Positions 1 through 62,388 of a DNA stretch of 62,388 nucleotides are shown here, in pieces. The notes under the pieces were generated by a model, which saw only the letters and a list, made by a program, of their open reading frames with translations, made no database searches and was not told the origin of the DNA. A program made the position numbers and the translations under genes. The stretch comes from a virus. Lineage: Duplodnaviria; Caudoviricetes. The stretch spans positions 1 through 62,388 of IMG/VR virus record IMGVR_UViG_3300010376_000037, one strand, 5' to 3'. Position 1 is the first letter of the stretch. Each line of letters begins with the position of its first letter.

Positions 1-1422
1 CATCGAGGGGCCGAAGAGGCGCGTCGCGGTGTATTGCAGGGCGTCTGCCGGGTGGCTGTACGAGTTCTTCTCAGGCTTCTCGGCCCAGCGCTCGGTGCCG
101 GCGATCTGGATCTTCCGGTAGTGATAGCCGCCCATCAGCGCCCGTCGCAGCCGCTGGCACCTAGGGTGGAGATTGAACCCCGGCCGCCCGTCGTCATCCA
201 TCGTACGTAACGCCTTGCGCACGCACTCCTGGCGTATCTGCGGGCTCTGCATCCCAGGATCGATGGCAATGCCTTTGGTGTGCAGGATATCAAAACACGT
301 GCGCTCATCGGTCTCCGACCGCGATGTGCCCGCCGGATCGCCTGTGTCGATGAACTCAGTGTCGGGGAAGTATTGCGTGCTATGGCTCAGCACGCGGTCG
401 GAAAACCGGTCGATCCCCATTGAGTCGGCACACAGTTCGTCCACGATGATCCATTGCCCCGTAGGACGTAGCTGGCTGAACACACAGGCGGGCGTTAGTC
501 CGAAATCCCAGCCCCGGTGCACCGGCAGACGTGGGTCTGTCTTTGGCCAGCGTTTCTCGTCGGCACTCCCCGGACAGTGAACATTGTCATGGTATTCCGG
601 GAACACCGGCCTCCCCTCGGTGACGAAGCCATACTCCCCTTTGCAATAAACGCGCACCCACTCATCGCTTTTATCGATCGCGAGCCGCTGCCAGTAGCCG
701 GGCGACTGGTTCTTGCTGTTCTCCGCCTGTGGGGATAACCCGCTGGGCTGTTTGAAGATCCGCGCGTATTTTTCAGTGGTTAGCCCGGGGATAAACGCCG
801 CCAGCTGCTCCACCGCCTCGCGGTGATCCGACTGCTCAAAGAAGCGGTACCACGCCGAATCGGTGTCCGGCGGGTTGGTGTCCATCACGATGCCGGCCCA
901 GGTAGCGCCGCCGTCGCGCCGCGCGGGATAGCGATCCACGCGGCCCTGCAGCGCGTCGATGATCGCCCACGGCACCTCACGCGCCTCGTTCACCCAGGCG
1001 CCGGTCAGATCCAGCGACAGCAGGTTGCGCACGTGGTCCGGCCGGTCCAGCGCGCGGAAGAGCAATTCTATCTCCGCACACTTCTTGTCGCCCGGCGCGA
1101 TCAACGTGTTGAGCAGGTATTCGTGCTCAGTGGCGCGCCATTTCCCCATCATGGGGTAGGGAAACCACTGGTGCACCGTCCTGATCGTGGTGTCGTTGAG
1201 CTGCCGGTAGGTGTTGCGGATCACCGCCCAGCGGGTGCGCCGGATGCCGTCCGGCCCCGGCGTCTGCTTCAGCCCTCTGTTCACTATGTCCCAGATGCAG
1301 CCGCTGCTCTTGCCCGATCCGAAGGGGCCCATGAGCCCGCGTATGAACGCGTCGTCATTCAGAAAAGCCCATATCGTTGGCACATCGTAAGTATTATAAT
1401 TTAAGATCTGTGACTTAGGCAT
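1..1422 (-). CDS. terL: Terminase large subunit (3' end runs off the window)
   Basis: Manual translation of both ends. ATG 1422 gives MPKSQILNYNTYDVPTIWAFLNDDAFIRGLMGPFGSGKSSGC (Walker A). The same frame near position 1 gives KNSYSHPADALQY, a typical terminase nuclease motif. Absent from the ORF track, consistent with no stop in the window. Confidence 0.93.
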   Translation of the reverse strand, partial: MPKSQILNYNTYDVPTIWAFLNDDAFIRGLMGPFGSGKSSGCIWDIVNRGLKQTPGPDGIRRTRWAVIRNTYRQLNDTTIRTVHQWFPYPMMGKWRATEHEYLLNTLIAPGDKKCAEIELLFRALDRPDHVRNLLSLDLTGAWVNEAREVPWAIIDALQGRVDRYPARRDGGATWAGIVMDTNPPDTDSAWYRFFEQSDHREAVEQLAAFIPGLTTEKYARIFKQPSGLSPQAENSKNQSPGYWQRLAIDKSDEWVRVYCKGEYGFVTEGRPVFPEYHDNVHCPGSADEKRWPKTDPRLPVHRGWDFGLTPACVFSQLRPTGQWIIVDELCADSMGIDRFSDRVLSHSTQYFPDTEFIDTGDPAGTSRSETDERTCFDILHTKGIAIDPGMQSPQIRQECVRKALRTMDDDGRPGFNLHPRCQRLRRALMGGYHYRKIQIAGTERWAEKPEKNSYSHPADALQYTATRLFGPSM

Positions 1423-1569
1423 GAGATCAGCCGGTGGTTACGCGCCAGAGGGTAGCGCCCTGACGACTACCCGCAACCACCGGCCAGCTCTGTGTTGTCG
1501 ATGCATTCCGCGACGTCGGCTCGGCACGACGAGATCGATCCCCTATCCTGGCACACTCGAACCATTCGA

Positions 1570-1860
1570 CTAGCTACCCGGCAGACCATCGCACGTGGTC
1601 CACAGCGCTGAGAACAGCAGCTTGGCCAAGACCTCACGCGACGCCCGGTGCGGCCACGACCTCACCACCGAGGCCAGTGCGAGGCTCAGCACGAACGCCA
1701 TCTCGGTAGGCTCGCCGTCGCACTTGGCGTGCACCGCGTCGACCACCTGATTGGCCAGGGCGCTGAGCCGCAGCTCACGCAGCCCGGCGACGCGCTCTGC
1801 TCGCTCGGCACTCTCTGCAGGATCGGCTAGCTCAGTGCCACCGGCCCCCTCGATCATCAC
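1570..1860 (-). CDS. Hypothetical protein
   Basis: ORF co-oriented with neighbours; start uncertain. Confidence 0.5.
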   Translation of the reverse strand: MMIEGAGGTELADPAESAERAERVAGLRELRLSALANQVVDAVHAKCDGEPTEMAFVLSLALASVVRSWPHRASREVLAKLLFSALWTTCDGLPGS

Positions 1861-1899
1861 GGCCCGCTCTATCTGCTCGGCGCACTCGCGAGCCTGCGG

Positions 1900-2133
1900 C
1901 TAGTCCTTACCGACCTGCGACATGTCCTGCAGCGGCTCGGGCAGCTCGTTCTCGTGCTCCATCGTCCACGGCTCCGGCGGCATCCCGGCATAGGCGTGGA
2001 AGATGTAGTTCTCCCGGTTCAGCGGCACCTCGTTGTTGAACATCCAGTTCAGCACCGCGTCACCGGTCCGGTGCTGCGCCAGCTGTGATCGCAGCTCACT
2101 CTCCGGTGTCTGGCCCTGACTCCTCATCGCCAT
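1900..2133 (-). CDS. Hypothetical protein
   Basis: 77-aa ORF with protein-like composition, overlapping the end of the 693-aa gene. Confidence 0.6.
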   Translation of the reverse strand: MAMRSQGQTPESELRSQLAQHRTGDAVLNWMFNNEVPLNRENYIFHAYAGMPPEPWTMEHENELPEPLQDMSQVGKD

Positions 2134-4177
2134 TGTCGACTCCTGTAATCCAGCTCGGCGGCTTCAGCCCCTTGGCGTGCCTTACGATAGCCTCTCTTCT
2201 CTCATCTGGGGTTTTGTTACGCCATTCGCCACGATTTTTCCAAATACTGGCGATGTGCTGCACGAACTTCGAATCGCGCCGTTGCTCGGGCGAGAACAGC
2301 CCGCGGATGCCCTCCCAGGTCACGCTCTGCAGCTCCCTGGGCAAGACCTTCAGATCCTCGGCCGCCCGCCGGTAAGCCTCGGCGTACAGCCCGTACAGCC
2401 CCTTGTTGCCGAGGGTGTCGTTGTTGGCGGCGCCGACCGCGCCCGCCTTGGTGCTGGTGCCGAGCCCGTGGCCGACCTCCAGCGCGCTTGACCCGAGCGG
2501 CTGCAGCAGCGCCGCGGCGATCGCGTGGGTGTCGATGGTGACGTCGCCGTGCGGTGCGTCGTGGGCGATGATGTTGTTGTAGAAGTTCCGGATCTTGTGG
2601 TTCTTGCCCATGATCCGGGAGATCGTCTCCAGGCTGCCGTCGCGCAGCGCCTCCATCGCCTTGGAGATCTCCTTGAACGAGCCCCAGCTCACCTTCCTGG
2701 GTGTCGTCGCCTCCTTCAGCTGTCCTTTGCGCTTGCCGCTCGTGTAGTACTTCGCCGGCACCATCGAGGTGGACCCGAAGTCGCCTTCCGGATTGACGAT
2801 GCGGTAATCGCGCGGGTTGTGGGCCTCGTCGTGCCAACGGGCCCAGACCGACTGCTCATAAGGGTCGGTCAGCTGGCTGTAGTCGGTGGTTTTGAATTTC
2901 TCCTTCAGCCCCTCCAGCTTGTCGATCTGCGCCGGCAGCTGGCGCATCTTGTCGCTGACCGGCAGGCCCTTCGCCTCCCGCTTGCGGATGCGGTCGGCGT
3001 GCGCGAGGCGAACCCCTTGGATGTAGCGGTCAGCGTAATCACGCATCTCCGGGGTAAAGTAAAAGTTGCTGCCCTGCTTGGTGGCTGCCTGATTGATGTC
3101 GAGCAGCCGCTTGGCCAGATCGACGTTCTGGAACCAGTCCTTCTGCGGCGACAGCGACGCCATCATCGCGGCGACCTGTTCCGGCTTCAGGTTGTATTCC
3201 CTGGCCCACTTGTGGGCGAGGCCGTTAGCACCGGCATACCAGAGCTTGGCCCGACCGACGACGCCGGGACCGATGTCCGGATGCGCGCCCATCTTGCGGT
3301 AGAGCCACTTCAGATTGTCGCTGAGGTGGTTGATGAACCGCTCGGTGATGACGTCCGGGTTGTCGCTACGCAGGTGCTGCAAGGCCGGGTAGTTGGCCTT
3401 GATCATCGCCGCGTTCTTGTCCCAGGCCTCTTTCGCCCGCTGCATGCTGTCGAGGCCGATCGACAGCCCGTTGGTGGCGTGCGCGTCGACGCCGCTCTTG
3501 CGCTGCTCGGGGTCCGACGGGATGCGGGTCGAGATGCGCTTGGCGTCCTGGCTCTGGGTCTGGTCGAGCACGCCCCGCAGCAGCGGCGACATCGGCGGCC
3601 CGGCCGCCGCCTGCTGCTGCGCCTGAGTGGCGTCCAGCACCTGCCGCAGCGCGTCGCTGCCGCCGCCATACTCCGGCACCGGAGGCGCCAGCGCCGAGGC
3701 GGCGCGCAGCCGGTTGCGCAGCGAGAGCTGCCCGGTCATGGGGTTCTGGCGGAACTGGGTGACGTCGGTCGGGCCACCGCCACCAGCGAGCATACCCGCC
3801 GGCATGTCTGGCGCGGGCGCGAGTTGCGCCAGCTGCCGCGAGCCCGGCTGCTGCGCCTCGGCGGACGACGGGCCGGTGGGTACGTCCAATAGTGCGCCCG
3901 TCAAAGGCTGCGGCGGCTGCGGCGGCGTCTGCACGCCCGGCGTCGGGCCCATCGGCCCCATCATCCGGCGCAGCGCCTGCTGCGGCGGCCCGGAGATCGC
4001 CCCCAGCCCCGGCTCCGGCATCGGCGGCTGGATCGGCGCCATCGGTGGCGTGGCCGGCGTCTGCCACAGCGGGTCGGTCAGCTTGGCCAGCGGATCGAGC
4101 TGGCGGCGATACTTCTCCAGCGGCCCCTCGGTCTGCGGCACCTGCGGGAACGGAATCGGACCCAGGCGGTCGCTCAT
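2096..4177 (-). CDS. Large protein with Pro/Gln-rich N-terminus and C-terminal helical DNA-glycosylase-like (DUF7178-like) domain
   Basis: Motif series LWY..AAMMASLSPQKDWFQN..KIRNFYNNI..VTIDTH..YAEAYRRAA..PRELQSVTW recalls a conserved phage domain; ATGA overlap with the upstream gene. The CDS is secure, the function tentative. Confidence 0.6.
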   Translation of the reverse strand: MSDRLGPIPFPQVPQTEGPLEKYRRQLDPLAKLTDPLWQTPATPPMAPIQPPMPEPGLGAISGPPQQALRRMMGPMGPTPGVQTPPQPPQPLTGALLDVPTGPSSAEAQQPGSRQLAQLAPAPDMPAGMLAGGGGPTDVTQFRQNPMTGQLSLRNRLRAASALAPPVPEYGGGSDALRQVLDATQAQQQAAAGPPMSPLLRGVLDQTQSQDAKRISTRIPSDPEQRKSGVDAHATNGLSIGLDSMQRAKEAWDKNAAMIKANYPALQHLRSDNPDVITERFINHLSDNLKWLYRKMGAHPDIGPGVVGRAKLWYAGANGLAHKWAREYNLKPEQVAAMMASLSPQKDWFQNVDLAKRLLDINQAATKQGSNFYFTPEMRDYADRYIQGVRLAHADRIRKREAKGLPVSDKMRQLPAQIDKLEGLKEKFKTTDYSQLTDPYEQSVWARWHDEAHNPRDYRIVNPEGDFGSTSMVPAKYYTSGKRKGQLKEATTPRKVSWGSFKEISKAMEALRDGSLETISRIMGKNHKIRNFYNNIIAHDAPHGDVTIDTHAIAAALLQPLGSSALEVGHGLGTSTKAGAVGAANNDTLGNKGLYGLYAEAYRRAAEDLKVLPRELQSVTWEGIRGLFSPEQRRDSKFVQHIASIWKNRGEWRNKTPDERREAIVRHAKGLKPPSWITGVDNGDEESGPDTGE

Positions 4178-6012
4178 GGTACCCCAGCTTTGTGGTCGCG
4201 CAGCGCGTCAGCACCCGCTTCCACCATTGCCGGCAGCCCGTTGCGCCTGACGATGTGGAGCGTGCGCGGATCGAACACCACGTAGTTGTGGCTCACCTTG
4301 GACATCGCCTGCTGGTGATAGGCCCGCTCCTTCTCGATGTCCTTCGGGTCAGCGCCCATGGCGTGCATCATCAGGATGCGTCCCTCCAGGCGGCGCGCCT
4401 CCTCCAAGTGCTGCCGGCTGTTGTGGTCGGCGTAGCGGATGCCGGGGATGCCGATCTTCAGCAGCGTCCTCGCGCCATGCACCGGATCATTGTCGCCGAA
4501 CACATTAACTGAGGCGAGCCGGTGCACCTGTTCGCCCGTGCGGTGTCCGGACTCCTCCTCCTCCATCCCAGCATTGGCGAGCTGGTTACGCACGTAGTCA
4601 CTCTGCTCGGTGAGCGGACGGTCCCAGTCCAGCAGGTGCTCCGGATGCACGTGCAGCTCGCTCTCGTAGAGGCTGCCCTCGGTCTTTCGGAAGTCGTCCG
4701 GGTTCAGCTGCTGTAGTACCACATAGGCCTGGATGTAGCGCTGCGCGGTGCGCAGATCGGCCGGCGAGCCGGTCAGCCGCGCCAGCCCGGCCGTCGTCTG
4801 ATACGACCGCTCCAGCCGCTCGATCGCGGCAGCCGCCGAGATGTTCTCCTCGTCCATCATCTCAGCCACGCCATGGATCGCCAGCGAGCGCGGGTCCATG
4901 CGATCGAATTTCGGCACCTTGCCCTGATAGGTCGCCCCGGCCGACAGGTCGTCGCGGTAGCGCTGCGCCACCTTCTCGTTGCCCGCCTGATAGATGCCGT
5001 GGCCGAACATCTGGGCGCCCTCGCCCGTGCCGATCTTCTTCAGCATGAACTCGCCCAGCGGATTGGCGCGCGTCGGCTCATACTGATGCGGCGTGCCGTG
5101 GTGCACGCTGATCGGCGCAGCGGTCCTGATCAGCTGGCCACTGCCATAGGCCTCCGGACCGGGCGCCGTCGGCACGTTGCCGCGCGCGTCGATCTGCGCC
5201 AGCGCCTGCCGCTGCAGCTGCTCGCCCTGGTCATAGTCGGTGATCGGCTGGCCATCGAGCGGGCTGTACGCCCCGGCCTGCAGGTCGTGCACCATGTGCA
5301 CCACGTCAGGCCGGCCGCCGTTGTGGGCCTTGAAGACCTCGCGGTCCCACCCCTCCGGCGCATACTCGTCGTTGAACGGCAGCCGCGACACCGCGCGGAA
5401 GCCCGACTGGCTGTAGATGTCCGGCAGCACAGTGTCGAACGCATCGAGCCGCCGCCCGCCCTGGCTGGTGGCGAGGTCGAGCATCGAGCGGGTCACGTTA
5501 CGGTAGGGCGCCTTCGGGTGCTTGAAGACGCTGACGATGTCATCGCCCTTCAACGCGAATCCGGCATCGCCCTCCGGCGTGCTGAACATCCGCATGTTGC
5601 GGTAGTCTTCAGCTGGATACTGGGTGACAGCCGCACCGGCTCTGTGCGCCGCCTTAGCCGCGCCAATTGCGCCGTGGAACGCATCAGCTGCTTCGGGATG
5701 CAGCTCGTGATAGGTCGGGTTGGAAGCGTCGCGATACTTGGCCTTCGGCGTGAAGACCGTCTTGACCGGCCCGATGCCTAGACTAGATGCCTCAGTTCTT
5801 CCCGGGCTTCTGCCACTGTAATTCCCTTGTCCTTGGCCAGCTTGTGCGCCAAGCGCTCCAAGGTCTTGTCCGCCTCCCGCGCTTCCTCCGGGGTTACCTT
5901 GTAATGATGCGGCGGTTGCCGGCTCAGCTGCTGGCTGCCCTTGGGCGAGTTGGCCACTAACGCCTCCTGACGTTGCCAGCGGATACGGGATGGTGCCGAG
6001 ACTCTGGCTCAT
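4174..6012 (-). CDS. Polyvalent protein: GNAT-like domain plus ADP-ribosyltransferase-like (ART-PolyVal) domain
   Basis: GFALKGDDIVSVF..GGRRLDAFDTVLPDIYSQSGF..PDVVHM (GNAT-like), then HHGTPH..IGTGEGAQMFGHGIY..GIPGIRY..NYVVFD (ART-like). Confidence 0.68.
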   Translation of the reverse strand: MSQSLGTIPYPLATSGGVSGQLAQGQPAAEPATAASLQGNPGGSAGGGQDLGALGAQAGQGQGNYSGRSPGRTEASSLGIGPVKTVFTPKAKYRDASNPTYHELHPEAADAFHGAIGAAKAAHRAGAAVTQYPAEDYRNMRMFSTPEGDAGFALKGDDIVSVFKHPKAPYRNVTRSMLDLATSQGGRRLDAFDTVLPDIYSQSGFRAVSRLPFNDEYAPEGWDREVFKAHNGGRPDVVHMVHDLQAGAYSPLDGQPITDYDQGEQLQRQALAQIDARGNVPTAPGPEAYGSGQLIRTAAPISVHHGTPHQYEPTRANPLGEFMLKKIGTGEGAQMFGHGIYQAGNEKVAQRYRDDLSAGATYQGKVPKFDRMDPRSLAIHGVAEMMDEENISAAAAIERLERSYQTTAGLARLTGSPADLRTAQRYIQAYVVLQQLNPDDFRKTEGSLYESELHVHPEHLLDWDRPLTEQSDYVRNQLANAGMEEEESGHRTGEQVHRLASVNVFGDNDPVHGARTLLKIGIPGIRYADHNSRQHLEEARRLEGRILMMHAMGADPKDIEKERAYHQQAMSKVSHNYVVFDPRTLHIVRRNGLPAMVEAGADALRDHKAGVP

Positions 6013-6025
6013 GAGCCGGCACCAT

Positions 6026-6936
6026 ACACGCGCTCTTACTCATCGGCACACTCTCGAACTTCGGCTCGCACACGTATCTCGGCACTCGCGCGGTGAACGG
6101 CTCACTCAGGTCTTTCGGCACCCACATTTGTCACGGTTCACTCCGTTCAAGCGGCACCCTCATTCATCACGGTTCACTCTGTTCCTTCGGCACTCGCATG
6201 CAAGCCGGTTCGCACTCCCATAACAGCACTCTCTAACCAAACGGCTGCGTTCAGTTTCTTCGGCACTCACAGCGTCCACAACTCGCTCTTCTGTATTTGG
6301 CACTCACAGCTTCCGCGACTCACTCGTCGGTGGCAGCACCCTCAGGTACGTCGGCCACTCCGCTCAGTCGGAACACTCCACCTGTTCGGTTCACTCTATA
6401 CAGCCGGCACTCACATCCGACCCGGTTCACTCCCCATCTTCAGCGCGCTCTAAACCGTCGGATCGCTCCTCATCGTCGGCGCCCACAAACTTGACGACTC
6501 GCTCCGTTCTCACGGTTCACTCAGCGCCAACGGCTCGCTCCATCACATCCAAAACCTTCCGCCCCCGCGGCTCGCTCCCAGGTTTCGGCACCCACTGTCT
6601 GATCGACTGCTCGACATTCTCGGCACCCGCTGACCGTTCGGCTGCTCTGCATTCTCGGCGCCCTCTACCCGATACGACTGCTCGACAGTCTCGGCGCCCT
6701 CTCTCCCCCACGGCTCGCACATCCTCACCGGTACCCTCTTCTAATCGGCTCGCTCCTCAGTTTCGGCACACACAAACACCGCGGCTCGCTCCGCTATTTC
6801 GGCACCCACAAACTTGACGACTCGCTTACCTGTATCGGCACACACCTTCTTGGCGGCTCGTTCGGGGGTTTCGATACCGTCACTCGACCCGGCTCGCTCT
6901 ATCGTTTCGGCACACTCACGATTTTTCGGCTAGCTC
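6026..6936 (-). ncRNA. TIGR-like dual-repeat array 1 (about 25 units of 36 nt)
   Basis: Plus strand alternates CGGYTCRCTC and CGGCACYCWC separated by 8-nt (occasionally 7 or 9) variable segments, e.g. cggcacactc tcgaactt cggctcgcac acgtatct cggcactcgc gcggtgaa cggctcactc. Strand inferred from flanking genes. Confidence 0.88.
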
Positions 6937-6948
6937 GAATTGTGGACA

Positions 6949-7131
6949 TCATCGATCGTATCCTGCCAGCCATACTTCTTTCTGCTCGTCTGTAAGATCG
7001 TCTGGCGGCACGCGGGGCTGTTTGTCGAGATCGGCCTTGATGCCCATCTTATAGACGCGCTTCCACCAGCTTCGATCGCTCACGTTTCGGCCTGCATCCC
7101 GTCCAGCATGCGTCTGCTGCGGCGCCCTCAC
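6949..7131 (-). CDS. Small protein, possibly Rmf/CrpP-like fold
   Basis: GTGA overlap with the stop of the Nop-domain gene; RVYKMGIKA...QKEVWLAGYD resembles the Rmf-like pattern. Confidence 0.5.
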   Translation of the reverse strand: MRAPQQTHAGRDAGRNVSDRSWWKRVYKMGIKADLDKQPRVPPDDLTDEQKEVWLAGYDR

Positions 7132-8483
7132 GCACGTCGGCCCTGCGGATACTGCGCCCGCGCCTTCGCCTCAGCCAACTCAGGCACCAGCTCCAGGTTC
7201 GGCACCTCCAGCCGATGCGCGTGACCCGGCACATTCTCCAGCACATACGGGAACGGCGGCAGCCGCTGGTAGGTGGTCCAGTAAAGCACCTCATGGAAGT
7301 GCGCCAGGAACAGCTTCACCGCACGCCGCTGCGCCCGCAGGTGAATCCGCGCAGGCGGCAGCATCCCCTGGCTGTACCACTTGAACGCGTCAGTGTTCGG
7401 GCTGAACCGCTTCTCCTCCAGCGACGTCCTCGCCTGCTCGGCATACAAATGCTGCTGGTTGCGCGCCGTCTCCCAGTCCTTCCGCGACTTATACAGCTTG
7501 CCGTAGAAGTCGTCCGGCCGGTTAGACACCTTAACAAAGCTGTCACCGATCAGAAAGCACAGCCGCTTCAGCGACGCGTTCCACGGCCGCTTGGCCAGCC
7601 CCTTGATCACCGCGGCGCGGCTCATGTCGACCTCGCTGGTCTCGCGGTCGACCAGCCGCAGCCGGATGCGCTCGGGGCTGGAGTTCACCGCAGCGCACAT
7701 CCGGAGGAACTGGTCCTCCGACACCTCGGCGCCGCGCCTGCGCTTGCCGCTGCCGTCATCGCTCAGCACCTTGTCCACCAGATCAGTGGCCTTCGCCGTG
7801 CCCAGCCACTTGTTGGTCGGATCGAGCCCGGCGAAGCGCCAGATGTGGCCGACCGTCGGGGCTTTGGTGATGTCGATGTTGGCTAAGAGGCCGGCGGCGA
7901 TCACCGGGCCGATGCCCTTGTTGCTGCGCGCCCATACGCCAGCCGTGTGGCTGCCGCTGTAGTAGTCGAGCGCCGAGCGGATCTGCTTCTCCAGGTGCTC
8001 CTCCTGGCCATACAGCCACTCCAGCACGTCATGCGGCTCGGCGGTCCAGAACTCCTTGCCGGTCTCGGTCGCAGTCTTCTTCGGCTCCGCCAGGGTACGC
8101 ACCTGATGCGCTGAGCGGATGCGGTTCTCCTGCATCGAGTAGTAGGCATCGACCAGGAAGCGCGCCTCGCTCTGGCCGAGCGTGCGGCTGGCCTGCTTGA
8201 GGTCGCCGGTCAGCTTGGCGAGCGGCGTTAAGAGGCCCGGGTCGGCGGTCGCGGTCATCTGCTGGTAGAGCGCATCGAGGCGCTGGAACAGCCCGACCAT
8301 GATCTCGCGCGGCGCGCCGCTGCTGTGGCGCAGGATGTCCATCGCCTGGATCACCAGATCCAGCGGCTCGCTGTCGAGGAAGTCCTCCGGGCCCTGCGGC
8401 TCGTCGGGCGGCGGAGGCGGTGGTGGCGCGGCGCCCTTGCCGCCGCCGTTCTTACTGCGTCCTGTGGTGGTCGGTGTTCTCAC
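7128..8483 (-). CDS. tasA: TasA-like Nop/IS110-C-terminal-domain RNA-binding protein
   Basis: Coiled-coil region (LVDAYYSMQENRIRSAHQVR..EEHLEKQIRSAL), then KGIGPVIAAGLLANIDITKAPTVGHIWRFAGLDP..RPWNASLK..HLRAQRRAVKLFLAH. No RuvC/DEDD or HNH motif seen. RBS AGGAG; flanked on both sides by 36-nt arrays. Confidence 0.85.
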   Translation of the reverse strand: MRTPTTTGRSKNGGGKGAAPPPPPPPDEPQGPEDFLDSEPLDLVIQAMDILRHSSGAPREIMVGLFQRLDALYQQMTATADPGLLTPLAKLTGDLKQASRTLGQSEARFLVDAYYSMQENRIRSAHQVRTLAEPKKTATETGKEFWTAEPHDVLEWLYGQEEHLEKQIRSALDYYSGSHTAGVWARSNKGIGPVIAAGLLANIDITKAPTVGHIWRFAGLDPTNKWLGTAKATDLVDKVLSDDGSGKRRRGAEVSEDQFLRMCAAVNSSPERIRLRLVDRETSEVDMSRAAVIKGLAKRPWNASLKRLCFLIGDSFVKVSNRPDDFYGKLYKSRKDWETARNQQHLYAEQARTSLEEKRFSPNTDAFKWYSQGMLPPARIHLRAQRRAVKLFLAHFHEVLYWTTYQRLPPFPYVLENVPGHAHRLEVPNLELVPELAEAKARAQYPQGRRA

Positions 8484-8498
8484 TATCAGCTCCTATGT

Positions 8499-8900
8499 TG
8501 GGTCACTCTGGGGATTGGGCACTCTCTCCCGGATCGGTTCACTCATGCTCAACGGCGCACTCGCGATTGTCGGTTCACTCTTCTTCATCGGCACCCGCAT
8601 CAAGGGCGGTTCACTCGGGGGCTGCGGCACTCGCCATGCCATCGGTTCACTCTCTTCCTGCGGCACTCTCGGATCATTCGGTTCACTCCGGGCTGTCGGC
8701 ACACGCGGCGATCGTGGTTCGCTCCATCTCATCGATGCACTCAAGCTCGTCGGCTCACTCCTTGTTCTCGGTGCCCTCCAGCACGCTGGTTCACTCACGG
8801 CAATCGGCACGCACCAAGCTTTCGGCTCGTTCGGGTGGGACGGCACTCGCGTCAAACACGACTCGCACCCAACTCACGGCACCCTCAGTTTGCACGGCTG
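8499..8900 (-). ncRNA. TIGR-like dual-repeat array 2 (about 11 units of 36 nt)
   Basis: Regular 18-nt period: cggttcactc ttcttcat cggcacccgc atcaaggg cggttcactc gggggctg cggcactcgc catgccat cggttcactc; lies directly upstream of the Nop-domain gene. Confidence 0.9.
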
Positions 8901-8921
8901 GGTTCTGTTGGGCTGAGTTGG

Positions 8922-8949
8922 AGCTTACACGCGGCGCCCTGCGAGTCAA
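8922..8949 (-). promoter_or_regulatory. Putative sigma70 promoter for array 2 and tasA
   Basis: Minus strand TTGACT-16 nt-TAAGCT about 20 nt upstream of the first repeat. Confidence 0.5.
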
Positions 8950-9137
8950 CTGTAAATCTTAGCCTATCTTACCCCATCAGCCTCCTGGCAAGGCCTGATA
9001 GGTCGATAGAAAGACAGCAACGAAGCAGAATAGCTAGCTAAGGCACGGCACCCAGCAGCCACAGCACCAGCGCCGACGACCCCACCGCCAGCAGCAGCAC
9101 CGTCACGCCACCTACCGCAACAACGAACCAGACCGCA

Positions 9138-10838
9138 TCACACATGCACCACAATCGCACGCGCCGAAGCCGACAGGTGCACCACATACTCTTGCGTCTG
9201 GTCCATCGATCCCACCGCGTCCGCCGAATGTATCAGGTCAAACTCCTCCACCAGCTGCACCGCAGCACCGAACCGCAGCGTCACATCCGTCGCGTCACCG
9301 CCCAGCTCCTGCGCCGAGCGCCACAGCGGCACGATGAACCGCCCGTCCGAGGCCTGATACAGATCCCAGTCAGCGTCCGCCGGCAGCCCCTCGACGCTGA
9401 TCTCCAGCTTGCCCGGAGCAAACGTCCGGGTGCTGTTGCCCGGATCGGCGCACACCTCGCAGAGGTTGCGCAGCGCCGCTGCCGCCGGCCGCGGGTCTTC
9501 ACCGCCATGCATCGGATACAGCCCGCACAGGTAGACCGTGCCGTAGTCGAACAGCGCGTACCACCACAGCCCGACCTGCGGATCGAGCTTGCCGCAGCGG
9601 AACAGCGTGGTCAGCGTGTAGTAGGCGTCCCGCTCTCCGTCCCATCCGGACTGATCGGGTTTGTGCCCCTGCGAGTTGTAAAGGGTCGGGTGGAACTCGG
9701 TGAGATCTCCGGGGTGGTTGTCGTAGGCGAGCCGGATGCCGCTGATGTATTCGCTGACGGAGTATCCTGTATTGGGGACGTCTGGACTGGCGGGGGGATA
9801 GTAGTGTCCGTTACAACGCGCCATCGCTGCATTAATAGCGCCCATGTATTCGCCGCAGTAGCCGGTGATCCAACCCTCCGGATGAGGTGTTCCCGCGACA
9901 ATGCTTGGGCCAAGTACTCCCGCGCGATCTGCTGAACCCCACAGCTCATCCTGGATCGCCTTCGTGACGTCGACCGAGACTTCCCCCGACCCAAAGTTGG
10001 TGTTGGGCTCGTTGAGTCCTTCCAGCCACCTGATAGCACAGGCCGGATCGTTAGCGAGTGTTAACATTGATGACACATCCGCAGGGCTGCCATTCGCGCC
10101 GACACAGATCGACACCTCGGTGCCCGGCAGTGCGGCGACCACCTGCGTCAGCCACGGCTGCTGTATCTGCTCGCGGCCGTTGTAGTGGTATTCGCGGATG
10201 CGGAACGCGAAGCCGCTCTCGTCCGTTATCCAGTTTAACCCGGCGATAACGCTGTCGGGCTGGTAGTCGGCCGGGTAGCTGCCCCAGACGTTGCCGCTGT
10301 CGAGGCTGCTGAAGGTGTTGACGCCGAACAGCTCGACCAGCGAGTGGATGCGTTTGGCCTGCGTGCCGGTGCCGGGGCTCGGATCGGGGCCGGGCGGTCC
10401 GTCGGCGTTGGCCACCGTGTAGGTCATCGGCACGTCCTTGCTGGTGCCGACGCCGCCGGGCGGCACGTCATAGCCGCGCACGATCAGCGTCACCGGCCCG
10501 TTCGCCAGCTTGCTGCTGTCGAGCTGCAGGCTGTAGCGGCCGTCCACCGGCTGGGCGTCGTCGGCGCCCTTCTGGTCGCCCACCCAGGCAGTGATGTTGA
10601 CCCAGGTCGCGCCGGCCAAGCCGGTGACCTCGACCACGCCCGAGAGCGTGCTGCCCTCGGCCGGGCTGGCGACGGTCAGCGTGTCGGGATCGGGGCTGGG
10701 ATCTGGCGGGACCGGCTGGCCGCCACCTTCCAGCGCCGAAACGCGGCCCTCCAGGTCGGTCACCCTGGCGGCGAGCGCGTCGAACTCCTCCTGCGTCGGG
10801 ACATCGACGCCCTGCGGCGTCACGGGTGATTGGGCCAT
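9138..10838 (-). CDS. Ig-like domain plus clan GH-A-like glycoside hydrolase
   Basis: Short coiled coil, Ig-like TVASPAEGSTLSGVVEV segment, then LEGLNEPN (acid/base), NGHYY and LTEF (nucleophile); ATG 10838 follows GGGGAG. Confidence 0.65.
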   Translation of the reverse strand: MAQSPVTPQGVDVPTQEEFDALAARVTDLEGRVSALEGGGQPVPPDPSPDPDTLTVASPAEGSTLSGVVEVTGLAGATWVNITAWVGDQKGADDAQPVDGRYSLQLDSSKLANGPVTLIVRGYDVPPGGVGTSKDVPMTYTVANADGPPGPDPSPGTGTQAKRIHSLVELFGVNTFSSLDSGNVWGSYPADYQPDSVIAGLNWITDESGFAFRIREYHYNGREQIQQPWLTQVVAALPGTEVSICVGANGSPADVSSMLTLANDPACAIRWLEGLNEPNTNFGSGEVSVDVTKAIQDELWGSADRAGVLGPSIVAGTPHPEGWITGYCGEYMGAINAAMARCNGHYYPPASPDVPNTGYSVSEYISGIRLAYDNHPGDLTEFHPTLYNSQGHKPDQSGWDGERDAYYTLTTLFRCGKLDPQVGLWWYALFDYGTVYLCGLYPMHGGEDPRPAAAALRNLCEVCADPGNSTRTFAPGKLEISVEGLPADADWDLYQASDGRFIVPLWRSAQELGGDATDVTLRFGAAVQLVEEFDLIHSADAVGSMDQTQEYVVHLSASARAIVVHV

Positions 10839-10985
10839 GTTCTTCTCCCCCAAGCCGGTAGATGTGAGCCTCTCATAGCGATCGCAGCGCCGGCACAAGC
10901 GCGCGCCCATGAAATGTGACCATTCATGACCACGCGTGAAACAGATGCAGTAGCTCAGCGCAGGCGGCAGCCAGCGCAACCCATA

Positions 10986-11156
10986 CTACCACCAGCCGAA
11001 GCGCGGGCCGCCGAAGACGCCAATCAGCAGCAGCACGAGCAGCACGGTAAGAACAATTGCGAGCGGATTCCCGTAGGAGATGCGTCCGCCATACCAAGCG
11101 CCACCGCCACCCAACAGGAGGAGGATGATAAGGACAACGAGGATCAGCGTGATCAT
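10986..11156 (-). CDS. Small two-helix membrane protein (DUF3309-like)
   Basis: Manual translation MITLILVVLIILLLLGGGGAWYGGRISYGNPLAIVLTVLLVLLLIGVFGGPRFGWW. Confidence 0.7.
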   Translation of the reverse strand: MITLILVVLIILLLLGGGGAWYGGRISYGNPLAIVLTVLLVLLLIGVFGGPRFGWW

Positions 11157-11168
11157 CGAAACGTTTTG

Positions 11169-11462
11169 TCAGCCCTCGCGCGCAGCGGGCTGCGGACAGT
11201 TGTCGCCGCAGGGAAACGCCAGCGGGCTGTCGCCGTGATAGGCGAGGCCGCCGTCGTTGTGCTGGGCGATGCCAGGATACTTCGCCTTCACCTTGCGCCT
11301 GATGGTCGCCAGCTCGCTGCTGGAGGCGTGCTGCGCGCCGCGCGCCAGGGCGTTGCGGGCGTGGGCTTCATCACTCAAAGGATAGGCTCGCTTGCCGGGT
11401 ATCGCGAATACGCTGGATGGCAACTCGCCGCGTCTCTCCGCTGTGAGTCTGGCCACTTCCAT
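11169..11462 (-). CDS. Conserved phage protein (DUF6582-like)
   Basis: LTAERRGELPSSVFAIPGKRAYPLSDEAHARNALAR motif. Confidence 0.65.
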   Translation of the reverse strand: MEVARLTAERRGELPSSVFAIPGKRAYPLSDEAHARNALARGAQHASSSELATIRRKVKAKYPGIAQHNDGGLAYHGDSPLAFPCGDNCPQPAAREG

Positions 11463-11621
11463 GCTCCTTCACATATGTCGCCATCCGATCCTATTTCTTC
11501 CGCGGAGACCTGCTTTTTGCCGGATTTTTACGGTTTTTCGCTCGTTTAGGTGGGGATTTCTGCGGCTTCGGCCCTCCACTCAGTCCCTTCGGCATCATTC
11601 CGGTGTTGATCACGGCCATCG

Positions 11622-11837
11622 CTAGCCTCCTGCGAGCCGCGCCTGGGCGGCGTCGTGCGCGAACTGCCGCATCCAGGCCGCCCGCAGGCGCCGCGCCGCC
11701 TCGGCCTGTCGCGCGCGCTCCGTCGGGTTCTCGCGCCGCTCGTCAGCGCGGCACACCCGCGAGCACATCGTCCGGGTCTGCTTGCCGATCAGCAGGAACT
11801 CAGCGCCGCAGCGGGCACAGACATGCCGGCGCATCAC
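11622..11837 (-). CDS. Small zinc-finger protein
   Basis: CARCG..CSRVC; GTGA coupling to the upstream gene. Confidence 0.6.
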   Translation of the reverse strand: MMRRHVCARCGAEFLLIGKQTRTMCSRVCRADERRENPTERARQAEAARRLRAAWMRQFAHDAAQARLAGG

Positions 11838-12046
11838 GTCCGCCCGCCCCCTGGCGTCTGTTGCACCCGGTAGAGATCAGCCGGCGACTTGGTGAACGCC
11901 GGGTCGATGCTGCGGGTGCGGATCACCCGCTCGCCCTGCACCACCTGATAGGGATTGTTCGCCGGCACGTAGGCCTCCGGCCCTTCGGTGTGCGCCTCCG
12001 GCATGTCGGGGAACGCCTGGATGGCGGGGCCGCCCTCACCGCTCAC
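11834..12046 (-). CDS. Hypothetical protein
   Basis: Coupled by GTGA overlaps on both sides. Confidence 0.6.
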   Translation of the reverse strand: MSGEGGPAIQAFPDMPEAHTEGPEAYVPANNPYQVVQGERVIRTRSIDPAFTKSPADLYRVQQTPGGGRT

Positions 12047-12606
12047 GCGCGCCGCCCTGGCTGCGGTGGCGGCGGCTGCCGCGGCGGGCTCGGTGCTCCA
12101 GGTCGTTGCGGCGTCGGCGCGTGGCGCGGGTCAGCCGCTCGCTGCGGCTGCGGCGCTGCGGGCGCCGCCGGGGCTGCTGCAGGCGCCGCCTGCTGCGCCT
12201 GCGCGGCAGCTGCCCGCTGCCCGCTGCCCGGCGCCGCAACCAACGCCTCGGCGTCTTCCTGCGTCATCCCGAACTCACTGATCAGGCAGGCCAGCACACG
12301 CGGCTGTAAGGCGCCGTCGTCGCGTGCGATCACGAGACGTGCCTTGACGATCTCGGCGATGTTCGGCGCGGCCTCGTCCATGTGCTGGCTGATCACCGCA
12401 CCCGCATAGCCGCCCGCCAGGGCGACGTTGGTCAGCTCGGGCGGGCCGTCGGGCTGGCCATCCGTCGTGTAGGCGGCCTCGCGCTGGATGAAGCTGGCGG
12501 CCGGCTCGGCGTTGCGATGCGCAGCGACGCCCGCCTCGCCCGCGTCCTGCTGCCGCTCGCCGATGGTGCGCGCCTGCTGCCCGCTCAGTTGCTGGGTGTG
12601 TGACAT
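12043..12606 (-). CDS. Hypothetical protein with Pro/Ala-rich tail
   Basis: Strong RBS (GAGGAGGGGGAG) before ATG. Confidence 0.65.
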   Translation of the reverse strand: MSHTQQLSGQQARTIGERQQDAGEAGVAAHRNAEPAASFIQREAAYTTDGQPDGPPELTNVALAGGYAGAVISQHMDEAAPNIAEIVKARLVIARDDGALQPRVLACLISEFGMTQEDAEALVAAPGSGQRAAAAQAQQAAPAAAPAAPAAPQPQRAADPRHAPTPQRPGAPSPPRQPPPPQPGRRA

Positions 12607-12760
12607 GGCTCCCCCTCCTCAGGCGGTGGCCACGCGATCTCGCCCTTGCCGTTGCACGTCCAGCAAACGCGGCGAACGAGGCGCGGCGGGTTGTGCTGCC
12701 GAATAATGACATACTGCCGCCCGTTGCACGACGGGCAGATAACCGGCGTGCTGCCCGGCA

Positions 12761-13282
12761 TCAGCGGCGGGCTTTGGCCTGTGGCCGGTCAGGCTCCTCC
12801 CTTTCGGCACGCTCTGGGGTCGCGGCGTAGTTCGGCGCGTAGCCCTGCCGGAACGCCGGGTGATCGGCCGACGAGGCGCGGCTGCGCTCCTTATTATAAG
12901 TGGCGATCATCGCCTGCCACGCCTCGTGCGGCAGGTGCTCGGGCCAGCCGGCCTGCTGCGCCTCCCACAGGTGATGGCCGAGCTGCGGGATGCGCGGATA
13001 GCCCAGGCTGTAGCGGGGGCGCTCATCTGAGTCAGAACTCTCGCTGATGGCGGCTCGCTGTTCGTCGACGGCACTCGCATGGGCAACGGCTCGCTCTTTC
13101 GCCTCGGTACGCTCCGCTTCAACGGCCCAATCATGGGGTTCGGCACGCTCTTTCATCACGGCTCGCTCGCATGTTTCGGCGCTCTCTGAGGTACCGGCCA
13201 GTTCTGGCGCTACGGCACGCTCGCTCATCACGACCCGCTCCCTGATTTCGCTACCATCCTCCGTCGCGGCTCGTTCACTCAT
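12761..13282 (-). CDS. ORF whose N-terminal half is read through array 3
   Basis: ERA hexad repeats arise from the 18-nt period; the C-terminal half (YSLGYPRIPQLGHHLWEA..) looks like an ordinary protein. Confidence 0.4.
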   Translation of the reverse strand: MSERAATEDGSEIRERVVMSERAVAPELAGTSESAETCERAVMKERAEPHDWAVEAERTEAKERAVAHASAVDEQRAAISESSDSDERPRYSLGYPRIPQLGHHLWEAQQAGWPEHLPHEAWQAMIATYNKERSRASSADHPAFRQGYAPNYAATPERAEREEPDRPQAKARR

Positions 13283-13348
13283 CTCGTTGCTGTCGGACCC
13301 GGCGACTCGTTCCTATCCTTCGTTGCCATCTGATCTCGCGACTCGCTC
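13015..13348 (-). ncRNA. TIGR-like array 3 (about 9 units, more degenerate)
   Basis: cggctcgctg ttcgtcga cggcactcgc atgggcaa cggctcgctc tttcgcct cggtacgctc cgcttcaa; same period and orientation as arrays 1 and 2. Confidence 0.8.
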
Positions 13349-13503
13349 ATCGCTCATGCGGCCCTAGTGGATCATGCGGCCCGAGGTGAAAGGCCTGACA
13401 TCTGTCAGTGATGCGCGGCCGGTGACAGCATACCGGCACCCAATGCCGCAGCACCACCGAGGCCTGCCAGTGACACACCAACACCACCAAGATCACCGTC
13501 GCA

Positions 13504-13990
13504 TACAACGCTCTTCCAATTCGGCACTCACATCGAGTTTCGACTAGCTCACCTCATTCGTTACCATCGTGAGTCGCGGCTGCTCTCCTCATTCGGCACC
13601 CTCCTGGGCAGCGGCTGCGTTCCGACGGTTCGATGCTGTCAAAGGTAACGACTCACTCGCTTTCTTCGGCTCTCACAAAGAAGCCGGCTCGCTCTCGTTT
13701 CCCGGCACTCTTACACCCAGCGGCTGCTCGCCCGGTTCGATGCGCTCGAACTTTGCGGCTCGCTTCTAACTACGTCACCATCCTGCTCACGGCTCGTTCA
13801 GGCTTGCTGGCACACTCACGCTCCCCGACTCGCTCTCACCCTACCGGCACTCTCCCCTACGACGGCTCGCTGGTTGCGCATGAACGCGACAGCCAGTCGC
13901 CTGAGCACGTCGCAGCGCACCCGACGCAGCGCCCGATCGCGACCGCGGCTCGCTCGTTTGACTCGGCACTCGCCCACATCCCGGCTCACC
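13504..13990 (-). ncRNA. TIGR-like array 4 (about 10 units, 13504-13872) plus a detached unit (13946-13990)
   Basis: cgactcactc gctttctt cggctctcac aaagaagc cggctcgctc tcgtttcc cggcactctt; detached unit cggctcgctc gtttgact cggcactcgc ccacatcc cggctcacc. Confidence 0.8.
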
Positions 13991-14192
13991 GGGTCGGGCT
14001 GGTGCCGGCCCGGCGCAGCCAATGGTCACACCATCCCCCGGGCGCGATCAAACCCTCCACCAGATGACAGCTGTGCGGCTTGCGGAAGTGCACGCAGCGG
14101 TCGCAGGTCATCGAGGGCGATGACGCCTTCACCTGATACTGCACGCTGTGCTTGCTGAGCTTTTGATGTCTCGGCCGAGGCCGATCATTCAC
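13986..14192 (-). CDS. HiPIP-like (high-potential iron-sulfur protein) domain protein
   Basis: VQYQ...CDRCVHF...CHLVEGLIAPGGWCDHW: four Cys with the HiPIP GWC signature. Confidence 0.7.
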   Translation of the reverse strand: MNDRPRPRHQKLSKHSVQYQVKASSPSMTCDRCVHFRKPHSCHLVEGLIAPGGWCDHWLRRAGTSPTR

Positions 14193-14431
14193 CCCGGAAT
14201 GCCGTGCGGTCCGTGATCGCTGTGCGCGGTCGCCGGCATCTTGCCGCCACCGCGGCTGATGTGCGGCGGCCCGGCGCGCTCGTGGTCACCCAGCGGCTCA
14301 TGGCTGACGCTCTCGCCACCGCGGCCGCCGTTCACCTCGGCCAAGCTGTCGCAGCCGAAATCCTTGGCCGGCATGATGCCGCCGCCCATCGCCATGTTCT
14401 TGCGCTGCCGGATTTCCTCGTTGTAGGCCAT
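14189..14431 (-). CDS. Hypothetical protein
   Basis: TGATG and GTGA coupling to neighbours. Confidence 0.65.
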   Translation of the reverse strand: MAYNEEIRQRKNMAMGGGIMPAKDFGCDSLAEVNGGRGGESVSHEPLGDHERAGPPHISRGGGKMPATAHSDHGPHGIPG

Positions 14432-14577
14432 CACTTACTCCCCTTCTTGCGCTTCTTCGGCACCCCGGCTGTGCGTAGCGCGGCAGCGACAGCCTGTCGC
14501 TGCGGATGCCCGGCCTCGACCATCTCACGTATGTTGCTAGTGATCACCTTGCGGCTTTTGCCCTTGGCGAGCGGCAT
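14431..14577 (-). CDS. Small basic conserved phage protein (48 aa)
   Basis: Manual translation MPLAKGKSRKVITSNIREMVEAGHPQRQAVAAALRTAGVPKKRKKGSK. Confidence 0.75.
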   Translation of the reverse strand: MPLAKGKSRKVITSNIREMVEAGHPQRQAVAAALRTAGVPKKRKKGSK

Positions 14578-14589
14578 CGCAGCATTCCC

Positions 14590-14658
14590 AAAAAAAAGGC
14601 GGCGCACTCGTCAGGGAAGGTGTCCGTCACACAGCTGGAGAGAGGTGAATGCGCCGCC
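14590..14658 (-). terminator. Long-loop stem followed by T8; terminator or attenuator candidate
   Basis: Minus strand GGCGGCGCA...TGCGCCGCC followed by TTTTTTTT. Confidence 0.4.
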
Positions 14659-14776
14659 AGCTTACCACGTCTGTCCCCTCGCCGCAGCGAGCGGGAAGAA
14701 GTGATGCTAACACACACCAGCAGCGAGCAAAACGCAGATTGCGGCAACCACGATGAGAACCCCGAGCACCGGGTCG

Positions 14777-15109
14777 TCAGGCATCGTAGGCGGGACGGCC
14801 CGAGCGCTCGCGCTCGGTCTCCTCGATCGCCTTGACGACCATCGGGTAGGCAGCGCGCAGCATGTCGCTGAAGCGCTGTCCGGTGTGCGACATGACGTCC
14901 TCGTCGAGCGAGGCGGCGGCGAAGATCCGCGCCAGCATGGTGGCGATCGCCCACATCGCGGTGGAGTTGGTGATGCCGCCGAGGCGCTGTGCCATGACGT
15001 CGAAGGCCTTGGTCAGGTGCATTACTTGATGCTCGTCGACCCCGACCATCAAGGCGTCCTCGATGCGGTCGTCAGGCATAGCGTACTGACTAGGCATGCG
15101 GTCATTCAT
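14777..15109 (-). CDS. Hypothetical protein
   Basis: Co-oriented and overlapping the upstream stop. Confidence 0.65.
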   Translation of the reverse strand: MNDRMPSQYAMPDDRIEDALMVGVDEHQVMHLTKAFDVMAQRLGGITNSTAMWAIATMLARIFAAASLDEDVMSHTGQRFSDMLRAAYPMVVKAIEETERERSGRPAYDA

Positions 15110-15314
15110 AGCCCGGCTTGATCGTGGTGTTCCAGTAGTCCTGGGTGTGCGGCAGGGTCTGCTTACCGAGCTGTTTGGCGCGGGCGTTGGCCTGGGCGCG
15201 GCTCAGCTGCTCGCCTGTGTCCTTGGCCTGCGCCTCGGCGAGGCCGCGCAGCGCGATGTGGCGCCGGATGCGCTCGGGCATGCGAGCTGGCTTGAACGGC
15301 CTGGGCGGTGGCAT
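15102..15314 (-). CDS. Hypothetical protein
   Basis: TGATG coupling with terS. Confidence 0.6.
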   Translation of the reverse strand: MPPPRPFKPARMPERIRRHIALRGLAEAQAKDTGEQLSRAQANARAKQLGKQTLPHTQDYWNTTIKPGYE

Positions 15315-15802
15315 CAGGGCTGCTCCTCGGGCTCGGGCAGGCTGTGGATCGGCCGGGCGATGACGCTGATCTCGGGCGCGGCGTCGCTCGGGCCGTTGTT
15401 GATGTTGATGCTGAACAGCGCGGCGGGCTCGGCCGACTCCCCGCGCTCGCGCCAGCCGCCGCGAGTTTTGGCGTAGAAGATCGACATGGTTTTGTCACCG
15501 TTGAGCGCCGACTCGACGATGCCGCCGAGGATGCGGGCGTCCATCGCCAGCTTGCCGTGGGTCAGCTCCCAGGCGAAATGCCGCTCCAGCGTGGCGATCG
15601 GGATCGCCATGATCACCGAGATCGATTCATTGATGAAGCCACAGGCGACCAGGGTCATCACCCTGGCGCGCTGTGCGTCGGTGGCTACGAACGGTGCCTG
15701 ACCCTGCTGGCCGGGCGCGGCGCCCTTGCCGGGCGGTATCCCAGCCTTGGCCTGACGTGGCGGCCGGTGCGCGGCCCTGACGTTGTCCAGAATACGCGGC
15801 AT
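15314..15802 (-). CDS. terS: Probable terminase small subunit (HTH)
   Basis: TDAQRARVMTLVACG..IPIATLERHFAWELTHGK..ALNGDKTMSIFYAKTRGGWRE matches a common TerS-like pattern; start uncertain. Confidence 0.68.
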   Translation of the reverse strand: MPRILDNVRAAHRPPRQAKAGIPPGKGAAPGQQGQAPFVATDAQRARVMTLVACGFINESISVIMAIPIATLERHFAWELTHGKLAMDARILGGIVESALNGDKTMSIFYAKTRGGWRERGESAEPAALFSININNGPSDAAPEISVIARPIHSLPEPEEQP

Positions 15803-15844
15803 GCGCTGTGATTTATGGCGGCACCCACCATCACACGCCAAGCC

Positions 15845-16147
15845 TCAATCGCGCGGCGTGTTGGCGAACGCCACGCGGAAGCGGTGGAAGGCGTCGATCA
15901 GGTCGTCGCGGTCGTAGCCGCAGCGGGTCATGTGCGACTGCGCGTGGGGGTCGAAGTCGTCGCGCGCTTGGTCGAGGCCCCAGCCCTGGATGCACTCCTC
16001 GGCCAGGGCGAGGTCGCTGTCGCCTTGGAGCGCCTCGGCGACGAAGGTGGGGTCATTGCGCCCGTCGGCCCACAGCCAGCTGCTGGCGATGGCGTCGGTG
16101 AGGTCGCGGTGGTTGCGGTAGAGGCTGTTGCCGAAGTCGTAGGTCAT
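15845..16147 (-). CDS. Hypothetical early protein
   Basis: ATGA coupling within a leftward operon. Confidence 0.65.
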   Translation of the reverse strand: MTYDFGNSLYRNHRDLTDAIASSWLWADGRNDPTFVAEALQGDSDLALAEECIQGWGLDQARDDFDPHAQSHMTRCGYDRDDLIDAFHRFRVAFANTPRD

Positions 16148-16464
16148 GACACGGTTCCCTTCATGAATTTGCGGATCGAGGCCTCCAGGTAGTCGGCCTC
16201 CTCATCTTCACCGGCCTCGCGGGCGAGTTGTTCCTGCTCGATGACGCGCGCGAGGTGGTAGCAGTCGGTGGCGCGGACGCTGAAGCCGCCGCGCTGGTAG
16301 AGGCGGGCGGCGAGCTTGTAGTGGCGCACCGCGGTGTGCAGGCGCTCGTCGTCGTATGCCTCGCCGGCTGAGTAGCGGAGGGCGGTGGCGGCATCGAGGA
16401 TTTCGGATTTGGCGAGGCGCAGCTCGATGGCTTCGTGTGAGGTGACGATGAGACGGTTGGCCAT
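16144..16464 (-). CDS. Hypothetical helical protein
   Basis: RBS GGAGG within the junction motif GGAGGGCTGAACGATG. Confidence 0.65.
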   Translation of the reverse strand: MANRLIVTSHEAIELRLAKSEILDAATALRYSAGEAYDDERLHTAVRHYKLAARLYQRGGFSVRATDCYHLARVIEQEQLAREAGEDEEADYLEASIRKFMKGTVS

Positions 16465-16467
16465 CGT

Positions 16468-16647
16468 TCAGCCCTCCACCTTGCGCAGTGCGGGATCGCT
16501 GATCCGCGCTGAGCGGTCCCAGCCGTCCAGCTTCACCCACACGCCCGTGCGGGTGACGCGGGTGACGGTGCCTTGGCGCTCGTGCTTGCTGCCGAAGAGG
16601 TTGAAGGCGACGCGGTCACCGATCTGAAAGTCGCGCGGCTTGGTCAT
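16468..16647 (-). CDS. Small SH3/KOW-like protein (59 aa)
   Basis: MTKPRDFQIGDRV..GTVTRV..VWVKLDG; leader CACACCGGGAGTATCCCATG. Confidence 0.65.
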   Translation of the reverse strand: MTKPRDFQIGDRVAFNLFGSKHERQGTVTRVTRTGVWVKLDGWDRSARISDPALRKVEG

Positions 16648-16687
16648 GGGATACTCCCGGTGTGATGGGTGAGAGAGGTGGTGCCCC

Positions 16688-17011
16688 TTAGAAGGGGCAC
16701 TCGTCGTCGAGATCTGGATCGATCGCCGCGCGGGTGGCGACCCGTGCCGCGATGCCACGCTCGGCCAGCTCCAGGTAATAGCGAGCGCCGTCGGCGTCGT
16801 AGATCAGCGCGTCGTTATCGAGGCGCAGAGCTTCCTCCCTGGCTTCTTCCGCGGCCCAGTAGCGCTCTTCGGCCTCGACCTGGGCGGGGGTGTCGACGCC
16901 GTAATAGCGGCAGGCATCGTCATAGCTCTCGAACTGATTGCCGTTGCAATCGACGTAACCGGCGATCGCGGGGAAGGCGTCGAAGTCGGAGTGGGCATTC
17001 CAGTAGGCCAT
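16688..17011 (-). CDS. Acidic hypothetical protein (107 aa)
   Basis: Same leader CACACCGGGAGTATCCCATG. Confidence 0.7.
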   Translation of the reverse strand: MAYWNAHSDFDAFPAIAGYVDCNGNQFESYDDACRYYGVDTPAQVEAEERYWAAEEAREEALRLDNDALIYDADGARYYLELAERGIAARVATRAAIDPDLDDECPF

Positions 17012-17045
17012 GGGATACTCCCGGTGTGTGTTGTTTCGCACCCCT

Positions 17046-17117
17046 CATATAGTCCTCTCAATCCATCCTGGCAAGAGATATTCCATCTTGACAAGCAGAA
17101 AAAAGCCCTGATATATA
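17046..17117. promoter_or_regulatory. Divergent sigma70 promoters
   Basis: Minus TTGCCA-17-TATATG (17074 to 17046); plus TTGACA-17/18-ATATAT/TATATA (17088-17117); AT-rich gap between divergent operons. Confidence 0.65.
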
Positions 17118-17151
17118 GGCCTCGTTGAACACACAAAGGGGCGTATCCCAA

Positions 17152-17856
17152 ATGACCTATGACATGACAGCGACGGTTCAGTGGCCCGAAATCGTGCGGC
17201 TGGACAGCGTGCTGCGGCAGCTGAGCGAGCGCGATCGCAGCTTCGCGATGAGCCTGCAGGCGCAGCAGTCCCACCGTTACCTGAGCGAGAAGCAGCTGTT
17301 CTGGGTGCGTGAGCTGACCAAGCGCGGCGAGGCGAAGCTTTCGCAAACTTCCCAGCCTTCCCAGGCTCCGGCAGCGCCGGCCTCCACCAGCTTCAGCCGC
17401 ATCGTCGAGCTGTTCGGCAAGGCGGGCCGGCGCGCGGTCGTCGTGTTCCGTACTCAGGACGGCACTGACTTCCGCCTGTCCATCGCGGGTGAAGGCAGCC
17501 AGCAGCCGGGCAGCATCAACGTGACCGACACCAGCCGCGGCTACGACAACCGCACGTGGTTCGGTCGCATCGGCACCAACGGTGCGTGGCAGCCGAGCCG
17601 CAAGCTGGATGCGCGCACGATCGCGCAGGTCGAGGCGGCGCTGACGGCGTTCAATGCTGACCCGGCGAAGGCCGCGGCGGCGTATGGCCACATGGTCGGC
17701 AGCTGCTGCTTCTGCTCACGCGAGCTGACTGACGAGCGTTCGGTGAGCGTCGGTTACGGTCCGATCTGCGCGGATCGGTTCGGCCTCCCTTGGGGCGAAG
17801 TGCCGGCGAAGGCCGACGCGTCGATCGACAAGCTGACCTGCGACAGCCCGTTCTGA
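17152..17856 (+). CDS. DUF6011-like zinc-binding domain protein
   Basis: C-terminal CCFCSRELTDERSVSVGYGPICA. Confidence 0.75.
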   Translation: MTYDMTATVQWPEIVRLDSVLRQLSERDRSFAMSLQAQQSHRYLSEKQLFWVRELTKRGEAKLSQTSQPSQAPAAPASTSFSRIVELFGKAGRRAVVVFRTQDGTDFRLSIAGEGSQQPGSINVTDTSRGYDNRTWFGRIGTNGAWQPSRKLDARTIAQVEAALTAFNADPAKAAAAYGHMVGSCCFCSRELTDERSVSVGYGPICADRFGLPWGEVPAKADASIDKLTCDSPF

Positions 17857-17905
17857 AATTAACCCGGGGAGGCGCAGGCCTCCCCACAACACAGGAGCGT
17901 ATCCC

Positions 17906-18661
17906 ATGAGTGAGACCCACGAAGCCCACCGCGAAGCGATTGCCCGGCGCATCCGCGCCTTGCTGAACCGCACCGAGGAAAACGGCTGCACCGAAGCGGA
18001 GGCGCTGGCGGCGGCGGAGAAAGCGCGTGCGTTGATGGACGCGCACCGGCTGTCGCAGTCGGATGTCGAGATCGAGGCTGAGCCGATCGCCGATGAATGG
18101 ATCGAGCGCGGCACTGAGTATCGGCTGACGCCGGCTGATAAGTGCCTGTGGGCGATCGACCACTACTGCGGCGTGAAGACGTGGTACCAGTTCAAGGAGA
18201 ACAGGAGGGGTGCCTGGGCCCGCCATGTCCGCCTGCTCGGGCTCAAGAGCGACGTCGAGATGGCGGTGTATCTCTACAGGCTGATCGAGCGCGCGATCGA
18301 GACCGAGTCCGAAAGGTACAATCGTCGCTACGGGCCCACGGCCACGCCGCACGGCACGCTGCGGCGCAACACCAGCTTCCGCGTCGGCATGGCCAACCGC
18401 ATTGCTTCGCGGCTGAAGGCGATGGCTGATGCGCTGGAGGCCACAACGGTGACCGGCAGCGGCACTGCGCTTGTGGTGGTACGTGGCCACGTGGTGGATG
18501 CCGCGCTCGATCGCCTGGGCATCCGCTTCAGCGGCAGCCTGTCGGGACCGCGTGCCCGCGACCGTGACGCCTACGACGCCGGCCACGCGGCGGGTGACCG
18601 GGTCAACCTGAGCCGCCCGGTCGGCGGGGCGGCCACTGGCCGCATCGGGAGGGGGGCGTGA
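17906..18661 (+). CDS. DUF2786-like protein
   Basis: RIRALLNRTEENGCTEAEALAAAEKARALMDAH; C-terminal AYDAGHAAGDRVNL. Confidence 0.75.
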   Translation: MSETHEAHREAIARRIRALLNRTEENGCTEAEALAAAEKARALMDAHRLSQSDVEIEAEPIADEWIERGTEYRLTPADKCLWAIDHYCGVKTWYQFKENRRGAWARHVRLLGLKSDVEMAVYLYRLIERAIETESERYNRRYGPTATPHGTLRRNTSFRVGMANRIASRLKAMADALEATTVTGSGTALVVVRGHVVDAALDRLGIRFSGSLSGPRARDRDAYDAGHAAGDRVNLSRPVGGAATGRIGRGA

Positions 18662-18993
18662 GCCCCCAGCCTCCCGGCCCCTACGCTGACCTGGGGCCGC
18701 CGATCGATCCGGAGCAGCACGACCGGCCGCCGCTGCGGATCGTGCGGATCAGCGAGCTGAGCGAGCGCAACGGGCTCGGCGAGACGGTGTTCCTGGTCAC
18801 CGCGATCGGCCCGCACAGCAAGGAAGAAATGCAGCTTATCGTTACAATTAATCCACGAACTGGCGCGATCACGCGGTCGGCGATCAACCTCCGCCAGGGC
18901 GGCGGATTTATTACCGCGGACCCGGAGCTGCTGCCGGGCAACTTGGCGGATATTTTGAAAAGTATTGCGACCGATCCGAGGCCTGCACCTTGA
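18658..18993 (+). CDS. Hypothetical protein
   Basis: GTGA coupling. Confidence 0.55.
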   Translation: MSPQPPGPYADLGPPIDPEQHDRPPLRIVRISELSERNGLGETVFLVTAIGPHSKEEMQLIVTINPRTGAITRSAINLRQGGGFITADPELLPGNLADILKSIATDPRPAP

Positions 18994-19018
18994 CAAGATA
19001 GGCTCGGATAGCTAGTTA
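18990..19018 (+). promoter_or_regulatory. Putative sigma70 promoter
   Basis: TTGACA-17-TAGTTA upstream of a GTATCCCATG leader. Confidence 0.5.
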
Positions 19019-19045
19019 TGAGAACGCAACACAGGGGCGTATCCC

Positions 19046-19222
19046 ATGACCGAAACCCGCTACACCGTCACCTCCAAGACCGGCCCGAAGGGCAGCGTCA
19101 CCGGCTATGTCGTGCGCGAGATCGACGGCGACATCATCGCGATCTTCAACAACCGCGACTGGCCGTCATGGCGCATTGCCAGGGCGAAGGCCTACGCGCT
19201 GTTCGCGAAGTTGGAGGGCTGA
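19046..19222 (+). CDS. Hypothetical protein (58 aa)
   Basis: Manual translation MTETRYTVTSKTGPKG...ALFAKLEG; conserved leader. Confidence 0.7.
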   Translation: MTETRYTVTSKTGPKGSVTGYVVREIDGDIIAIFNNRDWPSWRIARAKAYALFAKLEG

Positions 19223-19225
19223 GCG

Positions 19226-19405
19226 ATGACCAACGCACAACTCTCTGCCCTCGTCCGCGTCTCCGACGCCGCCGACAGCGTGAGCCGGGTCATCCGGCAA
19301 GCGCAGATCTCGACGCACCAGCTAGAGCTGCCGCCTGAGGTGTTGCGGCTGCTGATCGAGGCGCAGCAGGCGCTGTTCGCCGCGCAGCGCGTGATGGAGG
19401 GCTGA
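19226..19405 (+). CDS. Hypothetical protein (59 aa)
   Basis: Manual translation MTNAQLSALVRV...QRVMEG; RBS GGAGG. Confidence 0.65.
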   Translation: MTNAQLSALVRVSDAADSVSRVIRQAQISTHQLELPPEVLRLLIEAQQALFAAQRVMEG

Positions 19406-19408
19406 GCG

Positions 19409-20890
19409 ATGGCTGACATTACCCTCCGCCCGTATCAGGTCATCGACATCGAGCGGCTGCGCGATGCGTTCCGCCAGGGCGCCCGCGCGCCGCTCTACCA
19501 GCTCAGCACGGGCGGCGGGAAGACCGTGGTGTTCAGCCACGTGATCCGCTCCGCAATCGCTAAGGGCACCCGGGTGCTGGTCCTCGCCCACCGCCGCGAA
19601 CTGATCAAGCAGGCCTCCCGCAAGCTCGATGACCTCGGCGTGGCGCACGGCATCATCGCCGCCGACCTCGACCGCGACCACGACGCGCAGGTGATCGTCG
19701 CCTCGATCCAGACCGTCGCGCGTAGACTCCACACGCTGCCGCAGTTCGGGCTGATCGTGATCGACGAGGCGCACCACGCGGTCGCCGATACGTGGTCCAG
19801 TCTGCTGGCCACCCAGGACAACGCCCGGCTGCTCGGGGTCACCGCGACGCCGCAGCGGCTCGACGGCAAGGGCTTAGGCACGCACTGCGGCGGGCACTTC
19901 GACGCGATCGTCTGCGGCCAGGCGATGCAGACGCTGGTGGACGAGGGTTACCTCGCGCCGACCAAAGTGTTCATCCCCAGCGCCACGATCGACACCACCG
20001 GCCTGCGCACCGTCCGCGGGGACTGGGACGAGGGCGAGCTGGAGGAGCGGGCGGCGGGGGTGACCGGCGACGCGGTGGCGGAGTTCCAGGCGCTGCCCGA
20101 GGGCACCACGGCGATGGTGTTCTGCGTCACCGTGGCGCACGCCGAGCAGGTCGCGGCGATGTTCGCGGCCGCCGGCTACCGCGCCCGCTGCGTGCACGGC
20201 GGCATGTCGAAAGCCGAGAGAGACGCGGCAATTCAAGGGCTTAGCGACGGCGGGACGCAGGTCCTCACCTCGTGCGAGATCATCAGCGAAGGCCTCGACG
20301 TGCCGAGCGTCGGCTGCTGCATCCTGCTGCGCCCCACCAAGAGCCTGACAATGTGCCTGCAGCAGATCGGCCGCGGCATGCGGCCTGCCCCCGGTAAGAC
20401 GTTGATAGTATTGGACCATGCCAAGAACTGCGTCGCCCACGGCCTGCCCACCGAGGAGCGCGACTGGAGCCTGGACGGGGCGAAGAAGAAGGCCGGCGAG
20501 GTCACCCCGCCGCAGCCCTGGCCGTGCATCCAGTGCCACACGCTGAACGCGGCGAACCGCCGCGAGTGCTCGGAGTGCGGCGAGGCCAAGCCGTGGAGCT
20601 GCAAGCACTGCGGCTGCCTGAACCGGGCGCGCTGGGACAGCTGCTTCGAATGCGACGCGCCGAAGCCACAGCCGCGGCAGGTGCTGGAGATGGACGACGC
20701 GCCGATGCGTGAGCTGCAGCCGGCCGACAAGTTCGCCCGGATCACCCGGCTGACCTACACCCAGCTGCTGAAGCACCGTCGCACCGAGGAGGAGCTGCGG
20801 GCCTACGCCAAGGCGCGCGGGTTCAAACCCGGCTGGGTCTGGCATCGCTTGCAGGAGCAGAAGCAGAAATTCAGCACCGGGGCCCGTTAG
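19409..20890 (+). CDS. SF2 DEAH-box helicase with C-terminal zinc ribbons
   Basis: LRPYQ, STGGGKT, DEAHH, TAT, EGLDVP, QQIGRGMR and repeated CxxC pairs. Confidence 0.92.
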   Translation: MADITLRPYQVIDIERLRDAFRQGARAPLYQLSTGGGKTVVFSHVIRSAIAKGTRVLVLAHRRELIKQASRKLDDLGVAHGIIAADLDRDHDAQVIVASIQTVARRLHTLPQFGLIVIDEAHHAVADTWSSLLATQDNARLLGVTATPQRLDGKGLGTHCGGHFDAIVCGQAMQTLVDEGYLAPTKVFIPSATIDTTGLRTVRGDWDEGELEERAAGVTGDAVAEFQALPEGTTAMVFCVTVAHAEQVAAMFAAAGYRARCVHGGMSKAERDAAIQGLSDGGTQVLTSCEIISEGLDVPSVGCCILLRPTKSLTMCLQQIGRGMRPAPGKTLIVLDHAKNCVAHGLPTEERDWSLDGAKKKAGEVTPPQPWPCIQCHTLNAANRRECSECGEAKPWSCKHCGCLNRARWDSCFECDAPKPQPRQVLEMDDAPMRELQPADKFARITRLTYTQLLKHRRTEEELRAYAKARGFKPGWVWHRLQEQKQKFSTGAR

Positions 20891-21108
20891 GCCCCGCCAT
20901 CGCGGCGCGGCGGCGGCGGCACCTTCATCGCCTTCAGCCCTTCCTCCAGCACGATCTTGATCTGCGTGCTGAGGGGGCGCCGATGCTTCGCCGCCAGCAT
21001 GCGCAGCGTGGCCATGAATGCCCGCTCCAGGCGCAGCGTCGTCACGTCATAGACCGGCGGAGGTTTTGCCATCACATGGTTTGTGGTGATGTCTATTGAC
21101 ATCGCCAC
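20887..21108 (-). CDS. Arc-like ribbon-helix-helix regulator
   Basis: TTLRLERAFMATLRMLAAKHRRPLSTQIKIVLEEGL. Confidence 0.65.
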   Translation of the reverse strand: MAMSIDITTNHVMAKPPPVYDVTTLRLERAFMATLRMLAAKHRRPLSTQIKIVLEEGLKAMKVPPPPRRDGGA

Positions 21109-21145
21109 CCCATAGCATCATAGGCTGGCAGCAGCAACCGGAACC

Positions 21146-22081
21146 GTGATGCGCCACGAAGTCCACCCCGCCTGTGCCGCTTGGCCGCGCCCGTCCGAGG
21201 CGAAGTTTCAGGTGTTGGTGGCGGACATCCACAGGAATGGTCTGCTGAACCCGATGTGGCTGACCCCGGACGGCCTGATGCTGGACGGCAAGACCCGCGA
21301 GGAGGCCTGCGAGCAGCTTGGCATCGAGGGGCGTTACCTGACCTATACCGGCGACGACCCGATCGCCTTCGTGATCTCACAGAACAAGGTGCGCCGGCAC
21401 GTTACTGAGGTTGAGCTGGCGTTCGTCGGCGAAGAGCTGGCGACCCTCAAGCAGGGCCGACCAAGTAAACTTTCTCGCGAGAAACTTTTAAGTGAAACCG
21501 CCGAACAAGTCGCTGAGCAACTTGGGATACACAAGCTGCTGATCAGTAACGTCCGCACACTGAAGCGAGAAGGCGAGCCGAATATTATTGCGCTGGTGCG
21601 CAGCGGCAAAGTCGGCATCAAGAACGCGACGCCATACGTCTTGCACACGCCGCGCGAGGAACAGCGCAGTGCCGACGCCGAGACGGTCAAGAAAGAGGGC
21701 GCGCTGCTGCGCACACCGAAGAAAAACAAGCCCCGCATCACGATCAGCGGCAGCGACGCGGTCGGCGGGGCCAACGAGCGACTGATCGCCGTGGATACGG
21801 TGATCAAGATACTCCGCCCACTGGTGAGAGAGGTCAAAGATCAGGCGAGCCGTCACCCTGCCACGGTCAGTTTCACTGCCCTGCACAGGCTCGGTTCGTA
21901 CTTCGACCAGATCTTCAAGGCGTGGGCGAGTGGCGACGATGCGGCGGTTCGGCGGATTTCCGAGCATCTCGCCCGTGCAGAAATCCGCAAGGAGACCGGG
22001 TACTATGCTGCAAGCAGCAACCCCGACGATCCGACTGGCGAACAGCGAGACACGGGATCTTACCCCGCAACTCGCCGCTGA
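21146..22081 (+). CDS. ParB/Srx-like N-terminal domain protein with HTH
   Basis: HPAC..LVADIHRNGLLNPM..LDGKTR..FVISQNKVRRH. Confidence 0.7.
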   Translation: MMRHEVHPACAAWPRPSEAKFQVLVADIHRNGLLNPMWLTPDGLMLDGKTREEACEQLGIEGRYLTYTGDDPIAFVISQNKVRRHVTEVELAFVGEELATLKQGRPSKLSREKLLSETAEQVAEQLGIHKLLISNVRTLKREGEPNIIALVRSGKVGIKNATPYVLHTPREEQRSADAETVKKEGALLRTPKKNKPRITISGSDAVGGANERLIAVDTVIKILRPLVREVKDQASRHPATVSFTALHRLGSYFDQIFKAWASGDDAAVRRISEHLARAEIRKETGYYAASSNPDDPTGEQRDTGSYPATRR

Positions 22082-22889
22082 GTTCGCCACCATGGCCGCG
22101 TCGATCACCGAGCGTGATCTCGACAAGACGCGGATCGCCAAGCTGAAGGACAAGGTGCTGGGAGGCACCGCGCTGTCGTTCATCTGGGCCACTGCCACCG
22201 TGCTGGCAACGGGCGAGAAGTTCCGGGTCAACGGACACCACTCCTCCAACATGCTGGCGAGCCTCGACGGGGCGTTCCCGAAGGGGCTGAAGGCGCATGT
22301 CGACAACTACGAAGTGCCCGAGCTGAAGGATCTCGCGCTGCTGTTCCGGCAGTTCGATTTCCGCGGTTCGGCGCGGAGTATCGGCGACATCGCCGGGGCG
22401 TATCAGATGCTGGTCCCCGAGTTGCAGGACGTGCCGAAGCCGCGCGCCCGCAAGGCGATCGAGGGGGCGAACTGGTATCTGAAGAAGATCGTCGGCAGCA
22501 ACGTGCCGCGTGGCGACGATCTCTACGACATGTTCAACCAGAGTGAGTACCACAGCTTCATTCACATGGTCGGACGCATCTACACGCCGAAGACGGCGGA
22601 GTTCACCCTGCCGGTGATCGGCGCGATGTACGGGACGTTCGACGTCTCTCCGGACGACGCCGAGACGTTCTGGCACGACGTCGCGCACGAGGGCGGCGGC
22701 AACGAGGAGAAGCACCCGACCACGGTGCTCGACGCGTGGCTGCTCGCCAACGCCGAGTCGAAGGACAAGGCGCCGGAGATGGCGGTTTACCGGGCGTGCG
22801 TCATGGCGTGGAACGCTTACCGCAAGCGGGCCAGCCTGGACCGGATCTCCCGCTACGATCCGAAGAAGGGCATCCCCGACCTGAACTGA
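22005..22889 (+). CDS. Hypothetical protein, possibly divergent ParB/Srx (DGQHR-like) family
   Basis: RBS AAGGAG; LTPQLAAEF..VNGHH motif. Confidence 0.6.
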   Translation: MLQAATPTIRLANSETRDLTPQLAAEFATMAASITERDLDKTRIAKLKDKVLGGTALSFIWATATVLATGEKFRVNGHHSSNMLASLDGAFPKGLKAHVDNYEVPELKDLALLFRQFDFRGSARSIGDIAGAYQMLVPELQDVPKPRARKAIEGANWYLKKIVGSNVPRGDDLYDMFNQSEYHSFIHMVGRIYTPKTAEFTLPVIGAMYGTFDVSPDDAETFWHDVAHEGGGNEEKHPTTVLDAWLLANAESKDKAPEMAVYRACVMAWNAYRKRASLDRISRYDPKKGIPDLN

Positions 22890-22906
22890 CGCCGATGGAC
22901 TGACTC

Positions 22907-22941
22907 AAACCGCCTCTCATGCGCGAGGGGCGGTTTTTCTT
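22907..22941 (+). terminator. Rho-independent terminator
   Basis: AAACCGCCTCTC-loop-GAGGGGCGGTTT followed by TTCTT. Confidence 0.75.
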
Positions 22942-23097
22942 TGCCGCCAGCTGTCGGCCTGCCGGCGCCAACATCCTGGTTTTCCTCAGGAAACTTCTGT
23001 GACGGCCTGGGCGCGTCGGCGCAATGATGTTACCCTGCGTGTCCGTTTGCCTGACGATCCAGTTATCCACAGTCACAACCAGTCGTAGGAACCAGCA

Positions 23098-23889
23098 ATG
23101 GCAGCAGTAAATGTCACCCTCGTCGGGACGTTCACGAGTGCCGATGGCAACGCGGTCGGCGGCACGTTCTCAGGCTCGATGCACTACACGGACATCGGCG
23201 TCGGCGGCGGCCCGGTAGTGCCTCCGCTGGGCATCTGGGGGCCGACTGACCCGCGGCCCACGCCGCCGATCTATCTGCCGCCGGGCGGCGGCCAGCCCCC
23301 CGGTGGCGGTGGTGGTCAGCCGCCGCTCGGCATCTGGGGCGGGCCGTACTTCCCTCCGGGCATCTGGGGCCCGACCGATCCCAGGCCGACGCCGCCGATC
23401 TACCTCCCGCCGGCCGGCGGCGGTGGCCAGCCACCGGGAGGTGGTGCGCCGGGCGTGCCGACCTTCCCGATCTGGGGCCCGCCGGGGTTCAACCCGCCGG
23501 GGCCGGGCTATCCGCCGGGCATCGGCGGCGGTCCGATCTATCCGCCGAGTGGTGGCGGCGGACCTCCTGGCACGCCGACCTTCCCGATCTGGGGGCCGCC
23601 CGGGATGCCGGTGCCGCCGGGCCCGGGCTATCCACCGGTCGCCGGCCACCCGCTGCCCCTGCCGCCGCTGCCGGGGGGTCCGATCGATCCGCCGCCGGGC
23701 GGTGGTCAGCCGCCGGCAACCGGTGACACTGGTGGCTGGGAATGGGCTTTCAGCCCGGGCCAGGGCTGGCACGTGGCGTGGGTGCCGGGCGACAAGCCGC
23801 AGCCGATCCCGCCGCCGGACGCCGGACAGCCGCCCGACCAGCCGCTGCCCGACCCGGGCGCACCGCACGTCGAGCCGTACCAGCGTTAA
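23098..23889 (+). CDS. Pro/Gly-rich repeat protein
   Basis: RBS AGGA; repeated IWGP, PTDPRPTPPIYLPP and PTFPIWGPPG units. Confidence 0.75.
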   Translation: MAAVNVTLVGTFTSADGNAVGGTFSGSMHYTDIGVGGGPVVPPLGIWGPTDPRPTPPIYLPPGGGQPPGGGGGQPPLGIWGGPYFPPGIWGPTDPRPTPPIYLPPAGGGGQPPGGGAPGVPTFPIWGPPGFNPPGPGYPPGIGGGPIYPPSGGGGPPGTPTFPIWGPPGMPVPPGPGYPPVAGHPLPLPPLPGGPIDPPPGGGQPPATGDTGGWEWAFSPGQGWHVAWVPGDKPQPIPPPDAGQPPDQPLPDPGAPHVEPYQR

Positions 23890-24069
23890 CAGCCCTACGG
23901 GGCTCGTACACGGCGCCACGCTCTGGCCGCTCCTTGGGGGCGGCCAGACTGCTGTACGCCGTCTGGCGGGCTCCTGGGCGGTCTGGCGGGGGTGCTAGCA
24001 ACCCCCGCCTACTCCGCTAGGGCGATGCTCTCTTGGTATGCGGTTAACGTGGCCACTCTGGCAGATCCC

Positions 24070-24291
24070 TCAGGGGCCGCCCACGGTGCCGGTGCTGCCG
24101 AGCACGAGCACGCCGAGGAACGCCACGGCGTAGGCCACCAGCATCGCCACCCCGAGGCCGAGGTGGCCGGTGCCGATCGCCCAGGCGCTGAGGTAGCCCC
24201 AGCCGAGCGAGCCGAAGCCGAGCACGATCTCGAACCAGACGCGCGCCGCCAGCCCGTGCAGGGCGGTCCACCAGCTCACGGCTTGAGCCAT
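24070..24291 (-). CDS. Small membrane protein
   Basis: Two hydrophobic segments. Confidence 0.5.
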   Translation of the reverse strand: MAQAVSWWTALHGLAARVWFEIVLGFGSLGWGYLSAWAIGTGHLGLGVAMLVAYAVAFLGVLVLGSTGTVGGP

Positions 24292-25196
24292 TCGGGCAGC
24301 ATCTCTGGGTCAACGTCAGCCCGGTGGGTGCGGCAGGTCCAGACCTGCTTCGGCACCAGCGGCGGCCCGAAGCCGAACCATGCCTTGGACGAGCCGCAGA
24401 CGACGCAGCGTCGGGCGTTGTATCCCGCCATCGCACGATCTTTCGCGGCCCGCTGCTCAGCGGTGAGCGGTGGTGGCATGCGCCAGCGAGCAGTTCCCTG
24501 TGCGCGACGTTTGCGTTCCTCCTCGGCCCGCGCCCTAGCCTCAGCTGCCAAGTCATCCAGCAGCTTGCGATCGACTTCAGCTTGGCGTGGATGGAACACC
24601 CAGCTGCGCTCTGCCCGCGTTAGGACTAGCTCGCGATAGTGGTCCTCGCTGACGTAGCGGTGCATACGCAGATGTATCTCGATTGTCGCCAGTCGCAGCT
24701 CGCTTAGTCGCGCTAGCTTTTGCTCATCGACCCGGTGTTCGACATAGATCTCGATCGCTAGGGGCATGCCCGACACCGTAGCCAGGACATCAGGAACAAC
24801 ACCCGGAAGGTTTTTGGCCTCCCCCTGGAGGTCCGTCAGCGCGAGCCGCTGGGGCTCTATGGCAGGCCTCACCGGCCTGCCTTGAGGGTCTTTGGCATAG
24901 AGCGGCGGCGCCATTACCCAAGCCGCATCTAGGATGATCTCCTTTGCTGCCCGATGGAGGCCGGTCTCGGGGCCGTAGCGACAATCGCCCGGGCCAGCCG
25001 TGTGCGCGAAGTGCCAGCGGTTGCGTTCGCCCTGACGGGCGGTCAGCGGCTTACCGCATTCGGCGCAGACACACCCCGAGGCATGCCCACGCACGGCGTG
25101 GTCGATATGGATCATGCGGCCGGTTGCGAGGTGCAACCCGTAGGGAATTTGGACTTCGCCGGCAGAAGGTGGCGAGGTAGGGACATCGTCAGTCAT
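24276..25196 (-). CDS. CoiA-like zinc-finger plus PD-(D/E)XK nuclease
   Basis: CAECG..WHFAH..ETGLHRAAK..VVPDVL..AIEIYVEH. Confidence 0.75.
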   Translation of the reverse strand: MTDDVPTSPPSAGEVQIPYGLHLATGRMIHIDHAVRGHASGCVCAECGKPLTARQGERNRWHFAHTAGPGDCRYGPETGLHRAAKEIILDAAWVMAPPLYAKDPQGRPVRPAIEPQRLALTDLQGEAKNLPGVVPDVLATVSGMPLAIEIYVEHRVDEQKLARLSELRLATIEIHLRMHRYVSEDHYRELVLTRAERSWVFHPRQAEVDRKLLDDLAAEARARAEEERKRRAQGTARWRMPPPLTAEQRAAKDRAMAGYNARRCVVCGSSKAWFGFGPPLVPKQVWTCRTHRADVDPEMLPEWLKP

Positions 25197-25442
25197 CGCG
25201 GGCGGTTCCTTCGCTCGTGGTGGTCAGGGCCGGTCGGGTGTGGCGCACCCGGTCGGCCCGTCATTGTCAGCACAGCGTGCGCGGTGGTCCAGGGACTAAA
25301 ACCAAGGCGCGCCCGTCCGAGACGGGGCGCGCCGTTTATAGGTTTACCTATAGGCACCGTGTGTGTGACTTCGTTTCAGTAACCTTTTCAATATGTTACC
25401 ACAGGCACCGTCAGGCACCGTGTAGCAATGTGTGTGGATTGC

Positions 25443-26744
25443 TCATGCATCACTTTTGGTGTCTGAGGATTGAGTTATCGGCATGAGTTCTACGTAGCGA
25501 TTGGTCCGGTGGTAGGCCAGTTTTCCGGTGGCCAGCAATCGGTCCATTGCTCGCTTGTATTCGGGCTTACTGAATGTCTTGCCATCTGGTCTCGCGGCGA
25601 ACACGGCTGGCGCGTAGCGCGAGGGCTGGTTAGCGCTGTCATTGACATAACCGCCGATCTTGAAGACCGCATCGAGCAGCGCGAGGAACTTCTCCTCACA
25701 CGCGGCATTCCGCTCTGGCCCACGGGCTCTGACTTTCTCTGAGTCCAGCGCTGCTGTTGTGAACACACCACGCTCGCAGACCAGATCCAACGCCCTCCCG
25801 GGCGGCGCGTAGTTCGACTTCCACAGCGTCAGCAGCCGGTCTTTGGTGTCCGGCGGTGGTTTGCCGTCTTCGGCGTTCTCCTGGTCCGGCTTGGTCAGCG
25901 CGATGCGCGCCCTGACGCCACCCTCCCAGCCGGTCGAGCCACTTTCCATGCGTCCGCTGGCGCGACCGCGTGCGGAGGGGTGGGCGGTGATCGCGATGCC
26001 ACACTTCCGGCCGATCGAGATCGCGTCGAGCTTGCGCAGGAAGCGCGACACCTGCCGGCGGTCGATCTCCGATCCGCCGAAGAAGTGCGGCGCGGTATCG
26101 AGACAGGCAAACGCAGCACCCTCCTGCTCGATCTTCATATCGAACCGCTTCAGCGCGCGGCCCTCCAGCATCCGGTTTTGTTCGAACGTCACGAACTCCA
26201 GGTCGTCGTAGCCGACCAGACTGGCGAAGTGGAAATCGCGAAACTCGCCGAGAAGCATCCCGTAGTGCTCGGCGATGCGCGACGCGCGGCGCGCGATTTC
26301 GGTCTCAGTATCCTCGCAGAACAGTCCGAACACCGGCAGGCGCTCCAGCTGGTATCCCATGAAAACAAGGCCCTCGGAGAGTGCCATCAGCAGCTGGATG
26401 AGGAAGTCCGTTTTGTTGACGCCGGGCGGCCCGTAGATGCCGGTGACCTGTTCGCGGGGTATCCAGTCGGGCACCACCCAGAGGCGATCGGGGATCTCTC
26501 TGTCGTCCCAGTCGGACAGCCGGCGGTCGAGCCACGGGATGTCTGGCAGCTCGTGCTTATCGATGTCATCCGGCTCACGCCCTTGCGCCTCCCCGAGCTG
26601 GGCCTCCGGATCGTGTCCGTTCCCCTTGCCGTTCAGCTTCGCCTTGCGCTTGGCTTGGCCCGATCGATCGAATCCTGCAGTTCCTGGCGTCATCACGCCG
26701 TCGATGTTTACGTAGCCGTCGCCCGCCTTTGGTCGCTGGCTCAC
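25443..26744 (-). CDS. RepA-like (AAA_25) replicative helicase
   Basis: YGPPGVNKT Walker A, CED, ACLD, TAHPS..SGSTGW, KSNY; GTG start coupled to the upstream stop. Confidence 0.85.
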   Translation of the reverse strand: MSQRPKAGDGYVNIDGVMTPGTAGFDRSGQAKRKAKLNGKGNGHDPEAQLGEAQGREPDDIDKHELPDIPWLDRRLSDWDDREIPDRLWVVPDWIPREQVTGIYGPPGVNKTDFLIQLLMALSEGLVFMGYQLERLPVFGLFCEDTETEIARRASRIAEHYGMLLGEFRDFHFASLVGYDDLEFVTFEQNRMLEGRALKRFDMKIEQEGAAFACLDTAPHFFGGSEIDRRQVSRFLRKLDAISIGRKCGIAITAHPSARGRASGRMESGSTGWEGGVRARIALTKPDQENAEDGKPPPDTKDRLLTLWKSNYAPPGRALDLVCERGVFTTAALDSEKVRARGPERNAACEEKFLALLDAVFKIGGYVNDSANQPSRYAPAVFAARPDGKTFSKPEYKRAMDRLLATGKLAYHRTNRYVELMPITQSSDTKSDA

Positions 26745-27076
26745 ACCGCACCGCCGAACAGCTCTGGCGCGGGCGCCTCGGGTTCCTCCAGCGGGACGCT
26801 GATGTGGTTGCGTTCCAGCCACTCGCCCCAGCCGGCGGCCTCGGCCTCGGCGATCGCCTGCACCAGCCGCTCGGCCATGTCGTCCTCGAACGCGTACCAT
26901 CGCGTCGCCGACAGGTGGCCGCCGCCGTGCCGCAGGGCGTAGCGCAACAGCACGCCGAGGGCATCGCCGTAGCTCTGCACTCCGGCCGCAACGCAGCGCG
27001 CTTCGGCGACGCAGAGGCGGCTGAGGCTGGGGCCGATGTAGTGCCAGAAGTGCCGGTCGAACCCCTGGTGCGTCAT
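26741..27076 (-). CDS. Hypothetical protein
   Basis: Coupled to the helicase gene. Confidence 0.6.
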   Translation of the reverse strand: MTHQGFDRHFWHYIGPSLSRLCVAEARCVAAGVQSYGDALGVLLRYALRHGGGHLSATRWYAFEDDMAERLVQAIAEAEAAGWGEWLERNHISVPLEEPEAPAPELFGGAV

Positions 27077-27405
27077 CGTACCGCACCGCACACAAGTGCG
27101 CGCGGGGGTAATCCTGTGGATAATTTGTATTGCTGTTGTCCCTTGATTCGGGACGCCTGAGCGTTTACGCGCAGTAGAACCATTGCGATCTCCTCACAGG
27201 TCGCAGTTGGGCTACGCGGCGTCGGGTCTGGATCACCTGACGCCGCACCTATTTCGGGCCCTCTGGACAGGGCGAACCCCCGGCATACGCCATGTGTGAG
27301 CCAGGGATCAACCATGGCCCGGGCGGGTTCTCGGGTAATATTCTTACATTATGCGGTAACACTCCATGTGGTATATTGTCCCAGTGACGGCCACTACATG
27401 ATGTT

Positions 27406-27717
27406 ATGCATGCATACCGATCGCTGTATCTGGCGTGGCTTGCACTACTCCTGCTTTCGGGGGACGCGGTGCTGGCGGATGTCGATCTGATCGAGTTGCA
27501 GGGGCCGGGCGGGCATCAGAAGATCTATGTGAACCCGGTAGAGATCACGAGCGTGCGAGAGCCGCGCGGGGTCGACCAGGGGCACTGGGCGCGGGGGACT
27601 CAGTGCCTGCTGGTGATGACCAACAAAAACTTCATCGCGGTGAGTGATACCTGCGACGCGGTGCGGCTGAAGATCCGGGCGCTCTATCCGCCGCACCAGC
27701 CGGGGGTGCCGTATTGA
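27406..27717 (+). CDS. Small exported protein
   Basis: Signal-peptide-like start, then LIELQGPGGHQKIYVNPVEITSVREP. Confidence 0.6.
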   Translation: MHAYRSLYLAWLALLLLSGDAVLADVDLIELQGPGGHQKIYVNPVEITSVREPRGVDQGHWARGTQCLLVMTNKNFIAVSDTCDAVRLKIRALYPPHQPGVPY

Positions 27718-27855
27718 GGGGGACGACCATGCCGATGACCAGTGTCGAACAGCTGCTGTCCGACATCGCCGACTACGGCGAGCAGCTGCTGCGCAACCGG
27801 CCGGACGCGCAGACCGAGCTGAACGGCCTGTTGCAGGCAGGGCAGCACCCATCGG

Positions 27856-28491
27856 TTATCCGGGTGTGTCAGCAGCCGCGCGGGGCGCTGCTGGCGGTGG
27901 CGTTCGACGCCGAGAAGCCCTGACGACCAGACCCTGGGAGACCCCGTTCTGGTCGCTGCTGATGGTGGTGATCGTCCTCCTTCTCTTGGCGATCGTGATC
28001 TCCTGGCCGGACGACTGACGCGCCAGCTCGCGCTCGGTCCAGTGCCACAGCACCAGCGCGTCGGCCTCGTGGTGCGTGGTTACCGGCCACTTGTTCGCCT
28101 CGCACCATTGCAGGGCCAAGTACTTAAGCATGTCGCTGGGGCCTGAGCCGCGGCCGAGCATCTCCTTGCGCACGGTGCCCTCGGGCTGCACCAGCACCGG
28201 AGCATTGTGACGGTAGGCGACCATCCGCACGATGCCGTCGAGGCCAAACGAGACCGCTGCCTCGCCGGTATTGCGCACGTGGAACCGCTCCGCCATGACC
28301 ACCCTGCTGATGCACTCGGTGCGGAACAGCTCGGTCAGCTGCGCCTCGAACCGGTCGAGCCGGGCGCCGAGCAGGTCGCGCACGCTGCTGGTGGGCAGCC
28401 GCATGGTGCCGTGGCTCGGATCTTCGCCGAGCTGGCCATAGGCATAGCCTGTGACACTGCCGACATCGATCGCGAGCAGGCGGTTAGGCAA
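27856..28491 (-). CDS. RuvC-like Holliday junction resolvase
   Basis: LLAIDVGSVTGYA..VMAE..HEADAL. Confidence 0.75.
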   Translation of the reverse strand: MPNRLLAIDVGSVTGYAYGQLGEDPSHGTMRLPTSSVRDLLGARLDRFEAQLTELFRTECISRVVMAERFHVRNTGEAAVSFGLDGIVRMVAYRHNAPVLVQPEGTVRKEMLGRGSGPSDMLKYLALQWCEANKWPVTTHHEADALVLWHWTERELARQSSGQEITIAKRRRTITTISSDQNGVSQGLVVRASRRRTPPPAAPRAAADTPG

Positions 28492-28672
28492 CGCGATTCC
28501 CTTTCCTCTTCGGCTGACGCTCGCGGCCCCACAGCTCGCGGAAGTCCCTTTGCACGGTCGGGATATCCAAACGCGCCCGCTTCCTGGCTATCAGCCGCTG
28601 CTCCTCCTGGCTCAGCAGCTCTGACCGTAGAGCGACGACGGTGCCCTTCGGAGGGCGGACGCGGTGGATCAT
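28484..28672 (-). CDS. Hypothetical protein
   Basis: ATGA coupling. Confidence 0.5.
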   Translation of the reverse strand: MIHRVRPPKGTVVALRSELLSQEEQRLIARKRARLDIPTVQRDFRELWGRERQPKRKGNRVA

Positions 28673-28881
28673 GCCGCGACCTTCTTGCGCTGCTGCTTCA
28701 CCCAGGCGCGCCAGTCCTCCGAGTGATCGGCGTACAGATTCACCGCGCGCTCCAGTATTACTTTAGTGGGACGGCGCTCGGCGGCGGCCAGCTCGAACAG
28801 CAGCTCGCGTGCGGCATGCGTTGCCCAGACGCTGGCGCCGGGTCCGACGTCCGGATCTGCGGTGTTTCGCCTCCGAGCCAT
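28669..28881 (-). CDS. Possible RHH-type regulator
   Basis: RBS AGGAG; SVWATHAARELLFELAAAERRPTKVILERAV; sits at a divergence point. Confidence 0.55.
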   Translation of the reverse strand: MARRRNTADPDVGPGASVWATHAARELLFELAAAERRPTKVILERAVNLYADHSEDWRAWVKQQRKKVAA

Positions 28882-28908
28882 TTTCTGCACTCCTAAGATG
28901 GAATATCC

Positions 28909-28938
28909 TTGCACAAGATAGTCGGAGACCCATATAAC
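28909..28938 (+). promoter_or_regulatory. Putative sigma70 promoter
   Basis: TTGCAC-18-TATAAC upstream of a GTATCCCATG leader. Confidence 0.45.
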
Positions 28939-28967
28939 GTCAACCACGACCCACTGGAGTGTATCCC

Positions 28968-29183
28968 ATGAGCCTTCCCACCAAGTCATTTATCCAGCTG
29001 CTGCGCGAGGACAACGTGCGGCGCGCGCCCGGCGACATCGAGAAAGTCATCGCGCAGATTGACGCGGCGATCGCGCTGCTGAAGGCGGAGACTTCGCTCG
29101 GGTCATTCAAGGCGTTGTGCGAGCTGTCGCTCGCCGCCGGCCACCTGCATGGCATCAAGATTGGCCTGAAGGTGGAGGACTGA
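28968..29183 (+). CDS. Hypothetical protein
   Basis: Leader GGAGTGTATCCCATG. Confidence 0.65.
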   Translation: MSLPTKSFIQLLREDNVRRAPGDIEKVIAQIDAAIALLKAETSLGSFKALCELSLAAGHLHGIKIGLKVED

Positions 29184-29208
29184 GCATGACTAGGGCGGAG
29201 GACCGGGC

Positions 29209-29460
29209 ATGATTTTTATTGTTCCTCTAACCCTCACTACCATCGTCGGCTACGTCCTATTCATGTGGATCGCTAACATGCTCGATGAGTGGTTCAAAGA
29301 TAGAGAGACAAGGAAACTTCATCGCGAATGGGCTGAGGAGAGGCAACGGGCCGTAGCCCCTACGCCGTCGGCAAAAACGGAGAGCAGTCTTCTTCTGGAT
29401 TTGGCACTAGGTCTCCTGGGTCCGGCTGCAATCGTATTGCTCATATGGTGCCTGATATGA
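29209..29460 (+). CDS. Low-GC two-helix membrane protein
   Basis: RBS GGAGG; two hydrophobic segments; AT-richer than flanks. Confidence 0.6.
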   Translation: MIFIVPLTLTTIVGYVLFMWIANMLDEWFKDRETRKLHREWAEERQRAVAPTPSAKTESSLLLDLALGLLGPAAIVLLIWCLI

Positions 29461-29831
29461 CTCCACGCCGGATCGATGAAGTAACGCCCGGGCACTACCG
29501 CTACCGCCGCGTCAAGGGCGGTCCGTGGATGCCCGCGGTGGTCAGCGTCGATGCCGGCATGATCTATATCGTCGAGGCCGACGAGCGGCTGCAGGTCTGC
29601 ATCGAGGCCACGGCGTTCGCCGATCTCGTGGTGTCGCTGACGATCGAGGGTGCGGCGTTCGACAGCCCGCTGCTCCGGGTGCTGTGGTTCGGCGAGCGGA
29701 TCAGTGCCGAGGAGTATGCGCACATGCTCCAGATGCTGGCCTGGGCGCGCGAGCACCATCCGGATCATCCGCTGAACCATCCCGACCGGCCGATCCGCTT
29801 ATCGGCCGTGCCGGTCACCGCAATCTTCTAG
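29457..29831 (+). CDS. Hypothetical phage protein
   Basis: PGHYRYRRVKGGPWMPA..ISAEEY..HPDHP; ATGA coupling. Confidence 0.7.
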   Translation: MTPRRIDEVTPGHYRYRRVKGGPWMPAVVSVDAGMIYIVEADERLQVCIEATAFADLVVSLTIEGAAFDSPLLRVLWFGERISAEEYAHMLQMLAWAREHHPDHPLNHPDRPIRLSAVPVTAIF

Positions 29832-30003
29832 GGGGGTGCCTATTCCGCACATGACGCGCGCACATGGCGACATGCCCCGCCTCCCTAACGCTGTGGTCCC
29901 CAGAACTCAAGGCAGCCGCAGCGCATGGGCAAACCCGGGCACCCGCCCGTCGTTCCAGCGATGGGTTGAAAGTCGGGTAAGGCGGGGCGCGCGCACTTAG
30001 TCC

Positions 30004-30032
30004 TTGACTGCTAGCCTGAGATAACCTATCTC
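30004..30032 (+). promoter_or_regulatory. Putative sigma70 promoter
   Basis: TTGACT-17-TATCTC upstream of a GTATCCCATG leader. Confidence 0.45.
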
Positions 30033-30063
30033 GGGCGTGTCACCAACCAGAGGGGCGTATCCC

Positions 30064-30300
30064 ATGACCACTATCGTTCCATTCGCGATCGCGCTGCCCT
30101 CCAAGCAGTCCGCTTGGGACATCTGCCATTCGCTGTCCACTCACGCATGGCAGGTCCATGACCAGGGGCACGTAGCCCTCGCTGCCGACTACATGCGGCT
30201 GGCGATCAGCGTCGCCGAGCAGGGCGGCTACACCGAGATGGCCAAGAGCTACACCAACAGCTTGGCTCTCTTCACCACCATCACGAAGGAGGCCGCGTGA
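30064..30300 (+). CDS. Hypothetical protein
   Basis: Leader GGGGCGTATCCCATG. Confidence 0.65.
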   Translation: MTTIVPFAIALPSKQSAWDICHSLSTHAWQVHDQGHVALAADYMRLAISVAEQGGYTEMAKSYTNSLALFTTITKEAA

Positions 30301-30488
30301 TGGCGAAGCCGTCCCCCCGCAGGCCGTGGGTTATGGAGCTGTTCGTCCCCAGCCTGGGCAAGTGGTTCCCGGTCGAGGCCTTCGCCCACGAGGAAATCGC
30401 CGAGGCACACGCAGCGCTGGCCCGCAGGAACGATCCGGCAGCAAGCTTACGCGTCACAAAATTCGTCTCCACAGGGAGTATCCCATGA
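30300..30488 (+). CDS. Hypothetical protein
   Basis: TGATG coupling; RBS AAGGAGG. Confidence 0.6.
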   Translation: MAKPSPRRPWVMELFVPSLGKWFPVEAFAHEEIAEAHAALARRNDPAASLRVTKFVSTGSIP

Positions 30489-31255
30489 GCCAGACCAACC
30501 GCCCGATCGCGCCGAGTCCCGTCGAAGTCTCCGAGTGGCTGGCCGACTCCTTCGGCACTCTGGTGCGGCGCCGCGACGAGCTGCTCGCCGGCTACCGCCG
30601 GTTCACCGAGGCCTGCCCCAACGGCATCGCCGACGACGACATGCTCGGCCGCGCCAACGACTTCGGCTCGGCGCGCGGCCTGCTCGGGGCCTTCCTCAAG
30701 GAGGCCGACACCGAGCGCACGCGCGAGAAGCTGCCCTTCCGCAAGGGCGCCGACGCAGTCGACTCCTTCTTCTCCAGGCTGATCGACCCGATCAAGAGCT
30801 GTCAGGCTGATGTGCGCGGCAAGCTGACCACCTATGAGGTGCGCCGCCGGGAGGCCGAGCGGCTGGAGATCGAGCGGCGGGCCGCCGAGGCCGCGCGCCT
30901 CGCTGCTGAGGCCGCCGCGGCGCAGGATGCGGCGATCGCCAGCATGGCCGAGGATGACCTGGAGCGTGCCCTGGAGGCCTCCGACGCCGCCGAGCAGGCC
31001 GCGGTGCAGGCCGAGGCGGTGGCCGAGCCGACCAAGGTGCGCGGCGATCTGGGGACTGTGGTGAGCCTGCGCACCCGTTGGGTGGCCGACCTGGAGCACA
31101 GCGACCTGATGGCGCTGGTGAAGGCGGTGGCCGCCGGTAAGGCGCCGCTCGCCTACCTGCAGTTCAATAGCTCACGTATCGGCTATGCCGTGCGCTCGGA
31201 GAAGGTCCGCGAGATCCCCGGCGTACGCATCATCGAGGAAAGGGCAGTGGTATGA
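30485..31255 (+). CDS. Coiled-coil protein of the recombination module
   Basis: Long helical body ending VREIPGVRIIEE; leader GGGAGTATCCCATG. Confidence 0.7.
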   Translation: MSQTNRPIAPSPVEVSEWLADSFGTLVRRRDELLAGYRRFTEACPNGIADDDMLGRANDFGSARGLLGAFLKEADTERTREKLPFRKGADAVDSFFSRLIDPIKSCQADVRGKLTTYEVRRREAERLEIERRAAEAARLAAEAAAAQDAAIASMAEDDLERALEASDAAEQAAVQAEAVAEPTKVRGDLGTVVSLRTRWVADLEHSDLMALVKAVAAGKAPLAYLQFNSSRIGYAVRSEKVREIPGVRIIEERAVV

Positions 31256-31479
31256 GCGACCTGCAAGGCCCACCCACCAGCTGGAAGCCGGTGCAGTCGG
31301 CCCCTTCCAACACGACGATCCTGGTGTGCCGCTACAACGCGGCGACCGGGCTCTACAGCTCACCGGTCGCAGCCTCGATCCCGCGGGTTTGGCAGATCCT
31401 CGGCAGCGGTCAGGTGCAGATCGGCGACCAGGACGTGTGGACCGACATGCCCATCCCTCCGACAGGACCAGCCGCATGA
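31252..31479 (+). CDS. Hypothetical protein (WKPVQSAP motif)
   Basis: ATGA coupling on both sides. Confidence 0.6.
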   Translation: MSDLQGPPTSWKPVQSAPSNTTILVCRYNAATGLYSSPVAASIPRVWQILGSGQVQIGDQDVWTDMPIPPTGPAA

Positions 31480-32099
31480 CCAAGACCCTGTATTTCCAGT
31501 CCGACACCTCCGGAAAGCTGCTGTTCCACGCGCCGCTGGAGAGCGCCGACCAGCCGCACATGCTGCGGCTCGCCTGGGTGGTGACCGACGGCGCCGACGA
31601 ATACCGCCAGTGGGGCGCGCTGATCCAGCCCAAGAACGACTGGCGCTTCGAACCGGATGCGATAGTCGCCAACGGCATCGATCCCGAGGTGGCGCGCCAG
31701 CGCGGCCACTCGCTCAGCTTCGTCATGGGCCGCTTCCTGGTGGCGCTCAGCACGGTCGAGCGGGCGTGCGCGTTCAACGCCGACTTCCACCGCCGGGTGG
31801 TGATGCGCAGCCTGTTCGAGATGGGCAACCAGGACTGGGCCAACGTGTTCGACGGCGTCGAGCTGGCCTGCGCCATGCGCGAGGCCACCGACGTGGTCAG
31901 GAAGCCATCGATGAAACCGGGCTCCACGTCGACCGACTATGCGTGGCCCAAGATGTGGGAAGCGTACGACTTTTTCGTCGGCGAGGATCTGCCGTCGCTG
32001 GACCTCGACCCGATCGAGCGCGGCGTCGCCCTGGCGCGCTGCGTGGCGCAGATCGACCGCGGCATTCAGCGCAGCCTGAGGAGTATGGCCCATGAGTGA
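31476..32099 (+). CDS. DnaQ/DEDDh exonuclease-like protein with degenerate active site
   Basis: LYFQSDTSG..QPHMLRLAW..LIQP..NGI..AFNADFH..CAM..WPK. Confidence 0.65.
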   Translation: MTKTLYFQSDTSGKLLFHAPLESADQPHMLRLAWVVTDGADEYRQWGALIQPKNDWRFEPDAIVANGIDPEVARQRGHSLSFVMGRFLVALSTVERACAFNADFHRRVVMRSLFEMGNQDWANVFDGVELACAMREATDVVRKPSMKPGSTSTDYAWPKMWEAYDFFVGEDLPSLDLDPIERGVALARCVAQIDRGIQRSLRSMAHE

Positions 32100-33510
32100 C
32101 AACGACCTTCCCGCCGTACCACCGCCGTCGCGCAATCCGTTCGTCGGCAACGGCAGCCTGACCGTGGCCCAGCCTAGTGTCGGCGCCCTGGCCTCGACCG
32201 AGCAGCAGCGCGCGTTGGGCGAGCTGCAGGCGCAGATCATGCTGGCCAAGCTGTACCCGCGCGATCCGCAGAAGTGCACGGACGACATCCTGCGCGACTG
32301 CACGCGCGTGGGGCTGGCTGAGCGTGCGCAATATGCCTACGCGCGCGGCGGCACCGACGTCAGCGGCCCGTCGATCCGGCTGATGGAAACGATCGCGCGC
32401 CGCTGGGGCAATATTCAGTCCGGCATCAAGGAAGTCAGCCGCGACACCGTCGCCGGCACCTCGGAGTGCATCGCCTACGCCTGGGACGTCGAGACCGGCT
32501 ACCGCGACGAGCGGCAGTTCCAGGTGCGGCACTTCCGCGACGTGCGCAACCGCACCACCCGCAAGATGGAACAGGTGCGGGTTACCGATGAGCGCGACAT
32601 CTACGAGATGGTCGCCAATATGGGCCAGCGCCGGAAGCGCGCCTGCCTGGAGGCGGTGATTCCCGGTGACGTGGTGCAGGCGGCGGTCGAGCAGTGCACC
32701 GAGACACTGCAGGCCAAGGCGGACACCGGCCCCGAGGCGATGAAGCGGATGCTGACGGCCTTCGCGAAGGTCGGCATCACCCAGGCGATGATCGAGCAGA
32801 AGCTGCAGCGCCGCATCGATGCGATCCGCCCGGCCCAGGTGGTGCAGCTCGACCGCATCTACACCGCGATCAAGGACGGTGTGGCCAGCGTGACTGACCA
32901 TTTCCAGGTCGATCCGGTGATGACGTGGCCGCTCCAGCAGGGCCAGCAGCCGCCCCAGGAGCCCGCTCAGGCGCCGCCAGAGTCCACACCACCTCCGACA
33001 CCGGAGCCGCCGCCCGAGCCGCCCGCGGCAGCGTCGCCGCTGGATTACCTGCCGCCCGAGGATGACCGCGAGCGCGAGGGGCGCTTCGAGTACGTGGTGC
33101 TGGATGAAGGCGGTGAGCCGGTGGCCGACGGCGAGGTGTTCCTCGATCCGCTGGCCTGGGCGCAGGAGTTCCTCGCCGACTGGACCAAGAGCAACAACCG
33201 TGCGGCGCTGGAGGCGCACAATGCCGACGCGATCGCCGACGCGCGCGACATGAGCCCCGAGGCCGACGCGCTGCTCGATGCGCTGGTGCCGATGCCCGAG
33301 CTGCCGATCGATAAGGATCAGGCGCTGGCCAGCGATATCCTGGGACAGGTGCCGAAATTGGCGACCGCCGCTGAGGTGCTCGCCTACAGCAAGTCCCCGG
33401 CAGTGCTGACGCCGATCCGGCGCTGGGAGAACGAGGGCCGTACCGGGTTGGTGACTTCGGTGAAGGCGGCGTTCACTGCCCGGCTGGAGGCGCTGCGGAG
33501 GGGCGGCTGA
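32092..33510 (+). CDS. Putative phage recombination (single-strand annealing) protein
   Basis: QRALGELQAQIMLAKLYPRD..YAYARGGTDVSGPSIRL..WGNI..AWDVET..RDIYE..RKRACL..IPGD. Confidence 0.65.
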   Translation: MSDNDLPAVPPPSRNPFVGNGSLTVAQPSVGALASTEQQRALGELQAQIMLAKLYPRDPQKCTDDILRDCTRVGLAERAQYAYARGGTDVSGPSIRLMETIARRWGNIQSGIKEVSRDTVAGTSECIAYAWDVETGYRDERQFQVRHFRDVRNRTTRKMEQVRVTDERDIYEMVANMGQRRKRACLEAVIPGDVVQAAVEQCTETLQAKADTGPEAMKRMLTAFAKVGITQAMIEQKLQRRIDAIRPAQVVQLDRIYTAIKDGVASVTDHFQVDPVMTWPLQQGQQPPQEPAQAPPESTPPPTPEPPPEPPAAASPLDYLPPEDDREREGRFEYVVLDEGGEPVADGEVFLDPLAWAQEFLADWTKSNNRAALEAHNADAIADARDMSPEADALLDALVPMPELPIDKDQALASDILGQVPKLATAAEVLAYSKSPAVLTPIRRWENEGRTGLVTSVKAAFTARLEALRRGG

Positions 33511-33773
33511 TGGCTGACATGTTCCCGCCTTCGCTGGTCGAGCAGATCACCGAGCTGGAGCGCGACCTACTGGCGCGCCAGCGGATCTACGCCCAGCGCA
33601 CCTACACGCGACGGCTAAGTCTGGAGAAGGCGGAGCGGCGGCTGGCGATCCTGCGCGAGGTCATCGCCGACCTACGCCGCCGCTGCACTGAGCCGGAGCT
33701 GGCAGCTCTGGAGCAGCAGAAACAGCGCAAGAAGCGCCAGCGCCAGCCCCAGCGAGAGACCCATGCGGCGTAG
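33510..33773 (+). CDS. Hypothetical protein
   Basis: TGATG coupling; QITELERDLLARQRIY. Confidence 0.65.
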   Translation: MADMFPPSLVEQITELERDLLARQRIYAQRTYTRRLSLEKAERRLAILREVIADLRRRCTEPELAALEQQKQRKKRQRQPQRETHAA

Positions 33774-33786
33774 CTCGTGCATCTCG

Positions 33787-34698
33787 TTACCCAGTGTAAA
33801 TAATATAACCCACGATCACAGTCGGCTGCACATTCTGATTCGCCCCGCCGCCGGCATTCGACTCAGTGATACCGGTGGAGGCGCTCTGGATCGCGGCGTT
33901 GCCCTGCTTAATCACGACGTGATCGAAATGGTAGAAGTAAGAGCCGCCGCCCTGCAGTCCGCCACCGGTCAACGGGTAGCCCTGCGGGTCGCTGGTGTCG
34001 CTACCGACCGGGTGGGTATGGCCGGCGTCGGTATGGGTGTGTCCGGGGTCGTTGAGGCTGTGGTTGTGGGTCTGCAGCAGCTCGCTGCCGCCGATCGCGC
34101 CGATCGTGTTGCCGTTGACGCCGGAGCCGCCGAAGGTCAGCCGGCCCGCGGCGATGCCGCCCATGCCGTCGGCGCCGGCCGGCACGCAGCCGCGCAGGTC
34201 GGGGAGCGCGAAGGTGGTAGCTCCGTCGCCCGCTCCGAACTGGGTTCCCAGGACAGCGAACAGCGACGGGAAGGTGGTGCGGCTTACTTCACTGCCGTCG
34301 CACCACATCCAGTGCGAGGGTGGCGTGGTGCCGCCGTAAGGCTGGATGGCGCCGACCGGAACGCTGCCGGGGACGTAGTTGCCGAAGCCGGAGATCGGAA
34401 TGCCCGACACCGGGTCGCAGTCGTATATCACCGCGCCTGCGGGATCTTTCAGCACCACGCGGTAGGCCGGCGAGGGGATCATGAAGGACTGCGGGAACAT
34501 GCCCCAGCTGTTCGCGGTGATCGGGTTAGACAGCGCGGTGGTGAGCAGCGGATCGCTGTAGACCGACTGCAGCGTCGAGGTGCCGGTCGCATAGAAGGTG
34601 ACCGTGGCGCCGACCAGCGGCACGCCCTGCTGATCGACGATCTGCGCGATCGGCAGCGCGAAACGCGAGCCGATCCCCGGGCCGATGGTGCCAGACAT
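33787..34698 (-). CDS. Tail fibre protein with virion-attachment N-terminus and tail-collar domain
   Basis: PLVGATVTFYATGT..NPITANSWG; PVGAIQPYGG..WMWCDGSEVSRTTFPSLFAVLGT..TTFALPDLRG; ends NVQPTVIVGYII. Confidence 0.88.
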   Translation of the reverse strand: MSGTIGPGIGSRFALPIAQIVDQQGVPLVGATVTFYATGTSTLQSVYSDPLLTTALSNPITANSWGMFPQSFMIPSPAYRVVLKDPAGAVIYDCDPVSGIPISGFGNYVPGSVPVGAIQPYGGTTPPSHWMWCDGSEVSRTTFPSLFAVLGTQFGAGDGATTFALPDLRGCVPAGADGMGGIAAGRLTFGGSGVNGNTIGAIGGSELLQTHNHSLNDPGHTHTDAGHTHPVGSDTSDPQGYPLTGGGLQGGGSYFYHFDHVVIKQGNAAIQSASTGITESNAGGGANQNVQPTVIVGYIIYTG

Positions 34699-34714
34699 CT
34701 AGGAGTATCCCCCC

Positions 34715-34954
34715 ATGCGTGCTGATCCAGGGCACCTTTGGTTGCCGACCGGACGTAACCCGATGGTCGTAGAACCGCCGCCTAATCTACCGAGCCCAGA
34801 TCCCGGGCCGCTGCCGCAGTATTCGTCGCTCCCCATTTGGCTGGAGCTGATCGACGGCCTGCGACAGATCATCAGAGGCTTTGCGCTGGTCGCGTGGTGG
34901 ACCCTCGTGGCCACGGTCTCGGTCATTGTGCTCTCGGGGCTGGGGCTGCACTAA
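34715..34954 (+). CDS. Small membrane protein antisense to the late operon
   Basis: RBS AGGAG; C-terminal hydrophobic segment. Confidence 0.45.
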   Translation: MRADPGHLWLPTGRNPMVVEPPPNLPSPDPGPLPQYSSLPIWLELIDGLRQIIRGFALVAWWTLVATVSVIVLSGLGLH

Positions 34955-37535
34955 GCCGGCCGCCGGGAGCGTTCGCGCCGCCTGGGCCGTAGTTCATTTC
35001 CAGCTGGCCAGCCTCGCCGCCGAGGCGTGCGCCGAGCGCACGCAGGAACTGCATGGTCTCGGCGTGGTATCTTTGAGAGGCGCCCAGGCGCCGCATCAGG
35101 TCTTCGGCGATCGGGGCGCTGGCCGCCGCCTGCCCCAGCAGCTCGCGCAGCTCCACCCCTGGTATGTGGTACAGCAGGCGCAGCAGCCCTGGACCAAGCG
35201 CTATGCCACCGCCCTCTAGGCCAAGCAGCAGACCGATGCCGACCTCACCGTACTCGCCGAGCACCTTGCCGAGATAGGCGCCGGCAAGGCCGGCAGAGAT
35301 GTTGGTCAGAGGCGTGGCGAAAATCCGCAGCAGGCTCAGGTGTCCGCCCTTGATGAAGTGCGCGAAGGTCTCGCTGCCGGTGGTGGGGCGCGTCGTGAGG
35401 CTGCGCGCGCCGAGCCGCGATGCCTCGCCGATCGCATCGATCGCGCCCAGCTGGGCTGGCGTGAACAGGTTGCTGCTGATCAGCCAGTGGCGATTGCGAC
35501 CGATCCACTGATAGAGCTGGTTGAGGTCGCCTGGAGCAACGCCCTGCGCCAGCCGCTCGGTCCTGATCGGCATGATGGCGGCGTTGACGATGAAGTCGAC
35601 CATGCTCTGCCGCAGGTTGGTCGCGGCGGCATCCGCCGCATTGCCCAGGCCACTGCGGCCCATCGCGATGTACTGGTTGCGCATGTAGTCGAGACCGTCG
35701 ATGACCCGGGAAACACCGCCCGGCAGCCGCTCGCCTAGGAGGCCGGTGCTAGTTGGGCCGCCGAACGCGAACAACGAGCTGCCTGCGCCGCGCACGTCAG
35801 CGCCGGGCCTGATCAGCTTCTGGAACGGCTCCTGCCCGATCGTGCGCCACATCGTGCGGGTGAAGTTGCGCGCGTTCTGATAGGCCGCCTGGGCGGCCGG
35901 GCCGGCGGCCACCAGCGATGGATTGTTGGTGATCAGGTTGTCTAGCCGGTTGATGAACCGGCCAGCCAGCATGCGGACCTGCGGATCGCCGTCGGTGCGC
36001 GCCAGCACTTTCAATGGACTACTGACCATACTGTTGACGTCAGCCAGCGTGGCACCCGCTGGCATGTTGCTGAGCGTGTCGAGGATGTCGTTGAACTCCT
36101 TGTGCTTGTTTATGAGGTCGCGGAACGCCAGAGAAAGGGAGTCGCGGAACCGCTGAGCGCCCTGCTGCACGAACATCATATCCAGGTTGGTGGTGAAGAC
36201 TGGGTTGCTCCACAGACCGCGCTCGTAGTTCTTGAACACCTGCCACGTGTTTTGCAGCGCATTGGCGATGTGGGCCGAAGCCTGATCCGGCCACTGCAGG
36301 CCGCTGGCCAACTGGCCCCACCAGCGCGGCGTGGTCGCCTCGTTGAGCAGCGCACTCTGCTGGCCCTGCTTGAGCGCAAGGGCCGGACCCTGCTCAACCT
36401 GCGCCATCGTGCGTTCCATCTGGGCGAGGGCTGGGTTCCCCGTGGCGCCGCCAACCCCGAGCGGGAAGCCCTCGACCGGCGCCTGAGCGAAGGTCGGAGG
36501 CACACGCACGCCACCCGCGCCGCGCGGCAGCATCTCCTCCATCATCCCGGCGGCCTTCTGGCCGACCTGGGCACCGCGTGAGGCCGCACTGCCGACCAAC
36601 GGCAGGTAGGGTCGCAGCGAACCCCAGACGCCCTTCAGCGCCGACCCGACGATCGGCAGGGCCTGCAGACCAAGGCCCCACTCGGCGCCGACCCCGGCAC
36701 CCGCCAGCCGCTGCTGCAGGTCGCCCTCGGTCTCGCCGAAGCCGCCCAGCGCGCCGAGACCCACCCCCACCCCAAGGTTGCGGGCTCCGACGCCTGCGCG
36801 GAATGCCAGATTGGCGCCGGCTGGCGCGGTGCTGAACAGGCCGCCCAGCCCCTCGCGGGCGCCGTAGCCGGTGACGTTTACGCCCGGCCAGATCTGCGGG
36901 CCGGCGCCAGGGATCGGACGGATGCCACCACCCAGCGAACCGCCGATTCCGAGGATCGAGCCGACGGTCGACTCGACCGGGTATTGTTCGGCCTCGGCCG
37001 CGCGCTGCGCCTGATGCTCCTGCTGGATCTGCGTGTAGGCGTCAGGGAACGGGATGCCTCTGACCAGAGAGCGGTAGGCCGCTGCCGGGATCGGCGAGAT
37101 GAGGTCGTCGAACCCGTAGGTGATCTTGTGTGCGCCCCAGTCACTGACCGCGTTGGCCGCGTCGCCCGCAGTGCGTATCTGGTCCCACAGCGGCTGATAC
37201 CAGGGCTGGCTGGACATCGACGTGCCGGCGGCGGCCGCTGCCTTTGATGGCGGCGCAGGCGTGGCGGGAAGCCCAGCCTTCGGCGGCGCGATCGGCGACC
37301 GGTAGCTGCCGTCCGGCTGCCTGATCAGCCCACCAGCGGTGAACGGATCGAACGGCGCAGGCGTGGCGGGCGGCGCTGCGGGCGCCGTCTGGGCGGCCGG
37401 TGGCGGCGCTACCGGCGACCTGTAGCTGCCGTCCTTGTTCTTGATCAGGCCGCCTGCAACGAACGGATCGAACGGCTCATCCGTCGTTGCTGGAGCGGCG
37501 GCTGCTGCCGTACTGGTGAGAGCGTCGAGCGCCAT
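34923..37535 (-). CDS. Putative ejection/internal virion protein
   Basis: 870 aa, Gly/Ala-rich with hydrophobic stretches; last of three large genes after the tail hub. Confidence 0.7.
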   Translation of the reverse strand: MALDALTSTAAAAAPATTDEPFDPFVAGGLIKNKDGSYRSPVAPPPAAQTAPAAPPATPAPFDPFTAGGLIRQPDGSYRSPIAPPKAGLPATPAPPSKAAAAAGTSMSSQPWYQPLWDQIRTAGDAANAVSDWGAHKITYGFDDLISPIPAAAYRSLVRGIPFPDAYTQIQQEHQAQRAAEAEQYPVESTVGSILGIGGSLGGGIRPIPGAGPQIWPGVNVTGYGAREGLGGLFSTAPAGANLAFRAGVGARNLGVGVGLGALGGFGETEGDLQQRLAGAGVGAEWGLGLQALPIVGSALKGVWGSLRPYLPLVGSAASRGAQVGQKAAGMMEEMLPRGAGGVRVPPTFAQAPVEGFPLGVGGATGNPALAQMERTMAQVEQGPALALKQGQQSALLNEATTPRWWGQLASGLQWPDQASAHIANALQNTWQVFKNYERGLWSNPVFTTNLDMMFVQQGAQRFRDSLSLAFRDLINKHKEFNDILDTLSNMPAGATLADVNSMVSSPLKVLARTDGDPQVRMLAGRFINRLDNLITNNPSLVAAGPAAQAAYQNARNFTRTMWRTIGQEPFQKLIRPGADVRGAGSSLFAFGGPTSTGLLGERLPGGVSRVIDGLDYMRNQYIAMGRSGLGNAADAAATNLRQSMVDFIVNAAIMPIRTERLAQGVAPGDLNQLYQWIGRNRHWLISSNLFTPAQLGAIDAIGEASRLGARSLTTRPTTGSETFAHFIKGGHLSLLRIFATPLTNISAGLAGAYLGKVLGEYGEVGIGLLLGLEGGGIALGPGLLRLLYHIPGVELRELLGQAAASAPIAEDLMRRLGASQRYHAETMQFLRALGARLGGEAGQLEMNYGPGGANAPGGRLSAAPAPRAQ

Positions 37536-40502
37536 CTATGGGGCTTTCAGCGTAGTCGTCCAATTCGGAATGATGCGGCGCGCGATCCGCACCGCTTCGG
37601 CCTGCTGCTCGCGGCCCATCGGCCCATCGCCGAGCTGCTCGTTCCAGTTCCGGTCGCCGTTCATCACCCGGTAGGCGGCCTCGTAGACCTTCAGCGAGTG
37701 GATCGTGTCGCCCGCCGTGTATTCGGTGTTCACCTGCCGCTCGATCGGCTGGTAGGGCGTGCCGAGCGGGTCGTTGCGGTAGGCAATGCCTGCCTTGGTG
37801 ACCCGGTCGTTCATGTCCTGGTAGTAGTCGAGAGTGCGCTGGGCACCGACCATGGCGAAGTTGATCAGCTGGTCGGCGGTAGCCTTCTCCATATCGATGT
37901 TCACGCTGCCGGGCTTCATGAACTCAGACAGACCGATGCCGGTACGCACGCCTGGGAGCTGCGCCTCCTGCTGGGTCAGCACGCGGATCGACTGCTTGAT
38001 GAACTCTTGGCGCTGCGCCTCGTTCTTGAAGTCGGTGCTGAGCCATTTGTCGGCCCAGCTCTTCATGCCCGGGTTATTCTGCAGGATGGTGCTAGCCAGC
38101 TTGTAGGCCGAAGCGCGGAACTCACCGCCCGTGCCGAAGCCGCCGGGGCCGATCTGCTCCGCCGAGTAGTGCATGTTGCGGTAGGTCTGCAGCGTGTCGC
38201 CTGCGCGCGCGGCATCGGTGCCAGCCACCTCGACGGCTTTATTGTCCGTGTCGATGTAGTGCCGCACCAGTTCGGAAATGCCGGGCGCGAACTGTGGTGT
38301 TGGGTTGTAGCCGGGCGGCAATCCGTACTGCGGTGCCCCGGCTGTCTGTACGCCGCCGGGTGGCGGTACAGACGGCACCTGGGCCGGGCGCGGTGCGGGC
38401 TCTGGTGGCGCCACGCCCATCGCGATGTCGCGCGACGACAGGATGTTCTGGCCGTAGTTGTCGATCGCGCGCTGGGCGAACTGCCCCGCCGTTACCCCCC
38501 GCATGTCGGGATTGACCGCCGCCTCTTTCGGGAAGGCGGCCGCCATCATCGCGTTCTGCGGCAAGTTGCGCAGCTGCTGGAAGCCCTCGGCGCCGAGCCG
38601 GTGCGACAGGAAAAGATTCGCCGCACTGGCCGGCTGACCCCGGGCTTCCAGGGCGCGCGCGTTGTTGCCGGTGAACGTCCGCAGCATCTTGAACTCTTCA
38701 TCCGGCGTGAACTTGTGCGCGTTGATCTGCGCGTTGGTCATGCCGGCGACGACCTGGGGCAGCGCCTCGCGCGCCACGTCCGGCCGGGTAGCCGGGTGGA
38801 ACTGGTACGGCCCTGAGGCTCCGGTGAACCGGTTTGGCGTGCCTGTGTCGCCGCCTTCCATCGGCTGCAGCTTGCTGGCGTAGGCAGTGAACGCGCCGCT
38901 GGGCACCGGCCCGGCGGGCGCCGCCTCGCTCCTCTTCCCTGGCGCTGCCGCGCCGCCGCCAGGGGCGCCACCGCCGGGAGGAGTGCCACCACCGTCCGGG
39001 GCGTTGAATCCTGGCGCACCTGGGAGCTGCGTACCTGGGAAGGTCTGGAACGGGAAGGTAGGGACGCGGGTGCCGGTTCCGGGCGCGCCGGGCGCGCTCG
39101 TCGGCATATGCTCCTGCAGCCACTGCCATGCCGCGTTCGGATCGACGATGTACCTGTTCTGGGTGGCGTCCCAGACCCGCTTGTTGTAGGCGGCCTCGTA
39201 CTGATCCATCCGCATGACTTCTTCCGGTGGCGAGTTCATGCGTTTGATCGACGGCTGCATCCACGGATTGTTGTAGAGACGGTTGTATTGCCCGAGGCTG
39301 ATCAGCCCCGAGAGGTAGGCGGTGCTGACCGCCTGCTTCCAGTCAGCATCGCTGTGCACGTTCTCCAGCAGGCGCAGCACGGCGTTGTTGTGCTGCTCGG
39401 TCAGCCAGCGCGCCGCGCCGGCCGGATCGCCACCACCCGGCAAGCCGCCCATGCGTGGCATCGCCATCTGCTGGAACCACATGTCCATGGTCTTCGGCAC
39501 GACCATGCCGACCGCCGGCTCCCAGATGCCCGCGCTAGAGGCGGTGGTATCCGGGTTGCCCTGGCCCGCTTGCTGCTGCAGCTGCGTCGATCCTTGAGGC
39601 GGCGTCAGTGGGAAGCCTTGCTGCTCCATCTGCCGCCGCAGTTGCGGCGGGAACTGCAGCGACGGCGGTAGCGCGCCACCCTGGGGTCCGGCCGGCCCCA
39701 CCTCGCCCTCCCGCGCCGGCACCGGCAGCGTCGGCTGGATGTCGCGCGGCGGCGGCGGTCCCGACGGCATCCCAGGCTGGTAGGGCGGCACCAACTGGAT
39801 CGGCGCACCTGTGCCGGCCCCACCGGGAGCCGTGCGCGGCCCGGTCGTCGTAGCGCCCAGCGTCGGCTGCGAGGTCGATGCACCAAGGAACATCGATGGC
39901 GCTATGCCGGCCGGCATCGGTGCCGCAGGCCTGCCCGCGACGGGCTGAGCGGTTGTGGCGCCGAGGAAGATCGAATCGCCGCCCGGCATGCGCGCCAGGG
40001 TGTCGGCCCCTGGAGTAGGCGTCGCCGCTGCCATCTGGGCTGGCTGACTCATGCCGGACAGCATCGAGCTGGCGGCCACGCGCGGGCCAAGCCATGCGTA
40101 GTTGAGGCTGGGGTCGGTGGGCAGTGACCCGGTGAGCCCACTGACCGGCGTCGACGGGCCGGGCCCGGTGGCTGGACCACCTCCGCCGCCTGGGGCAGCG
40201 GGAGGGGCTGGAGCGCCGCCCGCGCCTGGGGGTTGCGTTCCTGGCTCCGCGCCACCTGGGTTCAGCTCGGACTGAGGCGCCATCCCGGAGTTGCTACCGG
40301 TCAGCCCGGCCCGAGTGTTCAAGAAGGACTGGCCCAGCAGGTAGGCCATCTGCGCGTCGACCAGCTCTTTCGTGGTCTGCGCCTGGGCCAGCCCGGTCTG
40401 CGCTCCGATAAACGGCAGCCGCGCCTGGGAGATGAACAGGTCAGCCTGCCGCTGCGGCGCGCCCGCGATGTATTCGTTCCAGCGGAGTGGAAGGTCGCTC
40501 AT
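37536..40502 (-). CDS. Putative ejection protein with lysozyme/transglycosylase-like domain
   Basis: MEGG..NRFTGASGPYQF..LFLSHRLGAEG..VNP. Confidence 0.7.
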   Translation of the reverse strand: MSDLPLRWNEYIAGAPQRQADLFISQARLPFIGAQTGLAQAQTTKELVDAQMAYLLGQSFLNTRAGLTGSNSGMAPQSELNPGGAEPGTQPPGAGGAPAPPAAPGGGGGPATGPGPSTPVSGLTGSLPTDPSLNYAWLGPRVAASSMLSGMSQPAQMAAATPTPGADTLARMPGGDSIFLGATTAQPVAGRPAAPMPAGIAPSMFLGASTSQPTLGATTTGPRTAPGGAGTGAPIQLVPPYQPGMPSGPPPPRDIQPTLPVPAREGEVGPAGPQGGALPPSLQFPPQLRRQMEQQGFPLTPPQGSTQLQQQAGQGNPDTTASSAGIWEPAVGMVVPKTMDMWFQQMAMPRMGGLPGGGDPAGAARWLTEQHNNAVLRLLENVHSDADWKQAVSTAYLSGLISLGQYNRLYNNPWMQPSIKRMNSPPEEVMRMDQYEAAYNKRVWDATQNRYIVDPNAAWQWLQEHMPTSAPGAPGTGTRVPTFPFQTFPGTQLPGAPGFNAPDGGGTPPGGGAPGGGAAAPGKRSEAAPAGPVPSGAFTAYASKLQPMEGGDTGTPNRFTGASGPYQFHPATRPDVAREALPQVVAGMTNAQINAHKFTPDEEFKMLRTFTGNNARALEARGQPASAANLFLSHRLGAEGFQQLRNLPQNAMMAAAFPKEAAVNPDMRGVTAGQFAQRAIDNYGQNILSSRDIAMGVAPPEPAPRPAQVPSVPPPGGVQTAGAPQYGLPPGYNPTPQFAPGISELVRHYIDTDNKAVEVAGTDAARAGDTLQTYRNMHYSAEQIGPGGFGTGGEFRASAYKLASTILQNNPGMKSWADKWLSTDFKNEAQRQEFIKQSIRVLTQQEAQLPGVRTGIGLSEFMKPGSVNIDMEKATADQLINFAMVGAQRTLDYYQDMNDRVTKAGIAYRNDPLGTPYQPIERQVNTEYTAGDTIHSLKVYEAAYRVMNGDRNWNEQLGDGPMGREQQAEAVRIARRIIPNWTTTLKAP

Positions 40503-41312
40503 CTAGTAGGTCGCCCCCAGCCCTGAGTTGAAGTTGCCGGCTGGCATCGGCGCCGGGCTGCTGCCGTAGAACGTGCCGCCATACGGGCTGTTGGTGATCG
40601 TCGAGGGCCACGTGGACGGGCCGCCGCCCCCGCCGTAGCTGCTGCCGCTCTGGGCAAGCGAAGCGGCCGCCCCGTAGGGCCCGTAGCCGGAGAGGTTCTG
40701 CACCAGCCCGCCCAGGCTGCCGAGGATGTTGGCGCCCATCGCGTAGGGCGCCGCCGCGGCGTTGGCGTTGGCGTTGGCGAGGCCGGCGGTGGCCGGGTTC
40801 ATGACGTTGGCGATATTGGCGCCGATGTTGCCGAGGTTGCCCGCTGTGCTGGCGCCGAGCCCCGAGAGGCTATTCAGCGCCGAGATGTACTGCATGAAGT
40901 TCGAGCTGGCGTAGCCGCCGGCCATCCTGCCGAGGTCGCCGAGCTGCCCGAGCGACAGCGACGTCCCCTTGGCCGCCGCCTGCCGGTTCATGGTGTCGAC
41001 GTTCTGTCGCAGCGGGAAGGTATAGTACGGCGTCTGGGTGAACTGATTGAAGCTGGCAAGCGCGCCGCTACCAGCGGGGCCACCACCGCCCGGCAGCCCG
41101 AGGAACGTCTCCATGCCCTGCAGCGCCTGCTGGCCGCCGGAGATCCACGGCTGCAGGTTGGTCTGCGCGGTGCTGTAGACGCCCTGGTCGAACTGGAGTT
41201 GCCTGTTGTAGGCATCCGCCTGCGCCTTGGCCGCCTTGCCGGCACCGATGCCGCCCAGGATGCCGCTGCCGACGCTTGCGACGGCACCCGCTGCTACAGC
41301 AGTGAATGCCAT
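40503..41312 (-). CDS. DNA transfer/ejection protein (P22 gp7-like)
   Basis: Gly/Ala N-terminus, AAKAQADA..NLQPWISGGQQAL..FTQTPYYTF. Confidence 0.72.
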   Translation of the reverse strand: MAFTAVAAGAVASVGSGILGGIGAGKAAKAQADAYNRQLQFDQGVYSTAQTNLQPWISGGQQALQGMETFLGLPGGGGPAGSGALASFNQFTQTPYYTFPLRQNVDTMNRQAAAKGTSLSLGQLGDLGRMAGGYASSNFMQYISALNSLSGLGASTAGNLGNIGANIANVMNPATAGLANANANAAAAPYAMGANILGSLGGLVQNLSGYGPYGAAASLAQSGSSYGGGGGPSTWPSTITNSPYGGTFYGSSPAPMPAGNFNSGLGATY

Positions 41313-41848
41313 CAGCTGATCCTCTTCTTCCAGACGGTTTCGATCGCGCGATAGCCCATGAAGCGGAACAGCGGCCCGAGGTCGGAGCGCCCGCGTCCTG
41401 GTCGCACGTGCAGCTTGGTGCGCCCGATCATCTCGTCGACGCCGCGCTCGCGCAGCAGCCGCTCGGCGTTGTGGAACAGCCGCGCCCCGACCCAGCCGCG
41501 CCGCTCGGCGGGATCGAGGTAGAACACGTCGCTCTCGGCGACCAGCTGGTCGTAGTGCAGGTGCGGAAGGATGAAGTAGACCGCATAGCCGACCGCGGTG
41601 GCGCCCTTGCGGGCCACCACGCAGACCTCAAGCCCACTTTGCTCCAGCTTCTCGTAGAGGCTCCAGTTGACCTCCAGCGGCACCGAGAGGTCGGCCGAGG
41701 CCTCACGGTAGTGGCCCTCGAACAGCTCGCCCGCTTCGTAGCGCAGCCAGCTGAAGCGCTCCTCGCGGAAGGTGATGCCGTCGTACCATTCCAGCAGCCT
41801 GGGTGGCGGCGGCGGTGCGGTGGCTTTGGCTTGCAGGGCGAACGACAT
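41312..41848 (-). CDS. GNAT-family acetyltransferase
   Basis: VGYAVYF..HLHY..ESDVFYLDPAERRGWVGARLF..LFRFMGY. Confidence 0.8.
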   Translation of the reverse strand: MSFALQAKATAPPPPPRLLEWYDGITFREERFSWLRYEAGELFEGHYREASADLSVPLEVNWSLYEKLEQSGLEVCVVARKGATAVGYAVYFILPHLHYDQLVAESDVFYLDPAERRGWVGARLFHNAERLLRERGVDEMIGRTKLHVRPGRGRSDLGPLFRFMGYRAIETVWKKRIS

Positions 41849-41900
41849 CGGTCCCGATCCTCGCGGGTTCCGGGCCGTTCCTATGCCCTGGGCGAAACTA

Positions 41901-42563
41901 CTACCCGCCGACGTACCACGCTATCAAGCTGCCATACGCGTTGATCGTCCCCGGCGTGTCGATCAAGACGTTTAAGTACAGGTTGCTGGTGGTCGAGAAG
42001 GTGAGCATCTGCACCACGGTGCCGAGGGTCAGGTCGCTGCCCAGCGTGCTCGGATTGGTCGCCGTCGCCAGGGTCCAGAAGGCGCCCGGCGCCGTCTCCA
42101 TCGTCCCGCTGGTGGGGCCGGCGGAGATCTGCGCCTTGTTCACGATCGCCGAGCCGGTCAGGTAGACGGTGGCGAATACGACGAAATTGCCGCCGAGCGA
42201 CGGAATCGAGACCACTTCGGTGACGGTGTTGGTCGGCACGGTGACCGAGGAGGCGCTGTCGCGGGTGGCCTGGGTGGGTTGCTGGACGTGCGCGGCGTTG
42301 GCCACCGCGAGCGCGTTGGCGGCGACCGCCGCGGCCGAGGTCAGCGCCGGAACGATGGTGCCGAGCTGGTTGTTGATCGTGGTGATCGCGTTGGCGTTGT
42401 TGGTGATGTTCTGCTGGTTCTGCTGCGCGGTGCCTGAGGTCAGGCCCGCAGCCGATCCGAGGCGTTCGAGGAACTGCTGGAACTCCGGGCTCGCGAACAC
42501 CCCGGTGCCATCCTGCGAGTAGGCCAACGGCCGGTCGGCATAGGGGATCGTCGTGCCGCTCAT
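41901..42563 (-). CDS. Virion protein with coiled coil (possibly tail needle-like)
   Basis: QQNQQNITNNANAITTINNQL heptads; position after the hub genes. Confidence 0.6.
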   Translation of the reverse strand: MSGTTIPYADRPLAYSQDGTGVFASPEFQQFLERLGSAAGLTSGTAQQNQQNITNNANAITTINNQLGTIVPALTSAAAVAANALAVANAAHVQQPTQATRDSASSVTVPTNTVTEVVSIPSLGGNFVVFATVYLTGSAIVNKAQISAGPTSGTMETAPGAFWTLATATNPSTLGSDLTLGTVVQMLTFSTTSNLYLNVLIDTPGTINAYGSLIAWYVGG

Positions 42564-43147
42564 CAGCCAAGCCCATGCTCAGTGTCGAGGTAGAAGCCGA
42601 TGATATTGCGGCGCACCGGGTCGGTGCATTCGAGGCGGATCATGCGCTCCCTGGACTGGCCCATTTTCTGCCAGCGCAGCCGGGTGAGGTACTCGCCGAG
42701 CGCGCCGATCGAGCGCGGCTTCACCAGCGTGCTCCAGGTGCGGCCGCCGTCATCGCTGACGGACAGGCGCCACTCCGGGTTGGCCGCCGGCCCGGCCGCC
42801 TCGGTCACGTAGTATGGCGTGCAGCCGGGACCGCTAGCCGCCGCCAGGGGGTCACTGATGGCGAAGGGGCCACCGCTGCCCTGGTTCTGCGCGAACACCT
42901 CGGGCGCGCCTGTGGTGGAGAGGTAGACGGGCGGTGTGACACCACTGAACGCCAGTGCTCCATTCGGCCCCATCCAGGCCGGCGTGGCGCCGGCGCTGAC
43001 GAAGCGGCGGCGGGCGTTGGCGTCGGTGAAGTCGACGAAGCCGACAGTCTGCGAGAACAGCAGCTCGGCGTCGGTGAGGGTCGCCGTTGGCTCGATGGGG
43101 TCCGACGCGAGCAGCGTCTCCATCGTGTAGGCGAGTACGACCGCCAT
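42563..43147 (-). CDS. Stand-alone gp10-like C-terminal module (194 aa)
   Basis: RLSVSDDGGRTWS..IGALGEYLTRLRWQKMGQSRER..TDPV. Confidence 0.72.
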   Translation of the reverse strand: MAVVLAYTMETLLASDPIEPTATLTDAELLFSQTVGFVDFTDANARRRFVSAGATPAWMGPNGALAFSGVTPPVYLSTTGAPEVFAQNQGSGGPFAISDPLAAASGPGCTPYYVTEAAGPAANPEWRLSVSDDGGRTWSTLVKPRSIGALGEYLTRLRWQKMGQSRERMIRLECTDPVRRNIIGFYLDTEHGLG

Positions 43148-44886
43148 CAGCCCATGCCCTGCTCGGTATCGATGTAGATACCGATGATGTTGCGCCGGAC
43201 CGGGTCGGTGCATTCCAGCTTCATGCTGCGCTGGCGGAAGTGACCCATCTTCAGCCAGCGCAGGCGCTGCCGGTAGTCCCCGGTCGTGCCGACCTCTCTT
43301 GGCTTCACCAGCGTCGACCACGTGCGCGACCCGTCATCGCTGACCGAGAGGCGCCACATCGGATTGGATACGGGGCCGGCTACCTCGGTGATCACGTAAT
43401 CGGTGCAGCCTGGGCCGTCCGCTGCACCGAGCGTGCCGCTCGGCGCGAACGCGCCGCCGTCGCCGTTGTTGGCCGCGAAGTCGGCCGGCGCCCCCACCGT
43501 GCTGAGATAGACCGGCGGCGTGTTGCCGCTGAACGCCAGCGCGCCGTTGGTGCCCATCCATTGCGGCGTCGCGGTCGATGCGACGAACAGGCGGCGGTTG
43601 ACGGCGCTGTTGAAGTCGACGAAGCCGATAGTGGGACTGAACACCAGCTCCGCGTCGGTGAGAGCGGCCGCGGGAGCGGCGGCGACAATGCTGATGCTGA
43701 TCGTCCCGTAACAGTAGCCGTTTCGCTGAACGGCGCCGCTCGTACCCTCGCCAAAGCCGCCCCCGGCCCCGCCACCACCGCCTGCCTGCGTATACCCCTT
43801 TGGCGGATCGTTGTTGTAGGGCACGCTACCGTAGTCATCCGCAGCGCCCCATCTGTAAAAAATTACCGGCGACACCAGCTGATCAGACACCGTCGTGGTC
43901 ATGTTCATGCGCGGCGGCAGCGTGTTCGTCGTGAACATCTGGATCGCGCCAGCAATGCCAAGCGTCGGATTGTTGATATCGGCCAGCCCGTAATAGTTCT
44001 GCGCCATTGCGAATGTTTCATAGGGGTGCGGGTTCATCGAGCCAGGATGAAAATCGTCTTCGTAGTAGGGATATGTCACCGTGAATGTCGCTGACGGCAG
44101 CACCGATGGTGCCGGCGCATACCATAGCTCGCAGTTCACCGTGTTGTAGTTGTACCAGAGATGGATGAGGTCGTAGACCAGCTGATGGAAGACCAGTGTG
44201 CCAAGTTTGGTGAATGTTAGACCGGAGTATGTGACGCTGGTGGTGGCGATCGGCGGCAGGTAACCCGGCGCATCGTAGGCACCCCACGTCAGATTATCGG
44301 CGGTCGTCCAAAGATACACGCCGGTATTGGGTCGCGTCGTCTGGAACGAGAACGTTACGTTCTGGTGATCCGAGCCGCTGACCTGCGTTCCGAAGGCGCC
44401 AGCAGCATAATCAAGTCGCGGCATCTGGGTGGCGCCTGCCAGGACGACACCCGCGCAGGCCTCACCGTTGACCTCTCCGTTCGGCGTCCCCGCGGTGAAA
44501 TAGAATAGCGGCGTGTATGGCCTTGCCACGCCGGGGTCTTCGGTGATCGTGGCAAACACCTGATAGCTGTCGGTCGTGCTGGGGCCGCCGTCATGATGAT
44601 AGGCAATGCGCCCGTCATGCACGTCCTGCTGGGTAAACTGGCTGGTTGATGCGCCGTCCTTCAGCAACGCGCCATGCGCGGGTGGCGTAGTCACCGTGTA
44701 AAGGATGTGGGCGTCCGTCAGATCGGATTGATGTATACCGGTGGTGTGCCAGGACATAGCACTCAGCGGCAAGGTATAGAGCCAGCCGGTGGCAATGGTG
44801 AAGCTACCGCCGACGACGAGGACCGGATCATCCGAAGCGCTACGCGGCGCAGGCACGTCCCGCCGGGTCGGGATTCTCTCCGACAT
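43147..44886 (-). CDS. CSPG/cadherin-like repeat protein fused to a second gp10-like C-terminal module
   Basis: YTVTTPPAHGAL..FTQQDVHDGRIAYHHDG; C-terminal SDDGSRTWS..GDYRQRLRWLKMG. Confidence 0.72.
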   Translation of the reverse strand: MSERIPTRRDVPAPRSASDDPVLVVGGSFTIATGWLYTLPLSAMSWHTTGIHQSDLTDAHILYTVTTPPAHGALLKDGASTSQFTQQDVHDGRIAYHHDGGPSTTDSYQVFATITEDPGVARPYTPLFYFTAGTPNGEVNGEACAGVVLAGATQMPRLDYAAGAFGTQVSGSDHQNVTFSFQTTRPNTGVYLWTTADNLTWGAYDAPGYLPPIATTSVTYSGLTFTKLGTLVFHQLVYDLIHLWYNYNTVNCELWYAPAPSVLPSATFTVTYPYYEDDFHPGSMNPHPYETFAMAQNYYGLADINNPTLGIAGAIQMFTTNTLPPRMNMTTTVSDQLVSPVIFYRWGAADDYGSVPYNNDPPKGYTQAGGGGGAGGGFGEGTSGAVQRNGYCYGTISISIVAAAPAAALTDAELVFSPTIGFVDFNSAVNRRLFVASTATPQWMGTNGALAFSGNTPPVYLSTVGAPADFAANNGDGGAFAPSGTLGAADGPGCTDYVITEVAGPVSNPMWRLSVSDDGSRTWSTLVKPREVGTTGDYRQRLRWLKMGHFRQRSMKLECTDPVRRNIIGIYIDTEQGMG

Positions 44887-46688
44887 CAGCCGCTAGGTTG
44901 TAAGATCCAGCTGTCGCCGCTGGCGTTGGGGATCGGGTTGGTGCTCGACCACGTCAGCGTCACCGCCGTCAGCTGCTGCTCGCTGTAACCCTGCGGCCAG
45001 ATCCAGCACTGGATCTGCTGCGTCGCGGTGTCGCAGGTGATGCCGATCCACACCCAGCGGTTCCAGTCGCTCCACTGATACGCCGCATCGATGATCGGAT
45101 TTCCGCCGCTGTCCCAGGCCCGCACCACGATCTGGTTGGCTTCGGTTGCCGCATTGAAGATGCCGATCTCCAGGCTGCTGTTGCCGAACACCAGCCCGCG
45201 CGGGCTCCCTACCAGATACACCCAGTCACTGAACACGAAGCTGCTGAAGCTGGCACCGACGTCGGTCAGCGCACCCGCCGTCGCCAGCTGCGCCGGGGTG
45301 GTGATGGTCACCGCGGCCGGGCAGAACTCGTTCTGGATCTGCGTGGTGTAAGGCGCCCCGGTGCCGCTCTCCACGTCGATCTCGAACTTGCGCATGAAGA
45401 TACGACGGCGGTCGCTGTGGATCGGCGGCCCCACGAGCAGCGCCCGCTGGATCGCGCCGAACTCGGTGAACACGTTGTTGTTCATCTGATCGACCCGCCC
45501 GCTGAGCGAGTCACCGAACAGCACCTCCGGGTAGTTCTCGATCGAGCTGGAGCTGTTCAGCGCGCAATTGACCCGCCAGCGGCCGATCGAGGTGTCGTGG
45601 TTATCGTCGAGCCAGCTCTCCCGCTCGTGCCAGCGCTTGGTGGCGAGGTCGAGCGTCCAGGTCGCCTTCGCCTGCGGGAAGATCAGCGCGATCATCTTGT
45701 GGCCCATCACCGTGTAGGAGAAGGCCTTGGTGTGCACGTGGCCGCGATACTTCTGCCACTGCGTCTCGATCGCGTGGTTGCTCTGCCGCTCCGGCACGAA
45801 GCCGTTCAGCCGGTAGTAGATCAGGTCGTCGCCCAAGAAGAAGCAGGTGTTGTCCTCCAGCACCACGCTGTAGGGCGCCATCAGCCCGCGCTGGATCAGC
45901 GCGCCGAACGAGCGCTGGAAGGGGAACTGCGGCTCCGGATTGCCGGCGTCATACCAGACCTCGCAGCGCTTCTCGCCGAACACGAACAGCTGCTGGTGCA
46001 CGTTGGCGCAGGCCACGATCAGGTCGCTGGTGGCCTCCTTGCGCGCCACCTGCGGCGCCTCCAGCGAGCCGTCGTTGGTCAGGTCGACGAACGGCGCCAC
46101 GCCGTCCCACTGCGGCGGCGAGATGAAGAAGTCCTGCGTGCCTTTGCGCGAGAACACGAAGTAGGTGTCGTAGTAGGTGACGGTGTTCGACGGGTAGAAG
46201 TTGGGGTCGCTGATCTGCCGCACCCCGATGCTCGGGCCATACACCCAGCCAGACGTCCCATCGACCCAGCACAGGATGCGGCCGTTGCCGTCGACGCTGC
46301 AGCCGTTCACCGAGACCGAGGTGCGCCCGAGATAGGTCGCGGTGCCGCTGTGGTTGATCGAGTAGAGCGAATCGGCGGTCAGCGCGTAGACGATGCCGCC
46401 CATGGTGGTGAACTGGATCACCGGCCCCTTGCCGCAGCTGGCGAAGGGCGCGGTCCCGGGGTGCATGAAAATCGCTACAGGCGCTTTTGACTTGGCGTCA
46501 GGGATCGACTGTTCACTGAACATATTCACGCATCTTGATGCGTTTAACGGCAGGCTGTTCGCCACATAAGTCTGGCTCAGCCAATCTTGGATTTGCGGAA
46601 TGACACGTCCCTCCGCTACGCTGCGGGCCGCATCAGCGCTGGAACGCTGGTGCGACCCTGGCCAATGCCCACCTCGGAGAATAGGCAA
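44886..46688 (-). CDS. P22 gp10-like tail hub / packaged-DNA stabilisation protein, lacking its usual C-terminus
   Basis: SRCVNMF..VTYYDTYFVF..VFGEKRCEVWY..FPFQR..SNHAIE..TWTLDLATKRWHER..FEIDVESG. The true start is probably near 46600. Confidence 0.8.
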   Translation of the reverse strand: MPILRGGHWPGSHQRSSADAARSVAEGRVIPQIQDWLSQTYVANSLPLNASRCVNMFSEQSIPDAKSKAPVAIFMHPGTAPFASCGKGPVIQFTTMGGIVYALTADSLYSINHSGTATYLGRTSVSVNGCSVDGNGRILCWVDGTSGWVYGPSIGVRQISDPNFYPSNTVTYYDTYFVFSRKGTQDFFISPPQWDGVAPFVDLTNDGSLEAPQVARKEATSDLIVACANVHQQLFVFGEKRCEVWYDAGNPEPQFPFQRSFGALIQRGLMAPYSVVLEDNTCFFLGDDLIYYRLNGFVPERQSNHAIETQWQKYRGHVHTKAFSYTVMGHKMIALIFPQAKATWTLDLATKRWHERESWLDDNHDTSIGRWRVNCALNSSSSIENYPEVLFGDSLSGRVDQMNNNVFTEFGAIQRALLVGPPIHSDRRRIFMRKFEIDVESGTGAPYTTQIQNEFCPAAVTITTPAQLATAGALTDVGASFSSFVFSDWVYLVGSPRGLVFGNSSLEIGIFNAATEANQIVVRAWDSGGNPIIDAAYQWSDWNRWVWIGITCDTATQQIQCWIWPQGYSEQQLTAVTLTWSSTNPIPNASGDSWILQPSG

Positions 46689-47212
46689 TGGTTACCACTA
46701 AACTGTCTTCGCTTCGTCGACTCCGCCAGTTGTTCGATTACGACCCTGAGACTGACGTTCTCAGCTACAAGATGAAGCGGCCAAGGTCGATGTTCGGCAA
46801 CGAAGGCAACTACGCGAAGTACCACAAGATTTGGGCGGGAAAGCCCATTAAGCCGTCCAGCAATCGGCAAATCTGGATCGATGGCAAGATATTCCTGGTC
46901 CATAGGATCATCTGGAAAATGGCCACCGGGCGGGAGCCCAGCATTATCGACCACGCCAACAGGGACAATAAGGATAACCGCAGACACAATTTGCGAACGT
47001 GCACCATGTCCCAGAACGCAGCTAACCGTCATGGCAGCGGAGGCAAATATCTGAAAGGCACCCGCCCTCACCATGGAGGATGGATAGCAACCATTGGGGT
47101 TCGTAGGCGTCGACTCTTCCTTGGATACTTCCCCACCGAAGCCGAAGCCCACGCCGCCTACTGCGCTGCTGGTAGGAAATATTTCGGAAAGTTCTTCCAC
47201 GATGGCGCCTAG
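46688..47212 (+). mobile_element. Free-standing HNH-AP2 homing endonuclease gene, inserted antisense
   Basis: VHRIIW..IDHANRDNKDNRRHNLR..LGYFPTEAEAHAAY; lower GC. Confidence 0.88.
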
Positions 47213-48882
47213 GTGTCTCGCCATGACGGGTAACCCTGCAGCCCAAAATAAATGGACTGCGGCTCGCGGTCCCAGGCCTGCGCCACCAGCAGCTTGTCGT
47301 CAGCCAGCAACTTCAGCTCCTGGAAGCCTGCCATCGGGTTCTTCAGCACCGCCGCCCGCCGCTCGGCGTGCTCGGGCCACAGCTCGACGGCGAGGCAGTA
47401 GCGCAGCGCGGTGCTCCATTCCACGGGGAAGTTGTCGTTGGTGTGCAGGTCGGCGAACGTGGTCAACGGCAGCTGCGCGGTGAACATCATGGCTGAATTG
47501 GGGTTGGTCGTGGTGACCCAGGTGCTCAGCACGCCCTGGCCCAGCTGCGGGTCATAGAAGTAGGCGTTGACCTCGCCCAGCGCGTCTTTGTTGGTCTGCG
47601 CGGCGTAGTCGATCCTGGCGTAGACCGTGAGCGTGGTCTCGATCCTGGCGGGCACGCCGCCGTTGCCGGCATAGGTCATGCGGCGGGCTGAAGGCACCTT
47701 CAGGGGCCGTATCAGATCCTGGGTATAGGCGATCACCCGGTTGCCGCCGGAGGCGCTACGCGGCAGCGGAGCGGCCAGGGTGACGGTGGTTCCCGCCACC
47801 GCCGCGACCGTGGTCCAGAGGTATTGCGGCAAGGGGTCGGACAGGATGCCGATCTGCATGCCGACGGTGATCGTGACGCTGCTGGCCAGCGTGATGCTGA
47901 CGGTGCCCGCGGGCGCGCTGACGGCGAGCCAGGACTGCACCCAGTTATCCGAGCGGCAGCAGTGATCGGTGGTGCCCTGGCCGATCCTGTAGACCCGCTG
48001 GCCGGGCTGCAGGAACAGGGTCGCGTCGCACTCGGTCCAGAGGTGGATCTGCCGCGCCTGCCACTCCTGCACCATGGCATTGAGGCTGTAGAAGCCGTTG
48101 TTGATCAGCCCGAGCGTCGGGGTGTCCTGCGGTCCCGAGCCGCCGCACAGGCGCAGCGCGCCAGCGATCAGCTGGTAGACCGGCTGGGTGAACGGCAGCG
48201 TGGTGGTGCCGGCGGGCTCGACGTCCCAGCCCTTGACCGTGGCGAGCTTCTCGTCGGCGAGATCCTTGAGGATCTTCAGCCGCTCGGCCGGGACGTCGTA
48301 TTCCGGCGCCAGCTCGACGGCGAGCGCGAAGCGCAGCGCGCTGATCCACTCCTGCGGCAGGTCCGCGGTGTCGCGCTGGGTGTCGAAGCTCTGCAGCGGC
48401 CGCTGGCCGACGAACCGCGCGGTGCCGGCAGCGGCCGGGGTCGGGTAGACGGTGAGGATGCCGTAGGGCAGCTGCGGGTCGTAGAAGTACTGCGACGGCG
48501 CCGCCTGTGGGTTCGCCTTGTTGGAGAGGTTGGCCAGATCCCAGCGGCTCATCGGGATCAGCGGCACCTCCTGATCGCCGAGCATGAGGCGGCCGCCCGT
48601 GATCTTCAGCGGCCGCGGCGAGGTGCCGACGTCGGGCGCACCGATGCCGATCTGATAGACGCTCTGGCCGGCCACCAGCGGCACGGTGAAGGTGGTCTGC
48701 GTCCAGACGTGCAGGCCGCTCGCCTGCAGCGCATGGATCAGGCCGTTCAGGCTGGCGAGCGCGTCTTCCCACTCCTCGGCGGGCGGCGCTTCGCCCGACT
48801 GGATGGCGGAGATCAGCCGCATCGCCCCGGTGATGATCTGGTATGTACTCGATGTCCAGTCGTAGTCGCCGCTGCTTGCCAT
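47209..48882 (-). CDS. Head-tail adaptor-like protein with internal tandem duplication
   Basis: Two copies of YQ.I.GA.RL..LN......Q....H.WT..YFYDPQL..P.EW..ALR..LAVEL.PE. Confidence 0.75.
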   Translation of the reverse strand: MASSGDYDWTSSTYQIITGAMRLISAIQSGEAPPAEEWEDALASLNGLIHALQASGLHVWTQTTFTVPLVAGQSVYQIGIGAPDVGTSPRPLKITGGRLMLGDQEVPLIPMSRWDLANLSNKANPQAAPSQYFYDPQLPYGILTVYPTPAAAGTARFVGQRPLQSFDTQRDTADLPQEWISALRFALAVELAPEYDVPAERLKILKDLADEKLATVKGWDVEPAGTTTLPFTQPVYQLIAGALRLCGGSGPQDTPTLGLINNGFYSLNAMVQEWQARQIHLWTECDATLFLQPGQRVYRIGQGTTDHCCRSDNWVQSWLAVSAPAGTVSITLASSVTITVGMQIGILSDPLPQYLWTTVAAVAGTTVTLAAPLPRSASGGNRVIAYTQDLIRPLKVPSARRMTYAGNGGVPARIETTLTVYARIDYAAQTNKDALGEVNAYFYDPQLGQGVLSTWVTTTNPNSAMMFTAQLPLTTFADLHTNDNFPVEWSTALRYCLAVELWPEHAERRAAVLKNPMAGFQELKLLADDKLLVAQAWDREPQSIYFGLQGYPSWRDT

Positions 48883-48883
48883 G

Positions 48884-49012
48884 TCAGCTCACCACGATCT
48901 GTGGGTTTACGAAGACGGTAGTGGAAGGGCGACCCAGCCGCACGAGGCCGCGCAGCCGCCCGGCCTGCTGCGGGGTGCTGACCGTTACACTCGAAACGAA
49001 CCAATCGGCCAT
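48884..49012 (-). CDS. 42-aa ORF, possible internally deleted remnant
   Basis: MADWFVSSVTVSTPQQAGRLRGLVRLGRPSTTVFVNPQIVVS fills the gap between two genes exactly. Confidence 0.5.
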   Translation of the reverse strand: MADWFVSSVTVSTPQQAGRLRGLVRLGRPSTTVFVNPQIVVS

Positions 49013-50176
49013 TTACGCCATCACCATGACAAAGCTGCCGCCAACGACGGGTGGCGCAATCGCCACGCTGCTCCACTGCTCGATCGCCAGCTGCGTCGCC
49101 TGCATCTGCGGGGGAATGATGCGCGCCCACTGCTCGACCACGAGCTGGGTGGCCTGCATCGTCGTTGCGGGCGCTGCCACACCCCAATTCGCGAAGCCGC
49201 TCGGCCTCGTGCCGACAAATGCGCTGTTGCCGATATTCAGCGTGAATGCATCGCTGGCTGCCCAGGGCACGCAGACGGGTGCTACGCTGGTGCCGATCGC
49301 CGAGTAGTTGAAGCCGCCAGTGCCGGCCACCGGGTCAGCAGTGCCGCTACCGTTCCACTGCCCGGCAGCACCCTGCCGGGCCCAGATGAGCGTGTTGGTC
49401 AGATCGATTGCAAGGCAGATCGTCGTGCCTTGCGCGCAAGGCCCCATGCTGCCGAAGCCGGCCGAGGCAGCACCATTAAAATAGGGCGTGAAGCCCTGGT
49501 AAAACATCAGGCCATTCAGGGCGTTGCCGCCAAGGCCATTAAAAGCAGCAGCCGCATTGGCAATCCCGCATCCGGTATCGCCAGTGGTGGCTGTGGTGAA
49601 CGTGCATTCGAAGTAGTACTTGCCGGAACTACGGAATAGGCTGCGCGCACCCGCGGTGCTGGCACCCGAGTAGGCCGTAGCTACGAGGTTGTTGGAACTC
49701 AGCGTCGCAGACTTGGTGTCCAGCGTGTTCCAGGCCGTGCCGATCGCAGCAGTCACCGTGATGGTCTGCGTCTGGCCAGACGCGGTCCAGGCCGAGGCGT
49801 TCAGCGCGGCGCATGCGTCGGTCCATGTGCTGCCATCGTCGGAATAAACCAGACCGAACTGGGTCGGTGTGCCGGTATAGTTTGCGCCGGAACTGACGAC
49901 GACCGAGGCAATATCCCACGCGTTACCGGCACCGAAGTCGTATTGCCACCACGCATTGCGGTAGTCACCGCCGGCACCGACCCATTCGGTTGCGGTGCTG
50001 CCGTCAACCGCTTTTGGCGCGTCGGTGGTGCCGGGAATACTGACCGACGACGCGGTCGCTGTGCCTGTACCAATACGATTAGTGTTGCTGGCATCACGCA
50101 ACTGGATTTCGGCCAGCTCTAAGCCATTCGCGCCCGCTTGCAGGCCGGCAATGCGCCAGTAGCGATGCGCTGCCAT
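49013..50176 (-). CDS. Discoidin-like plus SPRY/concanavalin-like virion protein
   Basis: HRYWRI..LAEIQL..KAVDG..WWQYDFG..YSDDG; TLSSNNLVAT..SGKYYFE. Confidence 0.7.
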   Translation of the reverse strand: MAAHRYWRIAGLQAGANGLELAEIQLRDASNTNRIGTGTATASSVSIPGTTDAPKAVDGSTATEWVGAGGDYRNAWWQYDFGAGNAWDIASVVVSSGANYTGTPTQFGLVYSDDGSTWTDACAALNASAWTASGQTQTITVTAAIGTAWNTLDTKSATLSSNNLVATAYSGASTAGARSLFRSSGKYYFECTFTTATTGDTGCGIANAAAAFNGLGGNALNGLMFYQGFTPYFNGAASAGFGSMGPCAQGTTICLAIDLTNTLIWARQGAAGQWNGSGTADPVAGTGGFNYSAIGTSVAPVCVPWAASDAFTLNIGNSAFVGTRPSGFANWGVAAPATTMQATQLVVEQWARIIPPQMQATQLAIEQWSSVAIAPPVVGGSFVMVMA

Positions 50177-52260
50177 CAGGCAGTAACCGTCGGGCCGATA
50201 GTTACGTTTGAAACCGCTGTCGCCGTCCACGCAGCGCCGGTCGCCGGATCAGTCGTGTCGGTGCGCCACATCCATGCCCAAGTTGTGCTAAGCGGCCCCG
50301 GCGTGCTCTGCACTGTGGTGCCGGTGTTGATCGTGCCGAAACCTGCGGTGAAACCGGCCGGCACTGCGCCAGAGAATGCAGACTGACCGAAGTTAGCTGT
50401 GTAGCCGTCACCTACGTTGTTGAACCCAACGAATGCGAACATGGCACCAGTCAGTGGAGAGAGCGCGAGACCTCCTGTGCCCGTAGCAGGATTATTAGCG
50501 CTGCCTGACGTAGCGTTCCATGGTCCTGTGGGGCTGGAACGAACCCAAAAGAGTTGGGCGCCCATGTCAATTGCAATACAGACCACGGCACCCGTGCTGA
50601 AACTAGGAACGTTGCCAACCCCTACGCCGTTGTTGTAAATGCCACCGTTTGGACTGACCAAGAGAGCACTCGACACCGTCGAGCTGGTAATAAGTGACGC
50701 CGTGGCATTGGCGATCCCGGTCCAGGCATAGACGCTGGTCGAAGCGTTCGCTGTGGTTTCCCAATAGTATTTGCCCGACGTAGCACTCACCACGGAGCGC
50801 ACACCAGCGTTCCCGGTTGATGTCGCCGTGAGATTGCTTCCCGAAAGAGTAATAGCCGCTCGATCTGCCGGGTTCCATGTCGTCGGCGTGAACGCACCTG
50901 TGGCGCCGCTGCGCAACTGCACCGCGCCAGAGCGCGATCCGGCGTCGGATTTCTGAAGGAAGCCGCGCGTGGTGACGGCGACAATGCTGGCCGGCGTCAC
51001 GCCGATCGAGCCGATGCCGTAGAAGTCGGCGTCGCCCACATTGCTGTCGTAGACGTAGCTGGTGGCGCCGTCCTGCTGCGGGTCGTTCACCATCGAGTTG
51101 TTCGTATTCGCGTTGATGGTGATGCTGCTGTTGATCGCATCGTTGCTTGCGCTTCCGGGGCCTGACGCGAGCGTCGGATTGGCAGTAGGGAAGGCTGCGT
51201 AGGTTACAGTAGCGGAAGCCGAGAAAGCACCGGCCCCAGTGCGAGTGGCCCATTGTCCAGTGCTTGTATCACCCATGAAGCCAATCCAGATCGGCGTGCC
51301 ACGCGTGACAGCGACCGGCGGCGAGAAGGTGAATGTTGTAGCGCCGGTTACGACCGGCGTGACCGGCGTTGCGGTCCCCAGTATGGCACCCGGACCACCA
51401 GAACCCCCGTTTGAGTCGAATATCGCACACTTCGCATTCCCGGAGTTGCCAGTGCCGCAGACACACGTCGCGACGCTGAGATTACCGCTGAACGAAGGGG
51501 TGAACTGGACGTAACGGGCCTGGGTGTTATTTATTGCAGAGGCTGCGCCACCGCCGCCGTTCGTCTGCGTATTACCCCCCGCGCCGCTGCGGCTGAACTG
51601 CACACTGGCATCACTCGCCGGCATCCGCACATAGGTTCGCACATCACCGACCCACGCCACGCTCGATGCGTCGGAGCGCCAGAGGACATCATCAAACTGC
51701 TGCCCCGTCGCAGCATTCTGCGTCGATAGTGACAGCCGGTTGGCGTAGTTGTTCGCAGTGCCGCCGCGTGTGTTCAACGAGCCCAGCGTGAAATCGTTCG
51801 ACGTGTTGCCGTTCTTGCGCACGGTAAACGAGCCGGTCGTGTTATTGATGACGATCTCGAACTCGAACGCGAACCACTGATTTTGCAGGGTGATCGCGCC
51901 CGTATAGGTCGCCAGCGTCGTGCCGCCGGGGGCACCGGACTGCAACAGTATCGCACCGTCCGAGCGGAAGACGATCGAGCACTGGGCTGTCGCACCATCA
52001 CTCAACTGGATATTGTTTGCTGCGGTCGAGCCGGTGATGGCGGAGGTCTGACGGATCGCGCACACGATGTGATGCACCGCATCGTTCGCTGGCGAGTTCT
52101 TGAACCAGAAGAAGCCGTTGGCCGGCGCGAGAGCCTGTGAGCCGGTGAACCGCCCCGGCGTTATCAACGAGAACTGAGTAGCCGCGTTATCCCAGTAACC
52201 AGCGCCAGCATCAGCAACCGCAGCATACAGATCGAAACTATCGCCGAAGATATACGCCAT
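50176..52260 (-). CDS. Lectin-like virion protein with SPRY-like domain
   Basis: Starts MAYIFGDSFD; TWNPAD..TLSGSNLTAT..SGKYYWE..ANFGQSAF. Confidence 0.7.
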   Translation of the reverse strand: MAYIFGDSFDLYAAVADAGAGYWDNAATQFSLITPGRFTGSQALAPANGFFWFKNSPANDAVHHIVCAIRQTSAITGSTAANNIQLSDGATAQCSIVFRSDGAILLQSGAPGGTTLATYTGAITLQNQWFAFEFEIVINNTTGSFTVRKNGNTSNDFTLGSLNTRGGTANNYANRLSLSTQNAATGQQFDDVLWRSDASSVAWVGDVRTYVRMPASDASVQFSRSGAGGNTQTNGGGGAASAINNTQARYVQFTPSFSGNLSVATCVCGTGNSGNAKCAIFDSNGGSGGPGAILGTATPVTPVVTGATTFTFSPPVAVTRGTPIWIGFMGDTSTGQWATRTGAGAFSASATVTYAAFPTANPTLASGPGSASNDAINSSITINANTNNSMVNDPQQDGATSYVYDSNVGDADFYGIGSIGVTPASIVAVTTRGFLQKSDAGSRSGAVQLRSGATGAFTPTTWNPADRAAITLSGSNLTATSTGNAGVRSVVSATSGKYYWETTANASTSVYAWTGIANATASLITSSTVSSALLVSPNGGIYNNGVGVGNVPSFSTGAVVCIAIDMGAQLFWVRSSPTGPWNATSGSANNPATGTGGLALSPLTGAMFAFVGFNNVGDGYTANFGQSAFSGAVPAGFTAGFGTINTGTTVQSTPGPLSTTWAWMWRTDTTDPATGAAWTATAVSNVTIGPTVTA

Positions 52261-52291
52261 CGTATCTACACCCGCGCCGCCAGGATGGTGA

Positions 52292-52630
52292 TCACCACTC
52301 GCGGCCGGACCACGTCTGGCCGGTCGTGGCGCCGTAGATCGACAACGCGCCGTTCGGCACCAGCGGACTGCCGGGATTGCCGCAGGTATATTGCGCGCCG
52401 GCCGGCACCCGGATGCTCGGCGATGCCGCTGTGGCGGTGCCGAGATCATTCACCCAGAGATCGCCCGCGGAAGTATTCTGGATCGTGCAGCCCCGGCGAT
52501 TTGGGTTGGTCGCCGACGCCTGCTGCGCGGTGCCACCCGTGGTGACCGAGCCGCTGATGTTGGACATGTATACCGCCTGGGCGTGCGCCAGCGACGGCAG
52601 CAGGAGTGCTGCTAGTGCGATGAGCCTCAT
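52292..52630 (-). CDS. Small beta-rich protein with Sec signal peptide
   Basis: MRLIALAALLLPSLAHA-Q; RBS GGAG. Confidence 0.7.
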   Translation of the reverse strand: MRLIALAALLLPSLAHAQAVYMSNISGSVTTGGTAQQASATNPNRRGCTIQNTSAGDLWVNDLGTATAASPSIRVPAGAQYTCGNPGSPLVPNGALSIYGATTGQTWSGREW

Positions 52631-52641
52631 GGGTTGCTCCA

Positions 52642-54405
52642 TCATTGCGTGACTGCCTGTAGCTCGGTGACAGGTAGCGCGCGCGGCCAATACCGCAAAC
52701 GGCGTATCCAGCCGTTCAACTGCGCATTACGGCCATAACCAATCGTAAATCTCGACAGCGTTGCAGGAAGCCCCGTCGTCGTGGCCGAAGCTGCTGTTCC
52801 GCCATTCAACAGGGATGTCAGGACGAGCGAGGGATAATCATAGGTGGTGCCTAATTTGTACACCATGTAGGCACTGAGGGCGCCGTCGATATTACTTCCC
52901 CTGTTGATGCTTGCCGTGAACGAAGTAGCGCCGTAATTGGTCGTTCCGCCCTGCTGGCGGAGTTCTATCGTGTCGCTACCAGACCCGGTATCAAGCCCTA
53001 CAATCGCTGCATTAGTTTGAATTGCACTGACATACGGCACCATGATGTCGGGCGCTATCGTTCCAGCCGAGACCCTGGCTGGATACGTCATCGTTACAGT
53101 GTCTGCGGACCGGGTTGTCGCACTCGCTCCGGACGGGATGTATGAGGTTGGGCTGGACCAAGATGCGCCCGCCTCCAATTGCCATCCCCAGAAATACATC
53201 CCGCTGACGCCGTCACCCTGATAAGTCGTCAGCAGCTGCGTGTTCGTCAGGTATAGGCCGATACCAGACGTGCTGGTCGTGGTGAAGACGATCCAGCATC
53301 TATACCACCCGTTCGGATAGCGGGTTATGCCATGCACGAAACTGGCGGCGCTGCCGGTGGTGATATCCGCCCCGTTCGCCACATCCCAGACGGGGTTCAG
53401 TCCTGCGGCGGTCAGTCCCAGTCCGTTCATGTACACGTAGCGCGGACCGCCTGGACCCGCTTTGGCGAAGAAGGAGAAGGCGTACTGCGTAGCGTTAGTG
53501 ATGGCTATCCCTGGCGCGAAAAAATGATTGGCGTTTGAAGTGTCCTCTTGAAACAGATAGGCGGTCGCCGTCCCGTCAAGCGCTGCCGCGGGACTGGTCC
53601 ATGATCCGCCCCCCGAGATTGGCCACGCGGACGCATTGCTGCTGTTCAGCGCTTGGTTAGTCCGCGCCTCCTCGATCAGCAGACCTCGGGTCGTATGCGC
53701 CACCGGGTCATAGTCGAAGCGTGGCACGCCGGAAGCGGCGGTCTGCATCGTGCCGGTAGCATCAAAGTAAGTTGCGGTGGATGCCCGGGTGAACGTCAGC
53801 CGGCTATCGAGCGGGGCTTGCATGAAGCTGATGTCAAAGTCTGGAGGCGCCGCATCGTTTGACGGATATACAACCGCATAGGCGTGGACCAAGGTCAGCG
53901 TTTCGGTGGAGAGGGCGAGTTGGCCATTGATGTTCAAATAGAAGTCGGCGGTCACGTCCAACGCAGTTGCTGTGTTGGCCAAGATACTCGATCCGAATGG
54001 CGTCGTTGGCGGGAAGCTGTAAATCGTCTGAGCGTTTGTCGCGTTATTGCTGCGAATGATGGTCAAGGTCTGAGCGGTAGCGGTCGTCGTGACCGTGGTG
54101 GCGGAGCCGGCAACAGGTCCGACAATCGCTCCAGCCGTGGTGCCAACCCTTATGGCTAAAATCTTGTTGTTAGCTGAGTTCGTGTAGCTCCAAAGACACT
54201 TTACCTCGACGTGGCCATTCTTCCCCATCGATCCGGCGGGGATTTTCAGCGCCGCAAGGTTCGTCTCGCTCGTCGTGCCGGTGACCGATGTCTGCCCCTG
54301 GGTTGCGGCGACGATGAAGCCGGATGGCGGTGCGACGATCGTCTGCGCCGTCGCCGGCATCGCCAGCAGCAGCGCAGCCCACAGCAGGAGTGCGATGCGG
54401 ATCAT
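52642..54405 (-). CDS. Signal-peptide protein: shared approx. 160-aa domain plus fibre/lectin-like region
   Basis: MIRIALLLWAALLLAMPATA-Q; FTRASTATYFD..PRFDY..GLLIEEARTN..WGWQLEAG..TSYIP. Confidence 0.75.
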   Translation of the reverse strand: MIRIALLLWAALLLAMPATAQTIVAPPSGFIVAATQGQTSVTGTTSETNLAALKIPAGSMGKNGHVEVKCLWSYTNSANNKILAIRVGTTAGAIVGPVAGSATTVTTTATAQTLTIIRSNNATNAQTIYSFPPTTPFGSSILANTATALDVTADFYLNINGQLALSTETLTLVHAYAVVYPSNDAAPPDFDISFMQAPLDSRLTFTRASTATYFDATGTMQTAASGVPRFDYDPVAHTTRGLLIEEARTNQALNSSNASAWPISGGGSWTSPAAALDGTATAYLFQEDTSNANHFFAPGIAITNATQYAFSFFAKAGPGGPRYVYMNGLGLTAAGLNPVWDVANGADITTGSAASFVHGITRYPNGWYRCWIVFTTTSTSGIGLYLTNTQLLTTYQGDGVSGMYFWGWQLEAGASWSSPTSYIPSGASATTRSADTVTMTYPARVSAGTIAPDIMVPYVSAIQTNAAIVGLDTGSGSDTIELRQQGGTTNYGATSFTASINRGSNIDGALSAYMVYKLGTTYDYPSLVLTSLLNGGTAASATTTGLPATLSRFTIGYGRNAQLNGWIRRLRYWPRALPVTELQAVTQ

Positions 54406-54962
54406 GGCGCCGGAAACACCGTCGCGGTGGCGCGTTGCAGGATGAGCGTTTCCGTGCTGAGCCCGAGCGTGCCATTGATGTTGATATACTGATCGACCGT
54501 CGTATCAGCGGCACCAGCAGATGGACCGCTGGTTAGCGAGCCGAACGGATTGCCGGCGCCCTGTCCCGAGAGATAGATTATTTGCGCATTGGCGGCGTTG
54601 TTATTCCTGAATATGACCAGAAGCTGCGATGCCGCAGTGGTGTTGGCTTGCATCATAACCAACCCCCACGCAGTGGTGCTACCTGCCGGTCCAAAGCGCG
54701 CCGTCATCGTCTTGAGGTTGACGCTGTTTGGATAGGACCACAGCGTCCGGAGTTCGATCACGCCGTTCTTACCCATGCTGCCGGCTGGAATGCGCAGGCT
54801 CGCGAGGTTGGTTTCGGCCGTCGTCCCGGTGAGGTTGACCGGTCCGGTGGTTGACACCACGACGCCGCCGGAGCCGCCGCCCACGCCGGGGAACGTAACC
54901 AGCTGCGCCAGCGCAGGGGCACTGACGACCATCACCGCAGCGATGAGCGCGCGGCGCATCAT
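54402..54962 (-). CDS. Signal-peptide protein, paralog of both neighbours
   Basis: MMRRALIAAVMVVSAPALA-Q; TGTTAETNLASLRIPAGSMGKNG. Confidence 0.75.
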   Translation of the reverse strand: MMRRALIAAVMVVSAPALAQLVTFPGVGGGSGGVVVSTTGPVNLTGTTAETNLASLRIPAGSMGKNGVIELRTLWSYPNSVNLKTMTARFGPAGSTTAWGLVMMQANTTAASQLLVIFRNNNAANAQIIYLSGQGAGNPFGSLTSGPSAGAADTTVDQYININGTLGLSTETLILQRATATVFPAP

Positions 54963-55516
54963 GGCGAGGAAAACACCACGACGGCGGCGTGTTGCAGGGT
55001 CAGCGTCTCGCCGGCCCCGGCAATCGAGCCGTCAATGTTCACGTAGCTGTCGGCAGTCGTATCGATATTATTCGTAAATGACGCAGAGGCCGACGTTCCG
55101 TAAGGCGCGAACATATTTGTGTTGAATGATACCTGTGCGTTCGTCGCGTTATTGTTGCCGAAAATCGCCAGACCCTGCGCCGTTGCCGCAGTTGTCTGCG
55201 CTGTGTTCGCAACCATGTTCAAACCAGTAAAGCCGGCCGCAGAGGCAAATCGGACCACGAAGGTCTTGCTGTTGGCGCTATTCGTAAAGGCCCACAGCAT
55301 CCGCACCTCGATCAATCCATTCTTGCCGATGGTATTGGCGGGTATTTTCAGCGCCGCGAAGTTGGTCTCGGTGACAATGCCGGTCAGCGTCACCGGCCCG
55401 GCCGTGGCGATGACGACTGCGCCACCCGCACCGCTGCCGGACGGCGCTTGTGTCACGAGCTGCGCGCTTGCCGAGAGCGGCATCAGCAACGCCGCTGCGA
55501 CAATGAGGTGCCGCAT
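54959..55516 (-). CDS. Signal-peptide protein, paralog of the two downstream genes
   Basis: MRHLIVAAALLMPLSASA-Q; TGIVTETNFAALKIPANTIGKNG. Confidence 0.75.
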   Translation of the reverse strand: MRHLIVAAALLMPLSASAQLVTQAPSGSGAGGAVVIATAGPVTLTGIVTETNFAALKIPANTIGKNGLIEVRMLWAFTNSANSKTFVVRFASAAGFTGLNMVANTAQTTAATAQGLAIFGNNNATNAQVSFNTNMFAPYGTSASASFTNNIDTTADSYVNIDGSIAGAGETLTLQHAAVVVFSSP

Positions 55517-57870
55517 CACACCCTCGCCGCCAGAAGGGTGATGCCGCAATCAGAAAGCGTCGCATCCTGACTGCTCGGGGCGAGCATCTGCAGCACATCG
55601 CCGATCGCCAGCGAACCGCCCGCGCCGGAGAGCGTGCAGCTGGTGTTAGAGGTCGAGGTGATCGTCACCGTGCCGAGCGCTGTCGTCGAACCGCCGGAGA
55701 TCTTGTTCAGCGTGAACACCGCCGACGCGGTCGCTTTGGTGTTGTCGTAGACCACCGTGCCGGCTAGGGCGCTCGGGATCGTCAGCGCCCACGGCATCGG
55801 GATGTTGACCATCTGGCTTGCCGCCGGCTTGCCGACGAACGGGAAACTCAGCGGCACCTGCTGTACCTCGGCCGGCAGCTGCGAGTAAGGAATGATACCG
55901 CCGCCCGTTCCGGTCGCCGTCAGCGTGCCGCTCGACAGCGCGAGACCGGCGCCGACGTTGTTCACCGCCCCCGCGTTCCACTGCACGCTGAGCGAGCCCG
56001 ACCCGGTGATTGTGCTCGGGGTCGCGGTGATGCCGGTGCTGCCGGTGGTGATGCTGGTGACCGTCCCGGCGCCGGCCGAGCCGGTGCTCGCCGCGGTCAG
56101 CCGGCCCTGCGCATCCACCGTAATGTTGGCATTGGTGTAGCTGCCGGCAGTCACCGCCGTGTTGGCCAGCGCCACTGTCCCGCTGGTGGTGATCGGGCCG
56201 CCGGAAAGCCCGGTCCCGGTCGCCACCGAGGTCACCGTGCCGTGCTCGGTCGAGCTGAGCGTGCCGCCGGATACCGACAGCCCGGCGCCGATCGTGGTGA
56301 CCGCGCCGCCGCGCCAGTCCGCCGACAGCGTGCCGGATGTGGTGATCGGGCCGCCGGAGAGGCCCGGCCCCGAGGCGACGTTGGTCACCGTGCCGGTGCC
56401 CGAGACGGTGCCGTTGGCGGCGTTGGTGATGCGCCCGTCGGCGCCCACGGTGATGTTGGCCAGCGTGTAGGTGCCGGCCGCGACCCCGCTCGCCGCCATG
56501 CTCGGGTTGGGGTAGCTGCCGGCCAGCGAGCCTCCAGCGGTGCCGGTAGGGGGCGCCCCGGTGACGCTCAGCGTGCCCGCCGCCAGCGACAGGCCGGTCC
56601 CCAGCGTGGTCGTGCTGCCGGCGTTCCACTGCACTGCCAGGGTGCCGGCCGCGGTGATCGGGCCGCCCGTGATGCCGGGCCCGGTGGTGGCGATGCTGGT
56701 GACGGTGCCGGTGCCGCCGCCGCCCCCCTTGGTGCTGCCGTTGGCGATCGCGGTGATCCGCCCGTCGGCGCTCACCGTGAGGTTGGTGTTGGTGTAGGCG
56801 CCGGCCGTGATGCCGGTGGTGGCAAGAGTCGGATTCGGATAGGTGCCCGCCAGCGAGCCGCCTGCGGGCCCGGTGGGCGAGCCCATCGCCAGGGCGGCAC
56901 CATTGGCCGCGCTGGTCAGCCGCCCCTTGGCGTCCACAGTGATCGAGGCGTTGGTGTAGCTGCCAGGGGTGACCGTGGTCGTCCCCAGCGCCGGGTTGGG
57001 GTAGGCCCCCACGAGGTCGCCGCCGGCCGGCCCGGAGGCGGTGGGAACCAGCCCGTTGGACGCCGACAGCACCCGCCCCTTCGTATCGAGCGTGAGCGTT
57101 GCCAGTGAGTAAGTGCCGGCCGCGACCCCGGTCAGGGCCAGCGTCGGGCTCGGGTAGCTGCCGGCGAGGTCGCCACCGGCCGGCCCGCTCGGCACCGACC
57201 CGCCGCCGGAGGCGCCGTTGGCCGCCGCGGTGATCCGGCCGTCCGCCCCGACCGTCAGGTTGGTGTTGCTGTAGGAGCCGGCCGCGACCCCGGTCGGACT
57301 CAGCCCCGGATTCGGATAAGTGCCCGCCAGGGCACCCCCGGCCGGGCCGATCGGCGGCCCTGGGCTATTCGTCGTTGCGGTATCGACATACTGCCGGGTA
57401 ACCGCCTGCAGCGGCGCAACGGGGTCGGCCGAGAGCGTCAGGCTGGCGCCCGGGCCCATCGTCACCGGCACCACGAAGGTGTCGCCGGTCGGGCTGAACA
57501 CCGCGTTCTTGGTGTGGTTGGTGTCGAGCTGCAGCGTATTCGCAGCCGGCGACCACAGGCCGGTACTGGTGCTGCCGACGGCGAGGCCAGGGTTAGCGTC
57601 ACTGCCGGCGGGGACGGTCAGCGGCCCCGACAGCACGCCGCCCGACAGCGGCAGCACCTGCACCCACGCGGCATTGACGCGGCCGTAGACGGCGCCATCA
57701 CGCGGCGCATCGTCGACCAGCCCGCCGATGGTCTGGCGGATCTGGTCGAGCGACAGCTGCCTCGTGTGCGGGTTCTGCCCTGGCTGCCACGCCAGCACGG
57801 TGTCGTCGGGCGTCGGGCTGATGGCGTCCGGAAGGTCGCCAACTTCCTCGACGAGAAGCAGGTCGCTCAT
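55516..57870 (-). CDS. Repetitive fibre protein
   Basis: Five GxAGGxLxGxYPxP..G.Y....TV...GR.T.A.NG repeats plus GTVTS..TG.GL.GGPIT repeats. Confidence 0.8.
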   Translation of the reverse strand: MSDLLLVEEVGDLPDAISPTPDDTVLAWQPGQNPHTRQLSLDQIRQTIGGLVDDAPRDGAVYGRVNAAWVQVLPLSGGVLSGPLTVPAGSDANPGLAVGSTSTGLWSPAANTLQLDTNHTKNAVFSPTGDTFVVPVTMGPGASLTLSADPVAPLQAVTRQYVDTATTNSPGPPIGPAGGALAGTYPNPGLSPTGVAAGSYSNTNLTVGADGRITAAANGASGGGSVPSGPAGGDLAGSYPSPTLALTGVAAGTYSLATLTLDTKGRVLSASNGLVPTASGPAGGDLVGAYPNPALGTTTVTPGSYTNASITVDAKGRLTSAANGAALAMGSPTGPAGGSLAGTYPNPTLATTGITAGAYTNTNLTVSADGRITAIANGSTKGGGGGTGTVTSIATTGPGITGGPITAAGTLAVQWNAGSTTTLGTGLSLAAGTLSVTGAPPTGTAGGSLAGSYPNPSMAASGVAAGTYTLANITVGADGRITNAANGTVSGTGTVTNVASGPGLSGGPITTSGTLSADWRGGAVTTIGAGLSVSGGTLSSTEHGTVTSVATGTGLSGGPITTSGTVALANTAVTAGSYTNANITVDAQGRLTAASTGSAGAGTVTSITTGSTGITATPSTITGSGSLSVQWNAGAVNNVGAGLALSSGTLTATGTGGGIIPYSQLPAEVQQVPLSFPFVGKPAASQMVNIPMPWALTIPSALAGTVVYDNTKATASAVFTLNKISGGSTTALGTVTITSTSNTSCTLSGAGGSLAIGDVLQMLAPSSQDATLSDCGITLLAARV

Positions 57871-58421
57871 CGGTTGCCTGACAGCAGATCGCCGAGGTTG
57901 TCGACGATCGGCGCCTGATTGGCGTCGTTGGCGATGAAGGGGGGCAGGTCGCTCGCGCCCAGCCTAAGCACCGTATTCTCGATCGGATCACCGATATTGC
58001 CGCCGACGGTATACGGCAGCACCGGGGTCAGCAGCAGCTGGTTGCCGATGATACCAATCACGGTGGGATAATAGTTCTCGCCGTTGTCCAGCATCACCGC
58101 GACCCTGTCGTTGACGTTGAAGCCGGAAGTGTCGGCCACCGTCACGGCGCGGGTCAGGCGGTCGGAGAAGGCGGTGACGAAGCTGGCGACGACGGTGAAG
58201 CGGTTGGGCTGCCGCGGCCGGGTCTCGGGGACCACCTGACTGTCGGGCTCGCCGCGCACGAAGTCCTGCGGGTGCTGGTTCTCCCAGCGCTCCCTGGCCA
58301 CCAGCATGCCGCCGGTCTGGCCGCCCGGGATGCGCCGGACCTGCGAGTGCTTCAGCCGGAAGCCGGAGAAGTCGTCGATGACGTTCCAGTCACCGGGTTT
58401 GTAGTAAGTCCCGTACGGCAT
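57867..58421 (-). CDS. Conserved virion-module protein
   Basis: YYKPGDWNVIDDFSGF..WENQHPQDFVRG. Confidence 0.7.
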   Translation of the reverse strand: MPYGTYYKPGDWNVIDDFSGFRLKHSQVRRIPGGQTGGMLVARERWENQHPQDFVRGEPDSQVVPETRPRQPNRFTVVASFVTAFSDRLTRAVTVADTSGFNVNDRVAVMLDNGENYYPTVIGIIGNQLLLTPVLPYTVGGNIGDPIENTVLRLGASDLPPFIANDANQAPIVDNLGDLLSGNR

Positions 58422-58436
58422 CGGCCACCTCCGTCA

Positions 58437-58874
58437 TCACGACTGCGGCACGTTCTTGGTGAAGGTGGCGATCACCGAGTAAGTAGAGTTTGCCACTGCG
58501 CCCAGCGTGGTGAACAGGATCGAGCCGGTGGCACCGGTCATGCCGATCGGCGGCGTCAGGCCGCCGAAGCCGCCGCGCTCGTTGAGGAAGCGCCAGTGAT
58601 CGGTGCCGGCCAGCGTCAGCATGTCGACGTTCGGTGTGCCCTGCCAGATCAGCCGCAGCGACATCGTCCCCAAGGTGAATTTGATCTCGGTCAGCGCCAG
58701 ATGGATGCCGGGATAGACCAGCTGGCCCTGGAAGCGCACGCCGAGCAAGCCGGTCGCGGTGGCATCGATCTTGACTACGCCGGCCTCACCCGTGGCGTCG
58801 CTCACATTGGTGAACTTGCCGACAGCAAACCTCGGACCGTTCTCCAGCCATTGCGATGTTACAGCGTCTGCCAA
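58437..58874 (-). CDS. Virion structural protein
   Basis: ADAVTSQ..KFTNVSDATGEAGVVKID. Confidence 0.7.
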   Translation of the reverse strand: MADAVTSQWLENGPRFAVGKFTNVSDATGEAGVVKIDATATGLLGVRFQGQLVYPGIHLALTEIKFTLGTMSLRLIWQGTPNVDMLTLAGTDHWRFLNERGGFGGLTPPIGMTGATGSILFTTLGAVANSTYSVIATFTKNVPQS

Positions 58875-58876
58875 AG

Positions 58877-60322
58877 CTATCGTCTCCGCCTAGCGGTCAG
58901 CGCGCCATACGCGGTGCACGTCCCGCCCGAGAACGTCGCTATCACCGACATGTAGTGCGAGGTCGTAGAGCCAATCACGGTCCGATACTGCCCCATCGGA
59001 AAGTTCTGTCCGCTCACAACAGAGGCCGGCCCCACGACATAAGCGCCATTATTGGGCGTGCCAGGATCGGTCGCCGACACGGTATGTATCCACCCCCTGA
59101 CCCCGGAGATCGATGTCGCCGTCCCGCCAATGAAGAAGCAGCCCTGCACATCCCAGTCGCCAGCGGTTAAGTTGATCAGCCCGCAATTGGCGATGACGCC
59201 CGTCGTGAGGTTGGTAGCAGAGCCGGTGTTGGTATAGCTGAACAGGTGCTCGCCAACCTGCCCGGCCAGTGGCTGCGTGCCGCCGTTCGATCCGGCAATG
59301 GCAACGCCATATCCCGGCACGCTCGCCGACAGCACCGCCGCCGTCGTGGCGTTCGCGCCCGGTGTGACAATCAGCGCGTTTGGTGTGCCTGTCGCATTGG
59401 TGAACTGGAACCCGCCGGTTCCGCTCTGTTGCAGCTGTATCGGGCTTGTCAGTGCGACAGGCGTACTAACCTGAAATATCTGCCCGCCCGAAGCATTGTT
59501 GAAATTGACGACGCCGCGAGTGCCTGCACCGGTTCCGGCCGTGAGCGTGACGTTGCCGCCGCCGCCGCCGGTCCCGTTACCGTTGCCGGCGTTCAGGACT
59601 ACGTCGCCTCCCTTGTTACTTGCTCCGCTGGCGTTACCGGCGACGAATTGTAACCTGCCGGCGTTTGGGCCGCTGCCGGCATTGATGTAAACACTGGCGC
59701 CGGCAATGCTGGCAGATGACGCGTCCGCCGCCGCGCCAGTCAATGCAATGTAATCCGGCGTTACACCTGCTGCCACTGCAACGGGTTGCCACTGCAACCC
59801 GCCGACCCGCGACAGGTATAGCCCGTTCTGCTGTGGCGACCCGTCATCGTTCCACGGCCTTACCAGGAAATTAGTTCCGCTATTGCCGCCGTTCTCGGCG
59901 TCGGTGCCGCCGAACTCCTGCGACCAGCGTGTCTTACCTTGCTTGCGCCCCTCCCAGTAACCCGCCTGATTGCTGAGGGGACCGCTCTCGGTGATGATCG
60001 ACGGCCAGTCGCCCGAGGTCGCTGCAATATACAGGGCCGGCCCGGTCGGGTTGTTGATGGTGACAGTGGTCGCAGTGACCGACCCGGTCGAAGATGAGAT
60101 CTGAACCCAGGACGCGTTGTGGCGACCATACGTCGCGCCGTCAGTCGGCGCGTCGGTCAGGTACTCCACCCTCTCGCCGGTATCGTAGCTGTAGAACGGA
60201 CCACCGACCCCGTTCGGGAACCACGTCGGCGCCAAGCCGCCGCCCTCCGGTACCGACGCGGGCTCAGGCTGCAGCTTGTGCTGCGCCTTGGTGCGGCGGT
60301 TGCGGATCGATTCGGTGGTCAT
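58877..60322 (-). CDS. Fibre-like virion protein
   Basis: DAPTDGATYGR motif (shared with the 784-aa fibre), Gly-rich repeats, LTAGDWDV..LTARRRR end. Confidence 0.7.
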   Translation of the reverse strand: MTTESIRNRRTKAQHKLQPEPASVPEGGGLAPTWFPNGVGGPFYSYDTGERVEYLTDAPTDGATYGRHNASWVQISSSTGSVTATTVTINNPTGPALYIAATSGDWPSIITESGPLSNQAGYWEGRKQGKTRWSQEFGGTDAENGGNSGTNFLVRPWNDDGSPQQNGLYLSRVGGLQWQPVAVAAGVTPDYIALTGAAADASSASIAGASVYINAGSGPNAGRLQFVAGNASGASNKGGDVVLNAGNGNGTGGGGGNVTLTAGTGAGTRGVVNFNNASGGQIFQVSTPVALTSPIQLQQSGTGGFQFTNATGTPNALIVTPGANATTAAVLSASVPGYGVAIAGSNGGTQPLAGQVGEHLFSYTNTGSATNLTTGVIANCGLINLTAGDWDVQGCFFIGGTATSISGVRGWIHTVSATDPGTPNNGAYVVGPASVVSGQNFPMGQYRTVIGSTTSHYMSVIATFSGGTCTAYGALTARRRR

Positions 60323-60331
60323 GCGGCGCGC

Positions 60332-60655
60332 CTACTGCGTAGCCATCGTCACGATGATGTATTGCTGCGACGCGGTCGGCGTGATCGGCGTCGCCGTCGC
60401 GTTCAAGAAGGTGATGCCGATATTGCCAGCGCTCGACACCCGGGCGCCGACGATGCCGAGCCCGGCCTGCGCCGTCGGCTTGTTGATCTGCGCCACGTAG
60501 TCGGTGGCCAGCACGCCGGTCACCGGGAAGATCTGCTCGGCCGTGGTGTTCGCCGCGACCTGGGCCGGCGACAGCGTCACCTTGCTGATCTTCGGCCCGA
60601 AGATGAAGTTGCCCATCGAGGCGATGCCGTTCGGGAAATTGGTAGGCTTAGCCAT
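60332..60655 (-). CDS. Small virion (head-associated) protein
   Basis: PTNFPNG start, beta-rich; close to the capsid gene. Confidence 0.65.
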   Translation of the reverse strand: MAKPTNFPNGIASMGNFIFGPKISKVTLSPAQVAANTTAEQIFPVTGVLATDYVAQINKPTAQAGLGIVGARVSSAGNIGITFLNATATPITPTASQQYIIVTMATQ

Positions 60656-61226
60656 CGGTTCCTCCGCACACTCTGAAGGTTCGGATGTCGATCACCATGG
60701 CGATGCGGTCTTCCTGGCTGTGGTTGTTGACCCCGTGCACCGCGCGGTTGTCGAACCACCAGATCGAACCCGGCTCCATCTGCACCCGCTCGTCGCCGGC
60801 ATAGAATACCACGCCGTCCTGCGCCTGCAGCGACAGCTGGTAGCGCTCATAGTAGGCAGCCGGCGCCCCCTCGTCGGCGTGTGCGGTGATCGCGCCACCG
60901 GGCGGCAGGCGGGTGATCACCACCCTCCCCAGGCGCTCGCCGTGCACCCGCGCCATCAGGCCGAAGATGATCGGAATAGCGTGCGACAGCTGGGCCGCGG
61001 CCGGGTAGTTCACGCAGTCGAGGCTGTTGAACACCGTGTCGTGGAAGTCATCGATGCCGGGATCGTAGCTGTTGAACCGCAGCAGGATGTCGTCGGCCTG
61101 GGCATGCGGCGAGCCCTGCCGTTCAGTGCGCAGCCGGTTGGCGTTCCACAGCTCGGGCTGCGTCTGCAGCTGGTGCAGCAGCGGCAGTGGATCGATTCCG
61201 CTGGCGATCTGCTGGAAGAAGCGCAT
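60648..61226 (-). CDS. Aspartyl/asparaginyl beta-hydroxylase-like 2OG-Fe(II) oxygenase
   Basis: RVVITRLPPGGAITAHAD..GSIWWFDNRAVHGVNN..DRIAMVID (HxD...H triad). Confidence 0.85.
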   Translation of the reverse strand: MRFFQQIASGIDPLPLLHQLQTQPELWNANRLRTERQGSPHAQADDILLRFNSYDPGIDDFHDTVFNSLDCVNYPAAAQLSHAIPIIFGLMARVHGERLGRVVITRLPPGGAITAHADEGAPAAYYERYQLSLQAQDGVVFYAGDERVQMEPGSIWWFDNRAVHGVNNHSQEDRIAMVIDIRTFRVCGGTDG

Positions 61227-61303
61227 CAACCGCCCTTCTTGCCGCCCTTTCCCTTGCCGCCCTTGTCACCTTTCTTGGTGAAGGGCGGCGGCTTCCTCGC
61301 CAT
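61226..61303 (-). CDS. 25-aa Lys/Gly-rich micropeptide
   Basis: MARKPPPFTKKGDKGGKGKGGKKGG; RBS GGGAG; TGATG coupling to the hydroxylase. Confidence 0.6.
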   Translation of the reverse strand: MARKPPPFTKKGDKGGKGKGGKKGG

Positions 61304-61304
61304 G

Positions 61305-62210
61305 TCAAACTCCCTGATTTCCGTAGATCGCCCGCCAGTCGGCCCAGAACCCGCTGTAGCGCTCGTAGCACGCCGCCTTCGCATTCTTGGTGTCGAAGTC
61401 GTTGTCCTGGTCGAAGGCGATCCCGTCGCGCTCGAAATACGTCAGCCCGTTCGGGATGTTGGTGCGGATGAAGTAAGCGGTGGCGCTGGTGAAGTAGTGG
61501 TTCACCTTGATGCCGCGCGGGAAAGTCCCCACCGCGCGCAGCACGTTGATCGCGTTGTTCGCGGTGTCGTTCTGCAGCACCGAATTGTAAATCCGGTTGG
61601 CCTCGAACCACAGCTGCGGCGGCACATGCAGCGACATCGGCAGGCCGGAAATCCGCATGCCGCGGTTGTTCTGCATCTGCATGACCTGGATCACCAGATC
61701 CTCGATCGCCACCTCGCTGATGTCGGCGGCGACCCCGAGATTGCTCTGGGTGCCCGACAGCGTCGGATGCGCGTTGCTGATCAGCGACTGACCGTCGGCG
61801 CCGAGCGATGAACCGCTGAACGCGAGGTTATAGAGCCCCGCCAGCACGTTCTCCTTGGTCTGCCGCATTGAAAATGCCAGCTGCGCCGCGCGCCGCTTGG
61901 AGACCACCTCGTAGAGATCGTCGCGCAGCTCTTCGTAAGTCACGATGTAGCCCAGCGCATAGGCCACGTGGGTGAACCGGCTGACCGGGCCCTGCACCTC
62001 GATGTCGTAGAAGATCGACGAGCCCTGCGGCTTCACCGGAGCCAAACCGAATCCGGTGATCTCGACCTCCTCTTCGTACGCCTTGTCCGAGGTCTGCCGG
62101 TCGAACAGGTCCAGATACTCGACCGGATGCTCGTCGTAGGACCGGCCCCAGAACGCCTTGATCCCCGGCCACAGCGCCTTGGGATGCGAACCAGTAGTGA
62201 TAACGGCCAT
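61305..62210 (-). CDS. Major capsid protein (HK97 fold, Mu gpT-like family)
   Basis: MAVITTGSHPKALWPG..SDKAYEE..GFGLAPVK..YALGYIVT..GADG..HP..NAINV..ERYSGFWADWRAIYG. Confidence 0.85.
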   Translation of the reverse strand: MAVITTGSHPKALWPGIKAFWGRSYDEHPVEYLDLFDRQTSDKAYEEEVEITGFGLAPVKPQGSSIFYDIEVQGPVSRFTHVAYALGYIVTYEELRDDLYEVVSKRRAAQLAFSMRQTKENVLAGLYNLAFSGSSLGADGQSLISNAHPTLSGTQSNLGVAADISEVAIEDLVIQVMQMQNNRGMRISGLPMSLHVPPQLWFEANRIYNSVLQNDTANNAINVLRAVGTFPRGIKVNHYFTSATAYFIRTNIPNGLTYFERDGIAFDQDNDFDTKNAKAACYERYSGFWADWRAIYGNQGV

Positions 62211-62222
62211 TGTCGCTCTCCC

Positions 62223-62388
62223 CTATACGCCCAGTGCCGCGGTCCACGGGTGGATGCCCTGGTTGATACGCACCAACCAGTCGCCGTAGCCGCCGACCGC
62301 GTTCCCCGGCTGCTGGTAGAGCTGGACGATGCGCAGCTGGTGCGCTGCCGTGGTGGCGAGCGACGCGGTCGACAGCTGCCACCCGGAG
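62223..62388 (-). CDS. Capsid decoration/cement-like protein (5' end outside the window)
   Basis: ..SGWQLSTASLATTAAHQLRIVQLYQQPGNAVGGYGDWLVRINQGIHPWTAALGV-stop, directly upstream of the capsid gene. Confidence 0.55.
   Translation of the reverse strand, partial: SGWQLSTASLATTAAHQLRIVQLYQQPGNAVGGYGDWLVRINQGIHPWTAALGV

Follow-up and report, generated by a model that had tools for sequence, protein, structure and literature searches.

The stretch of DNA analysed here (the window) comprises all 62,388 nt of the virus record IMGVR_UViG_3300010376_000037, and the helicase, primase, tail and head families found in it correspond to a phage context. On its minus strand lies the gene tasA (7128..8483), which encodes 451 aa, has a GTG start codon (the same start as in Table S1 of Faure 2025) and is preceded by a ribosome-binding site, AGGAG, read from the sequence 6 nt ahead of the GTG (8490..8494, minus strand). 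Two TIGR arrays on the same strand flank this gene: array U (8499..8899) upstream, with 11 units, and array Dn (6026..6936) downstream, with 25 units as delimited by unit reading, Tandem Repeats Finder and profile search. The unit of 36 nt consists of an edge repeat GAGYG|ARCCG, an 8-nt spacer A, a loop repeat GNGNGUGCCG and an 8-nt spacer B, GAGYGARCCG being assigned here as the edge repeat and GNGNGUGCCG as the loop repeat. Array U begins with half an edge repeat (AGCCG) and closes with a degenerate one, GAGTGACCCA; its units are each exactly 36 nt and its half-units, in the minus-strand reading, all exactly 18 nt, with profile matches of E 1e-4 to 8e-9. In array Dn, the first edge repeat is complete and the last one, GAGCGCGTGT, is degenerate. 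Some of its units measure 35 or 37 nt, among them three 35-nt units in tandem (D8-D10), and 9 of its 50 half-units, the closing degenerate edge not counted, have a length of 17 or 19 nt. Altogether, 24 of the 36 units in both arrays are canonical, the other 12 being off the canonical length or abutting a 9- or 11-nt edge.

The regularity of both flanks was evident in autocorrelation. In the region 6026-6940, the values at lags 36, 18, 72 and 54 were 0.463, 0.410, 0.397 and 0.359, for a background mean of 0.278 (sd 0.038) over lags 1-80, and in 8484-8910 those at lags 36, 72, 54 and 18 reached 0.535, 0.515, 0.499 and 0.467 (mean 0.268). The controls, tasA itself and one adjacent gene, had no such peaks (best values 0.353, lag 12, and 0.332, lag 66), and Tandem Repeats Finder returned periods of 35-36 in the repeat regions. 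The initial annotation had described an 18/36-nt period, two 10-nt repeat consensus sequences and about 11 upstream and 25 downstream units: the period agrees with these peaks, position tables showed both consensus sequences to be correct, and the unit-by-unit minus-strand reading bore out the counts.

TIGR arrays have been defined as two alternating 8-12-nt repeats with short spacers, adjoining a tas gene, with a box D and a box C at the ends of both repeats that covary between edge and loop (PMC12045711). According to the position tables for the window, both repeats start with a box D (G-N-G) and end with a box C (CCG), and in the more distant loci L009-L012 the latter changes to CCA jointly in edge and loop. 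The half edge AGCCG that opens array U recurs at 13 of 14 array starts listed for relatives. Moreover, the extra base pair that the two ends of a processed tigRNA should form, between position 7 of one edge repeat and position 4 of the following one, is possible in 27 of the 28 units testable in the window (C-G 15, U-A 11, U-G 1), even across switches of repeat variant, and the same pair was found in 126 predicted tigRNAs as G-C (110), A-U (14), G-U (1) or other (1). These 126 predicted guides contain 14 double changes, and their covariation score was not attained by any of 500 shuffles. The maintenance of this pair in 27 of 28 units argues for continued selection on the arrays.

The product of tasA matches the NCBIfam model NF052498 ('TIGR-Tas system RNA-guided endonuclease') with 186.8 bits, for a cut-off of 100, over 213 of the 215 model positions; a six-frame search of the record recovered the same match. 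Its sequence also matches the solved structures TasR 9mty and TasH 21kl. Using a predicted model of the protein (pLDDT 83.7), Foldseek placed TasR or TasH chains at all ranks from 1 to 10 (probability 1.00), and VIA-align gave, over model residues 100-433, Z scores of 17.1-17.7 for TasH and 16.4 for TasR, followed by the IS110-family recombinases IS621 and ISCro4 (~Z 12) and by unrelated chains (maximum 7.5). No Nop family (Nop5, Nop56 or Nop58) was matched in Pfam at E up to 1 and no Nop5 chain occurred among the 50 structural matches listed, which is still compatible with a distant fold likeness.

Neither did the Pfam matches at E up to 1 include any nuclease family, PF02371 being the sole match, and the structural alignments start only at TasA residue 100-103, leaving unaligned the HNH domain of TasH (1-63) and the RuvC domain of TasR (1-110). 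Because of these two observations, the protein is, judging from sequence and predicted model, a nuclease-free Tas of the TasA type, the type to which the initial annotation had already assigned the system. That annotation had also anticipated that ordinary pipelines would call the gene an IS110 transposase. This is true of older resources, the JGI, PHROGs and Pfam labels indeed saying so, but not of NCBI, which now has the dedicated model NF052498. Neither type of label fits a nuclease-free TasA, be it 'transposase' in the older resources or 'endonuclease' in the new NCBI model.

Residues ~100-433 of the model correspond to a coiled coil and a Nop domain, interrupted by a helical insertion of ~70 aa (residues 227-296). 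In the ESM Atlas, residues 222-300 matched further viral proteins of the 'transposase family' that also carry this insertion, the rest of the matches being generic small helical bundles. Residues 1-99 are predicted to form a clade-specific N-terminal extension, disordered and Lys/Gly/Pro-rich in its first ~30 residues and helical thereafter; its translation has no cysteine and one histidine. Assessed within the full-length model and by the Atlas, this part had no informative Atlas match (residues 1-100; TM below 0.5). The C-terminal loop bears two residues of interest, Y413 and H421. H421 aligns with the processing histidine H296 of SpTasH, and all 32 relatives compared have it; Y413 is one residue off Y289, the tyrosine of the SpTasH processing dyad, in the HMM alignment, and its position is occupied by tyrosine in 22 of the 32 relatives and by phenylalanine and tryptophan in five each. 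The model is of low confidence in this loop (residues 416-423, pLDDT below 50).

The initial annotation had confined the system to positions 6026-8949. The repeats do lie there, but a profile built from 26 units and run on the window recovered three more arrays, also on the minus strand: array C (13509..13991), with about 11 units (1 + 10, as read from the profile output) and a gap at ~13945-13873; array D (13019..13348), with 9 units at 36-nt spacing, overlapping the 5' part of the mechanical ORF 12761-13282; and array E (1788..1901), with 3 units directly past the stop of the gene 1900-2133. The window total is thus about 59 guides in five same-strand arrays, and every profile match with E below 1 lies on the tas strand. 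The five arrays occupy conserved intergenic places within one leftward gene block.

In related phages, tasA has a conserved, syntenic place, with a 612-aa protein and a DUF7178 protein as conserved neighbours, and the array layout is conserved as well. In 10 of 12 related loci, 197 profile matches are on the tas strand and none on the opposite one; in the relative G005, 11 of 20 array matches are opposite to the tas strand. Relatives with a Tas protein ~64-66% identical to this one have kept the repeats, yet share none of the 36 spacer pairs of arrays U and Dn. Two relatives (L006 and L007) have near-perfect repeats, and the window arrays are more degenerate than those of relatives, so that some guides may be dead. 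We found no close relative in the phage collection, by DNA or by protein (very near records may be omitted there), nor among the genome representatives, where a profile search retrieved 27 distant loci, the majority from MAGs of soil Acidobacteriota, Chloroflexota, Alphaproteobacteria and other groups. Among the contigs of three soil DNA runs, one run contained the whole stretch and is possibly its source, a second contained identical small pieces of it, and all other matches were limited to the conserved motif region of relatives. A small ORF between tasA and array Dn (6949-7131) had no Pfam match and no tblastn match in five relatives, and it is not counted as a gene of the system.

How far the arrays are still working deserves consideration. 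The locus might be a partly decayed TIGR-TasA locus, with an intact protein, a minority of working guides and many others, especially in arrays Dn, C and D, persisting as degenerate relics that are neither processed nor bound any more. The irregular half-units of Dn, badly degenerate repeats such as GAAGGTTTTG and GACGGTATCG, the restriction of fully canonical units to two-thirds of the total when the repeats of L006 and L007 are almost perfect, and several profile matches above E 0.01 in Dn, C and D would all fit such decay. However, array U is perfectly phased, the compensatory edge pair persists in nearly all testable units, and the tas frame is intact with all 66 of the 66 family-invariant residues kept, and we consider such decay unlikely.

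A second possibility, that the periodicity reflects tandem 12-codon repeats of a coding sequence and not guide arrays, is very improbable: open frames do run over array U, three in plus orientation (205, 238 and 180 aa) and one in minus orientation (120 aa), ORF 12761-13282 enters array D and tblastn 'homology' reaches over the array in relatives, as is expected since 20 of every 36 nt are constant, but the 17- and 19-nt half-units break all frames in Dn, which no ORF spans, none of six tested array ORFs matches a Pfam family, variation is limited to 8-nt blocks between constant 10-nt blocks without codon periodicity, spacers are wholly replaced between relatives while repeats are unchanged, and a predicted RNA base pair between repeats covaries. 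Equally implausible is an IS110-family insertion sequence inside the phage, with its transposase and bridge RNA: the gene does carry the PF02371 (Transposase_20) match (23 bits, residues 187-228), the 'transposase' name of PHROG 4285 and similar names in the JGI cluster list, and the fold resembles IS621 and ISCro4 as noted above, but the IS110 transposase model NF033542 scored 24.3 bits against a cut-off of 140, the PF02371 match is confined to the C-terminal motif of that family, no DEDD/RuvC-like N-terminal domain was matched (the IS621 alignment starts at IS621 residue 125-127, past that domain), the flanks are multi-unit arrays rather than a single bridge RNA, and the gene is syntenic across related phages.

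Based on sequence, predicted structure and analogy with characterised systems, we therefore regard the locus as very probably a soil-phage TIGR-TasA system of the dual-repeat kind. By that analogy, it most likely serves to bind DNA under the guidance of RNA and to block the bound site. A plausible mechanism can be drawn from the characterised relatives SpTasH, TaTasR, FpTasA and MbTasA. The arrays would be transcribed together with the leftward genes as long precursors, and a TasA dimer would bind the common ends of edge and loop repeats (box D G-N-G and box C CCG). The precursor would then be cut in the middle of the edge repeat, with H421 and the aromatic Y413 of the C-terminal loop as likely catalysts, to yield a 36-nt tigRNA (5'-ARCCG, 8 nt, GNGNGUGCCG, 8 nt, GAGYG-3') whose two ends would pair together. 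Each ribonucleoprotein may bind a 16-bp DNA site of the form 5'-[spacer B][reverse complement of spacer A]-3', one spacer per strand, and the bound complex, lacking a nuclease, would block transcription or replication instead of cutting.

Scans for promoters and terminators near the arrays yielded nothing of use. The initial annotation had pointed to a promoter upstream of array U: the sequence is present on the minus strand (8922..8949), with TTGACT (8949-8944) and TAAGCT (8927-8922) separated by 16 nt, but as a promoter this candidate is weak, its -10 element matching TATAAT at 3 of 6 positions and a consensus promoter scan of 5700-9300 returning no promoter. Only a loose alignment was obtained among the regions that precede the matching arrays of three relatives. 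Three sites for Rho-independent terminators were predicted in 5700-9300, for 2.3 expected by chance, and none is at an array end; a terminator is not strictly defining for TIGR-Tas since the publication says 'typically'. Rfam gave no match at E up to 1.

Targets were searched with a pairing rule derived from the published TaTasR guide and target oligonucleotides, in which the target strand reads as spacer A and then spacer B in reverse complement. Under this rule, the 36 guides had no site in the window at up to 2 mismatches (~1.2 expected), two one-mismatch sites were found in 277 kb of six related phage genomes, for 2.2 in re-paired controls, and the guides of relatives matched nothing in the window above chance. 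The opposite spacer arrangement initially gave an excess of one-mismatch sites, with 3 versus 0.1 expected in the window and 7 versus 0.7 in a 143-kb set. We rejected this as chance, since with 240 guides and 277 kb the count was still 7, a value within the range of the 12 re-paired controls (2.8, maximum 7). Most likely, the targets lie in competing mobile elements or in the host; for the ~59 sixteen-mers together, chance would give about 0.1 exact matches in a 5-Mb genome.

The way in which these arrays change can be glimpsed from single spacers. Among 240 guides of six phages, 14 spacers recur within the same type (8 A-A and 6 B-B) and none as A-B, for ~2 same-type recurrences expected by a hand estimate from position-wise composition and ~0.9 under a uniform model. 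Eight of the 14 repeat within one genome, each time with a partner that differs in 4 or more of its 8 nucleotides. Units D4 and D13 of the window have in common a 28-nt stretch (edge variant, spacer A and loop variant) with one mismatch, and their B spacers are unrelated. Single spacers that recur with different partners point to recombination inside arrays. We tentatively propose, as a possibility that we consider less likely than not, that the arrays of this phage clade diversify by recombination within repeats, which would bring half-guides into new A/B pairs and create new 16-bp specificities without an adaptation machine, and that guide processing would also cut polycistronic mRNA, given that the ~59 guides stand in intergenic places of one leftward block. 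Among the papers listed by a literature search on array evolution by duplication or recombination, none treats this subject for TIGR systems.

The TIGR-Tas family has been known since 2025 and the locus represents no new kind of system; nor is it a discovery, since the exact TasA sequence is already present in Table S1 of Faure et al. 2025 (sheet 'ProteinInfo', 'all TIGR systems'). What is added here are the three further arrays, which bring the guides to ~59, the conserved layout, the near-complete spacer turnover and the single spacers with changed partners. As compact and motif-free DNA binders guided by RNA, TIGR-Tas systems are of current biotechnological interest, and the natural targets and spacer gain of their arrays are open questions in the Discussions of PMC12045711 and Xu et al. 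2026. With many guides in five arrays, a TasA with an unusual extension and insertion, and relatives that have the same layout with hardly any spacers in common, this clade could be used for studying array evolution and, when a host is known, for target search.

The closest known counterpart is SpTIGR-TasH of the Salicola phage CGphi29 (PMC12045711; PMC13421893; PDB 9w03, 9w04, 21kl), which is likewise phage-borne and dual-repeat, with 10-nt repeats and 8-nt spacers. Its guide layout (5+8+10+8+5 = 36 nt) is the same as here, and its edge AAGCG|AGCCA is identical at 8 of 10 positions to GAGCG|AGCCG, although its box C is CCA instead of CCG. SpTasH is the best structural match, yet with 16-18% identity over the aligned fold. 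It has an N-terminal HNH nuclease and cuts DNA, whereas the phage TasA lacks a nuclease domain and adds an N-terminal extension of ~85-99 aa and the ~70-aa insertion. TaTasR (PDB 9mty; PMC12045711) resembles the phage TasA both in its fold of coiled coil and Nop domain (26% identity and an rmsd of 2.5 over 194 residues) and in its tandem-spacer guide logic, but differs by its active RuvC domain (residues 1-110), 9-nt repeats, 9-nt spacers, and UG and CCA boxes. Functionally, the best models are FpTasA of Flavonifractor plautii, which binds 36-nt tigRNAs (PMC12045711), and MbTasA, for which RNA-guided target DNA binding and transcriptional repression without cleavage have been shown (bioRxiv 10.64898/2026.09.09.750476). 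Both are Nop-only Tas proteins with flanking dual-repeat arrays, as here, a likeness drawn from their published descriptions, and FpTIGR has 18 variable nt per guide instead of 16. A published TasA system with 10-nt repeats also has arrays upstream, downstream and between genes; in contrast to that system, none of the 10 neighbouring ORFs scanned here matched a ParB family, the conserved neighbours being the 612-aa and DUF7178 proteins. According to the bioRxiv preprint, dual-repeat Tas proteins have a compact Nop core that varies little; core TasA proteins have about 275-290 aa, and the 451 aa of the phage TasA are due to its extension and insertions.

The 451-aa product of the gene at 7128-8483 (minus strand) passes the NCBIfam model NF052498 'TIGR-Tas system RNA-guided endonuclease' (186.8 bits, cut-off 100). 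The PHROGs label for its family is transposase. The protein does not pass the IS110 transposase model (24.3 bits, cut-off 140), and the only Pfam match is the helix-hairpin-helix motif PF02371 at residues 187-228. Sequence searches matched the solved structures of TasR (9mty) and TasH (21kl and others), more strongly with the family profile (E-values of 2.5e-15 and 2.7e-5). We modelled the protein with AlphaFold2 from an alignment of 32 relatives (pLDDT 83.7, pTM 0.71). The model is all-helical, and TasR and TasH chains occupied the first ten ranks in Foldseek. With VIA-align, TasH reached Z 17.1-17.7 and TasR Z 16.4 (194 residues, rmsd 2.5), above the IS110-type transposases IS621 and ISCro4 (~Z 12), while unrelated chains remained at or below 7.5. 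These alignments span model residues 100-433 and leave the HNH domain of TasH (1-63) and the RuvC domain of TasR (1-110) unaligned; residues 1-99 of the model are disordered at first and helical further on, and they contain a single histidine and no cysteine. The protein is therefore a TasA without nuclease domain. The profile, HMM and structural comparisons thus bore out the proposal of the initial annotation that this is a TasA-type RNA-guided system.

Compared with a core TasA of ~275-290 aa in the same family, and among the 32 aligned relatives, the protein carries three additions: an N-terminal extension of 84 aa (at least 35 aa in 15 of 32 relatives), a coiled-coil tip enlarged by 13 aa, and a helical insertion at residues 227-296 (67-71 aa; present in 17 of 32) located directly behind the helix-hairpin-helix. 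From the segment order of Tas proteins, including the 'wedge', given by Xu et al. 2026, we infer that this insertion would occupy the wedge position. Atlas searches returned no function for the N-terminal extension or for the insertion. Soil-metagenome contigs of other Tas genes skip exactly 222 nt at 7593-7814, corresponding to the 70-aa insertion missing in many relatives.

Both flanks of tasA are periodic. Autocorrelation peaked at lags 36, 18, 72 and 54 in 6026-6940 (0.46, 0.41, 0.40 and 0.36) and at lags 36, 72, 54 and 18 in 8484-8910 (0.54, 0.52, 0.50 and 0.47) over a background mean of ~0.27, as had been anticipated for 18 and 36 nt; these peaks were not seen in the tasA gene or in a control gene, and Tandem Repeats Finder reported periods of 35-36 in the flanks. 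Read on the minus strand, array U (8899-8499), before the gene, contains 11 units in which each half-unit is exactly 18 nt, and array Dn (6936-6026), after it, contains 25 units, with 17 or 19 nt in 9 of 50 counted half-units. The unit layout in both is GAGYGARCCG, 8 nt (spacer A), GNGNGUGCCG, 8 nt (spacer B). The array description and unit counts initially given proved correct.

To tell the edge from the loop repeat, we relied on the characterised SpTasH, of Salicola phage CGphi29, whose array alternates AAGCGAGCCA with AAGACAACCA and whose guide tigRNA5 reads AGCCA, 8 nt, AAGACAACCA, 8 nt, AAGCG (PMC12045711; PMC13421893). The window repeat GAGCGAGCCG was assigned as the edge repeat because 8 of its 10 positions match the Sp edge repeat, and by this analogy the predicted cut lies within it (GAGYG|ARCCG). 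The assignment is consistent with three independent features. Regarding array ends, array U opens with the half edge AGCCG, as do 13 of 14 starts of arrays listed for relatives, and arrays U and Dn close with a degenerate edge repeat. Regarding box ends, edge and loop repeats share G-N-G ... CCG, and in four more distant loci (L009-L012) both switch jointly to ...CCA; covariation of this kind is expected for a symmetric dimer (PMC12045711). Finally, an extra edge pair joins position 7 of one edge to position 4 of the next, which are the two ends of the processed guide. Edges in the window come in two variants, C4/G7 and U4/A7, and the chimeric edge found at each variant switch preserves the cross-unit pair. 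The pair is formed in 27 of 28 testable window units (15 C-G, 11 U-A and 1 U-G), the non-pairing one being U-U. Across 126 predicted 36-nt guides, taken from six loci as well as the window, G-C occurs 110 times, A-U 14, G-U once and another combination once; none of 500 shuffles reached this covariation, which collapsed in slid controls.

A search with a profile built from 26 units located three further arrays, all on the minus strand: C (~13991-13509, ~11 units), D (13348-13019, 9 units) and E (1901-1788, 3 units). The total in the window is ~59 units in five arrays, and the plus strand gave no profile hit with E < 1. Protein-coding genes set arrays C, D and E apart from tasA. Arrays were present in 10 of 12 related viral loci, and the 197 hits in them all lie on the strand of tas. 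In the whole records of five related phages we found 5-7 array clusters each, in a scattered layout as in the window. The exception to co-orientation, and the only one seen, is in the complete related phage G005, where an array at 20477-21472 with 11 of this genome's 20 profile hits lies on the strand opposite to tas, ~7 kb away.

The window (62,388 bp of a virus record, 65.6% G+C) contains helicase, primase, resolvase, tail-fibre, head-closure and major-head families, and every gene from ~1.5 to 17 kb is on the minus strand. The genes around the arrays keep their order: by tblastn, homologues of 173-580, 1900-2133, 2096-4177, 4174-6012, 12043-12606, 12761-13282, 13986-14192 and 14189-14434 were found in matching places in three or four relatives out of five. 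Array Dn is directly followed by genes for a 612-aa protein of phrog_2563, function unknown (4174-6012, minus; 3 of 5 relatives), and a 693-aa DUF7178 protein (2096-4177, minus; 4 of 5); no ParB-like gene was found among 10 neighbouring ORFs. A 613-aa gene (9138-10979, minus), placed between array U and the genes upstream of it, has no match in Pfam, PHROGs or, by tblastn, any of the five relatives, and resembles an insertion confined to this phage. In the mechanically called ORF 12761-13282 (minus), what seems to be the 5' half is array D, and the tblastn matches of this ORF in four relatives likewise extend into their arrays. Constant repeat blocks would produce such similarity over the 5' part. 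The true start of this gene is probably after ~13019.

Spacer content has turned over almost completely between relatives: arrays U and Dn have 36 spacer pairs, of which not one, nor any of their single spacers, recurs in related loci. Near-identical contig pairs (L002/L003, L004/L005 and L011/L012) have all their spacers in common. An array D guide at 13096, TTGCCCAT with TCGACGAA or CCGATGAA, is found again in the relative G001 (L016, ~45870), with 2 mismatches in 16 nt and in an array that is not syntenic; a target common to both phages or movement of the unit could account for this. Two other relatives, G003 and G004, have three guides in common (1-3 mismatches); a swapped control gave no shared guide at ≤3 mismatches. 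Spacers have ~50% G+C, versus 62-66% in the phage genomes. The composition of the two spacers is asymmetric, the first base being A in 63% of spacers B (195 guides) and G in only 10% of spacers A (193 guides; window and L002-L011 in both cases). Among 240 guides from the window and five relatives, single spacers recurring with different partners comprised 8 A-A and 6 B-B cases versus no A-B case, where ~2 (hand estimate from position-wise composition) or ~0.9 (uniform model) same-type recurrences were expected; in 8 of these 14 the recurrence is within the same genome. They were seen in window units D4/D13 and in arrays of G001, G004 and G005 (L014-L026). Over 28 nt, with one mismatch, D4 (6827) and D13 (6504) agree in edge variant, spacer A and loop variant but have unrelated B spacers, and in D8-D10 a 35-nt unit is repeated three times in tandem, with divergence between the copies. 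From these few events, same-type reuse and these units point to duplication and recombination inside arrays, and suggest that half-units may be recombined or duplicated.

For targets, we applied the rule given by published TaTasR oligonucleotides, in which the target strand reads spacer A and then the reverse complement of spacer B (PMC12045711). No site with ≤2 mismatches was found in the window (~1.2 expected), and 277 kb of six phage genomes contained 2 one-mismatch sites versus 2.2 in re-paired controls. The opposite arrangement showed an early excess, with one-mismatch sites of guides U6 and U4 at 3455-3470, 20956-20971 and 29654-29669, which looked significant only in small data sets; enlarging the data brought no increase, and in the 277-kb set the count was within controls. 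Searches of public collections with 16-mers would be swamped by chance matches, as Xu et al. 2026 also point out. Distant tas relatives are mostly in soil MAGs, and DNA of the window was found in soil metagenomes.

To the fold, absent nuclease domain, array architecture, strand, covariation and spacer turnover established here, characterised relatives allow a likely mechanism to be added. The arrays would be transcribed together with the leftward operon; no promoter or terminator around them passed our scans, and no Rfam family matched. A TasA dimer would bind boxes C and D, and its C-terminal loop would cleave the edge repeat. In this loop region, H421 aligns with H296 of SpTasH and is unchanged in all 32 relatives, and the Y413 position is Y in 22, F in 5 and W in 5. 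Processing would yield 36-nt guides, whose complex with TasA would bind 16-bp sites on both strands and repress without cleavage, on the model of MbTasA, for which such repression has been shown (bioRxiv 10.64898/2026.09.09.750476).

The TIGR-Tas family was published in 2025 (Faure et al.), and the exact TasA sequence, with the same GTG start, is in the sheet 'ProteinInfo' of their Table S1 ('all TIGR systems'). Around the loci of that table, TIGRFinder annotated 6,685 arrays, among them arrays flanking tas on both sides. Edge covariation of the type seen here was also described by these authors (Fig. 6G legend), so that our observation is a confirmation and not a discovery. The locus is a correctly called, already catalogued representative of a known system. 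Its main use is as a natural example, rich in array units, on which the evolution of TIGR arrays can be studied.

Follow-up and report, generated by a model that had tools for sequence, protein, structure and literature searches.

A soil phage genome with one tas gene carries short repeats at positions 13015-13990, which lie 4.5-5.5 kb upstream of that gene and inside a block of co-oriented genes. Are these distal repeats guide arrays of the same system, or are they remnants, coding sequence or DNA sites of another kind? The window, that is, the whole stretch of DNA that was analysed, is a whole viral record of 62,388 bases with a CheckV completeness of 81% and a G+C of 65.6%; its PHROG matches include, among others, a helicase, a head-closure protein and tail-fibre proteins. 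All convincing genes at 1-17 kb, judged by third-position G+C, are on the minus strand. The distal stretch, called region C here, contains about 20 dual-repeat TIGR units as three blocks (9 + 10 + 1) in the same orientation as tas. We consider it probable that these are three genuine TIGR blocks of a dispersed multi-array TIGR-TasA locus, likely co-transcribed and used in trans by TasA.

Table 1. Array blocks and associated features of the window. Numbers in brackets are repeats that score above the 99.9% quantile of the genome background, unless another quantile is given; L001, L003, L004 and L007 are related loci.
Feature	Position	Strand	Units	Repeats	Remarks
Mini-array D	1788..1895	-	3	6 (6)	after gene 1900-2133
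Array A	6026..6935	-	about 25	50 (41)	directly downstream of tas
tasA	7128..8483	-			451 aa; Nop-domain Tas protein without nuclease domain
Array B	8499..8904	-	11	22 (20)	directly upstream of tas
Conserved gene	12761..13030	-			tblastn homologues in L001, L003, L004, L007; directly downstream of C1
Distal array C1	13015..13348	-	9 (8 units + 1 decayed unit)	19 (13; 18 above 99%)	exact 36-nt phase
C2-C1 gap, 155 nt	13349..13503	.			non-repeat sequence apart from the C1-proximal 38 nt
Distal array C2	13504..13872	-	10	21 (12; 18 above 99%)	repeat-to-repeat steps of 16-19 nt
Repeat-free stretch, 73 nt	13873..13945	.			between solo unit and C2; no repeat scores
Solo TIGR unit C3	13946..13990	-	1	2 (2)	edge-like repeat, 8-nt spacer A, loop repeat, 8-nt spacer B, edge repeat
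Conserved small gene	13986..14192	-			coding-type GC3; homologues in L001, L003, L004, L007; directly upstream of distal arrays; marks the syntenic site

About 59 units were counted in the record (Table 1). They stand in five or six array blocks, which are spread over at least 12 kb with unrelated genes in between, and about 23 of the 59 are more than 4 kb away from tas. The initial annotation had proposed that one Tas protein may use about 55 guides from four dispersed arrays, and that no Nop gene is adjacent to the distal ones. The latter holds, as a family search and tblastn with 11 Tas homologues returned no second tas in the 62,388-base record, which is 81% complete. With no Tas gene beside the distal arrays, TasA is left as the sole candidate to use the guides; the proposed count is close to ours, while the number of blocks is larger than four.

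The relationship between the distal and the proximal repeats was evaluated with two matrices. In region C, as in arrays A and B, CGGCTCGCTC-type and CGGCAC-type words alternate on the plus strand at intervals of 18 bases, with a period of 36 nt. A matrix of 36 columns, trained solely on the two tas-flanking arrays, gave 47 plus-strand matches and no minus-strand match in the whole genome at a cut-off of at least 12 bits; 11 of them are in 13051-13981 and three at 1788-1895, as compared to a mean of 0.67 matches per genome on both strands in 30 first-order Markov simulations. To avoid circularity, a second matrix was made from the repeat columns only of 182 units of related phages, with no window sequence at all. 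This matrix gave 38 matches on the tas-sense strand and one on the opposite strand, with 0.1 expected, and its eight matches in region C have a mean of about 22 bits, as compared to 19.6 in array A and 18.0 in array B. For the solo unit C3, the window-trained matrix gave 27.1 bits and the relatives-only one 27.0. Such a scan of the genome and its relatives had been suggested by the initial annotation, and the sequence and both matrices agree with its statement that the same repeats, period and strand recur in all three blocks; the repeat variants it named, CGTTGCCATC, CGCTACCATC and CGATGCTGTC, are present in the sequence. Each array was also walked repeat by repeat, with 10-nt scores set against quantiles of the genome background (Table 1). 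The mean repeat score was 6.7 in C1, 5.6 in C2, 7.0 in A and 9.0 in B. The distal arrays are genuine, with a repeat quality that is below that of B and near that of A in mean score.

On the tas strand, the consensus unit of the clade consists of an 8-nt spacer, GAGAGUGCCG, a second 8-nt spacer and GAGCGAGCCG; the repeats are 10 nt and the spacers mostly 8 nt long. We call the GAGCGAGCCG type the edge repeat because the blocks open and close with it, and edge-type repeats are found at both ends of C1, C2 and the solo unit, with genes following directly. In the tas sense, every repeat ends with CCG (CCA in L008-L010, three of the related loci described below) immediately before a spacer, and the published order is box C, then spacer (PMC12045711). 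All matches of the 36-column matrix in the window and all matrix matches in L001-L009 share the orientation of tas. The minus strand was taken as the RNA sense, since the repeat ends match the placement of box C and all these matches are co-oriented with tas. In this sense, region C is read as the solo unit (13990-13946), the repeat-free stretch, C2, the gap and C1.

The blocks differ in regularity. In C1, all 18 repeat steps (18/18) are 18 nt, and the three units on the RNA 5' side have variant loops, whereas in C2 the unit length deviates to 35 or 37-38 nt in several cases. Four of the 10 loops in C2 are variant, and three of its edges have the 9-nt GAGCAGCCG-like form; this form is found in array A too, where three consecutive 35-nt units carry the 9-nt edge. 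Gene 13986-14192, upstream of the solo unit, ends with a TGA stop that is part of the unit's first edge-like motif, and C1 runs directly into the conserved gene 12761-13030. Promoter-like and terminator-like sites were found neither at the arrays nor in 13873-13945, no Rfam family matched within 1-16000, and 12761-13986 has no coding signature except for the flanking genes.

The gap between C2 and C1 bears on the proposal that a single array was split by gene insertion. In its C1-proximal 38 nt it holds two decayed 18-nt repeats, each ending in GGCCG. The gap has no coding signature (ORF 13347-13508 fails the GC3 filter), no significant RNA fold (z = -0.35) and no detectable homologue of the small L007 proteins, which argues against a split of this kind. 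The gap was also considered as the remnant of a small membrane-protein gene that precedes the L007 array, a candidate that was dropped because tblastn puts the homologue at 11001-11153; the DNA alignment was uninformative. It is worth mentioning that 13131-14314 is present with 0 differences in a second soil metagenome from another study, so the region is no single-sample assembly artefact. The second metagenome is identical to the window over the compared pieces, and no gain or loss of units was seen there.

The product of ORF 7128-8483 matches phrog_4285 with an E value of 3.7e-37. Searched against the PDB, a profile of TasA and ten homologues matched TasR 9MTY (1.5e-21), a TasR structure according to its paper, and TasH (3.6e-11); the same profile reached IS621 (1.2e-3) and ISCro4 (about 1e-3) among the IS110-type recombinases. 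The AlphaFold2 model has a mean pLDDT of 74, with values above 80 across most of residues 150-410, and its top 10 Foldseek matches are all TasR or TasH chains (probability 1.00, target TM 0.49-0.63). The predicted fold is that of a Nop-domain protein, with TasR and TasH as its nearer relatives and the IS110 recombinases as more distant ones. The modelled chain lacks regular secondary structure at residues 1-31 (pLDDT below 50 in 1-19 and 24-26) and is purely helical at 32-130. No nuclease family (HNH or RuvC) matched the N-terminal 130 residues, and the sole Pfam match of the protein is a weak Transposase_20 at 187-228. As the N-terminal part is disordered or helical and without a nuclease match, the protein is a nuclease-less Tas of the TasA type. 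Two of its residues may have a role in RNA processing. SpTasH processes pre-tigRNA through Y289/H296 (PMC13421893). In TasA, Y413 is conserved in at least 90% of the homologues and H421 in 11/11, and both are in a C-terminal loop that has a pLDDT below 50 at 413-420; judged by this position in the loop, they are putative equivalents of the SpTasH pair, with a Tyr-His spacing that differs by one residue.

In IMG/VR we found 12 loci with a Tas of 44-66% identity, L001 to L012, of which L002, L005 and L011 were left out of the counts because identical units show them to be parts of the same phages as L001, L004 and L010. Closer relatives were found neither in the phage GenBank set, which gave no match by DNA or protein, nor in the genome_contigs scan; the metagenome scan returned the same contigs plus short pieces at an identity of at most 67%. 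By tblastn of the window genes, gene order is conserved in L001, L003, L004 and L007. In the direction of tas it runs g14777, g14189, g13986, array, g12761, g12585, g12043, further genes, array(s), tas, array, g4174, g2096, g1900, array. An array lies between the homologues of g13986 and g12761 in 4/4 loci that hold both, with 8 matrix matches in L001, 11 in L003, 7 in L004 and 21 + 3 in L007. L006, L008, L009, L010 and L012 have no homologues of g13986 or g12761 and are uninformative on this site. Synteny also extends to mini-array D: behind the g1900 homologue, the array has 8 units in L001, 16 in L003 and 12 in L007. The matrix matches per locus amount to 47 in the window, 44 in L001, 58 in L003, 25 in L004 and 80 in L007. 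These results indicate that the distal site is ancestral and not a recent stray, since all four informative relatives have an array there. A search of syntenic phages for empty sites had been suggested by the initial annotation; the site is occupied by 7-24 units in all four, which does not agree with distal arrays as recent off-shoots, nor with a single array that a gene insertion divided. Several gene-separated arrays are the normal state of this lineage.

An ancestral array may still have lost its function. The distal arrays could be decaying relics that once served TasA, with units that no longer load and are kept in a neutral intergenic stretch. In region C, 7/19 loop repeats are variant and the unit lengths of C2 are irregular; the array ends are decayed, and 57-68% of the distal repeats are above the 99.9% background quantile as compared to 82-91% in A and B. 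However, eight region C units score like the best proximal units, and C1 is level with A in mean repeat score. The variant loops also have a common form. Canonical units have GAG...CCG in both repeats, whereas the variants follow GA(U/C)(G/A)G(Y)(R)NCG, with two near-invariant positions (3 and 8) changed and the edges unchanged. Such loops occur twice among roughly 36 units of A and B, and also in L001, in proximal and distal arrays. In 5/7 of the region C variants a pair between positions 3 and 8 is possible (U-A, U-G or G-U). Among loops with A at position 8, U is at position 3 in 5/7, a suggestive covariation that comes from two lineages only. The spacers argue in the same direction by a property that no matrix used: their G+C is 0.50 in region C (C1, C2 and C3), 0.44 in A and 0.52 in B, with no drift to the 0.656 of the genome. 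In 13/20 region C units, an A follows immediately upon the loop repeat, as compared to a fraction of 0.56 in the clade. Together with the regular arrays at this site in 4/4 relatives and one unit conserved across phages, these observations make decay unlikely.

Two further readings take the repeats as something other than guides. One is that they are protein-coding, so that a 12-residue repeat (E-R-A-x3-E-S-A-x3) would be the N-terminal part of the product of gene 12761-13030, for which no Pfam, PHROG or Atlas match was found. Its frame is open upstream into the array in 5/5 genomes (94, 82, 123, 111 and 239 codons); in the window there is no ATG, GTG or TTG between array C1 and the conserved part, and the nearest in-frame ATG is 42 codons upstream, inside C1. 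Yet all frames are open across array B too, so that open frames are cheap at this G+C. The spacer GC at would-be third codon positions is 0.46-0.62 as compared to 0.8-0.9 in genes, no third-codon-position G+C signal is present in the spacers of 306 units, and the 35-nt and 37-38-nt units shift the frame in C2. In L007, an ATG follows the array, and owing to a stop codon within the 21-unit array the frame is open through only part of it. We regard a coding origin of the repeats as very improbable; translation would cover the last few array units at most. It is harder still to see the repeats as DNA elements, such as tandem sites to which a phage or host protein binds, although iterons or partition sites can be regular short repeats and TasA loci are sometimes linked to ParB-like genes (PMC12045711). 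No ParB-like gene was found near the arrays, the architecture of two alternating 10-nt repeats with 8-nt variable spacers is the published one of dual-repeat TIGR arrays, and the orientation relative to tas is strict in 9 distinct genomes. Variable and fast-changing spacers would serve no purpose in binding sites.

The reading of region C as guide arrays used in trans by TasA leads to the following model. The arrays would be transcribed from the minus strand within long leftward transcripts of the gene block; co-transcription is the simplest reading because the arrays abut co-directional genes and have no promoter-like or terminator-like sites. TasA would cut the array RNAs in the edge repeats and bind in trans tigRNAs of about 36 nt with two 8-nt spacers; as reported for the family, each spacer may pair with a different strand of the DNA. 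Since TasA has no nuclease domain, its complexes would most likely leave their DNA targets uncut and, by binding to them, prevent transcription or replication. This would agree with a bioRxiv preprint that showed other TasA proteins to be RNA-guided repressors (10.64898/2026.09.09.750476).

Targets for the 306 units of 10 genomes were sought in the window and in the related loci, using four spacer geometries, gaps of 0-6 and at most one mismatch, and again with gap 0 and at most two mismatches against four scrambled controls. No convincing DNA target was found in the window and related loci, the 18-49 matches per geometry being in the control range. A candidate excess in the geometry "rcB.A" (8 matches at gap 0 with at most one mismatch) was gone at two mismatches.

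A dual-repeat TIGR array has been described as a tandem of units of about 36 nt, with alternating repeats of 8-12 nt and spacers of about 9 nt (PMC12045711). Arrays of this kind are further expected to have edge repeats, which may be truncated, at both ends, an intrinsic terminator behind the last one, and a transcript that gives tigRNAs of about 36 nt found together with purified Tas; the blocks of region C have the edge-type ends, with no terminator-like site behind them. Region C shows this alternation and unit size, a repeat conservation above chance and an association with a Nop-domain Tas, here a non-adjacent tasA, and we read the locus as an organisational variant of the known TIGR-TasA system. 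Like the dual-repeat TIGR-TasA of Faure et al. 2025 (PMC12045711; FpTIGR), it is phage-borne and has arrays upstream and downstream of tas, whereas here the arrays are dispersed over five or six sites with about 59 units per tas. That paper places arrays "upstream and/or downstream" of tas, mostly with 5-15 units, and analysed 5-kb flanks; the distance between region C and tasA is at or beyond these flanks. Box C is CCG here and not CCA, and the box D side is AG and not UG. Array placement beside tas or inside its coding sequence is what the main texts of the available reports describe (PMC12045711; the TIGRFinder preprint 10.64898/2026.09.09.750476; PMC13421893; 10.64898/2026.08.11.744272; 10.64898/2026.10.21.760802). 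In main texts, we found no TIGR arrays termed "orphan"; figures and supplementary tables (positional plot, TIGRSafari, table S1, fig. S4) may include such loci. The intragenic tigRNAs in tas (Xu et al. 2026, bioRxiv 10.64898/2026.09.09.750476) are similar in that array units overlap an ORF without breaking it, but the overlapped gene here is 12761-13030 and not tas, and only its open frame is read from the sequence.

SpTasH of Salicola phage CGphi29 is also of phage origin and has 8-nt spacers in a 36-nt tigRNA. Its C-terminal Tyr/His pair processes pre-tigRNA, and the putative counterpart residues are conserved in TasA. In contrast, TasH has an HNH nuclease and cuts DNA, whereas the TasA of the window has only a disordered or helical N-terminal part. 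Orphan CRISPR arrays have no adjacent effector gene and are used in trans by distant cas loci. The distal TIGR arrays likewise have no adjacent effector; they belong to a different system without adaptation genes, and unlike orphan CRISPR arrays they are in the co-oriented gene block of the effector, at a site that the relatives share. Clustered box C/D snoRNA genes are similar in that a Nop-domain protein is the partner, box C/D motifs flank the guides and one transcript yields several units (PMC12045711). These guide RNA methylation with fibrillarin and L7Ae, whereas the phage TasA would be guided to DNA.

A survey that stays close to tas can overlook a third of the guides or more. One small TasA may have about 60-80 guides at its disposal, which bears on what such phage systems regulate. 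The origin, growth and spacer gain of TIGR arrays were called an "enigma" (PMC12045711), and this is still so in a 2026 survey. The inherited distal layout may help to show how TIGR arrays change, as the lineage is a natural comparison set with five or six conserved array sites per genome and 25-80 matrix-scored units in the window and four syntenic relatives. To this it adds a fast spacer turnover and a small but statistically clear set of shared units and half-units.

Distinct genomes, at a protein identity of about 50-70%, have hardly any spacers in common. Whole units with at least 14/16 spacer positions alike form 3 pairs across all genomes, with 0.05 expected under a column-permutation null, and the units next to them are unrelated. 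For example, the window unit at 13051 shares 14/16 spacer positions with an L001 unit that sits at a different site, after the g1900 homologue. Identical 8-nt half-spacers are likewise shared within one type. We observed 8 A-A pairs as compared to a null mean of 0.86 and 9 B-B pairs as compared to 1.59, and 1 A-B pair as compared to 1.75. The A-A or B-B count was reached in 0/300 permutations, and same-type sharing, within and between arrays, is about 5-9 times chance. The 17 same-type pairs comprise 7 that connect two genomes, 6 of them through non-syntenic arrays, and 10 that stay inside one genome; of the latter, 6 lie in a single array and 4 link two arrays. In several pairs the two units agree in one spacer and have nothing in common in the other.

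Units thus seem to duplicate and move, given the near-identical units and shared half-spacers in non-syntenic arrays, and the earlier suggestion that units may spread fits these data. Judged from the spacer comparisons, the pattern looks like duplication and exchange of sub-unit modules and not like slow point divergence, so that the distal site would be ancestral while its content changes fast via duplication of units or half-units and exchange between arrays. The shared spacers may also come from convergent uptake off a common target. A more specific possibility, which we hold to be improbable, is that units and half-units are actively copied between dispersed arrays and co-infecting phages as single 18-36-nt modules, and not by ordinary homologous recombination. 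If so, the same guide would appear in non-syntenic arrays with unrelated neighbours, spacers A and B would assort independently, and module copying would supply TIGR systems with their missing "adaptation" route. Because Tas is akin to the IS110 RNA-guided recombinases, TasA or its RNP could be part of such copying. In addition, tigRNA processing could control the expression of neighbouring genes, as the arrays appear to sit in polycistronic messages and run into a neighbouring frame.

Downstream of the distal array lies a conserved gene whose frame remains open into the array in all five genomes compared, namely the window and the four related loci that share its gene order (L001, L003, L004 and L007). 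In the window, the stretch from the array to the conserved part of this gene contains no ATG, GTG or TTG, so that its translation may begin within the array or use an unusual start codon. It is worth mentioning that the longest tas open frame of L004 crosses the entire upstream array before reaching the conserved Tas sequence, and that it does so in the same E-R-A / E-S-A frame, in which the 36-nt period would give a 12-residue peptide repeat.

Positions of further arrays, open frames and intervening genes
Feature	Sequence	Positions	Strand	Placement
TIGR mini-array, 3 units	window	1788-1895	minus	after gene 1900-2133
Inverted array, 27 units	L010	17563-18695	opposite to tas	6.7 kb downstream of tas
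Frame open into array	window	12761-13282		
Frame open into array	L001	1994-2503		
Frame open into array	L003	7261-7893		
Frame open into array	L004	7458-8063		
Frame open into array	L007	1674-2654		
tas frame through upstream array	L004	9617-11080		
Gene, 613-aa product	window	9138-10979	minus	between array B and conserved small genes
Gene, 58-aa product	window	12585-12761	minus	near distal array

The longer distance from tas to the distal arrays in the window phage is explained by the gene for the 613-aa product together with the genes at 10986-12046. Neither Pfam nor PHROG gave a match to the 613-aa product, and none of the related loci has a homologue of it. The gene for the 58-aa product is retained beside the distal array in three relatives. 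Its product scores below threshold against the DnaJ CXXCXGXG zinc-finger domain (E 1.4e-6; 28.9 bits, cut-off 32.7) and is predicted to be a small zinc-ribbon protein.

Further arrays were found elsewhere. The mini-array of the window has syntenic counterparts of 8-16 units in L001, L003 and L007. The 27-unit array of L010, another locus with a related Tas, is the only one seen in inverted orientation, and no second tas is present in this 20.9-kb locus.

The spacers of the window have 44-52% G+C, compared to 65.6% for the genome, and those of the clade about 50% (306 units). This low G+C suggests that targets which open easily are selected for, or that the spacers come from a source of lower G+C. 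Within array A, two units 323 bases apart (6459-6504 and 6782-6827) share an identical spacer A that adjoins a rare edge variant, while their spacers B are wholly different; the pair appears to be a local example of half-unit duplication.

TasA itself varies among these phages. Its Nop domain carries an insertion (residues about 225-295, some 70 in all) in the window (7128-8483), L001, L006 and L012, and lacks it in L003, L004, L007-L010 and L016. In the source metagenome, another phage is represented by a contig of 65,291 bases that matches the window only in a conserved part of tas (7814-7916, about 88% identity), which indicates that a second TIGR-TasA phage is present in the same soil.
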